Positions 1 to 39,870 of a stretch of 39,870 nucleotides of DNA are shown piece after piece. The notes under the pieces are model-generated. The model had not been told where the DNA came from, did not search any database, and saw only the letters and a program-made list of their open reading frames with translations. Both the position numbers and the translations under genes were made by a program. Numbering within the stretch: the stretch's first letter is position 1; every line of letters starts with the position of its first letter. The DNA is taken from positions 1-39,870 of the forward strand of contig JANLIJ010000156.1 in assembly GCA_024653575.1 (NCBI GenBank). The letters are read 5' to 3'. The DNA comes from Candidatus Kaiserbacteria bacterium. GTDB taxonomy: Bacteria; Patescibacteriota; Minisyncoccia; Phycocordibacterales; UBA918.

Positions 1-78
1 CTAAAGAAAATTTCTCTAATAAACCCTTCATCTTGGAGGGTTTATTAGTTCTAGCCAAAGTGACCCCTAGTGAGAATT
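1..78 (+). repeat. Cassette-junction repeat, copy A (3' half only; the window starts inside it)
   Basis: CTAAAGAAAA is followed by a variable hairpin (16-27 CTAATAAACCCT / 37-48 AGGGTTTATTAG). Then comes conserved TTCTAGCCAAAGTGACCCCTAGTGAGAATT, near-identical to 2669-2698. Confidence 0.6.
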
Positions 79-101
79 AATTTTGGTATACTTTCTTAAT
101 T

Positions 102-644
102 ATGAAAATATTTTTAGTAAGGCACGGGGAGACGACAGGCGATGTGGAAGACAGATATGGGGGAAGCTACGATGACCACCTTACTGAGTTAGGAAAGGAA
201 CAGCTTGCCGTAACGGCGAATAATTTAGTCGGCAAAGGCATTGAAATTATTTTCGTCAGCCCTTTAATTAGAGCATGGGAAAGTGCCGAAATCATCAAGC
301 TCAAAACAGGGTGTCCTGTTGAGATTGTGAATGGGCTTGAGGAGAGGGGTTACGGAGTACTCTCTGGTCTTACGAAGGCAGAAGCTTTGGAGAAATACCC
401 TGAAGTGGTTGAAGCACACAAGAACCCCTTAAACACTGACCCTGAAGGGGAAAGTTATGATGATTTTAAAAACAGAGTTTTAGAGACGTTTCAAAAAATA
501 ACCCAAAAGGAATACAGTGCAATAGCGGTTGTATCTCACGGTGGTCCGATTAAGCAGGTACTTGCTCACTTAGGGAAAAGTATTCCTGAAAAGATTGGTG
601 ACGGAGGGATTATTGAAGTTAACAAATGGTGCACTCGTGAGTAG
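102..644 (+). CDS. Histidine phosphatase family protein (phosphoglycerate mutase-like)
   Basis: N-terminal LVRHGET (RHG catalytic motif) and distal VVSHGGPI motif. TGgTATACT extended -10 at 84-92, 9 nt before the ATG. No SD. Confidence 0.85.
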   Translation: MKIFLVRHGETTGDVEDRYGGSYDDHLTELGKEQLAVTANNLVGKGIEIIFVSPLIRAWESAEIIKLKTGCPVEIVNGLEERGYGVLSGLTKAEALEKYPEVVEAHKNPLNTDPEGESYDDFKNRVLETFQKITQKEYSAIAVVSHGGPIKQVLAHLGKSIPEKIGDGGIIEVNKWCTRE

Positions 645-860
645 GGTAGAATGTTGGAATATAAATACTCGAATCACCCAAACGCTCAAATATAGTTCTG
701 ACATCTCTATACAGAGACTGTACAGGTTGTCGCTCTGACGAGCTGGCAACCTCTTGCAGAATGGGTCCCGATCCCATTCCTCACTCCACGACGACGCACA
801 ATTTTTAGAGGTATATTTTACAAGGGTTTTCTAGACACCATACCGAGAAGCTCGAACTGA
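642..860 (+). repeat. Cassette-junction repeat, copy B (expanded version)
   Basis: TAGGGTAGA..GGAATATAAATACTCG..CTCAAATATAGTTCTGACATCTC aligns with copies C, D and E. It has an internal extra segment with a hairpin GAATGGG/CCCATTC. It ends with CCACGACGACGCAC and a degenerate TTCTAGAC tail. Confidence 0.6.
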
Positions 861-866
861 GTAGTT

Positions 867-875
867 TGTTATAAT
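867..875 (+). promoter_or_regulatory. Extended -10 promoter TGtTATAAT, 6 nt upstream of the ATG at 882 (leaderless-type arrangement)
   Basis: Perfect TGnTATAAT. No SD between it and the start codon. Confidence 0.55.
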
Positions 876-881
876 GCTCAG

Positions 882-1844
882 ATGGAAGCTGTTCACACAA
901 AAAATATAGATTTCTTGGAAGAGTATCTTACTAACCAACAATTTGATTGGGTTAATTACGACTTTGAAATTGATATTTCCTACTTCACTAGCGGTGGTGG
1001 TACTCACCTTTATTTAATCAAAAACGGAAAAGACAGATTTTTGGCAAGAATCAATTTTTATCCAGGTAAAAATGAATGGGGAGTAAAAAAGACAGAGTTT
1101 GAAACGCTCAAAGCAATTGAGGTGCTTTGTATAGCACCAAAAGCATTTGCTTTGTGTACTGACAACTCACTAGGGCAAGATTTCACTATTGTTGAGTATG
1201 TCGAGGGTGAGAATGTAAAACGATTTGAAGATGAGAGAATAAAAATGCTGGCCAATGATTTACACAAGCTACACGATTTTAAAATTCCTGACTTGGATAA
1301 TAATTCAGTTTCTTACATCTGCGACATCTACAATGAATTTTCTCAAGGTACAGACAAGCAGATAGAGCAATATGAATTTGATGGTAGGGGAAAAGTTGCT
1401 CCTTTATACAACGAAATAAAAAATGATTTAGGAATTTGGTTTAACGGATTAACTATCTTTTCTGACAGCAAAAATATCTGCCTTTGTCATGCCGATTTAA
1501 AATCAGAGAACATTTTGGTGACTTCAACTGGAATTAAACTTATTGATTGGGAGTGTGCTGGTACTGATATCCCAGAAACAGATATTGGAAGGTTATTTTC
1601 TGGCTGTGAGTTTACCAATGAACAACAACACTTGTTTCTGTCTGAATATTATCAAACGCAACCTAACGACATTATTCTGAATAAGATTTTGGCTGTTAGA
1701 ACAGTGTTAGATTTCTTCCGTATTATTGAAGATTATTGTATTCATAAAAGAAAAATTTTGGATGCATCAAGTATGCTGTCTGACCTTCAAAAATTTAAAT
1801 CTACATTTAACCAAACAAGAAATACCTTAAGCCAACAGTCCTAG
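882..1844 (+). CDS. Phosphotransferase family kinase (aminoglycoside phosphotransferase / choline kinase-like fold)
   Basis: Brenner-type catalytic motif CHADLKSENILV followed by LIDWECAG. Confidence 0.8.
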   Translation: MEAVHTKNIDFLEEYLTNQQFDWVNYDFEIDISYFTSGGGTHLYLIKNGKDRFLARINFYPGKNEWGVKKTEFETLKAIEVLCIAPKAFALCTDNSLGQDFTIVEYVEGENVKRFEDERIKMLANDLHKLHDFKIPDLDNNSVSYICDIYNEFSQGTDKQIEQYEFDGRGKVAPLYNEIKNDLGIWFNGLTIFSDSKNICLCHADLKSENILVTSTGIKLIDWECAGTDIPETDIGRLFSGCEFTNEQQHLFLSEYYQTQPNDIILNKILAVRTVLDFFRIIEDYCIHKRKILDASSMLSDLQKFKSTFNQTRNTLSQQS

Positions 1845-1892
1845 ATCAGGAATATAAATACTCGCATCATTCTATTTCTTACGCTACTCAAT
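1842..1892 (+). repeat. Cassette-junction repeat, copy C (5' part only, truncated)
   Basis: TAGATCAGGAATATAAATACTCGCATCATTCTATTTCTTACGCTACTCAA matches the first ~50 nt of copies B and D. It then diverges into the higB promoter. Confidence 0.55.
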
Positions 1893-1922
1893 TTTGCATT
1901 TTCATGATGATATACTGCGTGT

Positions 1923-2228
1923 ATGCAGATTGTTGTACAAAATTCTGCTCTGAAACTACTTGAGTCACTGACTCCTTCCGAGCTTGCGAAAGCAATTCGA
2001 ACCATTGACCTGCTTGAAGAATTTGGTCATGAGCTTGGGTTACCGCATAGTCGGCACATGCAGGGCGGACTGCTCGAGTTGCGGGTTCGAGGTAAACGTG
2101 AGATACGAATCTTCTATTGTTTTCATAAAAATAAAGCAGTATTGCTCCACGCATTTATCAAAAAGACAGAGCGGGCTCCCACAAAAGAACTACAACGTGC
2201 TCATCTGGCTAAGGACACCTTGCAGTAA
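1923..2228 (+). CDS. higB: Type II toxin, HigB / phage Gp49-like (RelE/ParE superfamily)
   Basis: LELRVRGKREIRIFYCFHKNKAVLLHAFIKKTERAPTKEL is typical of Gp49-like toxins. An XRE antitoxin follows. TGaTATACT at 1908-1916 lies 6 nt before the ATG. Confidence 0.8.
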   Translation: MQIVVQNSALKLLESLTPSELAKAIRTIDLLEEFGHELGLPHSRHMQGGLLELRVRGKREIRIFYCFHKNKAVLLHAFIKKTERAPTKELQRAHLAKDTLQ

Positions 2229-2248
2229 TATAACTTATAAGTTATATT
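2227..2248. promoter_or_regulatory. Perfect 22 bp palindrome AATATAACTTATAAGTTATATT between higB and higA
   Basis: Verified self-complementary by reverse-complementing. It overlaps the higB stop codon and a TATATT -10-like box located 6 nt before the higA ATG. Confidence 0.5.
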
Positions 2249-2254
2249 GTACGT

Positions 2255-2530
2255 ATGGCAACTCCATACAAAAAATTCAAAATAAGCGCGCTTGCAAATA
2301 AGGAGGTAAAGGTAGCATATGATGCGCTTGCTCCAGAATATGAGGTAGTGCGAACCATCATAAAGTACCGTTTGAAGCGTGGGTGGTCACAGACTGAGCT
2401 TGCTGAGGCAGTAGGCAGTCGTCAACCAGTGATTTCTCGTCTCGAACGTGGAGAAGGCAATCCCTCTTTACAGACACTGCATAAAATAGCAAATGCACTC
2501 AACCTCTCCTTACAGGTGTCGATGAAGTAG
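2255..2530 (+). CDS. higA: XRE-family HTH antitoxin (HigA-like)
   Basis: RGWSQTELAEAVGSRQPVISRLERGEGNPSLQTLHKIANAL is a canonical Cro/C1 HTH. It lies immediately downstream of the toxin. Confidence 0.85.
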   Translation: MATPYKKFKISALANKEVKVAYDALAPEYEVVRTIIKYRLKRGWSQTELAEAVGSRQPVISRLERGEGNPSLQTLHKIANALNLSLQVSMK

Positions 2531-2542
2531 TACGTTCAGCAG

Positions 2543-2698
2543 TAGGGTAAAAGCTAGGAATATAAATCGTTACATCATTTATTCTCTCAAACACAGTTCT
2601 AACGTCCTCTACGACGTCGCCCTAAAGAGAAAAGAACCAAAATGTCCCCTAAACAGGGGACATTTTGGTTCTAGCCAAACGGTGCCCTAATGGGAATT
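2543..2698 (+). repeat. Cassette-junction repeat, copy D (most complete)
   Basis: The 5' part reads TAGGGTAAAAGCTAGGAATATAAATCG..CTCAAACACAGTTCTAACGTCCTCTACGACGTCGCCCTAAAGAGAAA. A perfect 17 bp hairpin follows at 2633-2672. The 3' part reads (G)TTCTAGCCAAACGGTGCCCTAATGGGAATT. Confidence 0.65.
2633..2672 (+). terminator. Perfect 17 bp stem-loop (AGAACCAAAATGTCCCC-taaaca-GGGGACATTTTGGTTCT)
   Basis: Seen directly. Located after higA and embedded in repeat copy D. Confidence 0.55.
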
Positions 2699-2747
2699 TC
2701 GGGGTGGTATTATTATGTGAGCTTTTAATATTAACAAACCCATCACT

Positions 2748-2978
2748 ATGTCATTGGAAGGAATACCAAAACAGAATATTAAATTAAATGAAGAAGAGCC
2801 CCCACAAGTCGTTGGAGACAAAGCTAATCGGGAATTTCGTGACGAGTTAGATGAGTTTACTTGGCTTCGCGATACGTTGGCGTCTGGAGGTGTGCTTAAA
2901 GATGAAGAACTTAAAAGGATGGAGGAACTGGCGGGCATGTTTGAAAGACTCCATAATCGTATCGGTTTAGGTGAGTAA
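2748..2978 (+). CDS. Hypothetical small acidic protein
   Basis: 76 aa E/K/L-rich helical-looking ORF. The antisense ORF 2687-2938 is Ser-rich and looks like a shadow. Followed by repeat copy E. Confidence 0.35.
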   Translation: MSLEGIPKQNIKLNEEEPPQVVGDKANREFRDELDEFTWLRDTLASGGVLKDEELKRMEELAGMFERLHNRIGLGE

Positions 2979-3024
2979 AAAAAGAATATTATTGGCTTTA
3001 TTTAAACTATAATAATTCATGGAT

Positions 3025-3160
3025 TAGGGTAACCTAGGCCATGATTCTCGGCTGAAACTCTGGAATGTAGATACTTGTATCCCTCAACCTTTCAAACACA
3101 GTTTTAACATCCCACACAACGTCGCCCTCGTAGTAAAAATCCCCTCACGGGGATTTTTAG
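3025..3160 (+). repeat. Cassette-junction repeat, copy E
   Basis: TAGGGTAACC..GGAATGTAGATACTTG..TTCAAACACAGTTTTAACATCCCACACAACGTCGCCCT, then hairpin 3135-3158 AAAAATCCCC-tcac-GGGGATTTTT. It lacks the TTCTAGCC tail. Confidence 0.6.
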
Positions 3161-3195
3161 GTAGTATGTCGAGACGCAGAAAACTCTCGCCAATC

Positions 3196-3702
3196 CTAGT
3201 CCGTCAAAACTTCAGTTGTAGCGGGGAGGGTCTTCTTAATTATTTCGAGATCGGCCTGTGAGTAGTCGTTTCCTCGTAAATTGAGAATCTTGAGATTGGA
3301 TAGGTTTCCGAGTTCGTAGGGAAGCCCTGTTATCTGATTGTTGGAAAGATTGAGCTCCTCAAGATTTTTCAATTGACCAATTTCAGCAGGAACTCCCGAA
3401 AAGTGATTATTGCTTAAATTGAGTACTTTCAAATTTTGTAGCTGGCGCACTTCAGCTTGCAAAGAGCCACCAAGATTGTTGTTTGATAGATCCAGTTTTT
3501 GAATATCCGTTTTATCAAAGACATAATCTGGAATCTTTTTCAGTTCTTGACCACTCAAATCCAACACACCGTTGTTTGCATCATTTCCAGAGACTACCGA
3601 GGACACTTCTCCTGCAATACTCCCATCCTCTTGTTTGAACATAACAACCACAACAACAACCACCACAAAGACCACCGCAACTGCGACAAATATTTTTATC
3701 AT
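3196..3702 (-). CDS. Membrane-anchored leucine-rich repeat (LRR) protein
   Basis: N-terminal poly-Val TM segment (VAVVFVVVVVVVVMF). Then about 5 LRR units of ~23 aa (LxxLxLSNNxLxGxLPxEIGQLxNL). Confidence 0.85.
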   Translation of the reverse strand: MIKIFVAVAVVFVVVVVVVVMFKQEDGSIAGEVSSVVSGNDANNGVLDLSGQELKKIPDYVFDKTDIQKLDLSNNNLGGSLQAEVRQLQNLKVLNLSNNHFSGVPAEIGQLKNLEELNLSNNQITGLPYELGNLSNLKILNLRGNDYSQADLEIIKKTLPATTEVLTD

Positions 3703-3772
3703 ACTCTTTATGCCGTCTTGACCCCTCTTTTGTTACAGGTGCAAAATATAGTGTGTGCATACAAATAAAAAA

Positions 3773-3796
3773 GGGACGAGTGCAATGACTCGTCCC
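3773..3796 (-). terminator. Rho-independent terminator for the minus-strand pair 4437->3815
   Basis: GGGACGAGT / ACTCGTCCC stem. An A-run on the plus strand gives a T-run on the minus strand directly after the stem. Confidence 0.7.
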
Positions 3797-3814
3797 AGGT
3801 TCAATACCCGTTAG

Positions 3815-4024
3815 TTACTCGGGGAGGTCCTTCATGATGTTCACGAGCGTCTCCTCTGCTTTATTGAGGCTTGACGTCAGCTCATTGAGTGACGGTGCAA
3901 CCGCGGTCTGAAGTCGGTGCCTCTCATAAGCCTGACCCGCGTCGAATGCCTGTGCCAGAAGTTCTTCAACCTTCACCGTGTTAACTTGCGACGCCAAACT
4001 GTCTATAATGCTCCGCTTTTTCAT
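3815..4024 (-). CDS. Hypothetical small protein (start moved to MKKRS)
   Basis: AAGGAG SD (4030-4035) lies 5 nt upstream of the ATG at 4024. This start removes the overlap with the upstream gene. Confidence 0.5.
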   Translation of the reverse strand: MKKRSIIDSLASQVNTVKVEELLAQAFDAGQAYERHRLQTAVAPSLNELTSSLNKAEETLVNIMKDLPE

Positions 4025-4035
4025 TTTCGCTCCTT

Positions 4036-4437
4036 TTATCTGACACACAGTTTCTTGGGCGAGTCGACGGCGAGTCGAAATGCTTCAGATTCGGAGTGTG
4101 TCCTCCCACGCTCGTCCCACCAGGTGAAACTGGTAACGAACGACACGGTTTTGCCGGTCGTCCGTACACAGTACTTCCCCTTTTCTGTGTACGTCTTGAA
4201 CCCCTTTACCTTCTCAAGACTGCGTGGGGTGTCGTGGTCCTCCGGCCAGCAGGGGATGAAGTCGAGGAACTCCTTCCGGGTGTGCTTCATTGAAATACAC
4301 CCTTTTCCGTTTAGGGAACGAGGGTTCTTTTGGAACGCCTCATTCTCCTCGTAGTACCCTTGTTCTTCCATCCCGGCATGCGCAGAGGCAGAGAAAAACG
4401 AGAACAGGGTGAAAAGTACAGCAATACTCTTGTTCAT
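4036..4437 (-). CDS. Hypothetical secreted protein
   Basis: Signal-peptide-like N-terminus MNKSIAVLFTLFSFFSASAHA. AAGGAGG SD 5 nt upstream. Locally higher GC than the flanks. Confidence 0.6.
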   Translation of the reverse strand: MNKSIAVLFTLFSFFSASAHAGMEEQGYYEENEAFQKNPRSLNGKGCISMKHTRKEFLDFIPCWPEDHDTPRSLEKVKGFKTYTEKGKYCVRTTGKTVSFVTSFTWWDERGRTHSESEAFRLAVDSPKKLCVR

Positions 4438-4624
4438 GATGCCCTCCTTGGGCTGTGGTTAACTATTTACTATTATAACAGATTAACCTTATGAAGTCAA
4501 GGGTTCAGAAATGGCTTATAATAGGGCCAATTCGGTGAAGAAAAGTCACTATCTAAATTTTCTGTATGTGTAGATGTGATATCCTTAAATAATCTATTTT
4601 TATTAAATCAATGTGTGATCCTTT

Positions 4625-5401
4625 ATGAAATTTGAAAAATCAGAACTCTTTGGAAAAAGTGATGTCAGAAATGAACAAAGTGAGCGTCTTTTAAAAAATC
4701 CAGACCGTGACTGGCTTCTTAAGCGTACAGAGTATTTTTTTCGAAACTTAATTAAGGAGAGAAATATTGATATTGGGGAGGAAGAATTGGATAGTATTGA
4801 TTATCTATTTTCCAGCAATAATTATAAAGGGCTGGTGACGGTCTATGGCAACACAATTCGACAAAGAACTGATGGAGGGTATGAGACTGCTCACAAGGAT
4901 GATTCTAAAGAAATAAAACCCTTTAAGGATTTGACTGCACAAGAAACAGACGAATTTTTGCATAGGTATAAATTCGATGCACTTATACCACTCTGGGGTG
5001 AGGCAAGTGAGATGGCAGATAAAGAAGGGGATTCTCAGACAAGTCCTGAGTCAACCCCACCATCACTCCCCCCTGACGCGAGATATTTGCAAAAGGATGA
5101 AACCTTGTCACAAACCATGGGAACAGCTTTTTATAGTGAGAAACTCACTGATGGTCGACACAACCATTATCCTAAGATTGGAGCATTCGGTTTGTCTACA
5201 AGATACGGGAGAATAAATGGAGTTCTTATCTGGTGTGACGGCGAGTCTGCAATATTTGACACTCCTCAGGGGAAACTAAGGATTCGATTCACAGATGTGG
5301 TTTCCCCAAGTGGTAAAACTTATGGTGAACTTGTTGATGAAGAAAGGGATGAGGAGGTGCACCGAGAAAAAAATACTAAACTTAGATATAGGTCACATTG
5401 A
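4625..5401 (+). CDS. Hypothetical protein
   Basis: 258 aa AT-rich ORF with no competing frame and no motif I recognise. Confidence 0.5.
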   Translation: MKFEKSELFGKSDVRNEQSERLLKNPDRDWLLKRTEYFFRNLIKERNIDIGEEELDSIDYLFSSNNYKGLVTVYGNTIRQRTDGGYETAHKDDSKEIKPFKDLTAQETDEFLHRYKFDALIPLWGEASEMADKEGDSQTSPESTPPSLPPDARYLQKDETLSQTMGTAFYSEKLTDGRHNHYPKIGAFGLSTRYGRINGVLIWCDGESAIFDTPQGKLRIRFTDVVSPSGKTYGELVDEERDEEVHREKNTKLRYRSH

Positions 5402-5430
5402 TTTTTCTAAAAAACACACATTACAACCCA

Positions 5431-5480
5431 TCTCTAAAACACAGATCTGACATACTCTGTTGTGGTGCTGTACGGGTGAG
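5431..5480 (+). repeat. Cassette-junction repeat, copy F (partial, core only)
   Basis: TCTCTAAAACACAGATCTGACATACTC matches the CTCAAACACAGTTCTRACRTC core of copies B, D and E. Confidence 0.4.
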
Positions 5481-5538
5481 TTTTTGAGATATCAAATAAT
5501 CATTTGCACCAGTATCTTTTCGCCAGTACCATGAGTGT

Positions 5539-6042
5539 ATGAAAACCATCACCGTACACGACAGCATGCAGGATGGGTATACCTATATATGCACGGAGCC
5601 AGTGGGGAAGGGATTTCATTCTGATTTTAAGCCGGAGCTCTCCCCAAAGGAAATGCTCGAACTCGGCGTTTTTGGCGGGCTTTACATGACGGACTGCAGA
5701 AACGAGTTTCCAAAGGAGTGGTTTAAGAATGCGAAACTCTCACCTGACGGGAAGCGCCACAAGGAACTTAATTATTTCAAAGTGAATGCAAGTCAGTCGC
5801 TCGCCATATGGCAAAAGAATGGGTGGATACATAAAGATGACCCACGAGGGTGGTTTCAGTGGTATTGCCGGTATTACATGGGACGGAGGTATGAGGATGA
5901 TGAGCGACAAATACGGCGATGGAAGATGATCGGAAGGCACATTGCGCAAGTCATGCACAATTGCATGCGGGGAGACCTCACCTGTCGGCCGAGACAGCGA
6001 CAAGCGCTTCTTCATTGGGCGATGGACAGTCGGAAGATTTGA
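5539..6042 (+). CDS. Conserved hypothetical protein (W/R/Y-rich motif GWFQWYCRYYMGRR..DDERQIRRW)
   Basis: 167 aa ORF with a globular-looking composition. I cannot name the family with confidence. Confidence 0.55.
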   Translation: MKTITVHDSMQDGYTYICTEPVGKGFHSDFKPELSPKEMLELGVFGGLYMTDCRNEFPKEWFKNAKLSPDGKRHKELNYFKVNASQSLAIWQKNGWIHKDDPRGWFQWYCRYYMGRRYEDDERQIRRWKMIGRHIAQVMHNCMRGDLTCRPRQRQALLHWAMDSRKI

Positions 6043-6078
6043 TACAAAAATTTTGGGGTGTTGTATACTGGAGGGAAT

Positions 6079-6174
6079 ATGGATACTGCAGACATCATCG
6101 GTGGAGTCATTGGCATCTTTCTCATTGGTGCGGGGTTTGGATACTACGCGACACGACTTATCTTAGGAATCTAG
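6079..6174 (+). CDS. Candidate 31 aa single-TM small peptide (MDTADIIGGVIGIFLIGAGFGYYATRLILGI)
   Basis: Not in the ORF track because it is under 60 aa. GGAGGG at 6070-6075 lies 3 nt before the ATG. The sequence is hydrophobic and Gly-rich. Its 3' end overlaps the convergent ZIP gene by 12 nt. Confidence 0.3.
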   Translation: MDTADIIGGVIGIFLIGAGFGYYATRLILGI

Positions 6175-6939
6175 ACGAGTACTCGAGACTTCATCATGTG
6201 GGAGGAGTGTGTGCGTATAGGTAATAAGTGCGCCAATGATAGCGACACCAAGAATGGTGATGAGAAATGTTCTCTTAAAGTGCTCACGGTGTGAATGACG
6301 AAGTTCGGGGATGAAGTCGGTCGCAGCGATGTAGAGAAGATTTCCTGCAGCGATGCCTGTGAGGAGGAATGCATAGCCCGCGAAAGACTGTGCAAAAAAG
6401 TAGGTGAGGAGAACACCGACGAGAATGCTCGACGCTGACGCGAAATTATAGATGAGCGCTTTGCCTCGTGTGCACCCCGCATGAATGAGGATGCTATATT
6501 CTGCAATTTCTTGTGGAATCTCGTGAAGCGCAATACCGACGGCAGTAAGCGTGCCAACGAATGGATTTACCATGAAGGCTGACGCAATAACGATGCCATC
6601 GGCAACATTATGGACGCTGTCACCAATGAGGAGTTTGTGCGCTCCGTTATGCATACAGGTGTCATGGTCATCAACGTGGTGATGGTGGAATGTCTCAAGG
6701 ATGTGTGAGAGGAGATAAAATCCGAGGAATCCCACAAGAACAACGAGTGGTCCCCATTCGTGTGAAGATTCAAATGTTTCAGGAAGGAGCTCGAAGAAGA
6801 CTACTCCAAGGAATATTCCAATTGCGAGGGGGACGATGTGTGTATGAATTTTCTCCAGTATTTTTGAATTACTAAAGAAGACCCCTCCGATGAGGGAAAG
6901 GGACATAATGCAGAGCGCACTCAAAATAGCTTCAAACAT
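6163..6939 (-). CDS. ZIP family divalent metal transporter
   Basis: His-rich loop HHHHVDDHD, GDSVHNVADGIVIASAF and ALHEIPQEIAEY motifs. Confidence 0.9.
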   Translation of the reverse strand: MFEAILSALCIMSLSLIGGVFFSNSKILEKIHTHIVPLAIGIFLGVVFFELLPETFESSHEWGPLVVLVGFLGFYLLSHILETFHHHHVDDHDTCMHNGAHKLLIGDSVHNVADGIVIASAFMVNPFVGTLTAVGIALHEIPQEIAEYSILIHAGCTRGKALIYNFASASSILVGVLLTYFFAQSFAGYAFLLTGIAAGNLLYIAATDFIPELRHSHREHFKRTFLITILGVAIIGALITYTHTLLPHDEVSSTRLDS

Positions 6940-6960
6940 GATAATTACAAGTGTATACTC

Positions 6961-8070
6961 ATGCGTATGAAATTTCTAGTCAGCCTTTGTTTTTTCCTAA
7001 CCCCGTTTCTTCTCAATGCACAAGAGGTGTATCAAGAACTTCAAGAGACCGTTCGAGCTGAGGTCTTACAAATTCTCCATGAAGAAGTGCGAGATATTAT
7101 CGGTACCGATACGAATGCACTTGTACAAGAGGTTCGCGTCCGTATAAAGGAAGGAGTTCGAGAAGGAGATGTCACTATTTTTGAGAATGATCTCACTGAG
7201 CTCAATGTCGGTGATTCTATATATGTAAATAGGCTCGTTGATATTGATGGGACGGAATATTATGCTTTCAAGGATGTCGACAGGCGCTTTGCGCTCCTAA
7301 GTCTTTTTGCATGTTTTGCATTCGTACTTATTCTCATCTCTGGATTTCATGGATTTCGTGCCCTCCTCAGTCTTCTTGTGAGTATTGTGGGAATATTTTT
7401 TGTACTCGTTCCGCTCCTCCTCCATGGGTATGATCCTGTTTTCTCAAGTATTATCGTCGCAGGCCTTATTCTTGCGCTTGTACTTTTCTTAACACACGGA
7501 TTCCACTCGCGTACCACTATTGCTTTCCTCGGGACATTTGGTGCAGTCGTTATCACTGGAGTGGTCGCGCTTGTCTGGACACATCTCGCACACTTTACAG
7601 GGCTTAGTTCCGATGAAGCCATTTATCTTAACTTTAGTACAAAAGGAGCGTTGGATTTTGGGGGACTCCTCCTCGGGAGTATTATTATTGGTATCCTCGG
7701 AATATTGGATGACGTCGCCATTACGCAAGCATCGGTCGTTGCCGAGCTCAAGCGTGCAGACATGAATCTTCGGGGGCGGGAATTATATACACGTGCGCTC
7801 CGGGTGGGGCGTGACCACATTGGTTCATTGGTGAATACACTTGCACTTGCATACATTGGAGCGTCGCTCCCGCTCATCCTCCTCTTTAGTGCGGCAGGAT
7901 CGGACATTGTCCTCTCGCTCAATCAGGAACTTGTCGCTGTTGAGCTTGTGCGAATTTTCGTGGGGAGTATTGGGCTCATCCTTGCCGTCCCCATTACAAC
8001 GCTTATTGCTGTGTGGTGGTACGAGCGGTACACTATTCCTCTGGAATGTAATCATGTTCATATACATTAG
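6961..8070 (+). CDS. YibE/F family membrane protein (start possibly 6967, MKF..)
   Basis: N-terminal exported domain plus multiple TM helices. LGILDDVAITQASVVAEL motif. TATACT at 6954-6959 lies 7 nt before the second ATG. Confidence 0.7.
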   Translation: MRMKFLVSLCFFLTPFLLNAQEVYQELQETVRAEVLQILHEEVRDIIGTDTNALVQEVRVRIKEGVREGDVTIFENDLTELNVGDSIYVNRLVDIDGTEYYAFKDVDRRFALLSLFACFAFVLILISGFHGFRALLSLLVSIVGIFFVLVPLLLHGYDPVFSSIIVAGLILALVLFLTHGFHSRTTIAFLGTFGAVVITGVVALVWTHLAHFTGLSSDEAIYLNFSTKGALDFGGLLLGSIIIGILGILDDVAITQASVVAELKRADMNLRGRELYTRALRVGRDHIGSLVNTLALAYIGASLPLILLFSAAGSDIVLSLNQELVAVELVRIFVGSIGLILAVPITTLIAVWWYERYTIPLECNHVHIH

Positions 8071-8112
8071 TGTGGTGTTCAAGGTTCATTATTGTGAAGA
8101 TATTTATTTTGT

Positions 8113-8487
8113 ATGAAATTACTTGAAGAGTTCAAAGCGTTCGCAATGCGGGGGAATGTTATCGACCTCGCGGTTGCTGTAATCATCGGCGGGGCATTTG
8201 GGAAAATCGTCTCATCGCTCGTCGATACAGTAATCATGCCGACTATCGGAATTCTACTCGGAGGAATCAATTTTACTGGATGGGCATTTGTGGTGGGGGA
8301 CTCGACGATTGCATACGGGAAATTTATTCAAGCGATTGTTGACTTCACCATAATCTCATTTGTCATCTTTATGACACTTCGAACATTGAGTCGGTTTGAG
8401 AAGAAGAAAGAGGCTGAGTTGAAGCAAGACGAGCCAAGTGAAGAAGTACTCTTGCTTCGAGAAATTCGAGATAGTTTGAGGAAGTAG
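8113..8487 (+). CDS. mscL: Large-conductance mechanosensitive channel
   Basis: EFKAFAMRGNVIDLAVAVIIGGAFGKIVSSLV is a canonical MscL N-terminus. 124 aa. Confidence 0.95.
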   Translation: MKLLEEFKAFAMRGNVIDLAVAVIIGGAFGKIVSSLVDTVIMPTIGILLGGINFTGWAFVVGDSTIAYGKFIQAIVDFTIISFVIFMTLRTLSRFEKKKEAELKQDEPSEEVLLLREIRDSLRK

Positions 8488-8510
8488 TAGTTATCAAGTT
8501 CGAGTGAAAA

Positions 8511-8541
8511 ACCGGCACGCCCGAAGGGCGTGCCGGTTTTT
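8511..8541 (+). terminator. Rho-independent terminator after mscL
   Basis: ACCGGCACGCC / GGCGTGCCGGT stem followed by TTTT. Confidence 0.85.
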
Positions 8542-8744
8542 CTCATTGGCAAGCAATGTATTAGCTATATGCGCACTCCGAAACACATCCACGACCACTT
8601 CAAGTCTTGCGGTGGCCCGTAAGATGTTGCTATCCACAGCACCATATTTAGGGAATCATCTTCACACTTCAAAAAATCGAGATTTTATATAGACCACCGC
8701 CCGCATAGTCCATTTTGAGCCATAATTCATAATTTTTTTCCGCG

Positions 8745-8753
8745 TGGTATTAT
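8745..8753 (+). promoter_or_regulatory. Candidate extended -10 (TGgTATTAT) giving a ~130 nt nrdA leader
   Basis: Followed by hairpin ACACACG(8761-8767)/CGTGTGT(8779-8785). No ORF lies between it and the nrdA ATG. Confidence 0.35.
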
Positions 8754-8891
8754 TCATGGAACACACGCACTTGCTCTTCGTGTGTCGGCTCCTAGACACA
8801 TGTCGTTTTTCAAGAACCACTATTTGGGTGGCGTGTTTGGAGGCCTCTCTAAAAATTGGATGTAGAAATTTATACATAACACCATCGCTCT

Positions 8892-11786
8892 ATGATCACC
8901 ACAATTATTAAACGCAATGGCACATCAGTACCGTTTGACCCAACGAAGATTGTTATCGTCATGAAGAAGGCCTTTGCTGCAGAGCAGGTGCCTGTTGATG
9001 ATGCAATACTTGAACAAATGACGGGACGCGTTGTTGCCAACCTTGCAACGATGTGTGAGGGGAAGGAAAACTGTCCCACAGTAGAGCAGGTACAGGACCT
9101 TGTGGAGAATACACTCATGGAGCGTGGGTATTTTGGTGTTGCGAAGGCGTACATTCTGTATCGATTTAAGCAGAGTGAAGAGCGAAAACAGGAAGTGGTG
9201 AAGGAGATTGAAGAACAGCGCCTCACGATTGAACGTTCCGATGGAAGTATCGAACAATTTTCACGCGAGAAGATGCGAGCATACCTCATTGAGTTTACGC
9301 TCGGGTATGAGAAGGAAATAGACCTTGATACGATTGTTGCACAGGTTGAGCGTGAAGTGTACGACGGCATCAAGACTGTTGAGATGGCACGACTCGTTAC
9401 CTCGGTACTTCGTTCACGTATTGAAGAGGATCCTGCGTACTCGGTCGTCGCATCGCGTCAGCTTGCACGCCGTATTGCAGATGAGGCTGTTGGTAATTTT
9501 AATAATATCCCAGAAGCAGAGCGGGTGAGTGCGTATCGGAATGCATTCGTCCGAAACATCAAACACGGAGTCGAAGCAAAGAAGTACGACGCAACAATGC
9601 TCTCGTTCAATCTCGAGAAACTTGCTGAGGCAATTCAGATTGAGCGGGATGACCTCTTTAAGTATATTGGTATTGAGACACTCAATGACCGCTACTTTGT
9701 TCGTGTCGAAGGGAGACTCATTGAGACGCCTCAGATGATGTGGATGCGTATTGCAATGGGACTCGCACTCAATGAGAAGGAGAAGGAGGTTCGCGCGATT
9801 GAGTTCTACAACATTATGTCGCTCATGCGCTTTATTCCGTCGACACCGACACTCTTCCATGCGGGAACACCACACCCACAACTCTCGTCGTGTTACCTCA
9901 ACGTTGTTGAGGACGATCTCGGTCACATCTTCAAGGTGTACGGTGACAATGCGATGCTCTCAAAGTGGGCAGGGGGTATTGGTACGGCGTGGAGCAAGCT
10001 TCGTGGTATGGGAGCGGAGATTAAGGCTGCGGGCATTACCTCGCAGGGGGTGATCCCATTCCTCAAGATTGCAAACGACGTCACCGTCGCCATCAATCGT
10101 TCAGGTCGTCGCCGTGGAGCCACTGCGGTGTATATGGAAAACTGGCACATTGATTTTGAAGATTTTATTGAGCTTCGCAAGAATACCGGAGATGAGCGAC
10201 GACGTACACACGATATGAACACCGCTGCGTGGGTCTCAGATGCCTTCATGAAGCGTGTGCGCGACGACGGGCAATGGACACTCCTCTCACCAGATGAAGC
10301 TGTCGACCTCACTGAGACATTTGGAAAGAAATTCGAAGAGCTCTATGAGAAGTATGAGGAGATGGCAGATCGAGGAGAAATCAAACTCTTCAAACGAGTG
10401 AAGGCCCGCGATCTCTGGAAGCGAATGCTCATCATGCTCTTTGAGACAGGGCACCCATGGATTACCTTCAAGGACCCATCGAACGTACGTTCACCACAGG
10501 ACCACGTTGGTGTCGTCCATAGCTCAAACCTCTGTACTGAAATCACGCTCAACACCTCTGCTGAAGAAACTGCGGTGTGTAACCTTGGGTCTATCAATTA
10601 TCCAAAGCACATCATTAACGGTGTCTTTGATAAGGAAATGGTGAAGGTGACCATCACGACGGCGATGCGTATGCTCGACAATGTTATCGACCTCAACTTT
10701 TACCCAACAATCGAAGCGCGTAATTCAAACATGAAGCATCGCCCTGTAGGGCTCGGTATTATGGGCTTCCAAGATGCGCTCTACATGCTCAATATTCCAT
10801 TTGCTTCGGAAGAGTGTGCAGATTTCTCGGACAGTTCAATGGAGATTATTGCGTACCACACAATTCTCGCATCGACCGATCTCGCTCGAGAGCGTGGTGC
10901 ATACCAGAGCTTCAAGGGGTCCAAGTGGGATCGGGGTATTTTCCCTGTCGATACGATTGCACTCCTCGAAGAGGAGCGGGGTATCCCAACAGGCATCGAT
11001 TGTTCTGGGAAACTTGATTGGAGCGTGGTTCGCGAAGCGGTCAAACAGTATGGTATGCGCAACAGCAACACTATGGCCATTGCGCCGACCGCGACAATCG
11101 CAAACATCGCCGGTTCTGTACCAGGGAACGAGCCTATCTATAAGAACATCTACGTGAAGTCGAATATTTCTGGAGACTTCGTTATTGTGAACTCATTCCT
11201 CGTAGAAGACTTGAAAAAGATTGGCCTTTGGGACAGTGAGATGCTCGGTGCTATTAAGTACAACGACGGAAGCCTCAAAGATATTCCGAGTGTCCCCGTT
11301 GAACTCAAGCAGAAGTACAAAGAGACATTTGAAATTGACATGCGTTGGATTATGAAAGCGGGTGCGCGACGAGGGAAGTGGATTGATCAGTCACAGTCAC
11401 TCAACATCTTCTTTAGTGGAACTTCAGGAAAGGAACTTTCAGAGCTCTATACCTATGCCTGGGAAATTGGACTCAAGACTACGTATTACCTCAGGTCGCT
11501 CGCTGCAACACAGGTTGAGAAGTCAACGGTAGGTACTGCAGGGACGCACCTACGAAAAGATGAAGCAAGTAACACAGGGGGGACCTCAATGCCTATGGAG
11601 CAGGTTGCTATGGAGACGATTATTGCAAGTGTCACCGGTACGGTAAGCGAGGCAATTCCATCACCGATTGCAACTCCGTCGCCATTTACACAGGAGGTAC
11701 TCGAAGAAAAAGTGCCCGTTGCAGAAGTAAAACCAAAGATTAAGTTGCATGTGGCAGAGGATGCCATTTGTGAGTCGTGCCAGTAA
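8892..11786 (+). CDS. nrdA: Ribonucleoside-diphosphate reductase alpha subunit (class I), two N-terminal ATP-cone-like modules
   Basis: IIKRNGTSVPFDPTKI and TIERSDGSIEQFSREKM cone starts. Catalytic core motifs SNLCTEI and PTATIANI. C-terminal Cys pair CESC. An nrdB partner lies downstream. Confidence 0.97.
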   Translation: MITTIIKRNGTSVPFDPTKIVIVMKKAFAAEQVPVDDAILEQMTGRVVANLATMCEGKENCPTVEQVQDLVENTLMERGYFGVAKAYILYRFKQSEERKQEVVKEIEEQRLTIERSDGSIEQFSREKMRAYLIEFTLGYEKEIDLDTIVAQVEREVYDGIKTVEMARLVTSVLRSRIEEDPAYSVVASRQLARRIADEAVGNFNNIPEAERVSAYRNAFVRNIKHGVEAKKYDATMLSFNLEKLAEAIQIERDDLFKYIGIETLNDRYFVRVEGRLIETPQMMWMRIAMGLALNEKEKEVRAIEFYNIMSLMRFIPSTPTLFHAGTPHPQLSSCYLNVVEDDLGHIFKVYGDNAMLSKWAGGIGTAWSKLRGMGAEIKAAGITSQGVIPFLKIANDVTVAINRSGRRRGATAVYMENWHIDFEDFIELRKNTGDERRRTHDMNTAAWVSDAFMKRVRDDGQWTLLSPDEAVDLTETFGKKFEELYEKYEEMADRGEIKLFKRVKARDLWKRMLIMLFETGHPWITFKDPSNVRSPQDHVGVVHSSNLCTEITLNTSAEETAVCNLGSINYPKHIINGVFDKEMVKVTITTAMRMLDNVIDLNFYPTIEARNSNMKHRPVGLGIMGFQDALYMLNIPFASEECADFSDSSMEIIAYHTILASTDLARERGAYQSFKGSKWDRGIFPVDTIALLEEERGIPTGIDCSGKLDWSVVREAVKQYGMRNSNTMAIAPTATIANIAGSVPGNEPIYKNIYVKSNISGDFVIVNSFLVEDLKKIGLWDSEMLGAIKYNDGSLKDIPSVPVELKQKYKETFEIDMRWIMKAGARRGKWIDQSQSLNIFFSGTSGKELSELYTYAWEIGLKTTYYLRSLAATQVEKSTVGTAGTHLRKDEASNTGGTSMPMEQVAMETIIASVTGTVSEAIPSPIATPSPFTQEVLEEKVPVAEVKPKIKLHVAEDAICESCQ

Positions 11787-11907
11787 GAGATGCGTATAAT
11801 TGGCAAATTTCTTCGTTAAAACTGCAGTTTTTTCCTCACCATACGCACTGTATGGCTCGGTCAAAAACTTTGTTTCGCCTCGAACTTTACTCAATTATAC
11901 GCATCTC
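11787..11907. repeat. 121 nt long imperfect hairpin starting 1 nt after the nrdA stop
   Basis: Perfect 16 bp basal stem GAGATGCGTATAATTG (11787-11802) / CAATTATACGCATCTC (11892-11907). Apical stem CCATAC/GTATGG around 11847. Confidence 0.7.
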
Positions 11908-11971
11908 AAAACCAAGTAGATAAAAGAGATACGCATTAGAAATACCCCAAATTACAGACAGTCGTGAAAAG

Positions 11972-11980
11972 TGCTAGAAT
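11972..11980 (+). promoter_or_regulatory. Extended -10 TGcTAGAAT upstream of nrdB
   Basis: Followed by a ~50 nt leader with two ATATTCAATAT direct repeats (11989-11999 and 12011-12021). Confidence 0.45.
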
Positions 11981-12029
11981 AGTGACCCATATTCAATATT
12001 TTATTCCCTAATATTCAATATCTTGTATC

Positions 12030-13064
12030 ATGCCGATTAAAAAGAATGCTCCACCAGTAGACATCAACAAGCGACGCGCCATCAACGGCGAAGACGCTGA
12101 CGTGATTCAGCTGTCTCCGATGAAGCACAAGTGGGCGTGGGAGTACTACAACGCTGCAAATGCAAACCACTGGCTTCCAACCGAAATCAGTATGCAACTC
12201 GATATTGAACAGTGGAAGTCACCCACGATTCTCACACAGGATGAACGACATGCATTTGAGACGGTCCTCGGATTCTTTACGACTGCCGATTCAATCGCTG
12301 CAAACAACATCGTCATTGCGAACTATCGTCACATCACCTCACCTGAGATTCGTATGTACCTCCTCCGGCAGGCGTATGAGGAGGCAATTCACACACATGC
12401 GTACCAGTATATTGTGGAGTCGCTCGGAATGGATGAAGCGAAGATTTTCAACATGTATCGTGAGCGAGATGCCATTTACAACAAGGCAAGTTTCATCCTC
12501 GCGTTCAATGAGGGTATTTTCGACCCGACGTTTAAGACGGGGACACTCGAGAACGACCAAAAATATCTCGAAAATCTCTGCATCTTCTCACTTATTGTGG
12601 AGGGCATCTTCTTCTACAGTTCCTTTGCGGTTATGTTTGGATTCCAACGTCAGCACAAGCTTACAGGAAGTGCCGAGCAGATTCAGTACATCATGCGCGA
12701 TGAGTCGATGCACCTCAATTTCGGGTGTCAGCTCATCAATACCATTCGCGAGGAACAGCCAGAGCTCTGGACCAAGGAGTTTCAAGATAAGATTGTGGGG
12801 TACATCAGGGAAGCGGCACGCCTCGAGTACACGTATGCACAGGAGGTATTTCCTGCAGGAATCTTTGGTATGAATGCTTCAGGGTTCAAGCAGTACATCG
12901 AGCACATCGCAGACCGTCGCCTCGAACGCGTGGGGCTCCCTGTACAGTTTGGTGTTGCAAACCCATTCCCATGGATGAGTGAAGCGATCGACCTTCCGAA
13001 AGAAAAGAACTTCTTTGAGACGCGGGTGACTGAATATAAGACTGGTGGTGCTTTAGATTGGTAA
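12030..13064 (+). CDS. nrdB: Ribonucleoside-diphosphate reductase beta subunit (class Ia, radical Tyr present)
   Basis: Diiron ligand motifs TADS and EEAIHTHAY (E118, H121, Y125), plus DESMHLNF. Confidence 0.97.
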   Translation: MPIKKNAPPVDINKRRAINGEDADVIQLSPMKHKWAWEYYNAANANHWLPTEISMQLDIEQWKSPTILTQDERHAFETVLGFFTTADSIAANNIVIANYRHITSPEIRMYLLRQAYEEAIHTHAYQYIVESLGMDEAKIFNMYRERDAIYNKASFILAFNEGIFDPTFKTGTLENDQKYLENLCIFSLIVEGIFFYSSFAVMFGFQRQHKLTGSAEQIQYIMRDESMHLNFGCQLINTIREEQPELWTKEFQDKIVGYIREAARLEYTYAQEVFPAGIFGMNASGFKQYIEHIADRRLERVGLPVQFGVANPFPWMSEAIDLPKEKNFFETRVTEYKTGGALDW

Positions 13065-13102
13065 TTTTTCAAAGTTACACGAGTAATTCTGTGTAACAGT
13101 GT

Positions 13103-13131
13103 AAAACCCCGCGCCAAAGGCGCGGGGTTTT
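13103..13131 (+). terminator. Rho-independent terminator after nrdB
   Basis: AAAACCCCGCGCC-aaa-GGCGCGGGGTTTT. Confidence 0.9.
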
Positions 13132-13244
13132 AGTTCACTCAAATTTTGTTATTGTTGGCCGTAGAGAACTAAAGTAATCAGAGGAGTATATTTATACACA
13201 TCACCACAACCCTCCCCTGTACCTCCGCGATATACTTAACTCAT

Positions 13245-14321
13245 ATGAATAACCCCACCCTCCGGAGCACCCTCATCACCTTCGCCTCATTTATCTTCGT
13301 GATTACGGCAGTAAATGCATGGACTGGCCCATCGGTCTCAGCACCGGACGGCAACGTCTCTGCACCACTCACCATCTCAGCAACATCACAGAGCAAGACA
13401 GGAGGTCTTGATGTGGGGTGGCTCAGTGCAGTCGGCGCAGTGAAGGTAGGATACACCGCAACCGCGTGTACTTCAGACCTTGCCGGTTCACTCCGTTGGA
13501 ACACCGGTGTCATGGAATATTGTAACGGGACGGTTTGGGGACCGTTTGTGGGGAGTGGTACGGGTGGAGGGGGAGAAAATTCATGTTTGACTGGCACGGG
13601 ACTGTTAAAAGCCTACGCAGGGAAGAGTGCCTCGTACACCGCCTCCGGCAGTGCCGTTGGTTCCGCATCTGTAACAGTGACTATTAGTGTAAATCCTGAT
13701 GGGACAGCCGTAACGTGTAGTCGCGGAGGAGGTGGGTCTGCAACACTGACCGCAGCTAATTTGGCCAGTAATGTTAATTCTGCTGGCGGAGGCGCATACG
13801 GTCCCTCCATTACCTATGGTGCAAGCGCGGGATTTGTTTGTGTGGGTAGTGCAAATGGTGTAGGTTCTCAGATGGTGAGCTCGAGAGTTACATTGCCGGC
13901 CTACAATGACAACTTGATTGCTGGAAACTATCTTTACGATGGTTCGTACACATGGAATGACAGCTTAGGGGAAGGTGTGTATGATTCTGGCTCAGCAAGT
14001 CTCGCTTCAGGCGTGGACGCGTTATCTGGCGGTGGTGTAAAGGATAAGTGTCTATCATCTGGTAGTTCTGTAGCAGAAACGGACCCTACAGTACTCACGA
14101 GTGTAAAGGATGGAGTAGATTGGAGTGAAGTGACTGGGAAGCCGACAGCACTAAGGGGGGTTATTGCGGGATGTGATCGTTCTGGCGCTTGTTGGGGCGG
14201 GGCATGGGGGGAACAAGATATCAGTATGCATTGCCCGTCAGGATCAACGGGGCATTCTATGCACCAAACAACTGATGTATATGGACCTGGTTACCACTCA
14301 TATTTTTGCGTGCAGGATTAA
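13245..14321 (+). CDS. Exported Gly/Ser/Ala-rich hypothetical protein
   Basis: N-terminal TM/signal segment LITFASFIFVITAVNA. Low-complexity G/S/A/T-rich body with scattered Cys. GC-rich relative to neighbours. Confidence 0.6.
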   Translation: MNNPTLRSTLITFASFIFVITAVNAWTGPSVSAPDGNVSAPLTISATSQSKTGGLDVGWLSAVGAVKVGYTATACTSDLAGSLRWNTGVMEYCNGTVWGPFVGSGTGGGGENSCLTGTGLLKAYAGKSASYTASGSAVGSASVTVTISVNPDGTAVTCSRGGGGSATLTAANLASNVNSAGGGAYGPSITYGASAGFVCVGSANGVGSQMVSSRVTLPAYNDNLIAGNYLYDGSYTWNDSLGEGVYDSGSASLASGVDALSGGGVKDKCLSSGSSVAETDPTVLTSVKDGVDWSEVTGKPTALRGVIAGCDRSGACWGGAWGEQDISMHCPSGSTGHSMHQTTDVYGPGYHSYFCVQD

Positions 14322-14364
14322 AACTTCGTAGACCAGACTTGATTTTCGGTACAATTTAAATCCT

Positions 14365-14386
14365 CCGCGCTTACGGCGCGGGTTTT
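14365..14386 (+). terminator. Terminator hairpin after 13245-14321
   Basis: CCGCGC / GCGCGG stem followed by GTTTT. Confidence 0.6.
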
Positions 14387-14431
14387 GCATAACGACGATG
14401 TCGTGTTTATTCATTTGCTATACTTAAAATC

Positions 14432-15373
14432 ATGCGACTCGCATCATTGCTGTTGTTACTCACTGCCGTGCTCTTTGGGAGTGGTTTTTGGTATGACTAC
14501 ATAGATACAACGTGTAAAACTCCTGTCTTGTACCATATCGGTGACATCGATTCTCGCTTTGGCACTTCGGCAGAGGAAATCAAGCATATTGCACTTCGTG
14601 CTGAGAGTATGTGGGAGAGTGTACTCAGTGAAGATCTCTTTATATACAGTGAAACAGGAGAGGGACTTCCGCTCAATCTTATCTACGATGAGCGTCAGGA
14701 AAATACGGAACGAGAGGCAGAGGTGCTCGCCGACCTTGAAACGAAGGAGGGAATGAGCGAGAGCGTCGCGGTACAGTATGAGAAGCTCATTACGGAGTTT
14801 CGTGCACTCAAGAAAAAGTATGAATCCCGCGTGATCACCTACGAAGCATCGCTTGATTCATACAATGAAGAGGTGACAAGTTGGAATAACAAGGGAGGGG
14901 CGCCTGAGTCTGTGGTGAAGGATTTAAAAGAGTCTGAACAATCACTGAAAGATGAACAAACAGAGCTTGAACTGCTCGCGAAGAAGCTCAATGCGCTCAC
15001 TGCAGACCTCAACAGGATTGGTGCCCGTGGGAATGAACTCATTACCGATTACAACGGTATCGTACAGAAATATAATACCGAATTTAGTGAGGGGTATGAA
15101 TTCACGCAGGGTGACTACAAGCGAGACTCGATCAATATCTATCAATTTGATTCTGAAGACGAACTGGTTATTGTCCTTGCGCACGAGTTTGGGCACGCGC
15201 TTTCACTTGACCATGTTCAGAATGAGCAGTCAGTCATGTATCACCTTATGGGTGGTCAGAGTATTGCTGAAGGGGTCAGTATCGAAGATGTGTCTGAATT
15301 CACCCGCATGTGCAAGAATAAGACTGTTTTTCAGAGAGTTGTAAACTTCATTGCAGAGGCCTTTGCTCTTTAG
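14432..15373 (+). CDS. Membrane-anchored matrixin-like zinc metalloprotease
   Basis: HEFGHALSLDH zinc motif (HExxHxxxxxH) followed by a Met-turn (SVMYH). N-terminal TM segment and a central coiled-coil-like region. TGcTATACT lies 7 nt before the ATG. Confidence 0.8.
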   Translation: MRLASLLLLLTAVLFGSGFWYDYIDTTCKTPVLYHIGDIDSRFGTSAEEIKHIALRAESMWESVLSEDLFIYSETGEGLPLNLIYDERQENTEREAEVLADLETKEGMSESVAVQYEKLITEFRALKKKYESRVITYEASLDSYNEEVTSWNNKGGAPESVVKDLKESEQSLKDEQTELELLAKKLNALTADLNRIGARGNELITDYNGIVQKYNTEFSEGYEFTQGDYKRDSINIYQFDSEDELVIVLAHEFGHALSLDHVQNEQSVMYHLMGGQSIAEGVSIEDVSEFTRMCKNKTVFQRVVNFIAEAFAL

Positions 15374-15436
15374 GATTCACTGCGGTACCATAGAAGTACG
15401 TTATACATCAAAACATTAATAAGTAATAGAAAAAAT

Positions 15437-16231
15437 ATGTTTCAAGAATCATATATGCGAAAGATTGTGGCGGTTGTAGGAGTGATGGCTGTTTTGGCGC
15501 TCGCTTCGTACACCTACTACACGATTAAACAAGCTCAGTACATGTACTCTGGACCAACGACTATTTCAGTCACCGGAACAGCAGAAGTATTTGCAAAGCC
15601 AGACATTGCCACCTTTACATTCTCTGTGGAAGCAAAGGAGGCTGATGCAAGCGCAACACAAAATAAATCAGCAGAGACAATGAATGCCGTGCTTGCATAC
15701 CTTAAGGAGGGAGGCGTCGATGAGAAGGATGTGAAGACTGAGTACTACAATCTCTCACCACGATATGAATACCCACAGACAATTTGTAGTGAGTGGGGAT
15801 ATTGTCCTCCACAGAACGGCGAGCCAAAACTCATTGGATATCAGGTTACTCAGACAGTCTCGGTGAAGGTGCGCGACATGGCAAAGTCAGGTGAGGTCAT
15901 TTCGGGTGTCGGAGGAAAGGGTGCTACAAATGTAAGCGGACTCTCGTTTACCATTGATGACGAGGATGCATTTAAGGCAGATGCACGAAAGCAAGCGATT
16001 GAGGACGCACAAGAAAAAGCAGAAGTACTTGCTGACAATCTCGGAGTTCGTATTGTTCGAATGAACGGTTATTGGGAAGAGGAGGGTGGTTACCCAGGTT
16101 ACTATGGCATGGGAGGGGGAATGGAGTATGGTGACATGGCAGTTTCTTCTCAGAAGGCAATAGCACCAGAATTACCAACAGGCGAAAATACGATTACTGC
16201 ACGAGTGAACGTATCATACGAAGTTAAGTAG
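15437..16231 (+). CDS. SIMPL domain (DUF541) protein
   Basis: ISVTGTAEVFAKPDIATFTFSV.., GYQVTQTVSVKVRD.. and ARKQAIEDAQEKAEVLA match the SIMPL family pattern. N-terminal TM segment. Alternative start at 15455. Confidence 0.8.
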   Translation: MFQESYMRKIVAVVGVMAVLALASYTYYTIKQAQYMYSGPTTISVTGTAEVFAKPDIATFTFSVEAKEADASATQNKSAETMNAVLAYLKEGGVDEKDVKTEYYNLSPRYEYPQTICSEWGYCPPQNGEPKLIGYQVTQTVSVKVRDMAKSGEVISGVGGKGATNVSGLSFTIDDEDAFKADARKQAIEDAQEKAEVLADNLGVRIVRMNGYWEEEGGYPGYYGMGGGMEYGDMAVSSQKAIAPELPTGENTITARVNVSYEVK

Positions 16232-16247
16232 CAAAGAATTAGGTATA

Positions 16248-16288
16248 ACACACAGAAAACCGCCCCAATGGGGCGGTTTTTTGTGTGT
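16248..16288 (+). terminator. Rho-independent terminator
   Basis: ACACACAGAAAACCGCCCC-aat-GGGGCGGTTTTTTGTGTGT. Confidence 0.9.
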
Positions 16289-16290
16289 TG

Positions 16291-16318
16291 TTGACACCAC
16301 ATCTATGAATGGTATACT
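16291..16318 (+). promoter_or_regulatory. Consensus-like sigma70 promoter TTGACA-16 nt-(TGg)TATACT upstream of secE
   Basis: TTGACA at 16291-16296 and TATACT at 16313-16318 with a TG at -15/-14. Confidence 0.65.
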
Positions 16319-16364
16319 TTGTTAAATCGCCCTTGGGGCGTTTTAATTTTGCTAAAATAAATGT

Positions 16365-16547
16365 ATGAATCACTTTATCAACTATCTGAAGGACACGTTC
16401 ACTGAACTCAGTCACGTGTCGTGGCCGACGCAACGTCAGTCAATCGTATATACCGTACTCGTTATTGTTGTCTCAATACTCGTCTCGCTCTACGTGGGGT
16501 TGTTTGACTTTGTGTTCCAGAGGGGACTCGATTGGTTTGTAAAATAG
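16365..16547 (+). CDS. secE: Preprotein translocase subunit SecE
   Basis: 60 aa with a single C-terminal TM helix. ELSHVSWPT motif. Located immediately upstream of nusG. Confidence 0.85.
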   Translation: MNHFINYLKDTFTELSHVSWPTQRQSIVYTVLVIVVSILVSLYVGLFDFVFQRGLDWFVK

Positions 16548-16598
16548 CGAAGTGAGACCTTAACGGTAAACGGACTTTATCCATAATAGAATTTAATC

Positions 16599-17144
16599 AT
16601 GGCAAAACAGCAAACGAGCGGAGAACGACAGTGGTATGCAATCCATACCTACTCTGGGTATGAGAATGCAGTAGCACGAAATTTGAAGCAACGTATCGAG
16701 TCGCTCGGCATGCAAGACCGCATCTTTGATGTTGTCGTCCCTACAGAGAAGAAGATTCGTGTGAAGGGAGGGAAGCGTGTGACTGAAGAAGAACGTATCT
16801 ACCCAGGGTACGTACTTGTGGAAATGATTGTGACCGATGACTCATGGTATGTCGTCCGCAACACTCCTCGAGTGACCGGATTCGTTGGTAGTGGTACACA
16901 GCCGGTTCCTCTTCGAGAGGATGAGCTCAATGCGCTCATGCATCGCATGAAGGATGAGGCGCCAAAGCACCACATCGACCTTTCAATCGATGATGTGGTA
17001 ATGATTGCTGATGGACCATTCAAGGACTTGGAAGGGAAAGTGGGCGAAGTGGACGCATCACGAGGAAAGGTAAAGGTACTTGTCGCGATGTTTGGACGAG
17101 AGACTCCGGTTGAGCTCGATTTCCTCCAGGTCAAAAAAATCTAG
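16599..17144 (+). CDS. nusG: Transcription termination/antitermination factor NusG
   Basis: WYAIHTYSGYENAV NGN domain and a C-terminal KOW domain (GPFKDLEGKVGEVD). Confidence 0.97.
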   Translation: MAKQQTSGERQWYAIHTYSGYENAVARNLKQRIESLGMQDRIFDVVVPTEKKIRVKGGKRVTEEERIYPGYVLVEMIVTDDSWYVVRNTPRVTGFVGSGTQPVPLREDELNALMHRMKDEAPKHHIDLSIDDVVMIADGPFKDLEGKVGEVDASRGKVKVLVAMFGRETPVELDFLQVKKI

Positions 17145-17266
17145 GTTTTGCGAAAAATCCTCGATTACTGCGTTGTTTTCAACAAAAATATGTTCGCCGT
17201 ACAACTAAGTACGACTCACATATTTTTGTCTCAACGCCTTGTACTCAAGAATTTTTCACTAAAACC
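17144..17266. repeat. 123 nt long imperfect hairpin starting in the nusG stop codon
   Basis: Arms are GGTTTTGCGAAAAATCCTCGATTACTGCGTTG..CAAAAATATGT and ACATATTTTTG..CAACGCCTTGTACTCAAGAATTTTTCACTAAAACC. Centre is about 17205. Confidence 0.65.
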
Positions 17267-17386
17267 AATATAGCAAAGAGGGGGTGGCTTGCGAAAGAGC
17301 CATATTTCTTGTACGATACGCGGGCTTCTAGAGGGGTCTGGTTATGGAACGGACACCTCATCAAAATTTAATGTAAAACGAACACT

Positions 17387-17809
17387 ATGGCTAAAAAATT
17401 AGTAAAGAAAATCAAAGTTCAGGCCACAGGCGGTAAGGCAACGCCAGCTCCTCCTTTGGGACCAGTCCTCGGACAAGCGGGTATCAACATTGGTGAATTC
17501 GTCAATCAATTCAACGAGAAGACTCGCGACCGAATGGGCGATGTTGTTCCAGTAGAAATCAATGTCTATGATGACCGAAGTTTCGACTTCATCACCAAGA
17601 CGTCACCAGCATCACGCCTCATCTTGAAGAAGATAGGGAAGGACAAGGGTTCTGGAAAGAACCTCGTCTCAAAGGCCGGTGAAATCACTAAGGCACAAGT
17701 TCGAGAAATCGCGGAAGAGAAGATGGTGGACCTCTCAGCAAATGATATTGAACAAGCAATGAAGATTATCGAGGGTACCTGTAGGAGTATGGGGGTTAAA
17801 GTGGTATAG
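17387..17809 (+). CDS. rplK: 50S ribosomal protein L11
   Basis: [28 protein letters not shown] is a canonical L11 N-terminus. Confidence 0.97.
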
Positions 17810-17830
17810 ACCACTTTAACCGAGGTTCTC

Positions 17831-17860
17831 GACAAAACCACCTGCAAGGGTGGTTTTGTC
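17831..17860 (+). terminator. Terminator hairpin after rplK
   Basis: GACAAAACCACC / GGTGGTTTTGTC, a 12 bp stem. Confidence 0.75.
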
Positions 17861-17881
17861 ATAGAACCTGAACTGCTCCCG

Positions 17882-17922
17882 TAGGGAGGAAAGGTGATAT
17901 AAAATCACCATACATCTCCCTA
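17882..17922. other. Nested two-stem hairpin
   Basis: Outer stem TAGGGAG(17882-17888)/CTCCCTA(17916-17922). Inner stem GGTGAT(17893-17898)/ATCACC(17904-17909). Confidence 0.5.
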
Positions 17923-17941
17923 GAGAATCACCCAACCCAAA

Positions 17942-17984
17942 ATATTGAAAACCCCCGTGGCTTCGCCACGGGGGTTTTCAATAT
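17942..17984. terminator. Perfect 19 bp stem-loop
   Basis: ATATTGAAAACCCCCGTGG-cttcg-CCACGGGGGTTTTCAATAT. Confidence 0.7.
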
Positions 17985-18064
17985 CCTATATCTGTGGTAT
18001 ATTCCATATTGAGCAAAGTGCTCATTTTAGTTTGTTGCAACTTTTGCCTTGGAGGGCTAAGAAG

Positions 18065-18571
18065 ATGAAAAATGGTGTCAAGTTGGAACCCCTAAGCGGG
18101 CTTCACGAGGCAGTTCGTTACGGGAAGGGCGACGAACTCGGAGTCATGGGTATTCTCATGCGACGTGACGAGGGAAGTATTCTCCTCGTCCATCACGAGC
18201 CGTCGGATTCCTGGCGCCTGCCGTTCGGCTTTTTTATGCCGGGGGATGGCAACTGGGTCGGGGCAGCGATACGCATGGTGCCGCGCACTGTGGTTACCAC
18301 AGCTGACTACATCGACCTCAGGATGAAGGCGTTGGGGATGGCGAGAGAGGTTTCTCGCCTCAAGCAAGTCGCTGTGGCTATTGCTGAGGTCTCGCCGGGT
18401 TCGCTCGCGCGATTCCCGACGCAACGACATGTCTGGGTAAAGAGCGAGGAAGAATTCGCCGAGCTCTATCTGGGCGGGACGAGGCAGTCGGCGATGAAGC
18501 TATTGGTGGCGGAAGCAATCAAGCAGGGTGCCTTCTTCAAGCCGGTACAACAAGGGGCGACGGCTCACTGA
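18065..18571 (+). CDS. Hypothetical protein, degenerate Nudix-like fold (start moved to MKNGVK)
   Basis: GGAGGG SD (18051-18056) lies 8 nt upstream. GILMRRDEGSILLVHH..WRLPFGFFMPGD..AAIR resembles the Nudix fold but lacks the REx2EE box. GC-rich. Terminator at 18594-18621. Confidence 0.4.
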   Translation: MKNGVKLEPLSGLHEAVRYGKGDELGVMGILMRRDEGSILLVHHEPSDSWRLPFGFFMPGDGNWVGAAIRMVPRTVVTTADYIDLRMKALGMAREVSRLKQVAVAIAEVSPGSLARFPTQRHVWVKSEEEFAELYLGGTRQSAMKLLVAEAIKQGAFFKPVQQGATAH

Positions 18572-18593
18572 GCAGTCGTATGGGGGAAACATG

Positions 18594-18621
18594 GGGGTGC
18601 GCAACGTCGGCACCCCTTTTT
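18594..18621 (+). terminator. Rho-independent terminator
   Basis: GGGGTGC / GCACCCC stem followed by TTTTT. Confidence 0.8.
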
Positions 18622-18759
18622 AGTGCCTGCCAGATTTGTTCTTGCACATTTTATATGACGGCGTATTCTTTCATGTATGCTTCTTAATACTACAATTCGC
18701 AAGTGGTCGATGTTTGTATAAAAATAAGCTCTTAGGGCTTATTTATCTAATACGTAACC

Positions 18760-19479
18760 ATGCAATTCATTCCTATTCATACACGTGTTATACAACCACC
18801 CAAGGACGATCTCTTTCAGGTACTTAGAGAATCAATTCAAGATATACAGGACGGAGATGTCGTTCTCATTACCTCAAAGGTCGTCTCAATTCATGAGGGG
18901 CGATGTGTCCCTATAGAGAATACAGAAAAGCAATTGCTCATTCGTAACGAATCGGAACTCCTCTATCAACCTGATCCCACAAGACGTCCACTCTCGGTGG
19001 TGCACCATGCCCTTATTTCTTCTGCAGGTATTGATGAAAGCAATGGCGATGGGTACTACACGCTTCTCCCTGAAGATCCATTTGCGTCAGCACAGAGGAT
19101 ACATACGTATCTTAAAGATGCGTTCAATTTGAAAGAGTTCGGTGTTATTATCACTGATAGTCACTCGGTTCCATTTCGATATGGTGCTCTCAGTATCGCG
19201 ATAGGGTGTCACGGGTTTGAACCAATCATGTCACATACCGGCAGGGAGGATCTTTTTGGAAGGGTAATGGTATATTCAAAAACAAATATTCCTGATGCAA
19301 TCGCGGGCGGGGCGACCCTCGTGTCGGGTGAGTGCGACGAGGCGTATCCAATAGTTATTGCACGCGGAATTCCAAATCTTATTTTTACTGAGCGAGATGC
19401 AAGAGAGGATTTTTTCGTCTCCTACGAAGATGATATCTTTGCTCCGCTCTTTACTCAGTTTAAGAAGAAAGATGTGTAG
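18760..19479 (+). CDS. CofE-like gamma-glutamyl ligase family protein (putative folate-metabolism glutamate ligase)
   Basis: ITSKVVSIHEGR, SAGIDESNGDG and ITDSHSVPFRYG motifs of the F420-0:gamma-glutamyl ligase fold. Convergent neighbour of folA. Confidence 0.75.
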   Translation: MQFIPIHTRVIQPPKDDLFQVLRESIQDIQDGDVVLITSKVVSIHEGRCVPIENTEKQLLIRNESELLYQPDPTRRPLSVVHHALISSAGIDESNGDGYYTLLPEDPFASAQRIHTYLKDAFNLKEFGVIITDSHSVPFRYGALSIAIGCHGFEPIMSHTGREDLFGRVMVYSKTNIPDAIAGGATLVSGECDEAYPIVIARGIPNLIFTERDAREDFFVSYEDDIFAPLFTQFKKKDV

Positions 19480-19485
19480 TCCGCT

Positions 19486-19971
19486 CTATCGTTCGAGAGT
19501 GAGCCATGTGTAGGGAGGATTGTATTCAAAATGTTTCTCCTCGTTGAGCACTTTTGCGAACTCACTGTAGTCTGGGAAAAAGGCATCCGCATCCGTATCT
19601 GTCGCTTCGATACGGGTGAGGTAGAGTCGATCGGTACTACCGATTGCTTCCTTATACACACTTGCTCCACCAAAGATAAAAATCTCTTCTTGTTCAACTT
19701 CCCGTGCTTTCGTAAGTGCTTCTTCAAGCGAGGTGGCAACGACACACCCACCAATTTTCATTGGTCTAAAAGAAAGGACGATATTTGTCCTCCCTGGAAG
19801 CGGACGACCGATTGACTGGTACGTATTCCATCCCATGATGATGGGGTGCCCCATAGTGATTTCCTTCACCCGTTTCAGGTCGGCACCGATACGCCAAATA
19901 AGCCCATTTTTCTTCCCAAGCTCGCGGTTTTGTCCAACCGCAGCGATGATGCTGATACGAGGTGTGCTCAT
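19486..19971 (-). CDS. folA: Dihydrofolate reductase
   Basis: ISIIAAVGQNRELGKKNGLIW, MGWNTYQSIGRPLPGRTNIVLS and IFGGASVY. Confidence 0.95.
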   Translation of the reverse strand: MSTPRISIIAAVGQNRELGKKNGLIWRIGADLKRVKEITMGHPIIMGWNTYQSIGRPLPGRTNIVLSFRPMKIGGCVVATSLEEALTKAREVEQEEIFIFGGASVYKEAIGSTDRLYLTRIEATDTDADAFFPDYSEFAKVLNEEKHFEYNPPYTWLTLER

Positions 19972-20041
19972 AAGGAGATTATGACATATTAAGCTCTAGT
20001 TGTCTTTTTGAACTTAGAGAGCACAAATGTATAATATCTCA

Positions 20042-20716
20042 ATGTCACAGTTTGAAATTGAGGTAAAGAGTCTTCTCGGTGAGAAGCAATATGCCGATGC
20101 GCTTATAGCAAAAATGCAAGAGTTTGATCCGGCTTGTGTATGCGTGAGTACAAATAAACAACTCAATCATTATTTTACTGGTGGAAATTTAGAAAATCTT
20201 TTTGAAAAGACAGAAATGTTATTTTCAGAAGAAATTAAGGAGAAGTTTAGACACATTGCAGAGAAAGGAACTGATTTCTCTGTGAGGACACGACAGAGAG
20301 ACGAAGAAGTGTTGCTTGTTGTCAAAGCATCTGTTGGTGAGGGAACAAGTTCAAATGGTGTTTCAAGAATGGAGTTTGAAGAAGCTGTCCCCGTATCTCT
20401 TGAAGAGCTTGATCAGCTCGTCTTAGATGCTGGATTTTCATATCAAGCAAAATGGTCTCGTGAGCGTGAAGAGTATGCATATAAAGGTGTTAATGTATGT
20501 CTCGATAAGAACGCGGGGTATGGGTATCTTGCAGAATTTGAAAAGGTTGTTACTGATGAAGCGATACTTGAAGAGGTCCGCAACGAAATTGCGTGCCTCA
20601 TGCAAGAGCTCGGTGTTGAAGAACTTTCACAAGATCGACTTGAGAGAATGTTCTCGCACTATAATTCCAACTGGCCTGATTATTATGGTACAGAGCGTAC
20701 TTTTATTATTGAATAA
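20042..20716 (+). CDS. CYTH domain protein (CyaB/ThTPase-like triphosphate tunnel enzyme); the ORF track start 20027 is less likely
   Basis: N-terminal FEIEVK (ExExK signature). TATAAT at 20030-20035 lies 6 nt before the ATG at 20042. Confidence 0.75.
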   Translation: MSQFEIEVKSLLGEKQYADALIAKMQEFDPACVCVSTNKQLNHYFTGGNLENLFEKTEMLFSEEIKEKFRHIAEKGTDFSVRTRQRDEEVLLVVKASVGEGTSSNGVSRMEFEEAVPVSLEELDQLVLDAGFSYQAKWSREREEYAYKGVNVCLDKNAGYGYLAEFEKVVTDEAILEEVRNEIACLMQELGVEELSQDRLERMFSHYNSNWPDYYGTERTFIIE

Positions 20717-20727
20717 TTCTAAACAGC

Positions 20728-21315
20728 ATGTTTCTTTCGGACGTTGATATCATTCAAGCAGTAAAGAAGGGGGAGATAACACTGAAGCCTTTTTCTGAAA
20801 ATAAACTCCAGCCTGCAAGTTACGATATCTTGCTCGGCAATAAGTTTGTGGTGAATGACGAAAACAGCACACACTTTGTTGACCCTGTTAAGAAAATCTA
20901 TGCAAAGACACGTGAGATTACGATTAAAGATGGTGCGGAATTCGTACTTCATCCGGGCGTTTCTGTACTAGGTGTATCGAAAGAATTTTTCGGCTCTAAT
21001 CAGTATCTTATTCAAGTTGGTGGAAAATCGTCCCTTGCTCGTATTGGCCTTATGATACACAACACCGCAGGCCTCATTAACCCCGGGCATTTTCTTAATA
21101 TTACATTTGAACTCTGCAATCTCAATAATGTCCCAATTATCTTGCGGCCAGGGATGGAAATCGCCCAATTAACATTCTCGAAACTATCTTCCCCAACACG
21201 GCAAAGTTATGAGCAAGTAGGACGCTTTGCTCAAGATAATTGGCAAAATTTTGCATTACCAAAAAAGAAAAAAGTAGCCCCAAAGAAGAAAATTACAAAG
21301 TCTAAGAAAAAGTAA
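20728..21315 (+). CDS. dcd: dCTP deaminase with a Lys-rich C-terminal tail
   Basis: LSDVDIIQAVKKG..LQPASYDILLG. The last ~25 aa are KKKKVAPKKKITKSKKK. Confidence 0.93.
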   Translation: MFLSDVDIIQAVKKGEITLKPFSENKLQPASYDILLGNKFVVNDENSTHFVDPVKKIYAKTREITIKDGAEFVLHPGVSVLGVSKEFFGSNQYLIQVGGKSSLARIGLMIHNTAGLINPGHFLNITFELCNLNNVPIILRPGMEIAQLTFSKLSSPTRQSYEQVGRFAQDNWQNFALPKKKKVAPKKKITKSKKK

Positions 21316-21317
21316 TC

Positions 21318-22340
21318 ATGAATAGACATCCAGAATATCAGTACCTAGATCTATGTAAGGACATTCTCGAAAATGGAGCTGACAAAGAATTGTTTTTTAA
21401 CGACGTTGTCTTGGAGGAATACAAAGCGAAGGGCGAGAAACCACCTTTTATACGCTCTGTATTTGGGAGACAGATGCGATTTGATTTAAGCGATGGTTCT
21501 TTTCCGTTACTCACCACTAAGAAGACATTCTGGAGGGGAATTGTTACAGAATTACTCTGGTTTCTTTCGGGGAGTTCAAACATCAAGCCACTCCTCGATG
21601 TAAATAATCACATATGGGACGAGTGGGCATGGAAGCATTTTCAAATGTGGGCAACAGATGCAGAAAAAGCTGAGTATGTGAACATCACACAGAGTGAATT
21701 CATTGCGAAGCTCACCGAACTGTCCCCTGAAGACCCATTTGTGGTGAAGTGGGGAGATTTGATTACTATCTATGGACGCATGTGGCGCAAGTGGCCTGCA
21801 AAGGATGGGCGTGAGATTGACCAACTCGGATGGGTTATTAAGGGTCTTATGACAAAGCCAGACCGTAAGTCGTATGTTGTAAATGCGTGGAATCCTGATT
21901 TTATTTATGAGATGGCATCGGAGGGACAAAAATCACATGTTCCACCGTTTTGCCATACCATGTTTCAATTTCAAGTTGCAAATGGGAAATTGAATCTCGG
22001 CCTCTATCAGCGGTCTGGTGACCTGTTCCTTGGGGTACCATTCAATATTGCAAGTTATGCACTCCTGCTTCTTATGGTGTCACATGTCACCAAGATTCCT
22101 CCTGGGGAATTTGTGCATACGTTTGGTGACGTTCATATCTATTCAAATCATTTTGAGCAAGTGAAAGAACAACTTACTCGGGAACCATACCCATTCCCAA
22201 CCGTAAAGCTCAATCCCGATATAACTGATATTGATGCGTTTACAGCAGATGACATAACACTAGAGGGTTACCAATCACACGATTCAATAAAAGCAGAAAT
22301 AGCAAATATTGGAGGATTCACAGAGACAAAGAAAAAATAG
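21318..22340 (+). CDS. thyA: Thymidylate synthase (ThyA, long form)
   Basis: FWRGIVTELLWFLSG, PFCHTMFQF (catalytic Cys) and YQRSGDLFLGVPFNIASYALL. The start lies 2 nt after the dcd stop. Confidence 0.97.
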   Translation: MNRHPEYQYLDLCKDILENGADKELFFNDVVLEEYKAKGEKPPFIRSVFGRQMRFDLSDGSFPLLTTKKTFWRGIVTELLWFLSGSSNIKPLLDVNNHIWDEWAWKHFQMWATDAEKAEYVNITQSEFIAKLTELSPEDPFVVKWGDLITIYGRMWRKWPAKDGREIDQLGWVIKGLMTKPDRKSYVVNAWNPDFIYEMASEGQKSHVPPFCHTMFQFQVANGKLNLGLYQRSGDLFLGVPFNIASYALLLLMVSHVTKIPPGEFVHTFGDVHIYSNHFEQVKEQLTREPYPFPTVKLNPDITDIDAFTADDITLEGYQSHDSIKAEIANIGGFTETKKK

Positions 22341-22415
22341 TGCAGATGGGAGTGTATAAATGTATGATCTAAGACCCGTATAACCGAAGATTACTATGCT
22401 AAAAGAATTTTTGAT

Positions 22416-23681
22416 ATGGATTACGAATTTATAGAGAAGCAGGACAGGGAAGTATTTGGAGCGCTCACGGGGGAGGAGGAACGGGAGGCGAAGGGACTCG
22501 AACTCATTCCGAGCGAGAACTATGTGTCGCGAGCCGTTCGCGAAGCGAACGGTTCAGTCTTCACGAACAAGTATGCGGAAGGATACCCCGGAAAGCGCTA
22601 CTACGGTGGGCAGGAGTTCACCGACATGATAGAGACAATCGCCATTGAACGCGCAAAGAAACTTTTTAATTGTGAATACGCGAACGTGCAGTCGCTCTCG
22701 GGAGCGCCCGCAAACTCTGCTATGTACTTTGCACTTCTCGAGCCGGGCGAGACTGTTCTCGGGATGGATTTGGGACACGGAGGGCACCTCACGCACGGAC
22801 ACCCGACAACTTCAATCAATAAAGTATTCAACTTCGTCCGGTACAAGATGAAGGATGTGAATACGGGAGAGATTGATTACGACCATCTTCGTCAGGTCGC
22901 GCTCGAACATAAGCCGAAGGTTATCCTTGCGGGATTTTCTGCATACAGCCGTGAGCTCGATTACGCGAAGTTTGTAGAAATAGCGAAGGAGGTTGGTGCA
23001 TACACCGTGGCCGACATGGCACACATCGCAGGACTCATCGCAGGAGGTGCGGTACGAAATCCGTTCGATGATGGATTTGATGTGATTACCACGACGACCC
23101 ACAAGACACTCCGTGGTCCACGTGGTGGCATGATACTCACGAGAGCGAGTGAAGATATTGCAAAAAAAATCAACAAGACCGTCTTCCCCGGAACGCAGGG
23201 TGGGCCACACATGAATATCATTGCCGGGAAGGCTGTTGCATTTGGCGAAGCGATGTCACCGAAGTTTAAAGAGTATGCACTGCAGATTTTGAAGAATGCA
23301 AAAGCAATGGAGGCAGTCTTCCATACCGCAGGCATCCGTATGCAGGGTGGAGGGACATCAAACCACCTTATCCTTGCGGATGTATTTGGGTCACTTGGTA
23401 TTTCAGGAAAGGAAGCAGAGGTTGCGCTCGACTCGATTGGGATTACCCTCAATAAAAATATGATTGCTGATGAACCGCGCACGGCGATGGATCCATCGGG
23501 CATTCGCTTCGGAACTCCAGCGATGACGACTCGTGGCATGAAGGAGGCTGAGGCGACGAAGGTTGCAGAGCTCATGGTCGCACGACTCAATGACCACACG
23601 AGTGAGACCAAGGCACAAGAACTCAAGGCCGAAGTAGAAACCCTCTGTGCAAAATTCCCAATCCCAGAGGTAATGGTGTAA
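22416..23681 (+). CDS. glyA: Serine hydroxymethyltransferase
   Basis: LELIPSENYVS and TTTTHKTLRGPRGG (PLP Lys motif). Confidence 0.97.
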   Translation: MDYEFIEKQDREVFGALTGEEEREAKGLELIPSENYVSRAVREANGSVFTNKYAEGYPGKRYYGGQEFTDMIETIAIERAKKLFNCEYANVQSLSGAPANSAMYFALLEPGETVLGMDLGHGGHLTHGHPTTSINKVFNFVRYKMKDVNTGEIDYDHLRQVALEHKPKVILAGFSAYSRELDYAKFVEIAKEVGAYTVADMAHIAGLIAGGAVRNPFDDGFDVITTTTHKTLRGPRGGMILTRASEDIAKKINKTVFPGTQGGPHMNIIAGKAVAFGEAMSPKFKEYALQILKNAKAMEAVFHTAGIRMQGGGTSNHLILADVFGSLGISGKEAEVALDSIGITLNKNMIADEPRTAMDPSGIRFGTPAMTTRGMKEAEATKVAELMVARLNDHTSETKAQELKAEVETLCAKFPIPEVMV

Positions 23682-23696
23682 CTGATTATTTAAAAA

Positions 23697-23724
23697 GTCC
23701 CGTCTGCAAAGCAGACGGGACTTT
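23697..23724 (+). terminator. Rho-independent terminator after glyA
   Basis: GTCCCGTCTGC-aaa-GCAGACGGGAC followed by TTT. Confidence 0.85.
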
Positions 23725-23741
23725 GGTATATACCTCTGAAT

Positions 23742-23952
23742 TTATATAACAAGACGCAATTGCGTCTTGTTATATAAGTCAAATTTTTGTACTTTCCCAA
23801 ACCCAATCCTGTAAAGAACACCTGTTCCTTACAGGATTGGGTAGATTTTCGCTCATGTGTACCATAAGCTCCAATTGGAGCTTATGGGGTATATAGAATT
23901 ATCAACACGAAACTTATACTGTAAGCGACACCTGTCGCTTACAGTATAAGTT
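23742..23952. repeat. Array of four long near-perfect palindromes with alternating conserved centres
   Basis: The four elements are at 23742-23777 (36 bp perfect), 23802-23841, 23862-23887 (26 bp perfect) and 23911-23952 (20 bp arms). Each was checked by reverse-complementing. Confidence 0.8.
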
Positions 23953-23957
23953 AGGGA

Positions 23958-25100
23958 ATGTGGTTTGAGGGGCGTTATTTTTGTGCTGAATGCGATACAA
24001 TACTTCACATGCGAACATTCATTGGTATTTACAAAGCGCTCAGGGATTTTACACGCCATCACTGGCTCACGGTAGCCTTTCTCCTTGGGTTTATTCTCGA
24101 TAACCTCACACTGAATCGTGTTGATCAAGTCTTTGATAACGCAGTGCTTTTCTCATATGTAGTGCTTGCAATGGTTTCGATATTACTTCTCTACGCAGGG
24201 ATAGCGGAGCGATATAGCGATAGAGTGAATGTTTTTCTCAAAGACAAATCACCCATTCTCATGCAGTATGCCTTCGGAGGTTTGCTCTCAGGAATACTCA
24301 TCTTTTATGGACGGAGCAGTTCACTTGGTGATAGTTGGCCCTTTTTCATTATTATCCTCGGAGTCATTTATGGTAATGAGACGATAAAGAACAGGGGACA
24401 GCGACTCGTATATAACCTTGTCATATTTTTTGTCGGACTTTTTGCGTATCTCGTACTTATTATTCCAGTTCTTCTGGGGAAGATGGGGCCGATTGTTTTT
24501 CTCGCGAGTGGAATCGTCGCGCTTCTCGTCATGTATTTTTTCTTCGGTCTCGTGGAGCGTATCGTGCCAAATTTTGTGGAGCTTCAGAAGCGGAAACTCG
24601 TGTTCATCATTGGACTTATTTACCTCACGCTCAATCTTCTCTATTTCACAAATCTTATTCCACCGATTCCACTCTCCCTGAAACATGTCGGTGTCTACCA
24701 CAGTGTTGTACGCTACGAGGATGGCTCATATGAGCTCACATATGAAAAACCAAAGTGGTGGGAGTGGTACCGAGACTCAGATAGTACATTCCATTACATG
24801 CAGGGCGAAAATATCTTCTGCTACGCATCGGTGTTTGCACCTTCACGTCTTTCAACAAAAATCTACCACCATTGGGAATATTATGATGAAGTGAGTACTG
24901 AATGGAAGGACCATGGGCGGTATGCATATTCGATTGCGGGAGGACGAGGGGAGGGGTATCGCGGGTATACACAGATAAGTGGATATCGTGAGGGAGAGTG
25001 GCGGTGCACCGTTGAGACCGATCGCGGGCAGGTCATTGGAAGAGAATCATTTACCGTGGAAAGTGGAGTGCGAGACAGTCTCGTCACACGACGTGAATGA
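23958..25100 (+). CDS. Multi-pass membrane protein with a C-terminal DUF2914-like domain (start probably 24009)
   Basis: About 6-7 TM helices, then a soluble C-terminus ending EGEWRCTVETDRGQVIGRESFTV. TACAAT at 23996-24001 lies 7 nt before the ATG at 24009. Confidence 0.65.
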   Translation: MWFEGRYFCAECDTILHMRTFIGIYKALRDFTRHHWLTVAFLLGFILDNLTLNRVDQVFDNAVLFSYVVLAMVSILLLYAGIAERYSDRVNVFLKDKSPILMQYAFGGLLSGILIFYGRSSSLGDSWPFFIIILGVIYGNETIKNRGQRLVYNLVIFFVGLFAYLVLIIPVLLGKMGPIVFLASGIVALLVMYFFFGLVERIVPNFVELQKRKLVFIIGLIYLTLNLLYFTNLIPPIPLSLKHVGVYHSVVRYEDGSYELTYEKPKWWEWYRDSDSTFHYMQGENIFCYASVFAPSRLSTKIYHHWEYYDEVSTEWKDHGRYAYSIAGGRGEGYRGYTQISGYREGEWRCTVETDRGQVIGRESFTVESGVRDSLVTRRE

Positions 25101-25128
25101 TGATGGCTTTGCATAACCACGGAAGTCC

Positions 25129-26829
25129 TTGTATTGTGTTGGTATAGAACGTATGGAGTCAGAAATACGAAAGAGAATTGAAGAGATGCTTGTAGAGCTT
25201 GGCATAGCTGAGGTCAATTTTTCTGTGGAGCATCCTGCCGATTTTGCTCATGGAGACTATGCGACAAATGTGGCGATGGTGTGTGCGAAGCAAATGGGGA
25301 AGAGTCCGCGAGAAATTGCAGAGCAATTTACCGAGGAGCTCAAGGGGAAGATTCCTGATGTCGAGAGGATTGAGATTGCTGGCCCTGGGTTTATTAATTT
25401 TCACCTCACTCGCAATTTTTTCTCCGAAAAAATTGCGAGCATCCTGAGCAATCCCGACACTTTCGGGGAAAACGATTCACTCAATGGAGAAGAGATTATT
25501 TTTGAATACACGAGTCCAAATCTCTTTAAGCCACTCCATGTTGGGAATCTTGTGGGCAACATCGTTGGGGAAGCAGTCTCACGACTTTTTGAATATGGTG
25601 GTGCAGAGCTTCATCGAGTAAATTATCCCTCAGATATTGGGCTCACAGTGGCGAAGGGTGTGTGGGGGCTTAAAAAAATGGACGGTGACCCAAAAGACAT
25701 TACGCAAATTGGTGAAGCGTATCGCGTCGGTAATACTGCGTATGAAGAGGGAGAAGGAAAGGAGGAGATTGAGGCGGTCAATCGTGCACTCTATGAAGGG
25801 AATGATGAGAAACTCAATCAGTTGCGTGCACAAGGCATCGAAACTTCGAGGACACACCTTGCAGAGCTCTGTCGTATGCTCGGTACCACATTTGATACTG
25901 AGATTTTTGAGAGTGAGGTGAGCGAACTCGGAACGAGTATTGTGCGCTCACACATCGGTGAGGTGTTTGAAGAGAGCAATGGCGCCATAATCTTTAAGGG
26001 CGAACGACACGGGCTTCATACACGCGTATTTCTAAATTCCCAAGGACTGCCGACGTATGAGGCAAAGGATGTTGGCAATTTTGCAAAGAAACAAGAAATG
26101 TATCCAGAGTGGACGCAATCATTTGTCGTGACGGGAGGTGAACAGCGTGAGTACTTCAAGGTGCTCATCGCATCACTCCGTGAGGTGTTCCCGGAGGTGA
26201 GTAAAAAAATTATCGAGCATATCCCCACAGGCTTTCTCACCCTCACGACGGGGAAGATGTCATCACGAAAAGGGAACGTACTCACCGGAGAGGAGATTAT
26301 TGCAGAGGTAAAGAGCGAGGCACATAAACGTGCTGAGGAAAGTCGTTCAGAGAATGTTGCAGAACTCACTGAACAAGTTGCCATCGGGGCACTCAAATAT
26401 CAGATTCTCAGGCAAGCGGTCGGGACTGACATTGTCTTTGATAAAGAACGCGCACTTTCTCTTGAAGGAGACTCAGGCCCATACCTCATGTACACCCATG
26501 CGCGCATTGCATCAATTTTGAAGAAGGCTGAAGAGGTCGGCATGACTCCAAGTACAAGTGTCCTGACAGAGATTCCCTATGAATTAGAAAAAGTCGTGTA
26601 TCAGTTTCCTGAAGTGGTCAGGAAGGCACAGAGTGAACGTGCACCACATCTTCTCGTCACCTATCTCACCGCACTCGCGAGTGCATTCAATGCGTTTTAT
26701 GCACATGAGCAAATTGTGAATACCGAGGACGCGAATGCTCCCTTCAAGCTCGCACTCGCGAGCGCCGTGGGCGCAACCCTCAAAAATGGCCTTTATCTCC
26801 TCGGCATGAGTGCACCGGAGCGGATGTAG
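25129..26829 (+). CDS. argS: Arginine--tRNA ligase (alternative start 25153, MESEIRK)
   Basis: SPNLFKPLHVGNL (HIGH-like), GKMSSRKG, and the C-terminal DALR anticodon-binding region ending in M. Confidence 0.95.
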   Translation: MYCVGIERMESEIRKRIEEMLVELGIAEVNFSVEHPADFAHGDYATNVAMVCAKQMGKSPREIAEQFTEELKGKIPDVERIEIAGPGFINFHLTRNFFSEKIASILSNPDTFGENDSLNGEEIIFEYTSPNLFKPLHVGNLVGNIVGEAVSRLFEYGGAELHRVNYPSDIGLTVAKGVWGLKKMDGDPKDITQIGEAYRVGNTAYEEGEGKEEIEAVNRALYEGNDEKLNQLRAQGIETSRTHLAELCRMLGTTFDTEIFESEVSELGTSIVRSHIGEVFEESNGAIIFKGERHGLHTRVFLNSQGLPTYEAKDVGNFAKKQEMYPEWTQSFVVTGGEQREYFKVLIASLREVFPEVSKKIIEHIPTGFLTLTTGKMSSRKGNVLTGEEIIAEVKSEAHKRAEESRSENVAELTEQVAIGALKYQILRQAVGTDIVFDKERALSLEGDSGPYLMYTHARIASILKKAEEVGMTPSTSVLTEIPYELEKVVYQFPEVVRKAQSERAPHLLVTYLTALASAFNAFYAHEQIVNTEDANAPFKLALASAVGATLKNGLYLLGMSAPERM

Positions 26830-26919
26830 CGACAAATCTTGTAATAATGCGCTTGCTCCTGTAGAGTATTTTCAGAATCTACGGCGGGGTGCTGTGGGTA
26901 AAGCGAGGGAGAATTGCAC

Positions 26920-27183
26920 ATGAAGCAATCTGTGGAACGGACCGGTCCCCACGAGACGAGTTGGGGGATACAGGCGGCTGTCGAAGAAATCGACCCGCAA
27001 CAGCTCTTTGTCCGCGACCTACTTATGGAGAGGGTGGGTATGTCGATGGAGGAAGCGACGACGTACGTCAAGGAAATCGGTGTCAGTGTCTCGGCAACGC
27101 TCAAGGTTCTTCTCCAGAAGTCTCCTGATCCGGTGAAGCACTTCAGGGATTTCGAGACCAGTCGCAATGCGAGGGTGCAATAA
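26920..27183 (+). CDS. Hypothetical small protein
   Basis: GAGGGAG SD (26905-26911) lies 8 nt before the ATG at 26920. Terminator at 27209-27231. GC-rich. Confidence 0.4.
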   Translation: MKQSVERTGPHETSWGIQAAVEEIDPQQLFVRDLLMERVGMSMEEATTYVKEIGVSVSATLKVLLQKSPDPVKHFRDFETSRNARVQ

Positions 27184-27208
27184 GGCACCCACAACCACAA
27201 GGAGAAAA

Positions 27209-27231
27209 GGTCGGCAAAGCCCGGCCTTTTT
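27209..27231 (+). terminator. Terminator hairpin plus T-run
   Basis: GGTCGG / CCGGCC stem (one G.U pair) followed by TTTTT. Confidence 0.55.
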
Positions 27232-27303
27232 CTATGGCGATTTGACACACTGCACTCGCACTGGCAAAGTGTGTGTTGCGTTGTTATTTAATGGGGGACG
27301 GAC

Positions 27304-27690
27304 ATGATTGATAAAGTACTACCGGTATTGGGTGCGCTCATGTGGGCAACCTTTCACACGTTCGTATCAGTACTCATGGGGTTTCTCCTTGCTCCACCAA
27401 AGAGCGGGAATCTCATCAAGGTGTCGCTTGGCGAGGTGCAAGAAATGGCGTTCTATGTGATTGGAGTTTTTGCGCTAGCCCAAGCTATGACGCGCCTCGA
27501 TGGGTGGATTTCGAGAGACAGACCAAAGTACGTATCGCTCGATATTCTCCTCTGTGTGGTGATGCCGGCCATTGCGTGGGCACTTTCTAGCATACGGCCG
27601 GCGGGTGCAATCCTTTTTCTTTTCTTTGCATCACTCACTTCCGCGTATCTGGATTTTTCCAAGCTGGTGGCGATGAAGCAGGAAGGGTGA
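27304..27690 (+). CDS. Hypothetical membrane protein (about 4 TM helices)
   Basis: GGGGGA SD-like sequence 5 nt upstream. Hydrophobic segments throughout. Hairpin 27697-27727 follows. Confidence 0.5.
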   Translation: MIDKVLPVLGALMWATFHTFVSVLMGFLLAPPKSGNLIKVSLGEVQEMAFYVIGVFALAQAMTRLDGWISRDRPKYVSLDILLCVVMPAIAWALSSIRPAGAILFLFFASLTSAYLDFSKLVAMKQEG

Positions 27691-27696
27691 AACAAC

Positions 27697-27727
27697 AGGG
27701 CCACCAGCGCAGAGCGCGGGTGGCCCT
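27697..27727. terminator. Bidirectional-looking hairpin
   Basis: AGGGCCACC / GGTGGCCCT with an inner GCGC/GCGC stem. Confidence 0.6.
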
Positions 27728-27862
27728 TTAAAAAGATCATATTAATTTAGCAAATCAAAAGCTTTTCAAACTTTGAAGCATTGGTGAAATGTTGAATAAA
27801 AGTACCTTTGTGGCAGAATGTGATTTGACACCGCGTGGGCGGTGAGAAAAAGGAGAATCGAT

Positions 27863-28234
27863 TTGAAGATCAAAAAAAAGCAAGGACGTATCGGGAAACG
27901 TCCACGAGTCGTTGTTCTGTATCAGCCTCCCTATGATTCCGCATTGGGGAAACATCCACACCCCGTACTCATTGCACGTGGACATTTCGGAAGTCCCGAT
28001 GAGCTCACGACGGAGTGTCAGGCGCGGATAGGGGTCTTGCCCCGACACCATCGCAGTGAAGGGACAGTCCTCGTTGGGCACGAGATAGATGATCATATCG
28101 TCTCCGTGGCGTTTGAAAAAAAATGGCCACAAGTGGAAAGAGTGCCAAGGGGTGCCGTTCACCGAGTTCCTTGCTCGGCATTGCCACCAGAAATTTTTCA
28201 TTTCGCCACCCACAACGTAGCCCCTCACGTCTAA
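27863..28234 (+). CDS. Hypothetical basic protein (TTG start); mutually exclusive with antisense ORF 27755-28228
   Basis: AAGGAG (27850-27855) lies 7 nt before the TTG at 27863. A plus-strand terminator starts 12 nt after the stop. By hand count, first-codon-position G is ~35% in this frame versus ~25% for the antisense frame. Confidence 0.35.
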   Translation: MKIKKKQGRIGKRPRVVVLYQPPYDSALGKHPHPVLIARGHFGSPDELTTECQARIGVLPRHHRSEGTVLVGHEIDDHIVSVAFEKKWPQVERVPRGAVHRVPCSALPPEIFHFATHNVAPHV

Positions 28235-28245
28235 TTGAAGGGCGG

Positions 28246-28270
28246 GCCCGTGTGAAAGCGGGCTTTTTTT
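28246..28270 (+). terminator. Rho-independent terminator just upstream of ileS
   Basis: GCCCG-tgtgaaag-CGGGC followed by TTTTTTT. Confidence 0.7.
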
Positions 28271-28314
28271 ATGCTATGATGCTTCAGTACGCCTGATATG
28301 CGTACTTAATTATT

Positions 28315-31300
28315 ATGTCTGATATACATAACCATATGGATTCAAAAAATGAGAACACAAAGGGTGATGTTGCGCTCCGAGAGGAAGCGATACTTGCCTT
28401 TTGGAACGAGCACAACATTTTCAAGAAGACGGTAGAGACACCTGCGGGCAATGCGCCTGTTGGTGATTTTGTTTTTTATGATGGACCACCCTTCGCGACA
28501 GGCACTCCACACTATGGGCACATTCTTGCAGGAACGATAAAGGATGCCATTCCACGATACCAGACGATGAACGGGAAGCGGGTCATTCGAAAGTGGGGAT
28601 GGGATTGTCACGGACTCCCGCTCGAGAACATTATTGAGAAGCGTCTCGGTCTTTCAACGAAGCGCGATATTGAAGAAATGGGAGTGAAGCAGTTCAACGA
28701 GTCAGCGCGAAGTGCGGTCATGGAATACGAGCACGATTGGAAGGAGATCATTCCACGCATGGGGCGCTTCGTCGACATGGAGGACGACTACAAGACGATG
28801 GATTCAACATACACAGAATCAGTCTGGTGGGTATTTTCTGAACTCAACAGAAAGGGGTTCGTGTATGAGGGATTTAAATCAATGCACCTCTGCCCGCGCT
28901 GTGGGACGACGCTCTCAAACTTCGAGGTGAATCAAGGATATAAGGATATCAAAGACATTGCGGTTTTTGTTGAGCTTCCCCTTGTTGGTGAGGGACGGAC
29001 ATCTCTTGTTGTGTGGACGACGACGCCGTGGACTCTTCCGGGCAACATGGCTGCCGCGGTGCACAACGATATTGAATATGTCGTTGTCGAAAAGAAAGAT
29101 GAGGACGTGGGCGAATTCGTTCGTTTCATCGTTGCGAAGGGGAGGGTACAGTCAATTTTCGAGGGTCAAGAGTATGTTGTAGTGAAAGAGATGAAGGGGA
29201 GCGACCTCGTCGGCAAATCATACCTTCCTCCATTCGATACATTCAAGAATCAGGAATTTACCGGAAAAGAAAATGCATGGAAGATTTACCATGCCGACTA
29301 CGTCGAGCTTGGTGAAGATGGGACGGGGGCGGTACATATTGCGCCAGCCTACGGCGAGGAGGATATGGAGCTCGCAAAGAAGGAGGGGATTCCTATTGTG
29401 CACCATGTCGACACCGACGGACGGTTCAAGGATTTTGTCGCACACTTTGCGGGGCAACTCGTAAAACCAAAGGATGATGAGAAGGCAGAGGTGTCGCATC
29501 TCGACGCCGATATTGAGATCGTGAAGTATCTCAAGGAGGCTGGACGGCTCTTCAAGAAAGAAAATGTCACACACAGCTACCCGCACTGTTGGCGTTGTGA
29601 TACACCGCTCCTCAACTACGGGACAACATCATGGTTTGTGAGGGTGACCGATATCAAAGACGCACTCGTTGCTGAAAATGCAAAGGTGTCGTGGGTTCCT
29701 GAGCACGTGGGAACAAACCGCTTCGGAAAGTGGCTTGAGGGCGCGCGCGATTGGGCGATAAGTCGTCAACGATACTGGGGTGCACCGCTTCCGATTTGGA
29801 AGAATCCAAAAACAGGTACATATAAAATATTTGGGTCACTTAAGGAACTTCTTACCTATGTGCCAAAGTCAGGGAATACATATTACCTCATGCGTCATGG
29901 TGAATCAGAGTCAAACGTGGCTCAAATTCTAAATTCTGACCAATCTGTCAGAAACCCACTCACTGAACGAGGACGAAGTCAGGTATCTGACGCGATTCCG
30001 TCTGTCCCTCAGGATATTGATTTTATTATCCATTCACCCCTTGAAAGAACCACCGAAACGGCACACATGATCGCTCAGTCAAAAGGCATTCTTTCTGAGT
30101 GTGTCCAGAGTGATGAACGGTTGCGTGAGCTTGGTATGGGGAAATTTGAAGGGAAAACATCTGCGGAGAAAGACAAAGCATTCCAGACGCCAGAAGCTGA
30201 GTTTACTATTTCAGTCGGTGGGTCTGAGACACTTAACCAACTTCGTGAACGTGTAGGCGAACTCTTGTACGAGCTTGAACGTACCCACAAGAACAAAAAG
30301 ATTTTGCTTGTATCACATGGTGACCCGATTTGGTTTCTTGAGGCAATTGCCAAGGGCGCCAATATTGAAAAGACACTTGAGATAGGAAAGAGTTACATTA
30401 AGAATGCAGAAGTTCGCACAATTGAGTTTCAAAAGCTTCCCCATAACGACAATTATGAACTCGATTTTCATCGTCCATATATTGATGAAATTGAGCTTCG
30501 CGATACCGATGGGGAAGCCCTTGCTCGCGTCCCTGATGTTTTTGACTGTTGGTTTGAGTCGGGTTCAATGCCGTATGCCCAAAAGCACTATCCATTTGAA
30601 AATCTTGAGACGTTTAACCCCGAAAAAAGCATTGGATACCCAGCTGATTTTATTGCTGAGGGGCTTGATCAAACCCGAGGATGGTTTTATTCATTGATTG
30701 TGCTTGGTGTAGCACTCTTTGGAAAATCACCATTTCGACATGTGGTGGTGAATGGACTTACGCTTGCCGAAGACGGAAAGAAAATGAGCAAGTCACTGCA
30801 GAATTATCCAGACCCAGTTGAACTTGCAGACCGTGTTGGTGCTGATGCACTCAGATATTATCTCCTCTCATCACCGATAGTTCGAGGTGAAGATCTTCGT
30901 GTATCAGAAAAGGAAGTCCTTGAACTTCAGCGGAAAAACATCGGTCGCCTTCATAACGTGCTCGCTATGTATGAGATGTACGCCGACGGAAGCGTTACAG
31001 CACATGCAAACTCGACGAACGTACTCGACAGGTGGATCATTGCACGTCTCAATGAAACGGTGCGCGATATCACTGAGGGATATAAAAACTACGAGCTCGA
31101 TAAAGCGACACGACCCATTGAAGGGCTCATTGACGATATCTCAGTGTGGTATTTGCGTCGTTCACGTGAGCGCCTTAAAGGTAATGATGTTGAAGATAAG
31201 AATGCAACACTCGCGACACTTCGCTACGTGCTCAAAAACCTTGCGCTTGTCATGGCGCCCGTTATGCCATTCTATGCAGAGCACCTTTTCCTCAGCGTCC

Positions 31301-31839
31301 GTGAGGACGGTGATGCAGAGAGTGTACACCTCACGGCGTGGCCGAAGACAGAAACCGTTGACCCCGTGGTCATTGGGGAGATGAGTATCGTCCGAGAATT
31401 GGTGACGGTGGCACTCGAGGCTCGATCAAAGGCGAATATCAAGGTCCGACAGCCACTCGCATCACTTGCCGTGAATATTGAACTGGAGGAAGAGTATGCA
31501 CGAGTGGTGCGTGAGGAAATCAATGTGAAGCATATCTATGCAAATATCGAGATGACAGAACGTGCAACGCTTGATATGAATATTACTCCAGAACTCAAAC
31601 GCGAAGGAGATGTGCGCGAGCTCATGCGCGCGATTCAGGATGCGAGAAAGACCGCAGGACTGAGTCCACAGGACAGGGTTGTACTTACGGTGAGCGAGAC
31701 GACAAAGAACCTCATGATTGGATTTGAAAAGGAAATTATGGGAGTGGTGGGAGCTGTGGAAATAAAAGTGAGTGAAGATATGGAACGTGAGGTCCAGATT
31801 GATGGGCAGACATTCCAGTTTGGGGTTAAGAAAGTATAG
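28315..31839 (+). CDS. ileS: Isoleucine--tRNA ligase (type 2-like) carrying an internal histidine-phosphatase domain
   Basis: HIGH-type motif PHYGH, WTTTPWTLPGN editing domain, KMSKS present (GKKMSKSL). 1174 aa with an extra ~190 aa block at residues ~516-712. Confidence 0.97.
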   Translation: MSDIHNHMDSKNENTKGDVALREEAILAFWNEHNIFKKTVETPAGNAPVGDFVFYDGPPFATGTPHYGHILAGTIKDAIPRYQTMNGKRVIRKWGWDCHGLPLENIIEKRLGLSTKRDIEEMGVKQFNESARSAVMEYEHDWKEIIPRMGRFVDMEDDYKTMDSTYTESVWWVFSELNRKGFVYEGFKSMHLCPRCGTTLSNFEVNQGYKDIKDIAVFVELPLVGEGRTSLVVWTTTPWTLPGNMAAAVHNDIEYVVVEKKDEDVGEFVRFIVAKGRVQSIFEGQEYVVVKEMKGSDLVGKSYLPPFDTFKNQEFTGKENAWKIYHADYVELGEDGTGAVHIAPAYGEEDMELAKKEGIPIVHHVDTDGRFKDFVAHFAGQLVKPKDDEKAEVSHLDADIEIVKYLKEAGRLFKKENVTHSYPHCWRCDTPLLNYGTTSWFVRVTDIKDALVAENAKVSWVPEHVGTNRFGKWLEGARDWAISRQRYWGAPLPIWKNPKTGTYKIFGSLKELLTYVPKSGNTYYLMRHGESESNVAQILNSDQSVRNPLTERGRSQVSDAIPSVPQDIDFIIHSPLERTTETAHMIAQSKGILSECVQSDERLRELGMGKFEGKTSAEKDKAFQTPEAEFTISVGGSETLNQLRERVGELLYELERTHKNKKILLVSHGDPIWFLEAIAKGANIEKTLEIGKSYIKNAEVRTIEFQKLPHNDNYELDFHRPYIDEIELRDTDGEALARVPDVFDCWFESGSMPYAQKHYPFENLETFNPEKSIGYPADFIAEGLDQTRGWFYSLIVLGVALFGKSPFRHVVVNGLTLAEDGKKMSKSLQNYPDPVELADRVGADALRYYLLSSPIVRGEDLRVSEKEVLELQRKNIGRLHNVLAMYEMYADGSVTAHANSTNVLDRWIIARLNETVRDITEGYKNYELDKATRPIEGLIDDISVWYLRRSRERLKGNDVEDKNATLATLRYVLKNLALVMAPVMPFYAEHLFLSVREDGDAESVHLTAWPKTETVDPVVIGEMSIVRELVTVALEARSKANIKVRQPLASLAVNIELEEEYARVVREEINVKHIYANIEMTERATLDMNITPELKREGDVRELMRAIQDARKTAGLSPQDRVVLTVSETTKNLMIGFEKEIMGVVGAVEIKVSEDMEREVQIDGQTFQFGVKKV
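29860..30450 (+). other. Inserted histidine phosphatase (PGAM-like) domain within ileS
   Basis: YYLMRHGESESN (RHG), LTERGRSQ, DERLRE and LLVSHGDPIW (distal His). Flanked by the IleRS segments ..PLPIWKNPKTG..FGSLKELL and LDFHRPYIDEIEL..VFDCWFESGSMPYAQ. Confidence 0.85.
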
Positions 31840-31911
31840 TCGACAGGCGCCCGAAGCGCGCCCGCACATCACTCCTAAGTACCAAGCACCAAGTCACTAA
31901 GTACTAACAGA

Positions 31912-32487
31912 ATGGCATACCAGACATACATTACAGAAGCGCTTGTCTGTGGGAGCAGTGATAGCAATACTGCAGACCGCTCCTTTCTTATTTTTACCCG
32001 CGACGCGGGAATGGTGTATGTCCATGCAAAGAGTATTCGTGAAGAGCGCTCGAAGCATCGGTACGCACTTCAGGAATTCTCACATGTGCGAATAACACTC
32101 GTACGAGGGAAGAGCGGATGGAAAGTTATTGGAACAGAACCGATTCAAAACTTCTATGCAAATACCCGTTCACGCGAAGAGCGGGCACTTCTTCGGAATA
32201 TCGTGATGCTTCTTAAGCGAGTGATGCAAGGGGAAACATCACATGAAAGTATTTTTGAAGATGTGATTTTAGCATTTACCCACAATTCGACGTATGAGCC
32301 CAAAAAACTAGAGACCGCGCTCTCTTTTCGCATCCTCCACACACTCGGATATGTTGCGCCAGGCGAAGATCATGTAGGATTCCTCGACGGAGCATTAACT
32401 CCAGAACTTGTGGAAAATATTACCGAAAAAGATGAGGTGGTATATCGGGGTATGACAGAGAAGGCGCTTCTTGAGAGTCATCTCTAG
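31912..32487 (+). CDS. recO: DNA repair protein RecO (short form)
   Basis: N-terminal OB-fold pattern (YITEALVCGS..DRSFLIFTRDAGMVYVHAKSIRE..SK) typical of RecO. 191 aa. Confidence 0.7.
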   Translation: MAYQTYITEALVCGSSDSNTADRSFLIFTRDAGMVYVHAKSIREERSKHRYALQEFSHVRITLVRGKSGWKVIGTEPIQNFYANTRSREERALLRNIVMLLKRVMQGETSHESIFEDVILAFTHNSTYEPKKLETALSFRILHTLGYVAPGEDHVGFLDGALTPELVENITEKDEVVYRGMTEKALLESHL

Positions 32488-32613
32488 AGCGTGCCTTTAA
32501 AACCCACAAATCCTGCGTTGTCTGCATCAAGACGATGTTCATCGTATGTCCATATACGCCTCTCATCCTCTTGATTTGACGCCTTGGATTTGCGAATTTT
32601 AAAGGCACGCTCT
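32486..32613. repeat. 128 nt long imperfect hairpin starting in the recO stop codon
   Basis: Perfect 17 bp basal stem AGAGCGTGCCTTTAAAA (32486-32502) / TTTTAAAGGCACGCTCT (32597-32613). The CAAATCC/GGATTTG and ATCAAGA/TCTTGAT segments also pair. Confidence 0.7.
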
Positions 32614-32705
32614 TGGTTGGTGTTTGAATCAGATATAGTAGAGTAATGATTATATAGAGATTTTGAGACATGCTCTAGAATGTGGTGTGATATACTCGTA
32701 TAAAT

Positions 32706-34718
32706 ATGAACGAACACAAGTCACCAGAAAGCGATTCAGGAGAAACGGCAGATAAAGCCAGCCGTTTTGATGCAGAGCGAATCAAGGAGCTCCGTGACCG
32801 TCTTTACTCGCGTGGAAGCACCCCTCAGGAATCTGTTCGGCACCCACTTACTCAAAGGGTTATTCATGAACCGGTCGCGCCACCAGCACCTCTCAAGAGA
32901 GAAGATGTTAAAGGACCCGAGGTTGCAGTAATAAGTTCAAATCTTAAAGACGTGCGTCCAGAGGATGCGGTATTATATGGTATGACTTCACCGCGGAGGA
33001 AATCAATTCGAAAAAAATTACTCATTCTCGGAGGACTATTCTTCGTCGTTGCGATTGCTGTTTCAAGCTTCATTATGTTTTCTGGAAATAATACAATTTC
33101 CGGAGAAAATATCTCAATTTCTGCAACAGGCCCCATCTCGATTGGCGGGGGAGATGATCTGCCATTCCAAGTCACTATCGCAAATCAAAACGCAGTCTCT
33201 ATCCAGTCTGCAGCACTCATTATTGAGTATCCTGATGGTTCACGGAGCAGTGTTGATGGAAAAGAGATTTCTACCGAGCGTAAGCAACTCGACACGGTAA
33301 ATGCAAATGAAGTGATAAATATCCCGCTCTCAGTTAAGGTGTTTGGCGAAGAGAATGAGGAAAAAGAAATACTCGTATCGATTGATTATCGCGTCGCAGG
33401 CTCAAACGCAACCTTCCATAAGGATGCTGAGCCATTGAAATTTAAAGTGAGCACATCTCCGCTTGTCATGACGTTCGATACATTGAAGACCGTTACCTCG
33501 GGGCAAGATATGGAACTAAAGCTTACGGTGCAGTCAAACTCACCGACGGAACTCAAGGACGTGCTTGTCAAAGTGTCGTATCCAACGGGCTTTGATTTCT
33601 CTGAATCGACACCAGACACAACCTCAGGAGAAGATTCGTGGAAACTCACTACACTCAAGCCGGGGGAAAAACAGACCATTTCTATAAAGGGTCTCATGAC
33701 TGGATATGAGAATGAGGTTCGTAAATTCAGTGCTACAGCAGGAATAGTGCAGGCGTCAGACAAGAACACACTCGCCTCAATTCTTGCACAGGCTGAAGAG
33801 GAAATTGTTATTGAACAGGCCTTTCTCGATGTGAATGTTACCATCAATGGGAGCGACGATGACTCAGTCATCATTGATTCAAGCGGTATCGCCATTGTGG
33901 ATGTGAAGTTTGAAAATACACTCGACAACACAATTTATGATGGGAAGATATCAGTAGTACTTTCGGGTAATGCACTCAATGAATTTGAAGTGAGTTCGCC
34001 AGAGGGGTTCTATGATTCGACAAAAAATACCATCACGTGGGATGGTGTCGATGTTGAGTCGCTCAAGGAGATTCTCCCCGGACGTAAGAGTAGTGTTTCA
34101 TTTACCCTCGACCCCAATGATGATGTGGGGAATACTCCTGAAATGAAAATTAGCGTCGGAATAAGTGGGAAGCGCGTCTATGAGAGTGACGTTCCTGAGA
34201 AACTCGCCTCCGTTGCAGAACGTATTGTAAAGATAGAAAGCGTTCCAGAGCTCACGGCGACAGCGCTCCACGGATCAGGGGCATTTGTTGATACTGGGCC
34301 AACGCCACCCGTTGCCGAGGAGGTAACTCAATATACGTTCGTCCTCCGTGCAACCGCAGGAGCCAATGACGTGACTGGTGCGGAAGTAACTACGGTGCTC
34401 CCACAGTATGTGAGTTGGCTCGATTTGGTAACCGATGGAGACACCGTTACGTATAACCCAAGCTCGAGGTCAATCAAGTGGACTATTGGAGACTTGAAGG
34501 CTGGCAGTGAGGAGGAAGTCTCCATGCAGGTCTCCTTCCTACCAAGCCTTACCCAAGTCGGGACGACCCCAACGATTCTTGAGGCACAGCGATTTAAAGC
34601 GACAGACCGTTTTACGGGGACAATCGTACGCGCAGAGCATTCCGCACTTACTACAGGCCTTTACTACGAGGAAGATAAGGATCTTCGAGATGGACGAGTG
34701 CGGTCTCCAGGGGAATAG
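32706..34718 (+). CDS. Large membrane-anchored extracellular protein (repeated beta-rich modules)
   Basis: Cytoplasmic N-terminus, one TM segment (LLILGGLFFVVAIAVSSFIMF), then ~550 aa of T/S/V/E-rich sequence. TGaTATACT lies 9 nt before the ATG. Confidence 0.65.
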   Translation: MNEHKSPESDSGETADKASRFDAERIKELRDRLYSRGSTPQESVRHPLTQRVIHEPVAPPAPLKREDVKGPEVAVISSNLKDVRPEDAVLYGMTSPRRKSIRKKLLILGGLFFVVAIAVSSFIMFSGNNTISGENISISATGPISIGGGDDLPFQVTIANQNAVSIQSAALIIEYPDGSRSSVDGKEISTERKQLDTVNANEVINIPLSVKVFGEENEEKEILVSIDYRVAGSNATFHKDAEPLKFKVSTSPLVMTFDTLKTVTSGQDMELKLTVQSNSPTELKDVLVKVSYPTGFDFSESTPDTTSGEDSWKLTTLKPGEKQTISIKGLMTGYENEVRKFSATAGIVQASDKNTLASILAQAEEEIVIEQAFLDVNVTINGSDDDSVIIDSSGIAIVDVKFENTLDNTIYDGKISVVLSGNALNEFEVSSPEGFYDSTKNTITWDGVDVESLKEILPGRKSSVSFTLDPNDDVGNTPEMKISVGISGKRVYESDVPEKLASVAERIVKIESVPELTATALHGSGAFVDTGPTPPVAEEVTQYTFVLRATAGANDVTGAEVTTVLPQYVSWLDLVTDGDTVTYNPSSRSIKWTIGDLKAGSEEEVSMQVSFLPSLTQVGTTPTILEAQRFKATDRFTGTIVRAEHSALTTGLYYEEDKDLRDGRVRSPGE

Positions 34719-34790
34719 CACCTTTGGGTCAGAAGTATCACAGGCCTTCATGTACTTGAAATAAAATACATTTATCTATATTGTTGTCAT

Positions 34791-36188
34791 ATGAATGAGA
34801 TACAAAACCCAGCAAATTCAATGGAAAAGATAATCTCCCTCTGCAAACGCCGTGGGTTTGTATTTCAGGGGTCTGAGATATATGGCGGTCTTGCCGGGAC
34901 GTATGATTATGGTCCTTATGGAGTTGAACTTGCAAATAATATTAAGGCGGTGTGGTGGAAGTCGATGGTGCAAGGAGAACGGAATATCGTTGGTTTGGAC
35001 TCTGCAATATTTACCCACCCAAAAGTTTGGGAGGCGTCAGGGCATGTCGGTGGTTTTGCCGATCCACTCGTTGAGTGTAAGGAGTGTAATACCCGTTCGC
35101 GGGCAGATCACCTCATTGAGGATGTGGGAGCCTTTGCCGATGAAAAGATGAGTGTTGAAGAAATCAATAAAGTGTTTGATGAGCATAGAGATAAGATCAA
35201 GTGTGTAAAGTGTGGAAAGAAAAATTTTACCGAGGTCAGATACATCAATCTATTGGTCAAATCAAATCTTGGAAATTTTGCGAGCGATTGGGCGAAAGAA
35301 CCAACTTATCTTCGAGGAGAAACCTGTCAGGGGATTTATCTCAATTTTAAGAACGTGCTCGATTCATCTCGGGTAAAAGTGCCGTTTGGTATCGCACAAG
35401 TAGGGAAGGCATTTCGAAATGAAATAGCACCACGGCAGTACATTTTCCGACTTCGTGAACTCACTCAGATGGAGATGCAGATGTTTGTGAAGCCAGAAGA
35501 CGAAATGACCACCTATGAGAAGTGGCGACAGAAGCGATGGCAATACTATCTCGATCTTGGATTTAAGGAAGAAAATCTCAAGTGGCATGAGCATGAGAAC
35601 CTCGTGTTCTATGCGAAGGCTGCGTGGGACATTGAGTACAAGTTCCCTTTTGGTTTCAAGGAGCTCGAGGGTATCCATGCACGTGGCGATTATGATTTGT
35701 CACAGCATCAGAAGTTTTCAGGGAAGGACCTCTCATATCTTGACCCCGTGACTAACGAGCGATACGTACCGCATGTTGTGGAGACTTCTGTAGGGCTTGA
35801 TCGAAGCTTCCTCGCAGTGGTGACAGAATTCTATGATGAGGATGAGCTCGGGGGAGAAACACGCACAGTTCTCCGTTTCCCACGAACACTTGCCCCAATC
35901 AAGGTTGCGGTATTTCCATTGCTTAAGAATAAGCCCGAGCTCGTCGCAAAGGCAGAGGAAGTCTTTACAATGCTTTCGTCACAGATGCGCGCTGAATTTG
36001 ACGACAACGGCAACATCGGAAAGCGCTACCGTCGTCAAGACGAGATTGGAACTCCAGCCTGCGTCACCATTGACTTTGAGACCCTCGAGGGCGACACAAA
36101 GGACACGGTCACCGTCCGCAACCGCGACACCGGCGCTCAAGAGCGCGTTCACATCTCCGAGCTCGTATCATATTTGATGCAGGCATAA
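34791..36188 (+). CDS. glyQS: Glycine--tRNA ligase (class II, homodimeric GlyQS type)
   Basis: RGFVFQGSEIYGGLAGTYDYGPYG, FRNEIAPRQYIFRLREL (motif 2) and YVPHVVETSVGLDR (motif 3). Confidence 0.95.
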   Translation: MNEIQNPANSMEKIISLCKRRGFVFQGSEIYGGLAGTYDYGPYGVELANNIKAVWWKSMVQGERNIVGLDSAIFTHPKVWEASGHVGGFADPLVECKECNTRSRADHLIEDVGAFADEKMSVEEINKVFDEHRDKIKCVKCGKKNFTEVRYINLLVKSNLGNFASDWAKEPTYLRGETCQGIYLNFKNVLDSSRVKVPFGIAQVGKAFRNEIAPRQYIFRLRELTQMEMQMFVKPEDEMTTYEKWRQKRWQYYLDLGFKEENLKWHEHENLVFYAKAAWDIEYKFPFGFKELEGIHARGDYDLSQHQKFSGKDLSYLDPVTNERYVPHVVETSVGLDRSFLAVVTEFYDEDELGGETRTVLRFPRTLAPIKVAVFPLLKNKPELVAKAEEVFTMLSSQMRAEFDDNGNIGKRYRRQDEIGTPACVTIDFETLEGDTKDTVTVRNRDTGAQERVHISELVSYLMQA

Positions 36189-36222
36189 TAAATTACACGG
36201 GGTTACCCTGTGGACACCTCTT

Positions 36223-37662
36223 ATGAAAAGTAAATACATCACCACAACACTCCCTTACGTGAACGCGAGTCCACATATTGGACATGCATATGAATTTATT
36301 CAAGCTGATACGCTTGCTCGATACTGGCGACTTATGGGGCACGAAGTTTTTTTTAATGCAGGTACAGATGAACATGGTCAAAAGATTGCTCAGAAGGCAG
36401 ATGAAGCGGGACAATCTCGACAGTCATATGTAGATCATTACGCCGGTGAGTTCAGAAACTCACTCGAAGCACTGGGCCTTTCCCCTGATGCATTTATTCG
36501 TACCACTGATGAGAGGCATATGCGTGCTGCGCAAGAACTATGGAAGCGTTGCGAAGCAAATGGCGATATTTACAAAAAGAAATATAAAGGACTGTACTGC
36601 GTTGGTTGCGAATCTTTTAAGAAGGATTCAGATTTAGTGGAGGGGAAGTGTCCTGATCATCAGAAAGAACCTGAGCAGGTAGAAGAAGAAAATTATTTCT
36701 TCAGACTTTCAAAGTATGAAGTGTATTTAAGAGCATATCTCGAAGAGGAAGATGCGACACTTCCGGATTGGCGAAGGAAAGAACTTCTTATCTTTGTAAA
36801 TGAAGGACTTGAGGATATTAGTATCTCGCGCGAGCGCGCACGACTTGATTGGGGTATTCCAGTGCCCAGTGACGACGCTCATGTGATGTATGTGTGGTTT
36901 GATGCACTCACCAACTACATCTCAACGCTTGGTTGGCCAAACGATGAAGACGGTCTTTTTAAAAAGTTTTGGATGGAAGGGGAGACCTTGCAAGTTGCGG
37001 GGAAAGATCAAATGCGCTTCCAGTCTCTCCTGTGGCAGGCCATGCTTAAAAGTGCAAACTTGCCAAGAACGGGAAAGATTATTTATCACGGATTCATCAT
37101 CTCAGGTGGACAAAAAATGAGTAAGACAATTGGGAATGTTATAAGTCCTTTTGAGCTTGTAGAGAAATATGGCACCGACGCAACACGGTATCTCCTCCTT
37201 CGCCACGTGCACCCCTTCGAGGACACCGACATCACGTGGGAGCGTCTCGATGAGTGGTACACCGCAAATCTCGTGAATGGGCTCGGTAACCTTGCATCTC
37301 GTATCATGAAAATGTCAGAGACCTATCTTGATGAACCTGTTGAATTAACTCAGGAGACAGTACCAGATCCAGACGTCTCCCTTAAAATGGATAGATATGA
37401 ATTCAGTATAGCTATGGATGGGATTTGGGAACGTATTGGACATAACGATGCCCTTATTGCTATCAAGCAACCATTTGCGATGATAAAGTCGGATGACGTA
37501 GATACTCAAAACGAAGCAAAGTTAATTATAAAAAAACTCGTTCGCGAACTTAATGCTATTGCCACAGAATTGAATCCTTTTATGTCTGAGACCGCGGAGA
37601 AGATTAAGCAGGCAATTCGCGAAAACAAAAAACCCGAAAACCTCTTCCCCCGCCTCCCATAA
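36223..37662 (+). CDS. metG: Methionine--tRNA ligase (short form, no C-terminal tRNA-binding domain)
   Basis: PYVNASPHIGHAYE (HIGH) and GQKMSKTIGN (KMSKS). Confidence 0.95.
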   Translation: MKSKYITTTLPYVNASPHIGHAYEFIQADTLARYWRLMGHEVFFNAGTDEHGQKIAQKADEAGQSRQSYVDHYAGEFRNSLEALGLSPDAFIRTTDERHMRAAQELWKRCEANGDIYKKKYKGLYCVGCESFKKDSDLVEGKCPDHQKEPEQVEEENYFFRLSKYEVYLRAYLEEEDATLPDWRRKELLIFVNEGLEDISISRERARLDWGIPVPSDDAHVMYVWFDALTNYISTLGWPNDEDGLFKKFWMEGETLQVAGKDQMRFQSLLWQAMLKSANLPRTGKIIYHGFIISGGQKMSKTIGNVISPFELVEKYGTDATRYLLLRHVHPFEDTDITWERLDEWYTANLVNGLGNLASRIMKMSETYLDEPVELTQETVPDPDVSLKMDRYEFSIAMDGIWERIGHNDALIAIKQPFAMIKSDDVDTQNEAKLIIKKLVRELNAIATELNPFMSETAEKIKQAIRENKKPENLFPRLP

Positions 37663-37664
37663 TA

Positions 37665-37698
37665 CTCCGACTATTCCCATTAATGGGAATAGTCGGAG
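37665..37698. repeat. Palindrome copy 1: CTCCGACTATTCCCAT-TA-ATGGGAATAGTCGGAG
   Basis: Contains the 24 bp core ACTATTCCCATTAATGGGAATAGT (37670-37693). Lies 2 nt after the metG stop and 10 nt before the ATG at 37709. Confidence 0.9.
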
Positions 37699-37708
37699 TG
37701 ACAGAAAT

Positions 37709-38077
37709 ATGAAAAAGATATACAACAAACTCGTGCGGGATAAGATGATTGATATCTATGAGCACGATGTTGCGAATAAAATTAGTGCGAGCGATTATAG
37801 GGTACGGTACCTTACCCCGCAGGAAACTCTTGAAGAGTTAAAAACGAAGCTTCTCGAAGAATCACAGGAAGTATTTGAGGCGTATGGAGACGAAGACAAG
37901 AGTCATCTCAAAGAAGAGATTGCAGATGTGATAGAGGTCATCGATGCAATTTTGTATCACAATGGTATTGCGCTCAGTGAAGTTCTTCAGATCCGTGATG
38001 CAAAAAAAGAACGTAAAGGCGGTTTTGAAAAAGGACTCTATCTTGAAAGTATTGATTACTTTGACGAACCTTCCTGA
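37709..38077 (+). CDS. MazG-like / PRA-PH-like all-alpha nucleoside triphosphate pyrophosphohydrolase
   Basis: KLVRDKMIDIY.. N-terminus and the EEIADVIEVIDAI metal-binding helix pattern. 122 aa. Confidence 0.7.
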   Translation: MKKIYNKLVRDKMIDIYEHDVANKISASDYRVRYLTPQETLEELKTKLLEESQEVFEAYGDEDKSHLKEEIADVIEVIDAILYHNGIALSEVLQIRDAKKERKGGFEKGLYLESIDYFDEPS

Positions 38078-38083
38078 GTACAT

Positions 38084-38117
38084 CAATCACTATTCCCATT
38101 AATGGGAATAGTGATTG
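38084..38117. repeat. Palindrome copy 2: CAATCACTATTCCCAT-TA-ATGGGAATAGTGATTG
   Basis: Same 24 bp core at 38089-38112. It contains the last codons and the stop of the minus-strand gene 38099-38518. Confidence 0.9.
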
Positions 38118-38518
38118 AGAGATCTGTAACGTTCGAGACCGTGACGGTGTGGAAGTATTCCACCGAGGTGGAGGATTGAGTCAATAGTATCGAGAATTGC
38201 GAGATAGCTTCGCTTATTTTTCTGGAGGATCTCAATAGTTTTTTTGTACGTTCCTTTCCTCACGTCTTCCGCTATTCTTCCTGTGGTTGTCGGACTTAAT
38301 TTGAGCACCTTTGCTGTCTTGTACCCAGACATTCCTTCGTTGAGAAGTATGACTACAGCAAGGCGCTTTGCAAGCGTGATTCGTTCCTCACGACCAAGAA
38401 GTTCATTAAGGAGTGTGCTCGTTGCCCCACGGTCGAGTTTATTCAGAAGCGTATCAAATTGTGAGAAGAGTGCATGGAGATCCTCTTTCGGAAGTTCATT
38501 GCGATTAATGTGAACCAT
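38099..38518 (-). CDS. TrpR / YerC-YecD-like helix-turn-helix protein
   Basis: EERITLAKRLAVVILLNEGMSGYKTAKVLKLSPTTTGRIAEDV resembles the Trp-repressor-like HTH family. Confidence 0.6.
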   Translation of the reverse strand: MVHINRNELPKEDLHALFSQFDTLLNKLDRGATSTLLNELLGREERITLAKRLAVVILLNEGMSGYKTAKVLKLSPTTTGRIAEDVRKGTYKKTIEILQKNKRSYLAILDTIDSILHLGGILPHRHGLERYRSLNHYSH

Positions 38519-38531
38519 ATGATTATTGTAG

Positions 38532-38559
38532 CGACTATTCCCATTAATGGGAATAGTCG
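38532..38559. repeat. Palindrome copy 3: CGACTATTCCCATTAATGGGAATAGTCG
   Basis: Same 24 bp core at 38534-38557. Lies 13 nt upstream of the TrpR-like start, in the divergent region shared with tatD. Confidence 0.9.
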
Positions 38560-38594
38560 GAAGGTTTATTAAAATATGATATGGTGAAGATTAT

Positions 38595-39386
38595 ATGGAG
38601 TTTCGTTATATAGACATTCACACGCACCTTAATCTCGAGGCTTTTTCGGAGGACTGGGAAAGTGCGCGCGACCGTGCACTTACGGCGGGTGTTGCGTGTA
38701 TCAATGTGGGGACGGGGAAGACGACGAGTGAGCGAGCGCTCACGCTCGCTCACTCGTCACAAGGCGTCTTTGCGACTGTTGGTATTCACCCAACACACAC
38801 GACTGGTGATGAGCCAGAACCTTTTGTATATGAAGACTTCAGAGTACTCGCAAGTGACCCAAAGGTGGTGGCAATTGGGGAATGCGGACTCGATTATTTT
38901 AGGGTTTCAAAAGATTCAAAAAAACTGCAAGAGGAGACTTTTATTGCACAAATTCAGCTTGCAAACGAATTAGAAAAGCCACTCATGCTCCACATTCGAG
39001 GGAGTGAAGGGAGTATGGACGCATACGAAGACGCGCTCGCTATTTTGAAAACTCATGCAAAAGTTCTCGGAAATGTACACTTTTTTGCAGGGTCGTATGA
39101 TGTTGCAAAAAAGTTTTGGGAGATGGGCCTTACCACGTCGTTCACGGGAGTCATTACCTTTGCTAATCAGTACGATGGGATAATTAAGAATGCTCCGATT
39201 GAAATGCTCCATGCAGAGACCGATGCACCGTATGTCGCTCCGGTGCCGTACCGAGGGAAGCGCAACGAGCCACTCTATGTGAAAGAGGTATATAAACGAA
39301 TTGCTGAAATACGGGGAGAAGAAGAGGAATCTGTCCGCGAAGCTTTACTCAAAAATGCAATGAGGCTATTCCAGATAGATTTGTAG
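38595..39386 (+). CDS. tatD: TatD family metal-dependent hydrolase (DNase)
   Basis: YIDIHTHLN, IGECGLDY, LHIRGS and ETDAPY motifs. Confidence 0.93.
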   Translation: MEFRYIDIHTHLNLEAFSEDWESARDRALTAGVACINVGTGKTTSERALTLAHSSQGVFATVGIHPTHTTGDEPEPFVYEDFRVLASDPKVVAIGECGLDYFRVSKDSKKLQEETFIAQIQLANELEKPLMLHIRGSEGSMDAYEDALAILKTHAKVLGNVHFFAGSYDVAKKFWEMGLTTSFTGVITFANQYDGIIKNAPIEMLHAETDAPYVAPVPYRGKRNEPLYVKEVYKRIAEIRGEEEESVREALLKNAMRLFQIDL

Positions 39387-39450
39387 CCCTGTTGACCAAA
39401 TGTCACTTCCTGAGTATTGTACGTGTGGGTTTTGAAAGGAGGGTAAAGAA

Positions 39451-39726
39451 ATGAAAGCGTGTAGAGAATGGACTGATGTTCCTGCAATTGTTGGTGGTTC
39501 TGAAAGCCGTGAATGTTTGCGTCCTCAGGGGCACGAAGGACCGCATTTGATACAGCGTGAAAACGGTGCATACATTGTGTACGAGATCAATATCCTTTGC
39601 CGTTGTTCCGTTTGTAGAAAGGGAAAAGAAGAACTATTGTGTCGAGTTTTTCGGGAAGTTACTGAGCACGAGGCACTCTGTTTGATGGGAACTGGAAGCC
39701 CTTGCATCCCTTCTCTGTGGACGTAA
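39451..39726 (+). CDS. Hypothetical Cys-rich small protein
   Basis: AGGAGG SD (39437-39442) lies 8 nt upstream. 8 Cys in 91 aa, including CRCSVC. Terminator at 39729-39759. Confidence 0.5.
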   Translation: MKACREWTDVPAIVGGSESRECLRPQGHEGPHLIQRENGAYIVYEINILCRCSVCRKGKEELLCRVFREVTEHEALCLMGTGSPCIPSLWT

Positions 39727-39728
39727 GA

Positions 39729-39759
39729 CCGGAGACGCACGTTATGTGTCTCCGGTTTT
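39729..39759. terminator. Bidirectional terminator between convergent genes
   Basis: CCGGAGAC / GTCTCCGG stem followed by TTTT. Confidence 0.75.
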
Positions 39760-39769
39760 GTGATTTTCG

Positions 39770-39870
39770 CTAGTCAAATATTGAGATGAGGTATTCATCA
39801 ATCTCACGTTGCTCAAGGTCATAGAAATATTTTCCATCGTCATGGAGGTCATCTGCAAGCTTTTCTCCTA
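39770..39870 (-). CDS. 3' end of an unidentified minus-strand gene (partial; runs off the window)
   Basis: Hand translation of the reverse strand gives an open frame ..GEKLADDLHDDGKYFYDLEQREIDEYLISIFD* ending at the TAG (39770-39772). Confidence 0.3.
   Translation of the reverse strand, partial: GEKLADDLHDDGKYFYDLEQREIDEYLISIFD

Follow-up and report, generated by a model that had tools for sequence, protein, structure and literature searches.

Small gene cassettes have probably accreted at the 3' end of a tRNA-His gene in this Candidatus Kaiserbacteria contig (JANLIJ010000156.1), placed there by a Patescibacteria large serine recombinase (LSR) whose gene spans the attachment site. The window, i.e. 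the whole 39,870-nt stretch that was analysed, holds four recombinase-less units (PGAM, APH, HigBA, and acidic ORF) and one decayed unit that is also recombinase-less. The initial annotation had proposed a site-specific-recombination cassette array whose junction repeats are recombination-site halves, and this proposal gains support from the joining of the conserved 5' part of the repeat, here called E, to an LSR and from its siting at tRNA-His. The features are as follows.

1, plus strand: final base of a 16-nt duplicate of the tRNA-His 3' end (CCCCAGTAGCCGCCC; L001 9888-9900 compared with tRNA-His).
2-78, plus strand: left arm of cassette 1, with spacer TAAAGAAAATTT, a hairpin at 16-48, and mini-site GTTCTAGCCAAAGTGACCCC/TAGTGAGAATT at 48-78 (repeat and hairpin search).
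84-92, plus strand: extended -10-like TGGTATACT after the cassette 1 left arm.
102-644, plus strand: cargo 1, PGAM-like histidine phosphatase (Pfam His_Phos_1, 1.3e-41).
640-799, minus strand: E copy B, LSR-tail coding remnant (..RDVRTIFERLGDSSIYIPTFYPTHECTIC, then stop; hmmsearch 9.5e-20, segment 622-780).
882-1844, plus strand: cargo 2, APH/choline-kinase-like phosphotransferase (Pfam APH 2.1e-13, Choline_kinase 2.8e-13).
1842-1892, minus strand: E copy C, truncated, distal part GGAATATAAATACTCGCATCA, coding ..DASIYIP.. (95% to copy B).
1923-2530, plus strand: cargo 3, HigB-like (Gp49) toxin at 1923-2228 and HTH_3/HigA antitoxin at 2255-2530 (Pfam 3.1e-21 and 1.4e-18).
2543-2622, minus strand: E copy D, complete, GDVVEDVRTVFERINDVTIYIPSFYPTAERTT..., ending in the core CGCCC (hmmsearch 1.3e-18, segment 2502-2621).
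2623-2698, plus strand: left arm of cassette 4, with spacer TAAAGAGAA, a hairpin at 2633-2672, and mini-site GTTCTAGCCAAACGGTGCCC/TAATGGGAATT at 2668-2698.
2748-2978, plus strand: cargo 4, acidic orphan ORF of 76 aa (ORF list).
3046-3127, minus strand: E copy E, distal end of the array, GDVVWDVKTVFERLRDTSIYIPEFQPRIMA, then stop (hmmsearch 1.5e-13, segment 3037-3144).
3123-3164, plus strand: tRNA-His 3' end and terminator hairpin (3135-3158), a 42-nt exact direct repeat (100% identity).
5434-5454, minus strand: decayed E copy F (..YVRSVF, then stop) after the orphan ORF 4625-5401 (3 mismatches; L009 flank comparison).

The repeat between unrelated genes is present where the initial annotation had placed it, and far above chance: the core CTCAAAYAYAGTTCTRACRTC occurs four times (685, 2586, 3091, and weakly 5434) against 0.01 expected, GGAATATAAATAC lies at 656, 1849, 2557, and 3062, ACGACGTCGCCCT at 2611 and 3116, and the repeat's 3' part at 48-78 and 2668-2698 (expected 0). 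Copy B is interrupted by an insertion of ~80 nt at 706-786 and has a degenerate core (CGCAC). The truncation of copy C does coincide with the toxin-antitoxin module, leaving just the distal third of the element, and the impression of a direct duplication within copy D holds up, with the 3' part GTTCTAGCC..GTGCCC/TAATGGGAATT resembling a shortened E end. The partial core reported after the 4625-5401 ORF is the decayed copy F; it marks an older cassette, and its position means that the variable island extends to at least 5480. The island continues toward a Zip gene at 6163. The window had also been said to start inside a repeat copy at 1-78; a left arm does occupy 2-78, but base 1 belongs to the tRNA-His-end copy with which a module outside the window (Z) ends, and the junction falls between positions 1 and 2.

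Pfam bears out that the cargo genes are functionally unrelated, with no family match found there for cargo 4, and they are AT-rich as described (GC 0.34-0.42 across 1-3000 versus ~0.45-0.50 deeper in the window). The hairpins at 16-48 and 2633-2672 (18 bp) are perfect, as is, by sequence reading, that at 3135-3158. Read in the same way, a unit consists of an arm, a hairpin, a -10-like box, one or two genes, and then an intact E. On this reading the cassettes seem to come with -10-like boxes and hairpins of their own, to which the terminator-pattern scan lent no support: 25-40 and 2633-2672 fit the pattern, matches to which are not enriched relative to shuffles.

A 47-nt pattern taken from E matches 55 loci, which come from Patescibacteria species genomes. 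The genes between tRNA-His and E are mostly genome-specific, and the flanks are syntenic. A second assembly breaks at the repeats. Local tandem duplication, with the repeats as 3'-UTR remnants, was rejected as virtually impossible: the repeats do stand close behind stop codons, but the flanking genes are unrelated and E accompanies other genes in the 55 species-genome loci.

What had been described as the 5' part of the repeat is a minus-strand coding remnant; E as an RNA structure or a palindromic site was rejected. On structural covariation, a question raised in the initial annotation, RNAalifold gave 0 consensus pairs among 41 copies. The minus-strand frame encodes G(A/D)VVEDVRTVFER.ND.TIYIP..., and the entropies at codon positions 1, 2, and 3, taken only at positions left free by the search pattern, are 0.58, 0.67, and 1.16. 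Synonymous changes account for 39% of codon differences in this frame, compared with 4.5-8% in the remaining minus frames; the sole forward frame in phase with the coding frame carries conserved stops, and the coding signature spans all of E. Against the tail profile, three copies in the window score 1e-13 to 1e-19 (hmmsearch). Several copies, among them copy D (TAG on the minus strand), lack a start and are immediately preceded by a stop, so that translation in place does not explain their coding-level conservation. It is very improbable that E functions where it stands, as a minus-strand gene (for a 30-45-aa peptide, e.g. antitoxin-like or leader) or as an antisense or 3'-UTR regulator of the cargo. 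The coding type of conservation would suit such a role, as would L060, where the E ORF has an ATG start and overlaps a PemK/MazF toxin gene start by ATGA, and L030, L035, and L054, where an NYN nuclease gene lies behind E in the same orientation; however, of 60 tallied copies only 20 have a possible start (TTG, ATG, or GTG) before the conserved block, TGG and TTG stand before it in 12 copies each, some copies directly follow a stop, the N-terminal extensions are mutually unrelated, and no Pfam or NCBIfam match was found for the E peptide.

Protein comparisons show the E peptide to be the C-terminal tail of an LSR. A tail-profile search of 1.84 billion proteins returned 285 matches, the best 150 of which are 26-184 aa long with the motif at the C-terminus or within ~10 residues of it. 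Three proteins (P0072, P0175, P0135) fuse the E tail to a coiled-coil region, homologues of which (P0171, P0172, P0174) end in WGGQRESNPY, i.e. in tRNA antisense. In L067 a Resolvase + Recombinase + Zn_ribbon_recom gene runs on into this coiled-coil region, which overlaps tRNA-His; in L069 an intact 504-aa LSR ends ..RSAW/GGQRESNPQ, then stop, within tRNA-His, and L070-L072 are arranged likewise. An LSR remnant in L064 (..HVAW/GAVVEEVRTVFEKRNDATIYMPDLSPLA, then stop) is contiguous with a Fic/SET cassette array, each cassette of which ends in E. The E frame takes up the LSR frame precisely at the W/G codon pair, where the tRNA-antisense tail also begins, and intact LSRs adjoin tRNA-His, tRNA-Trp, and tRNA-Glu. 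We interpret E as one arm of attP together with the LSR tail in its displaced position. Neither the window nor the 10 kb upstream nor any of the 55 E-bearing loci yielded an LSR homologue, and no E tail was found within 10 kb of intact integrated LSRs, so that a complete element with both ends was not seen; the search for a full-length LSR with an E tail found only remnants (L064, L077, P0135).

With an LSR as the linked recombinase, no intI or tyrosine recombinase, no attC-type hairpin, and 0 consensus pairs, the integron-like mechanism first suggested does not hold, whereas the accompanying remark that the sites are unlike attC does. The array shares with chromosomal integrons and CALINs its single-gene, co-oriented cassettes, often toxin-antitoxin, each ending in a recombination site, and every junction has a variable hairpin. 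Yet capture by a tyrosine IntI through folded attC hairpins at attI is contradicted, and we regard it as extremely improbable: intI and tyrosine recombinases are absent from the window, the 10 kb upstream, and the cargo genes at 24 loci; a coding remnant of a serine recombinase, conserved in sequence, forms the site, with neither an attC fold nor a consensus structure; the array is anchored at a tRNA 3' end and not at attI; and the cassettes seem to bring hairpins and -10-like boxes of their own. The stems of attC are imperfect, with extrahelical bases, whereas the junction hairpins here are perfect.

The recombinase that had been thought possible upstream of position 1 did not materialise in 10 kb of upstream contig, which shows instead the tRNA-His target. 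The tRNA-His(GTG) gene lies at L001 9632-9703, 197 nt before window position 1, and the 42-nt direct repeat, exact in both copies (tRNA 3' end with terminator; partner copy L001 9699-9740), brackets the 3.3-kb array. In 24 of the 55 loci tRNA-His precedes E on the same strand, at a distance of 0.6-5 kb. The last bases of E covary with the 3' end of the same genome's tRNA-His, the terminal CGCCC or CACCC being the same in ~18 of the 23 tRNA-His loci compared. A GTTC(G/T)A motif common to both is 22 nt away from the junction in tRNA-His but 27 nt away in E, which is the 5-bp outward displacement known for the zinc-ribbon-domain motif in attP versus attB half-sites of serine integrases (PMC3783163); the implied centre coincides with the covarying G/A. 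Few loci show clear dyad symmetry at the tRNA junction (mean 6/19, control 5.1), and the arms right of the junctions are heterogeneous. Island accretion by a tyrosine integrase (tycheposons/CIME), with E a mere attP arm and the LSR fusion incidental, is very unlikely. Such integrases classically target tRNA 3' ends, the 5-7 bp identity between tRNA end and E end is overlap-region-like, and degraded-element arrays by tRNAs are known in Prochlorococcus (10.1101/2020.12.28.424599), but a tyrosine recombinase was seen nowhere, E joins the LSR frame at W/G with a coding signature throughout, and intact LSRs sit at all three tRNA genes named above.

Under LSR-mediated accretion, the LSR ORF in the free or tandem state would cross attP and end in a ~30-35-aa tail. 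Integration into the tRNA-His 3' end, with crossover within the common block C(G/A)CCC, would split the gene: the LSR body would remain beside the tRNA, now terminating after ~9 codons of tRNA antisense, and the tail-coding DNA with the P arm of attP would end up at the insert's far end as E, the following unit opening with a hairpin, a -10-like box, and a gene of its own. The window cassettes may have been moved by such an LSR in trans, or may be leftovers of LSR-bearing elements. Canonical serine integrases recombine only attP with attB, or attL with attR given a directionality factor; this restriction does not alone yield tandem arrays, which counts against the proposal, as do the lack of LSR homologues at E-bearing loci, the failure to find a complete element or a full-length LSR with an E tail, the heterogeneous arms with little dyad symmetry, and the E copies that lack a start.

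It is possible, though we doubt it, that the array is a graveyard in which each E records a past integration of a complete LSR element whose recombinase and most other genes were later deleted, leaving immobile cassettes with no present mobilisation. LSR remnants at various stages of decay adjoin E (L064-66, L068, L077), the window has the truncated copy C and decayed copy F, many E copies are untranslatable, and serine integrases are normally unable to target attL or attR (PMC3783163). Against this, 0 of the 55 E-bearing loci have a detectable LSR fragment, the units as read are regularly built, and E is conserved at the coding level over many lineages. In addition, the cassette 1 left arm has a near-identical counterpart in L029 ahead of a different gene, and the PGAM gene of L001 has a ~90% identical relative in a different neighbourhood in L009.

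Returning to accretion by an LSR, three known systems offer comparisons. In SSV1-type Sulfolobus fuselloviruses attP lies inside the integrase ORF, and tRNA integration leaves gene pieces flanking the element; the position of attP and the splitting of the recombinase gene are alike here, but SSV1 has a tyrosine recombinase split N-terminally, whereas here a serine recombinase would be split ~30 codons before its stop and its body would gain a short tail from tRNA antisense. SCCmec and ccr-less pseudo-SCC elements of staphylococci are integrated by the LSRs CcrA/B/C at the rlmH 3' end. The likeness lies in an LSR with a single fixed target at a conserved gene's 3' end, tandem composite arrays of accessory cargo split by direct repeats, and many recombinase-less units, possibly moved in trans; here, by contrast, a tRNA gene serves as target, the host belongs to the Patescibacteria, units of one or two genes measure 0.5-1.2 kb, and the recombinase gene would cross attP and be cut on integration, giving a repeat of ~85-150 nt with recombinase codons. 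Of 937 Prochlorococcus tycheposons, 27 carry a large serine recombinase, and, as proposed here, successive tRNA-side integrations displace older elements, of which degraded remnants and repeated att fragments remain (10.1101/2020.12.28.424599). Tycheposons are nevertheless larger, with replication modules, partial-tRNA repeats, and mostly tyrosine recombinases, and a recombinase-tail repeat is not reported there (10.1101/2020.12.28.424599). For the window array the best reading is an SCCmec-like stack of LSR-less cassettes or remnants at tRNA-His, in which the newest units would insert beside the tRNA and older ones would be displaced outward.

The four plus-strand units in the first 3.2 kb of the window are each followed by one copy of the junction repeat, bearing out the initial annotation on this point:

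window 102-644, plus strand: His_Phos_1 phosphatase (unit 1)
window 882-1844, plus strand: APH/choline-kinase-like protein (unit 2)
window 1923-2530, plus strand: Gp49/HigB and HTH_3/HigA (unit 3)
window 2748-2978, plus strand: orphan 76-aa ORF (unit 4)

The repeat is non-random, its core CTCAAAYAYAGTTCTRACRTC occurring four times against 0.01 expected and its 3' part twice against none expected. The perfect hairpins described at 16-48 and 2633-2672 are present, the array is lower in GC (0.34-0.42) than deeper parts of the window, and copy C is indeed shortened, its distal third alone remaining; copy B carries an internal insertion of ~80 nt (706-786), and a match at 5434-5454 is a decayed copy. 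An insertion of 80-110 nt breaks the conserved 5' part of the repeat, here termed E, after AAC(A/C)TC at one shared point in copy B and in loci L048, L015 and L041; its ends are alike across loci (..ATACAGAGACTGTACA....CTCACTC), and it may be a small mobile insertion in its own right. The stretch from the array to the conserved Zip gene (3196-6042) holds more unconserved genes, probably older island content: on the minus strand a membrane-anchored LRR protein and two small ORFs, and on the plus strand two orphan ORFs. Outside the array the 39.9-kb window is core genome (RNR, ThyA, SHMT, aminoacyl-tRNA synthetases). The isoleucyl-tRNA synthetase ORF (28315-31839, 1174 aa) holds a complete His_Phos_1 domain within its catalytic core (residues 524-706; Pfam 6.7e-32), the domain family of the first cassette gene. 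Exact-protein look-ups of two mid-window genes gave no match.

The upstream region was read from the 221-kb parent contig, reached by exact-protein look-up, with window position 1 corresponding to position 9900 of L001, the window's own locus. The gene order there is rplS, a LAGLIDADG-like ORF, tRNA-Leu, a NUDIX gene and tRNA-His(GTG), after which comes a small unit, module Z:

L001 9632-9703: tRNA-His(GTG), upstream of the window
L001 9741-9905: module Z (~165 nt), between tRNA-His and the first cassette

The LAGLIDADG-like ORF (L001 8177-8839) is free-standing in the gap from rplS to tRNA-Leu and has only a faint Pfam match. A 42-nt stretch comprising the last tRNA-His bases and the terminator is repeated exactly at window 3123-3164, directly after the last element copy, and window position 1 is the last base of a further 16-nt copy of the tRNA-His 3' end. 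These copies mark the array as an insertion beside tRNA-His. It had been suggested that a recombinase could lie upstream; no recombinase gene is present in the whole 39.9-kb window or in the 10 kb that precede it.

Module Z starts with the reverse complement of the tRNA-His 3' end and finishes with a direct copy of it. Similar units of 140-200 nt follow tRNA-His or E in many loci (L006, L009, L014, L025, L036, L037, L043, L047 and L048 besides L001), placed after a terminator hairpin, with end copies that cover 9-18 nt of the tRNA-His 3' end of their own genome. The interior contains a hairpin whose stems covary and whose UGUAA loop is conserved, and has no Rfam match. Cassettes join the 3' end of module Z as they join the tRNA, and the window's first cassette is attached there; module Z may be an RNA, a spare target site or what rearrangement has left of att sites.

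The integron reading of the layout does not hold, since the array fails the defining features of integrons that were tested. No intI or Phage_integrase-type gene occurs in the window, in the 10 kb upstream or among the cargo ORFs of 24 related loci, which contain no recombinase of any kind. The attC site is an imperfect palindrome (R''-L''...L'-R') in which structure is conserved and sequence is not, whereas RNAalifold finds 0 consensus pairs in 41 copies of E, and conservation lies at the level of sequence and codons. Integron cassettes are promoterless and are expressed from a common Pc promoter; in this array, extended -10-like boxes can be read before genes (TGGTATACT at 84-92, TGGTATTAT near 2704) and hairpins after them, and a consensus scan found promoter- and terminator-like sites not enriched over shuffles. 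Single-strand transposition of the IS200/IS605 or IS91 kind and guidance by an IS110 bridge RNA were also rejected: the hairpins lack conservation, and transposases of these kinds were not seen.

What is conserved in E is a protein-coding frame. Its variable positions are the third codon positions of one minus-strand frame, which encodes (L/W/M)G(A/D)VVEDVRTVFER.ND.(T/S)IYIP.F.. and then a short tail up to a stop. At positions of E free of search-pattern constraint, entropy at codon positions 1, 2 and 3 is 0.58, 0.67 and 1.16; the synonymous share of codon differences is 39% in this frame, against 4.5-8% in the other minus frames, and the sole forward frame of the same phase has conserved stop codons inside. 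The conserved block starts right at the junction, the boundary between the end of E and the next cassette's left arm, and lacks a conserved start codon. Of the 60 copies tallied, 12 have TGG as the preceding codon, 12 TTG, 7 CTG and 5 ATG, and a stop directly precedes others; on these counts an independent micro-ORF starting at the junction was rejected. E thus looks like a gene end, the body of which must have lain across the junction.

Structured RNAs (tmRNA, including the permuted two-piece form, RNase P RNA, SRP RNA and 6S RNA) were rejected as accounts of E after Rfam gathering-threshold and E-value scans and ARAGORN came back empty: no Rfam family reaches threshold in the window, only tRNAs and chance-level matches appear around the array and in L036, and ARAGORN finds nothing in the element. 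The tmRNA candidate was prompted by sequence past some junctions that resembles a tmRNA 5' end, a resemblance explained by an inverted copy of the tRNA-His T-arm, in which TTCGAA is palindromic. As for a pseudo-tRNA, similarity to tRNA-His is confined to short stretches, and the coding signature is a better account.

In L060 (8001-8479) and likewise L061-L063, an ATG stands at the junction in the E-tail ORF (MGDVVEDVRTVFERRGDTSIHIPIF..), and a PemK/MazF toxin gene begins where this ORF stops, the two overlapping at ATGA, as though the remnant had been recruited as the toxin's upstream partner ORF; the tRNA-His stretch of these genomes is in inverted orientation with respect to its flanks. In protein databases the remnant appears in at least 285 'hypothetical protein' clusters of 26-184 aa with unrelated N-termini (P0001-P0170 among them). 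One of these, P0050, apparently fuses it to a terminase-like fragment, in which Pfam finds no terminase domain.

The repeat is not confined to the window. A 47-nt pattern for E, built from the three best window copies, matched 55 loci in a collection of species-representative genomes, nearly all labelled Patescibacteria (including Paceibacteria and Adler-, Kaiser-, Lloyd- and Taylorbacteria); the exceptions are three MAGs labelled Gammaproteobacteria, Bdellovibrionales and 'uncultured bacterium', and many Saccharibacteria labels are doubtful. tRNA-His lies 0.6-5 kb upstream of E on the same strand in 24 of the 55, and in ~18 of the 23 tRNA-His loci compared the final 5-7 nt of E (CGCCC or CACCC) equal the tRNA-His end of the same genome. 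The genes from tRNA-His to E are mostly peculiar to each genome, with cargo in other loci that includes Fic, NYN, PemK, RelE-like, GNAT, methyltransferase, NUDIX and patatin proteins; synteny holds in the outer flanks, which carry pseudouridine synthase-L19-tRNA-Leu at one end and Zip/YibE_F/MscL at the other. A second assembly of the same population breaks at the repeats.

The gene to which E belonged proved to be a large serine recombinase (LSR), known from related loci rather than from the window's own contig. A word-indexed search with the E peptide matched only small ORFs; an exhaustive profile search of 1.84 billion representatives returned 285 proteins that match the E tail, the ~30-codon C-terminal remnant. 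The best 150 of these are all of 26-184 aa, with the motif at the C-terminus or at most ~10 residues from it. In three of the longer matches (P0072, P0175 and P0135) the motif is joined to a coiled-coil region, and homologues of that region (P0171, P0172, P0174) terminate in ..AWGGQRESNPY, the antisense of a tRNA 3' end, the two kinds of tail parting exactly after W-G. In L067 the coiled-coil region continues a gene with Resolvase, Recombinase and Zn_ribbon_recom domains that overlaps tRNA-His on the opposite strand, and a metagenome scan found the same arrangement in L069-L072. L069 encodes an intact 504-aa LSR that ends ..RSAW-GGQRESNPQ within tRNA-His (Pfam 7e-24, 1.3e-14 and 8.4e-11 for Resolvase, Recombinase and zinc ribbon); L067 and L070 share these domains. 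In L064, L077 and P0135, LSR bodies run in frame into the E tail. In L064 an LSR remnant ending ..HVAW-GAVVEEVRTVFEKRNDATIYMPDLSPLA and a stop has its body contiguous with the E tail, and Fic and SET cassettes follow, each terminated by E. Against the tail profile, the window's three good E copies score 9.5e-20, 1.3e-18 and 1.5e-13. Scans of viral contigs for the LSR and for E gave nothing.

Relatives of the recombinase adjoin other tRNAs, namely tRNA-Trp in L073 (10001-10548; 55% identity) and tRNA-Glu in L074 (4370-4957; 36%), so the family seems to have diversified over several tRNA targets. The elements that bear a recombinase hold further genes: in L069 (about 5000-8900) a pair whose motifs, in translation, suggest type III restriction-modification, and in L070 (6955-8799) an HTH - Bro-N - ImmA/IrrE-like module right upstream of the recombinase.

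We propose that the LSR gene spans its own attP, such that integration at the tRNA-His 3' end would part the last ~30 codons and a P arm, which would become E at the distal end, from the LSR body; the body would remain beside the tRNA, with tRNA antisense supplying its last ~9 codons. The motif GTTC(G/T)A, common to the tRNA T-loop region and E, lies 22 nt from the junction in tRNA-His and 27 nt in E. This 5-bp outward shift fits serine-integrase architecture, in which the ZD motif of attP half-sites lies 5 bp further out than in attB half-sites (PMC3783163). The centre implied by this geometry is the G/A within C(G/A)CCC, which covaries between tRNA-His and E (~18 of 23 tRNA-His loci), as expected if the central dinucleotide must match. 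Together, the shift and the covarying centre are consistent with the LSR model, though not proof of it. The right-hand arms and half-sites show no clean matching pattern, and general dyad symmetry, tried as a mark of the tRNA junction as an attB-like site, is found in few loci only.

No LSR homologue is present in the window or in any of the 55 E-bearing loci, and no E occurs within 10 kb of the intact integrated LSRs; the window units would therefore be cassettes that lack a recombinase and were moved in trans, or else what stripping has left of complete LSR elements. Truncated and decayed E copies favour stripping, as does the fact that serine integrases are known to need a directionality factor before they can act on attL or attR. 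The regular build read from the units (an arm, then a hairpin, a -10-like box, one or two genes and an intact E) favours movement in trans, and the reuse of arms and cargo in differing contexts supports it indirectly: the window's PGAM gene recurs in L009 flanked by two other genes, and the first cassette's left arm is nearly unchanged in L029 ahead of a different gene.

The closest functional analogue of such cassettes is staphylococcal SCC, with its LSRs, fixed target at a gene 3' end, tandem arrays and recombinase-less units; here too tandem units (four or five in the window, three each in L054, L060 and L064) sit at the 3' end of one gene with direct repeats between them, some without a recombinase. 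The E-LSR junction is distal to the cassettes in L064, which suggests, by analogy with SCC composite islands, that new units enter on the tRNA side. Splitting of a recombinase gene by integration is paralleled by SSV1, and island growth beside tRNAs by tycheposons (10.1101/2020.12.28.424599). Our literature search found no description of this system in Patescibacteria.

A bolder reading, which we regard as improbable, is that the one-gene units form a true Patescibacteria gene-capture system run by a serine recombinase, not an integron integrase. Recombinase-less cassettes, with a circular junction of E and a B'-type arm, would insert beside a resident element at tRNA-His, and the recombinase ORF would be completed by the E tail of whichever cassette adjoins it; the enzyme would alternate between a short tRNA-encoded and a long cassette-encoded tail according to the state of the locus. 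If so, the direction of recombination could be set by the tail switch itself, with no separate directionality factor needed, and the coding-level conservation of E in cassettes unable to translate it would be explained.

The conserved 66-90 nt of the E remnant make an easy marker for such islands in metagenome-assembled genomes, where gene callers produce hundreds of spurious small 'hypothetical proteins' from it, and integrases like these LSRs, whose targets are short, defined and highly conserved, hold practical interest. Patescibacteria have tiny genomes and their gene exchange is poorly understood; our findings indicate a widespread accessory-gene hot spot beside tRNA-His (55 species-genome loci, 285 protein clusters) that holds toxin-antitoxin pairs, Fic proteins, nucleases, methyltransferases, kinases and restriction-modification genes, and link it to a family of LSRs aimed at tRNA 3' ends, whose own gene would be cut and re-joined by the reaction that it catalyzes.

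Follow-up and report, generated by a model that had tools for sequence, protein, structure and literature searches.

Few enzymes have been studied as closely as the aminoacyl-tRNA synthetases, and the additions known from bacteria are editing, tRNA-binding or zinc modules. The CP1 editing domain, universal in IleRS, ValRS and LeuRS, is a Rossmann-fold insertion with a second hydrolytic site, which acts on aminoacyl esters; other connective-peptide (CP) insertions of class Ia synthetases place lineage-specific domains at CP sites, and eukaryotic synthetases have appended domains. The only curated family that we found of an IleRS with an extra catalytic domain is NF040702, ileS_w_GNAT. Branch-1 histidine phosphatases such as PhoE/YhfR (1h2e), the PspA-type iPSP1 (4ij5), GpgP Rv2419c (4pz9) and CobC (3hjg, 6e4b) are free-standing soluble enzymes of about 190-210 residues. 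In the bifunctional RNase H/acid phosphatase of the Rv2228c type (NF005567), a CobC-like member of this branch is fused to a nucleic-acid enzyme.

The window analysed here, a stretch of 39,870 nucleotides, encodes an IleRS in which such a phosphatase is nested. The gene, ileS, is a single unbroken open reading frame on the forward strand (28315..31839) of 1174 amino acids, just as the initial annotation had read it, and no second ileS is seen in these 39.9 kb. Its product scores 872.5 bits against NCBIfam TIGR00392 (cut-off 621.4), the match being split into two stretches around an insert; the Pfam match to PF00133 (tRNA-synt_1) is likewise cut into two halves, by His_Phos_1. The best PDB matches are the type-2 enzymes 8wnd, 7d5c, 8c8u and 1ile, with E-values of about 1e-190 to 1e-204 for 8wnd, 8c8u and 1ile, whereas the type-1 enzymes 8c9e, 1ffy and 8wnf match at only about 1e-78 to 1e-87: the protein belongs to the type-2 (eukaryote/archaeon-like) subclass. 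It shares domain order and motifs with the enzymes of Thermus (1ile), Priestia (IleRS2, 8c8u) and the yeast/Candida cytoplasm (8wnd/6ldk), and aligns with them end to end outside the insert. In the alignment to yeast IleRS 8wnd, residues 21-512 correspond to 12-488 and residues 716-1066 to 498-866, leaving about 203 residues where the yeast enzyme has about 9. A short linker had been expected here in canonical type-2 enzymes, and solved structures indeed show a CP3 connection of about 10 residues; the insert is not ordinary IleRS sequence.

The N-terminal part (amino acids 1-512, 28315..29850, +; PF00133 at 26-511) contains the first Rossmann half, the CP1 editing domain, CP2, the CP2-3 linker (29743-29781) and the CP3 hairpin. 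The C-terminal part (716-1174, 30460..31836, +; PF08264 at 905-1048, PF19302 at 1054-1174) contains the remainder of CP3 (LDFHRPYID...), the second Rossmann half (WFESGSMPYAQ, GLDQTRGWF), KMSKS, the stem-contact fold, the anticodon-binding domain and the C-terminal domain. The HIGH-type motif, the editing domain and KMSKS, all said to be intact, are present and conserved across homologues: HYGH at residues 66-69 (28510-28521), the editing motifs WTTTPWTLPGN (WTTTPWT at 234-240; 29014-29046) and GTGAVHIAPAYGEED (GTGAVH...D, 336-350; 29320-29364), and KMSKS at 823-827 (30781-30795), all on the forward strand. The product is a fully equipped type-2 IleRS of an ultra-small CPR (Patescibacteria) bacterium of the Paceibacteria/Minisyncoccia type, and one would expect from its sequence that it charges tRNA(Ile) normally. 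The insertion does not lie in the catalytic core, as was first proposed: the alignment to 8wnd, read with the IleRS literature (PMC7955072, PMC7191050), places it in CP3, a peripheral and variable connective-peptide subdomain whose topology differs between IleRS types. CP3 of Thermus IleRS carries a Zn knuckle that the window protein lacks, and in human IARS1 it is an exposed surface that binds partners (PMC13439101).

The whole insert, defined by the gap between yeast residues 488 and 498, spans amino acids 513-715 (29851..30459, +) and consists of an N-linker LTYVPKSGNTY, a branch-1 histidine phosphatase domain at 524-706 (29884..30432, +) and a C-linker KLPHNDNYE. The match to PF00300 (His_Phos_1) is strong: E = 6.7e-32 in the full protein (111.2 bits, cut-off 21.7) and 1.7e-33 (116.3 bits) for the excised 197 residues alone. 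On the forward strand, the RHG motif with R527, the nucleophile H528 and G529 (29893..29901) aligns to R10/H11 of PhoE; the phosphate-pocket N534 (29914..29916) to the Asn that follows RHG; the proton donor E605 of DERLRE (30127..30129) to E83; and the second catalytic His, H668 of VSHG (30316..30318), to H151. Both the RHG and the SHG segments were therefore correctly read, and R527/H528, DERLRE and H668 stand as first assigned, but the canonical second Arg is R578 in SPLERT (30046..30048; PhoE R59), not the one in LTERGRSQ. The AF2 model of the domain has a pLDDT of 88.3 and a pTM of 0.86, and Foldseek matches it, with probability 1.00 and TM 0.67-0.77, to over 40 superfamily members with solved structures (0.72-0.75 to PspA 4ij5/4ij6 and GpgP Rv2419c, about 0.67 to PhoE 1h2e).

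HMM matches, residue invariance, predicted fold and structure search thus agree with the claim of a complete histidine-phosphatase domain in an otherwise intact type-2 IleRS. The domain folds autonomously and, going by sequence and modelled fold, is apparently a competent enzyme: a phosphomonoesterase of the small 'core-only' type, similar in size to PhoE, PspA, CobC and GpgP and sharing their fold and catalytic set, but nested in another enzyme and only 22-26% identical to them. It resembles CP1 in being a second hydrolytic site within the Rossmann fold, and differs from it in being a phosphoryl-transfer enzyme of an unrelated superfamily in restricted lineages.

A nested domain raises the question of artefact, be it a chimeric assembly, an intein or a spacer that is degenerate and purely structural. 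The GC content is slightly lower over the insert (0.40-0.46, against 0.48-0.53 upstream), though its profile has no sharp break, and a conserved P-H-N near the C-junction superficially resembles an intein terminus. This explanation is already refuted. The insert is present, with the same junctions and a length of 203-210 residues, in all 120 nearest homologues (62-100% identity, PF00300 plus PF00133, on independent contigs of up to about 1 Mb), which rules out a chimera. No Hint or intein Pfam domain matches, His_Phos occupies 183 of the insert's 203 residues, and the conserved H710-N711 is followed by Asp or Glu rather than by Cys, Ser or Thr. A degenerate spacer is excluded by R527, H528, N534, R578, E605 and H668, invariant in 120/120: both active sites, of synthetase and phosphatase, are complete and kept so by purifying selection. 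The insert sought in orthologues is thus there, and it is not unique to this genome: it is clade-wide, with the nested form in at least 92 of the top 150 representatives at 50% identity, and represents one variant of a broader association between IleRS and phosphatase.

No NCBIfam equivalog cut-off for any phosphatase is reached by the insert. The phosphoglycerate mutase models (dPGM: NF038349, TIGR01258 and related) give 86 bits against 225 for dPGM_arch and 20 against 81.7 for pgm_1, the others being far under cut-off; the alpha-ribazole phosphatase CobC (TIGR03162) gives 73 against 162.9, the phosphoserine phosphatase PspA (NF045917) 54 against 350, and SixA (TIGR00249) 26 against 74.5. With identities of 22-26% and no threshold reached, substrate specificity is not transferable from known phosphatases. 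The Rv2228c type, fused end to end rather than nested and with another partner, scores 73 bits against 326. Among models of modified synthetases, ileS_w_GNAT (NF040702) reaches 311.9 bits against 1999, the window protein having no GNAT Pfam match, and the mupirocin-resistance proteins MupA/MupB (NF000257, NF000258) 636 and 696 against 1900.

In the window, ileS lies between argS (25129..26829, +; Arg_tRNA_synt_N/tRNA-synt_1d/DALR_1) and recO (31912..32487, +; RecO_N). This frame recurs: argS is found at 13 nested loci, abutting ileS in at least 5, and recO follows ileS in 17 of 23 nested loci. In sister lineages, an orthologous phosphatase gene of about 195 residues stands directly upstream of an insert-less ileS in 7/7 loci, argS being found also at three of these split loci (L084, L090, L091) and recO at two (L084, L090). 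In the cultured Minisyncoccus archaeiphilus (locus L023), a 195-residue His_Phos frame (3013-3600) overlaps the start of an insert-less ileS (3597-6557); six further, diverse phosphatases, 43-69% identical to it, are each placed in the same way. Within the argS-[phosphatase]-ileS-recO frame, each state excludes the other at 30/30 loci: a separate phosphatase frame is found in 0/23 nested loci, and an insert-less ileS in 7/7 adjacent ones. The Minisyncoccus phosphatase scores 124 bits against the insert HMM, whereas the window's own free-standing histidine phosphatase (102..644, +; 180 residues), which had been named a paralogue of the insert, scores 72. It is a genuine His_Phos_1 protein (E = 1.3e-41), but with 32% identity to the insert it is a generic paralogue rather than the closest relative.

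We lean, with modest confidence, towards an active phosphatase functionally coupled to IleRS. Synthetase and phosphatase subfamily would form a conserved two-enzyme module with two interchangeable encodings: two genes, the stop of the phosphatase overlapping or abutting the start of ileS, or one polypeptide with the phosphatase inside a surface loop, as in the window protein. That stop-start arrangement suggests translational coupling in the split form, and the coexistence of split and nested encodings, a Rosetta-stone signal, predicts a physical partnership. Start/stop overlaps are also common in CPR genomes, even between unrelated genes, and conserved gene order in such compact genomes can be purely historical; both observations count against coupling. 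So does a difference in the free-standing orthologues, which carry Asp instead of Glu at the position of E605 in 114/120; at that of N534 they have Gln or Glu in an uncertain stretch of the alignment.

Other IleRS lineages carry one or two His_Phos copies at four different sites (A, A', B, C), with the R/H/N/R/E/H set kept in every complete copy; one such cluster (P0269) is represented on 6 contigs, which reach 1.06 Mb in length. These sites probably lie on the face away from active site and tRNA, which argues against direct coupling. Other domains are found as well. The IleRS P0458 has, at site B, a tandem pair of HAD phosphatases with intact DxDG motifs and no His_Phos, a convergence on a nested phosphatase; Gracilibacteria-type IleRS also host GNAT, kinase, DUF559 (endonuclease-like), Ser-hydrolase and Y1 transposase-like domains, a variety that points to a generally insertion-tolerant scaffold. 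GNAT and His_Phos occur in one IleRS in proteins labelled Gracilibacteria and Peregrinibacteria. Nevertheless, His_Phos is by far the commonest nested domain, nearly all matches carrying PF00300.

Such a scaffold invites the main competing explanation: a neutral, ratchet-like capture, in which duplication or recombination put a neighbouring housekeeping phosphatase gene into permissive surface loops of IleRS, an essential protein, where precise removal is hard, the domain keeps a job unrelated to IleRS and the association has no functional meaning. Multiple, probably peripheral, sites and the motley of nested domains, including endonuclease- and transposase-like ones, are what this would produce, and the Ser_hydrolase that adjoins ileS at locus L092 and is nested in the IleRS P0448 fits the capture of neighbours. 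Close relatives of the insert sit away from ileS (P0241, 57% identical, and P0282, both free-standing), and several CPR lineages do without both forms (Nealsonbacteria L024, Saccharimonadia L025 and L028, P0460 and P0462); these two facts speak at once for capture and against coupling. However, the phosphatase recurs far more than any other nested domain, single or doubled and at four sites, with all copies in IleRS catalytically intact; an unrelated phosphatase fold is found at the same kind of site; the neighbours argS and recO were never seen nested in the IleRS proteins examined; and the exclusivity of split and nested forms is strict. We regard neutral capture as rather unlikely.

Coming back to the coupled module, the tethered phosphatase would hydrolyse a phosphomonoester via a phospho-His528 intermediate, with R527, R578 and N534 holding the phosphate, E605 protonating the leaving group and H668 assisting. 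Since other lineages use four peripheral sites, sometimes twice, selection would act on co-localisation or 1:1 stoichiometry with IleRS rather than on precise channelling between active sites. The weakest step is the substrate, which we conjecture to be some small metabolite carrying a phosphate, or a nucleotide, within the reaction sphere of IleRS. That it is AMP or another ribose-5'-phosphate compound is unlikely on present knowledge; local removal of such a substrate would make charging less reversible in cells of low energy charge. A role in clearing PPi is weakened by the pyrophosphatase encoded in Peribacteria and in a Gracilibacterium. More generally, the target of a coupled phosphatase might be the AMP by-product, phosphorylated tRNA(Ile) or phospho-IleRS.

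The second of these targets suggests tRNA end-healing: the phosphatase would act on tRNA(Ile) that the synthetase holds and that has been damaged or processed, stripping it of a 3'- or 2'-phosphate and restoring a chargeable A76, and in some lineages a nested polynucleotide-kinase-like AAA_33 P-loop domain would be the 5'-kinase half, as in Pnkp-type enzymes. The IleRS P0474 and P0459 do nest a phosphatase together with a kinase of AAA_33/AAA_18/Zeta type, HAD and His_Phos appear as alternative phosphatases, and IleRS itself provides the tRNA binding; the phosphatase of T4 Pnkp is a HAD enzyme. Like these two IleRS, 6-phosphofructo-2-kinase/fructose-2,6-bisphosphatase combines a P-loop kinase with a branch-1 histidine phosphatase in one chain, by analogy only and in a protein that has no synthetase scaffold. 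However, the nested domain is acidic, with a median pI of 5.3, and no RNA-binding element has been added to it; its nearest folds are all small-metabolite phosphatases, the IleRS-tRNA literature consulted describes no contact between CP3 and tRNA, and there is no evident reason for a need restricted to tRNA(Ile). To our knowledge, no branch-1 histidine phosphatase acts on RNA ends. We judge end-healing quite improbable.

Still less probable is a protein phosphatase acting in cis, which would free IleRS of an inhibitory phosphate, say on a Ser of the KMSKS loop or close to it, and so counter a regulatory or toxin kinase. The toxins HipA and HipT inactivate GltX and TrpS by phosphorylating the loop of the ATP site, and some members of the superfamily, SixA, PGAM5 and Sts-1, are protein phosphatases; tethering at variable sites would suit action on a flexible loop, and some IleRS nest kinase domains. 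On the other hand, the score against the SixA model is low, the structural neighbours are metabolite phosphatases, no HipA-like gene is found in the window or the other loci examined, and we know of no kinase that targets IleRS.

The least credible of the functional proposals is immunity attached to the target, in which the accessory domains of IleRS (GNAT, Ser-hydrolase, phosphatase) would detoxify its natural inhibitors, such as aminoacyl-adenylate mimics, right where these act, on the model of microcin C immunity by MccE (GNAT), MccF (Ser peptidase) and MccH (phosphoramidase). The nested GNAT and Ser_hydrolase domains, the curated ileS_w_GNAT family and the membership of type-2 IleRS in the mupirocin-resistant class, with its MupA/MupB-like matches, would agree with it. 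Yet histidine phosphatases cleave terminal phosphomonoesters, whereas adenylate mimics resemble phosphodiesters or phosphoramidate diesters and call for HIT-type chemistry; we know of no IleRS inhibitor that bears a phosphomonoester, and vertical conservation across a clade looks more like housekeeping than like an arms race.

The initial annotation knew of no synthetase with this architecture, and this holds within the searchable literature, where we found no paper describing the nesting of a phosphatase in IleRS, nor any description of a phosphoryl-transfer enzyme inserted in a synthetase with its catalytic residues conserved across a major bacterial radiation. Hundreds of such proteins are already in sequence databases under generic names: for the phosphatase-bearing form there is no curated model, and NCBI calls it only 'class I tRNA ligase family protein', a name given to several of these IleRS, while GNAT-bearing forms are called 'GNAT family N-acetyltransferase'. 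As a result, metabolic reconstructions could miss IleRS in CPR genomes.

In genomes this small, retained genes are probably important. The four sites, the one or two copies and the unrelated HAD phosphatase amount to a natural experiment on how domains become nested and architectures converge, and the question is directly testable, with the split form in the cultured Minisyncoccus archaeiphilus and the nested form as single frames that can be expressed recombinantly. A stronger form of the proposal is doubtful, namely that IleRS throughout much of the CPR/Patescibacteria operates only together with a phosphatase of its own, in an obligate complex or in a single chain, and that the activity of this phosphatase is mechanistically coupled to aminoacylation. 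If this strong form is true, a class I synthetase would have an accessory activity that had gone unrecognised, and the phosphatase would be the most widespread case of a broader rule, by which IleRS in these organisms serves as a scaffold for nested enzymes, be they phosphatase, kinase, GNAT or hydrolase.

The ileS gene of the window is a single open reading frame at 28315-31839 on the + strand, and its 1174 amino acids run without interruption, as the initial annotation had read them. Pfam splits the tRNA-synt_1 match of the protein in two around a histidine-phosphatase domain, PF00300, at residues 524-706 (nt 29884-30432; E = 6.7e-32, 111 bits versus a gathering score of 21.7); the insert, when excised as 197 residues, matches the same family with E = 1.7e-33, and the phosphatase domain proposed inside IleRS is thus confirmed. 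The host protein matches the NCBIfam model TIGR00392 ileS with 872.5 bits, against a cut-off of 621.4. The host belongs to the TIGR00392 IleRS, type 2, and the insert, residues 513-715 (nt 29851-30459), to branch 1 of PF00300.

All positions were checked by translation, including those of the motifs: HYGH (nt 28510-28521) and KMSKS (nt 30781-30795) for the synthetase, and, for the phosphatase, RHG (nt 29893-29901), R578 (nt 30046-30048), E605 (nt 30127-30129) and H668 (nt 30316-30318). The catalytic residues first listed stand for RHG, E605 and H668, but the second arginine is R578 of the motif SPLERT, which pairs with R59 of PhoE in the alignment, and not the arginine of LTERGRSQ. Translation, Pfam matches and alignments with solved structures together show that this is the one slip in an otherwise correct description. 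The window IleRS carries two intact active sites.

The closest solved structures by sequence are all type-2 IleRS: yeast 8wnd and 7d5c, Priestia IleRS2 8c8u and Thermus 1ile. In the sequence alignment with 8wnd, residues 12-488 match query residues 21-512, and residues 498-866 match 716-1066, which leaves about 203 residues in the window IleRS where the yeast enzyme has about 9. Foldseek finds no counterpart of the insert in any solved IleRS, and the block is indeed not ordinary type-2 sequence.

In ScIleRS, the CP3 subdomain covers residues 459-526 and the CP2-3 linker is 453-ARDWNVSRNRYWG-465 (PMC7955072); in CaIleRS, CP3 covers residues 473-534 (PMC7191050). The window counterpart of the linker lies at residues 477-489, and the insert stands after the CP3 beta-hairpin, before LDFHRPYID. 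The topology of CP3 differs among Candida, Thermus and Staphylococcus IleRS (PMC7191050), and in human IARS1, CP3 and the catalytic domain form an exposed surface that binds the UNE-L domain of LARS1 (PMC13439101). Consequently, the nesting stands, but the idea that the domain is spliced into the catalytic core must give way to a position in a peripheral, variable connective peptide: the host site of the phosphatase is peripheral.

The AF2 model of the full-length protein, built on a shallow alignment, is moderate (pLDDT 75.9, pTM 0.54), with a confident insert region (pLDDT about 85-96). Modelled alone, the insert reaches a pLDDT of 88.3 and a pTM of 0.86, and is predicted to be an autonomous phosphatase fold. 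Foldseek puts it beside small metabolite phosphatases, with TM scores of about 0.67-0.77: the PspA-type phosphoserine phosphatase 4ij5/4ij6, GpgP Rv2419c, PhoE 1h2e and CobC, and also the riboflavin-pathway HFP 9mmh and RosC.

The best 120 matches to the window IleRS in a collection of 5.8 billion proteins, with 62-100% identity and lengths of 1117-1246, come from many independent assemblies, on contigs of up to about 1 Mb; those that are named belong to Candidatus Kaiserbacteria, Pacebacteria or Minisyncoccia (CPR/Patescibacteria). PF00300 and PF00133 occur together in all 120. The insert is 203-210 amino acids long throughout, and residues R527, H528, N534, R578, E605 and H668 are invariant, as are N521, G553, S574, E638, R646, P709 and H710. 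Mean column conservation over these sequences is 0.61 for the insert, 0.82-0.83 for the two catalytic-core segments and 0.54 for the C-terminal domain. Judging by this conservation, the insert is an enzyme under purifying selection, and not a decaying one.

Two artefacts could mimic a nested domain. A chimeric assembly is ruled out, since the same insert and junctions appear in all 120 homologues, and GC content, slightly lower across the insert, shows no sharp break. An intein is ruled out as well: a search of the insert for its signature, by Pfam and conserved residues, found none, there being no Hint domain, too little room and the wrong +1 residue.

Scanning GTDB species representatives with an alignment of the insert plus its junctions yields 80 loci, which we surveyed by HMM. 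The nested form occurs in 23 of them, in Paceibacterota, Taylor-, Nomura- and Falkowbacteria, among others, and many other loci have a type-2 IleRS without the insert (Nealsonbacteria, Saccharimonadia, Actinomycetes, Deinococcota, DPANN archaea). In locus L023, from the complete genome of the cultured Minisyncoccus archaeiphilus (PMC12281837), a free-standing His_Phos gene (3013-3600, 195 amino acids) and the insert-less ileS that follows it (3597-6557) share an ATGA-type overlap; this ileS lies around 402.4-405.4 kb of NZ_AP038758.1. The phosphatase shares the motifs N-x-Y-x-L-RHG and GESWxDxxxR with the inserts and scores 124 bits against the nested-insert HMM, versus 72 bits for the free-standing phosphatase encoded at 102-644 in the window. 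This last gene, presented initially as a paralogue of the insert, is one, but with 32% identity it is not the closest relative, and we reject it as the source of the insert.

Homologues of the Minisyncoccus phosphatase make up 224 clusters or more; all of the 120 that were listed are free-standing, 184-221 amino acids long, and labelled Patescibacteria where named. Six diverse members were looked up (43-69% identity to the Minisyncoccus protein), and each is immediately followed by an insert-less ileS, whose start either overlaps the phosphatase gene or comes at most 8 nt after it; these ileS encode 953-975 amino acids, the one in locus L081 being truncated by the contig end. The gene order is argS-phosphatase-ileS in loci L084, L090 and L091, followed by recO in L084 and L090. 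In the window, argS is at 25129-26829 and recO at 31912-32487, and a DUF11/CLIPPER-type protein is encoded in the neighbourhoods of both the window and L084. Among the 23 nested loci, argS is upstream in 13, abutting ileS in at least five, and recO is downstream in 17; none has a separate phosphatase gene, whereas ileS is insert-less in all seven adjacent loci. The split and nested states are mutually exclusive at the level of the locus, within a conserved frame. The pattern is of the Rosetta-stone kind, with the phosphatase either between argS and ileS or within ileS.

Several features of these loci deserve mention. The window spacer between argS and ileS (26830-28314) is unusually long, about 1.5 kb, with a membrane-like ORF of 128 amino acids at 27304-27690 that has no Pfam match, and a GC-richer patch at 27800-28250 where ORFs of both strands overlap; no remnant of a phosphatase gene was found in it. 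No Rfam match, such as a T-box-like element, at gathering threshold and no tRNA was found in the whole window. In L023 (678-2950) and in L081 (2217-4437), which comes from a close relative of Minisyncoccus, two tandem receiver-domain-plus-HATPase_c genes directly precede the phosphatase-ileS pair; the other adjacent-type loci show no such genes. A rough NJ tree groups the IleRS of L084, L090 and L091 (ileS at about 5050-7990) with those of DPANN archaea and not with other Patescibacteria, which could be an inter-domain transfer or a long-branch artefact.

It would be false to say that every free-standing relative adjoins ileS: the proteins P0241 and P0282 do not. P0241 (locus L085, 266-883; 205 amino acids) is 57% identical to the window insert, has an archaeal-type AdoMet synthase among its neighbours, and falls within the window's nested clade in a rough domain NJ tree without support values; perhaps it is a domain that "escaped" or was transferred. 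Among the looked-up loci, no His_Phos gene adjoins an insert-less Gracilibacteria-type ileS; in L092, such an ileS adjoins a Ser_hydrolase gene (PF06821, weak match; 7332-7841, minus strand), and in L093, a YbaK-type tRNA_edit gene (7109-7585) abuts its stop.

An exhaustive HMMER search with the insert alone against 1.84 billion representatives at 50% identity gives 690 matches at E <= 1e-10; the 150 best include at least 92 that are nested in IleRS, many of them in fragments at contig ends, and 47 that are free-standing. Several IleRS carry two His_Phos domains, and four sites can be defined overall: site A, that of the window, in CP3; site A', later in CP3, before PEVLDCWFESG; site B, between WFESGSMPYA and PADFIAEGLDQTRGWF; and site C, which separates the stem-contact fold from the anticodon-binding domain. 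The observed combinations are A+A', A+C, A'+B and B+C, and every complete copy in these proteins keeps the R/H/N/R/E/H residues. Six contigs, the longest of 1.06 Mb, carry the form of IleRS P0269. PF00300 is present in nearly all homologues of P0269, whose labels are Gracilibacteria, Peregrinibacteria or Peribacteria, and many of them have additional nested domains: GNAT (P0398, P0409, P0411, P0438, P0478), P-loop kinases matching AAA_33, AAA_18 or Zeta_toxin (P0474, P0459, P0479, P0480, P0482), the endonuclease-like DUF559 (P0410, P0423, P0424, P0473, P0474) and an alpha/beta Ser_hydrolase (P0448); a transposase-like Y1_Tnp is nested in P0480. In lineages with the first two labels, IleRS seems to serve as a scaffold for nested domains in general. 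Another homologue of P0269, P0458 (1504 amino acids), has no His_Phos, and bears at site B, residues ~566-1000, a tandem pair of HAD-family phosphatases with intact motif I (DxDG; DFDGV and DNDGV): in this one protein, on one 38-kb contig, an unrelated phosphatase fold replaces His_Phos in the same kind of position. The pairing of IleRS with a phosphatase is recurrent, and also convergent. A rough NJ tree of host IleRS with inserts removed shows the nested state as polyphyletic, with insert-less members inside the Gracilibacteria-type clade; having no support values, our distance trees are used only qualitatively. The phenomenon may extend to ValRS, since P0244 (L088; L089, 366-3851) is an N-terminal ValRS fragment with four His_Phos domains, a weak indication coming from one contig of about 2x coverage, assembled twice.

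The main rival explanation is neutral capture, in which an essential protein took up a neighbouring gene in loops that tolerate insertions, and both the variety of other nested domains and the Ser_hydrolase, beside ileS in L092 yet nested in P0448, speak for it. In the favoured reading, a functional association, the IleRS would charge tRNA normally, and the phosphatase would hydrolyse a phosphomonoester through phospho-H528; because the insertion site and copy number vary, selection would act on co-localisation or stoichiometry with IleRS rather than on precise channelling. The substrate is not transferable by homology, since the insert scores below the cut-offs of all NCBIfam phosphatase and mutase equivalogs, dPGM, CobC, PspA and SixA included. 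Its structural neighbours act on small phosphoesters, and CobC, HFP and RosC on ribose- or ribityl-5'-phosphates, whence our preferred guess, an improbable one, of AMP or another nucleotide-like by-product or effector.

Variants of IleRS with both a kinase and a phosphatase suggest tRNA end-healing, a reading disfavoured by neighbours that are small metabolite phosphatases and by the acidic surface of the domain (pI ~5.3), for which reason we reject an RNA-binding surface on it. Replacement of a missing inorganic pyrophosphatase is weakened by genome papers that report this enzyme in Peribacteria and a Gracilibacterium, lineages whose names are borne by IleRS proteins with the domain. Dephosphorylation of IleRS in cis and immunity to an inhibitor are minor possibilities.

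The window is otherwise rich in genes for translation and nucleotide metabolism (8892-13064, 25129-26829, 34791-37662). It encodes a class I RNR, with a large subunit that has two ATP-cone matches and a small subunit, as well as ThyA, SHMT, ArgRS, TatD, a class II synthetase with tRNA-synt_2b and HGTP_anticodon, and a short MetRS of 479 amino acids. No extra domain was seen in the other synthetases of the window. The thymidylate synthase (21318-22340, 340 amino acids) matches its 266-position Pfam model over residues 8-329, and may thus have insertions of its own.

In the literature searched for such an architecture, no description of a phosphatase-bearing synthetase was found, so that the initial claim of novelty stands within it, while hundreds of sequences are already in databases. 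A paper on SB-203208, matched on GNAT and IleRS, concerns no fusion. By NCBIfam cut-offs, the window protein belongs neither to ileS_w_GNAT, the GNAT-bearing form being the only one curated at NCBI, nor to MupA/MupB. JGI automatically annotated one such protein as 'isoleucyl-tRNA synthetase/phosphohistidine phosphatase SixA/...GNAT'. At NCBI, 'class I tRNA ligase family protein' is the only name given to phosphatase-bearing IleRS, and GNAT-bearing ones appear as 'GNAT family N-acetyltransferase' (seen in P0028, P0036, P0043, P0409 and P0478); with such generic names, an automated reconstruction of a CPR genome could record IleRS as missing. The phosphatase-bearing IleRS is kin to the synthetases with an accessory catalytic domain, a real and widespread form that lends itself to experiments.
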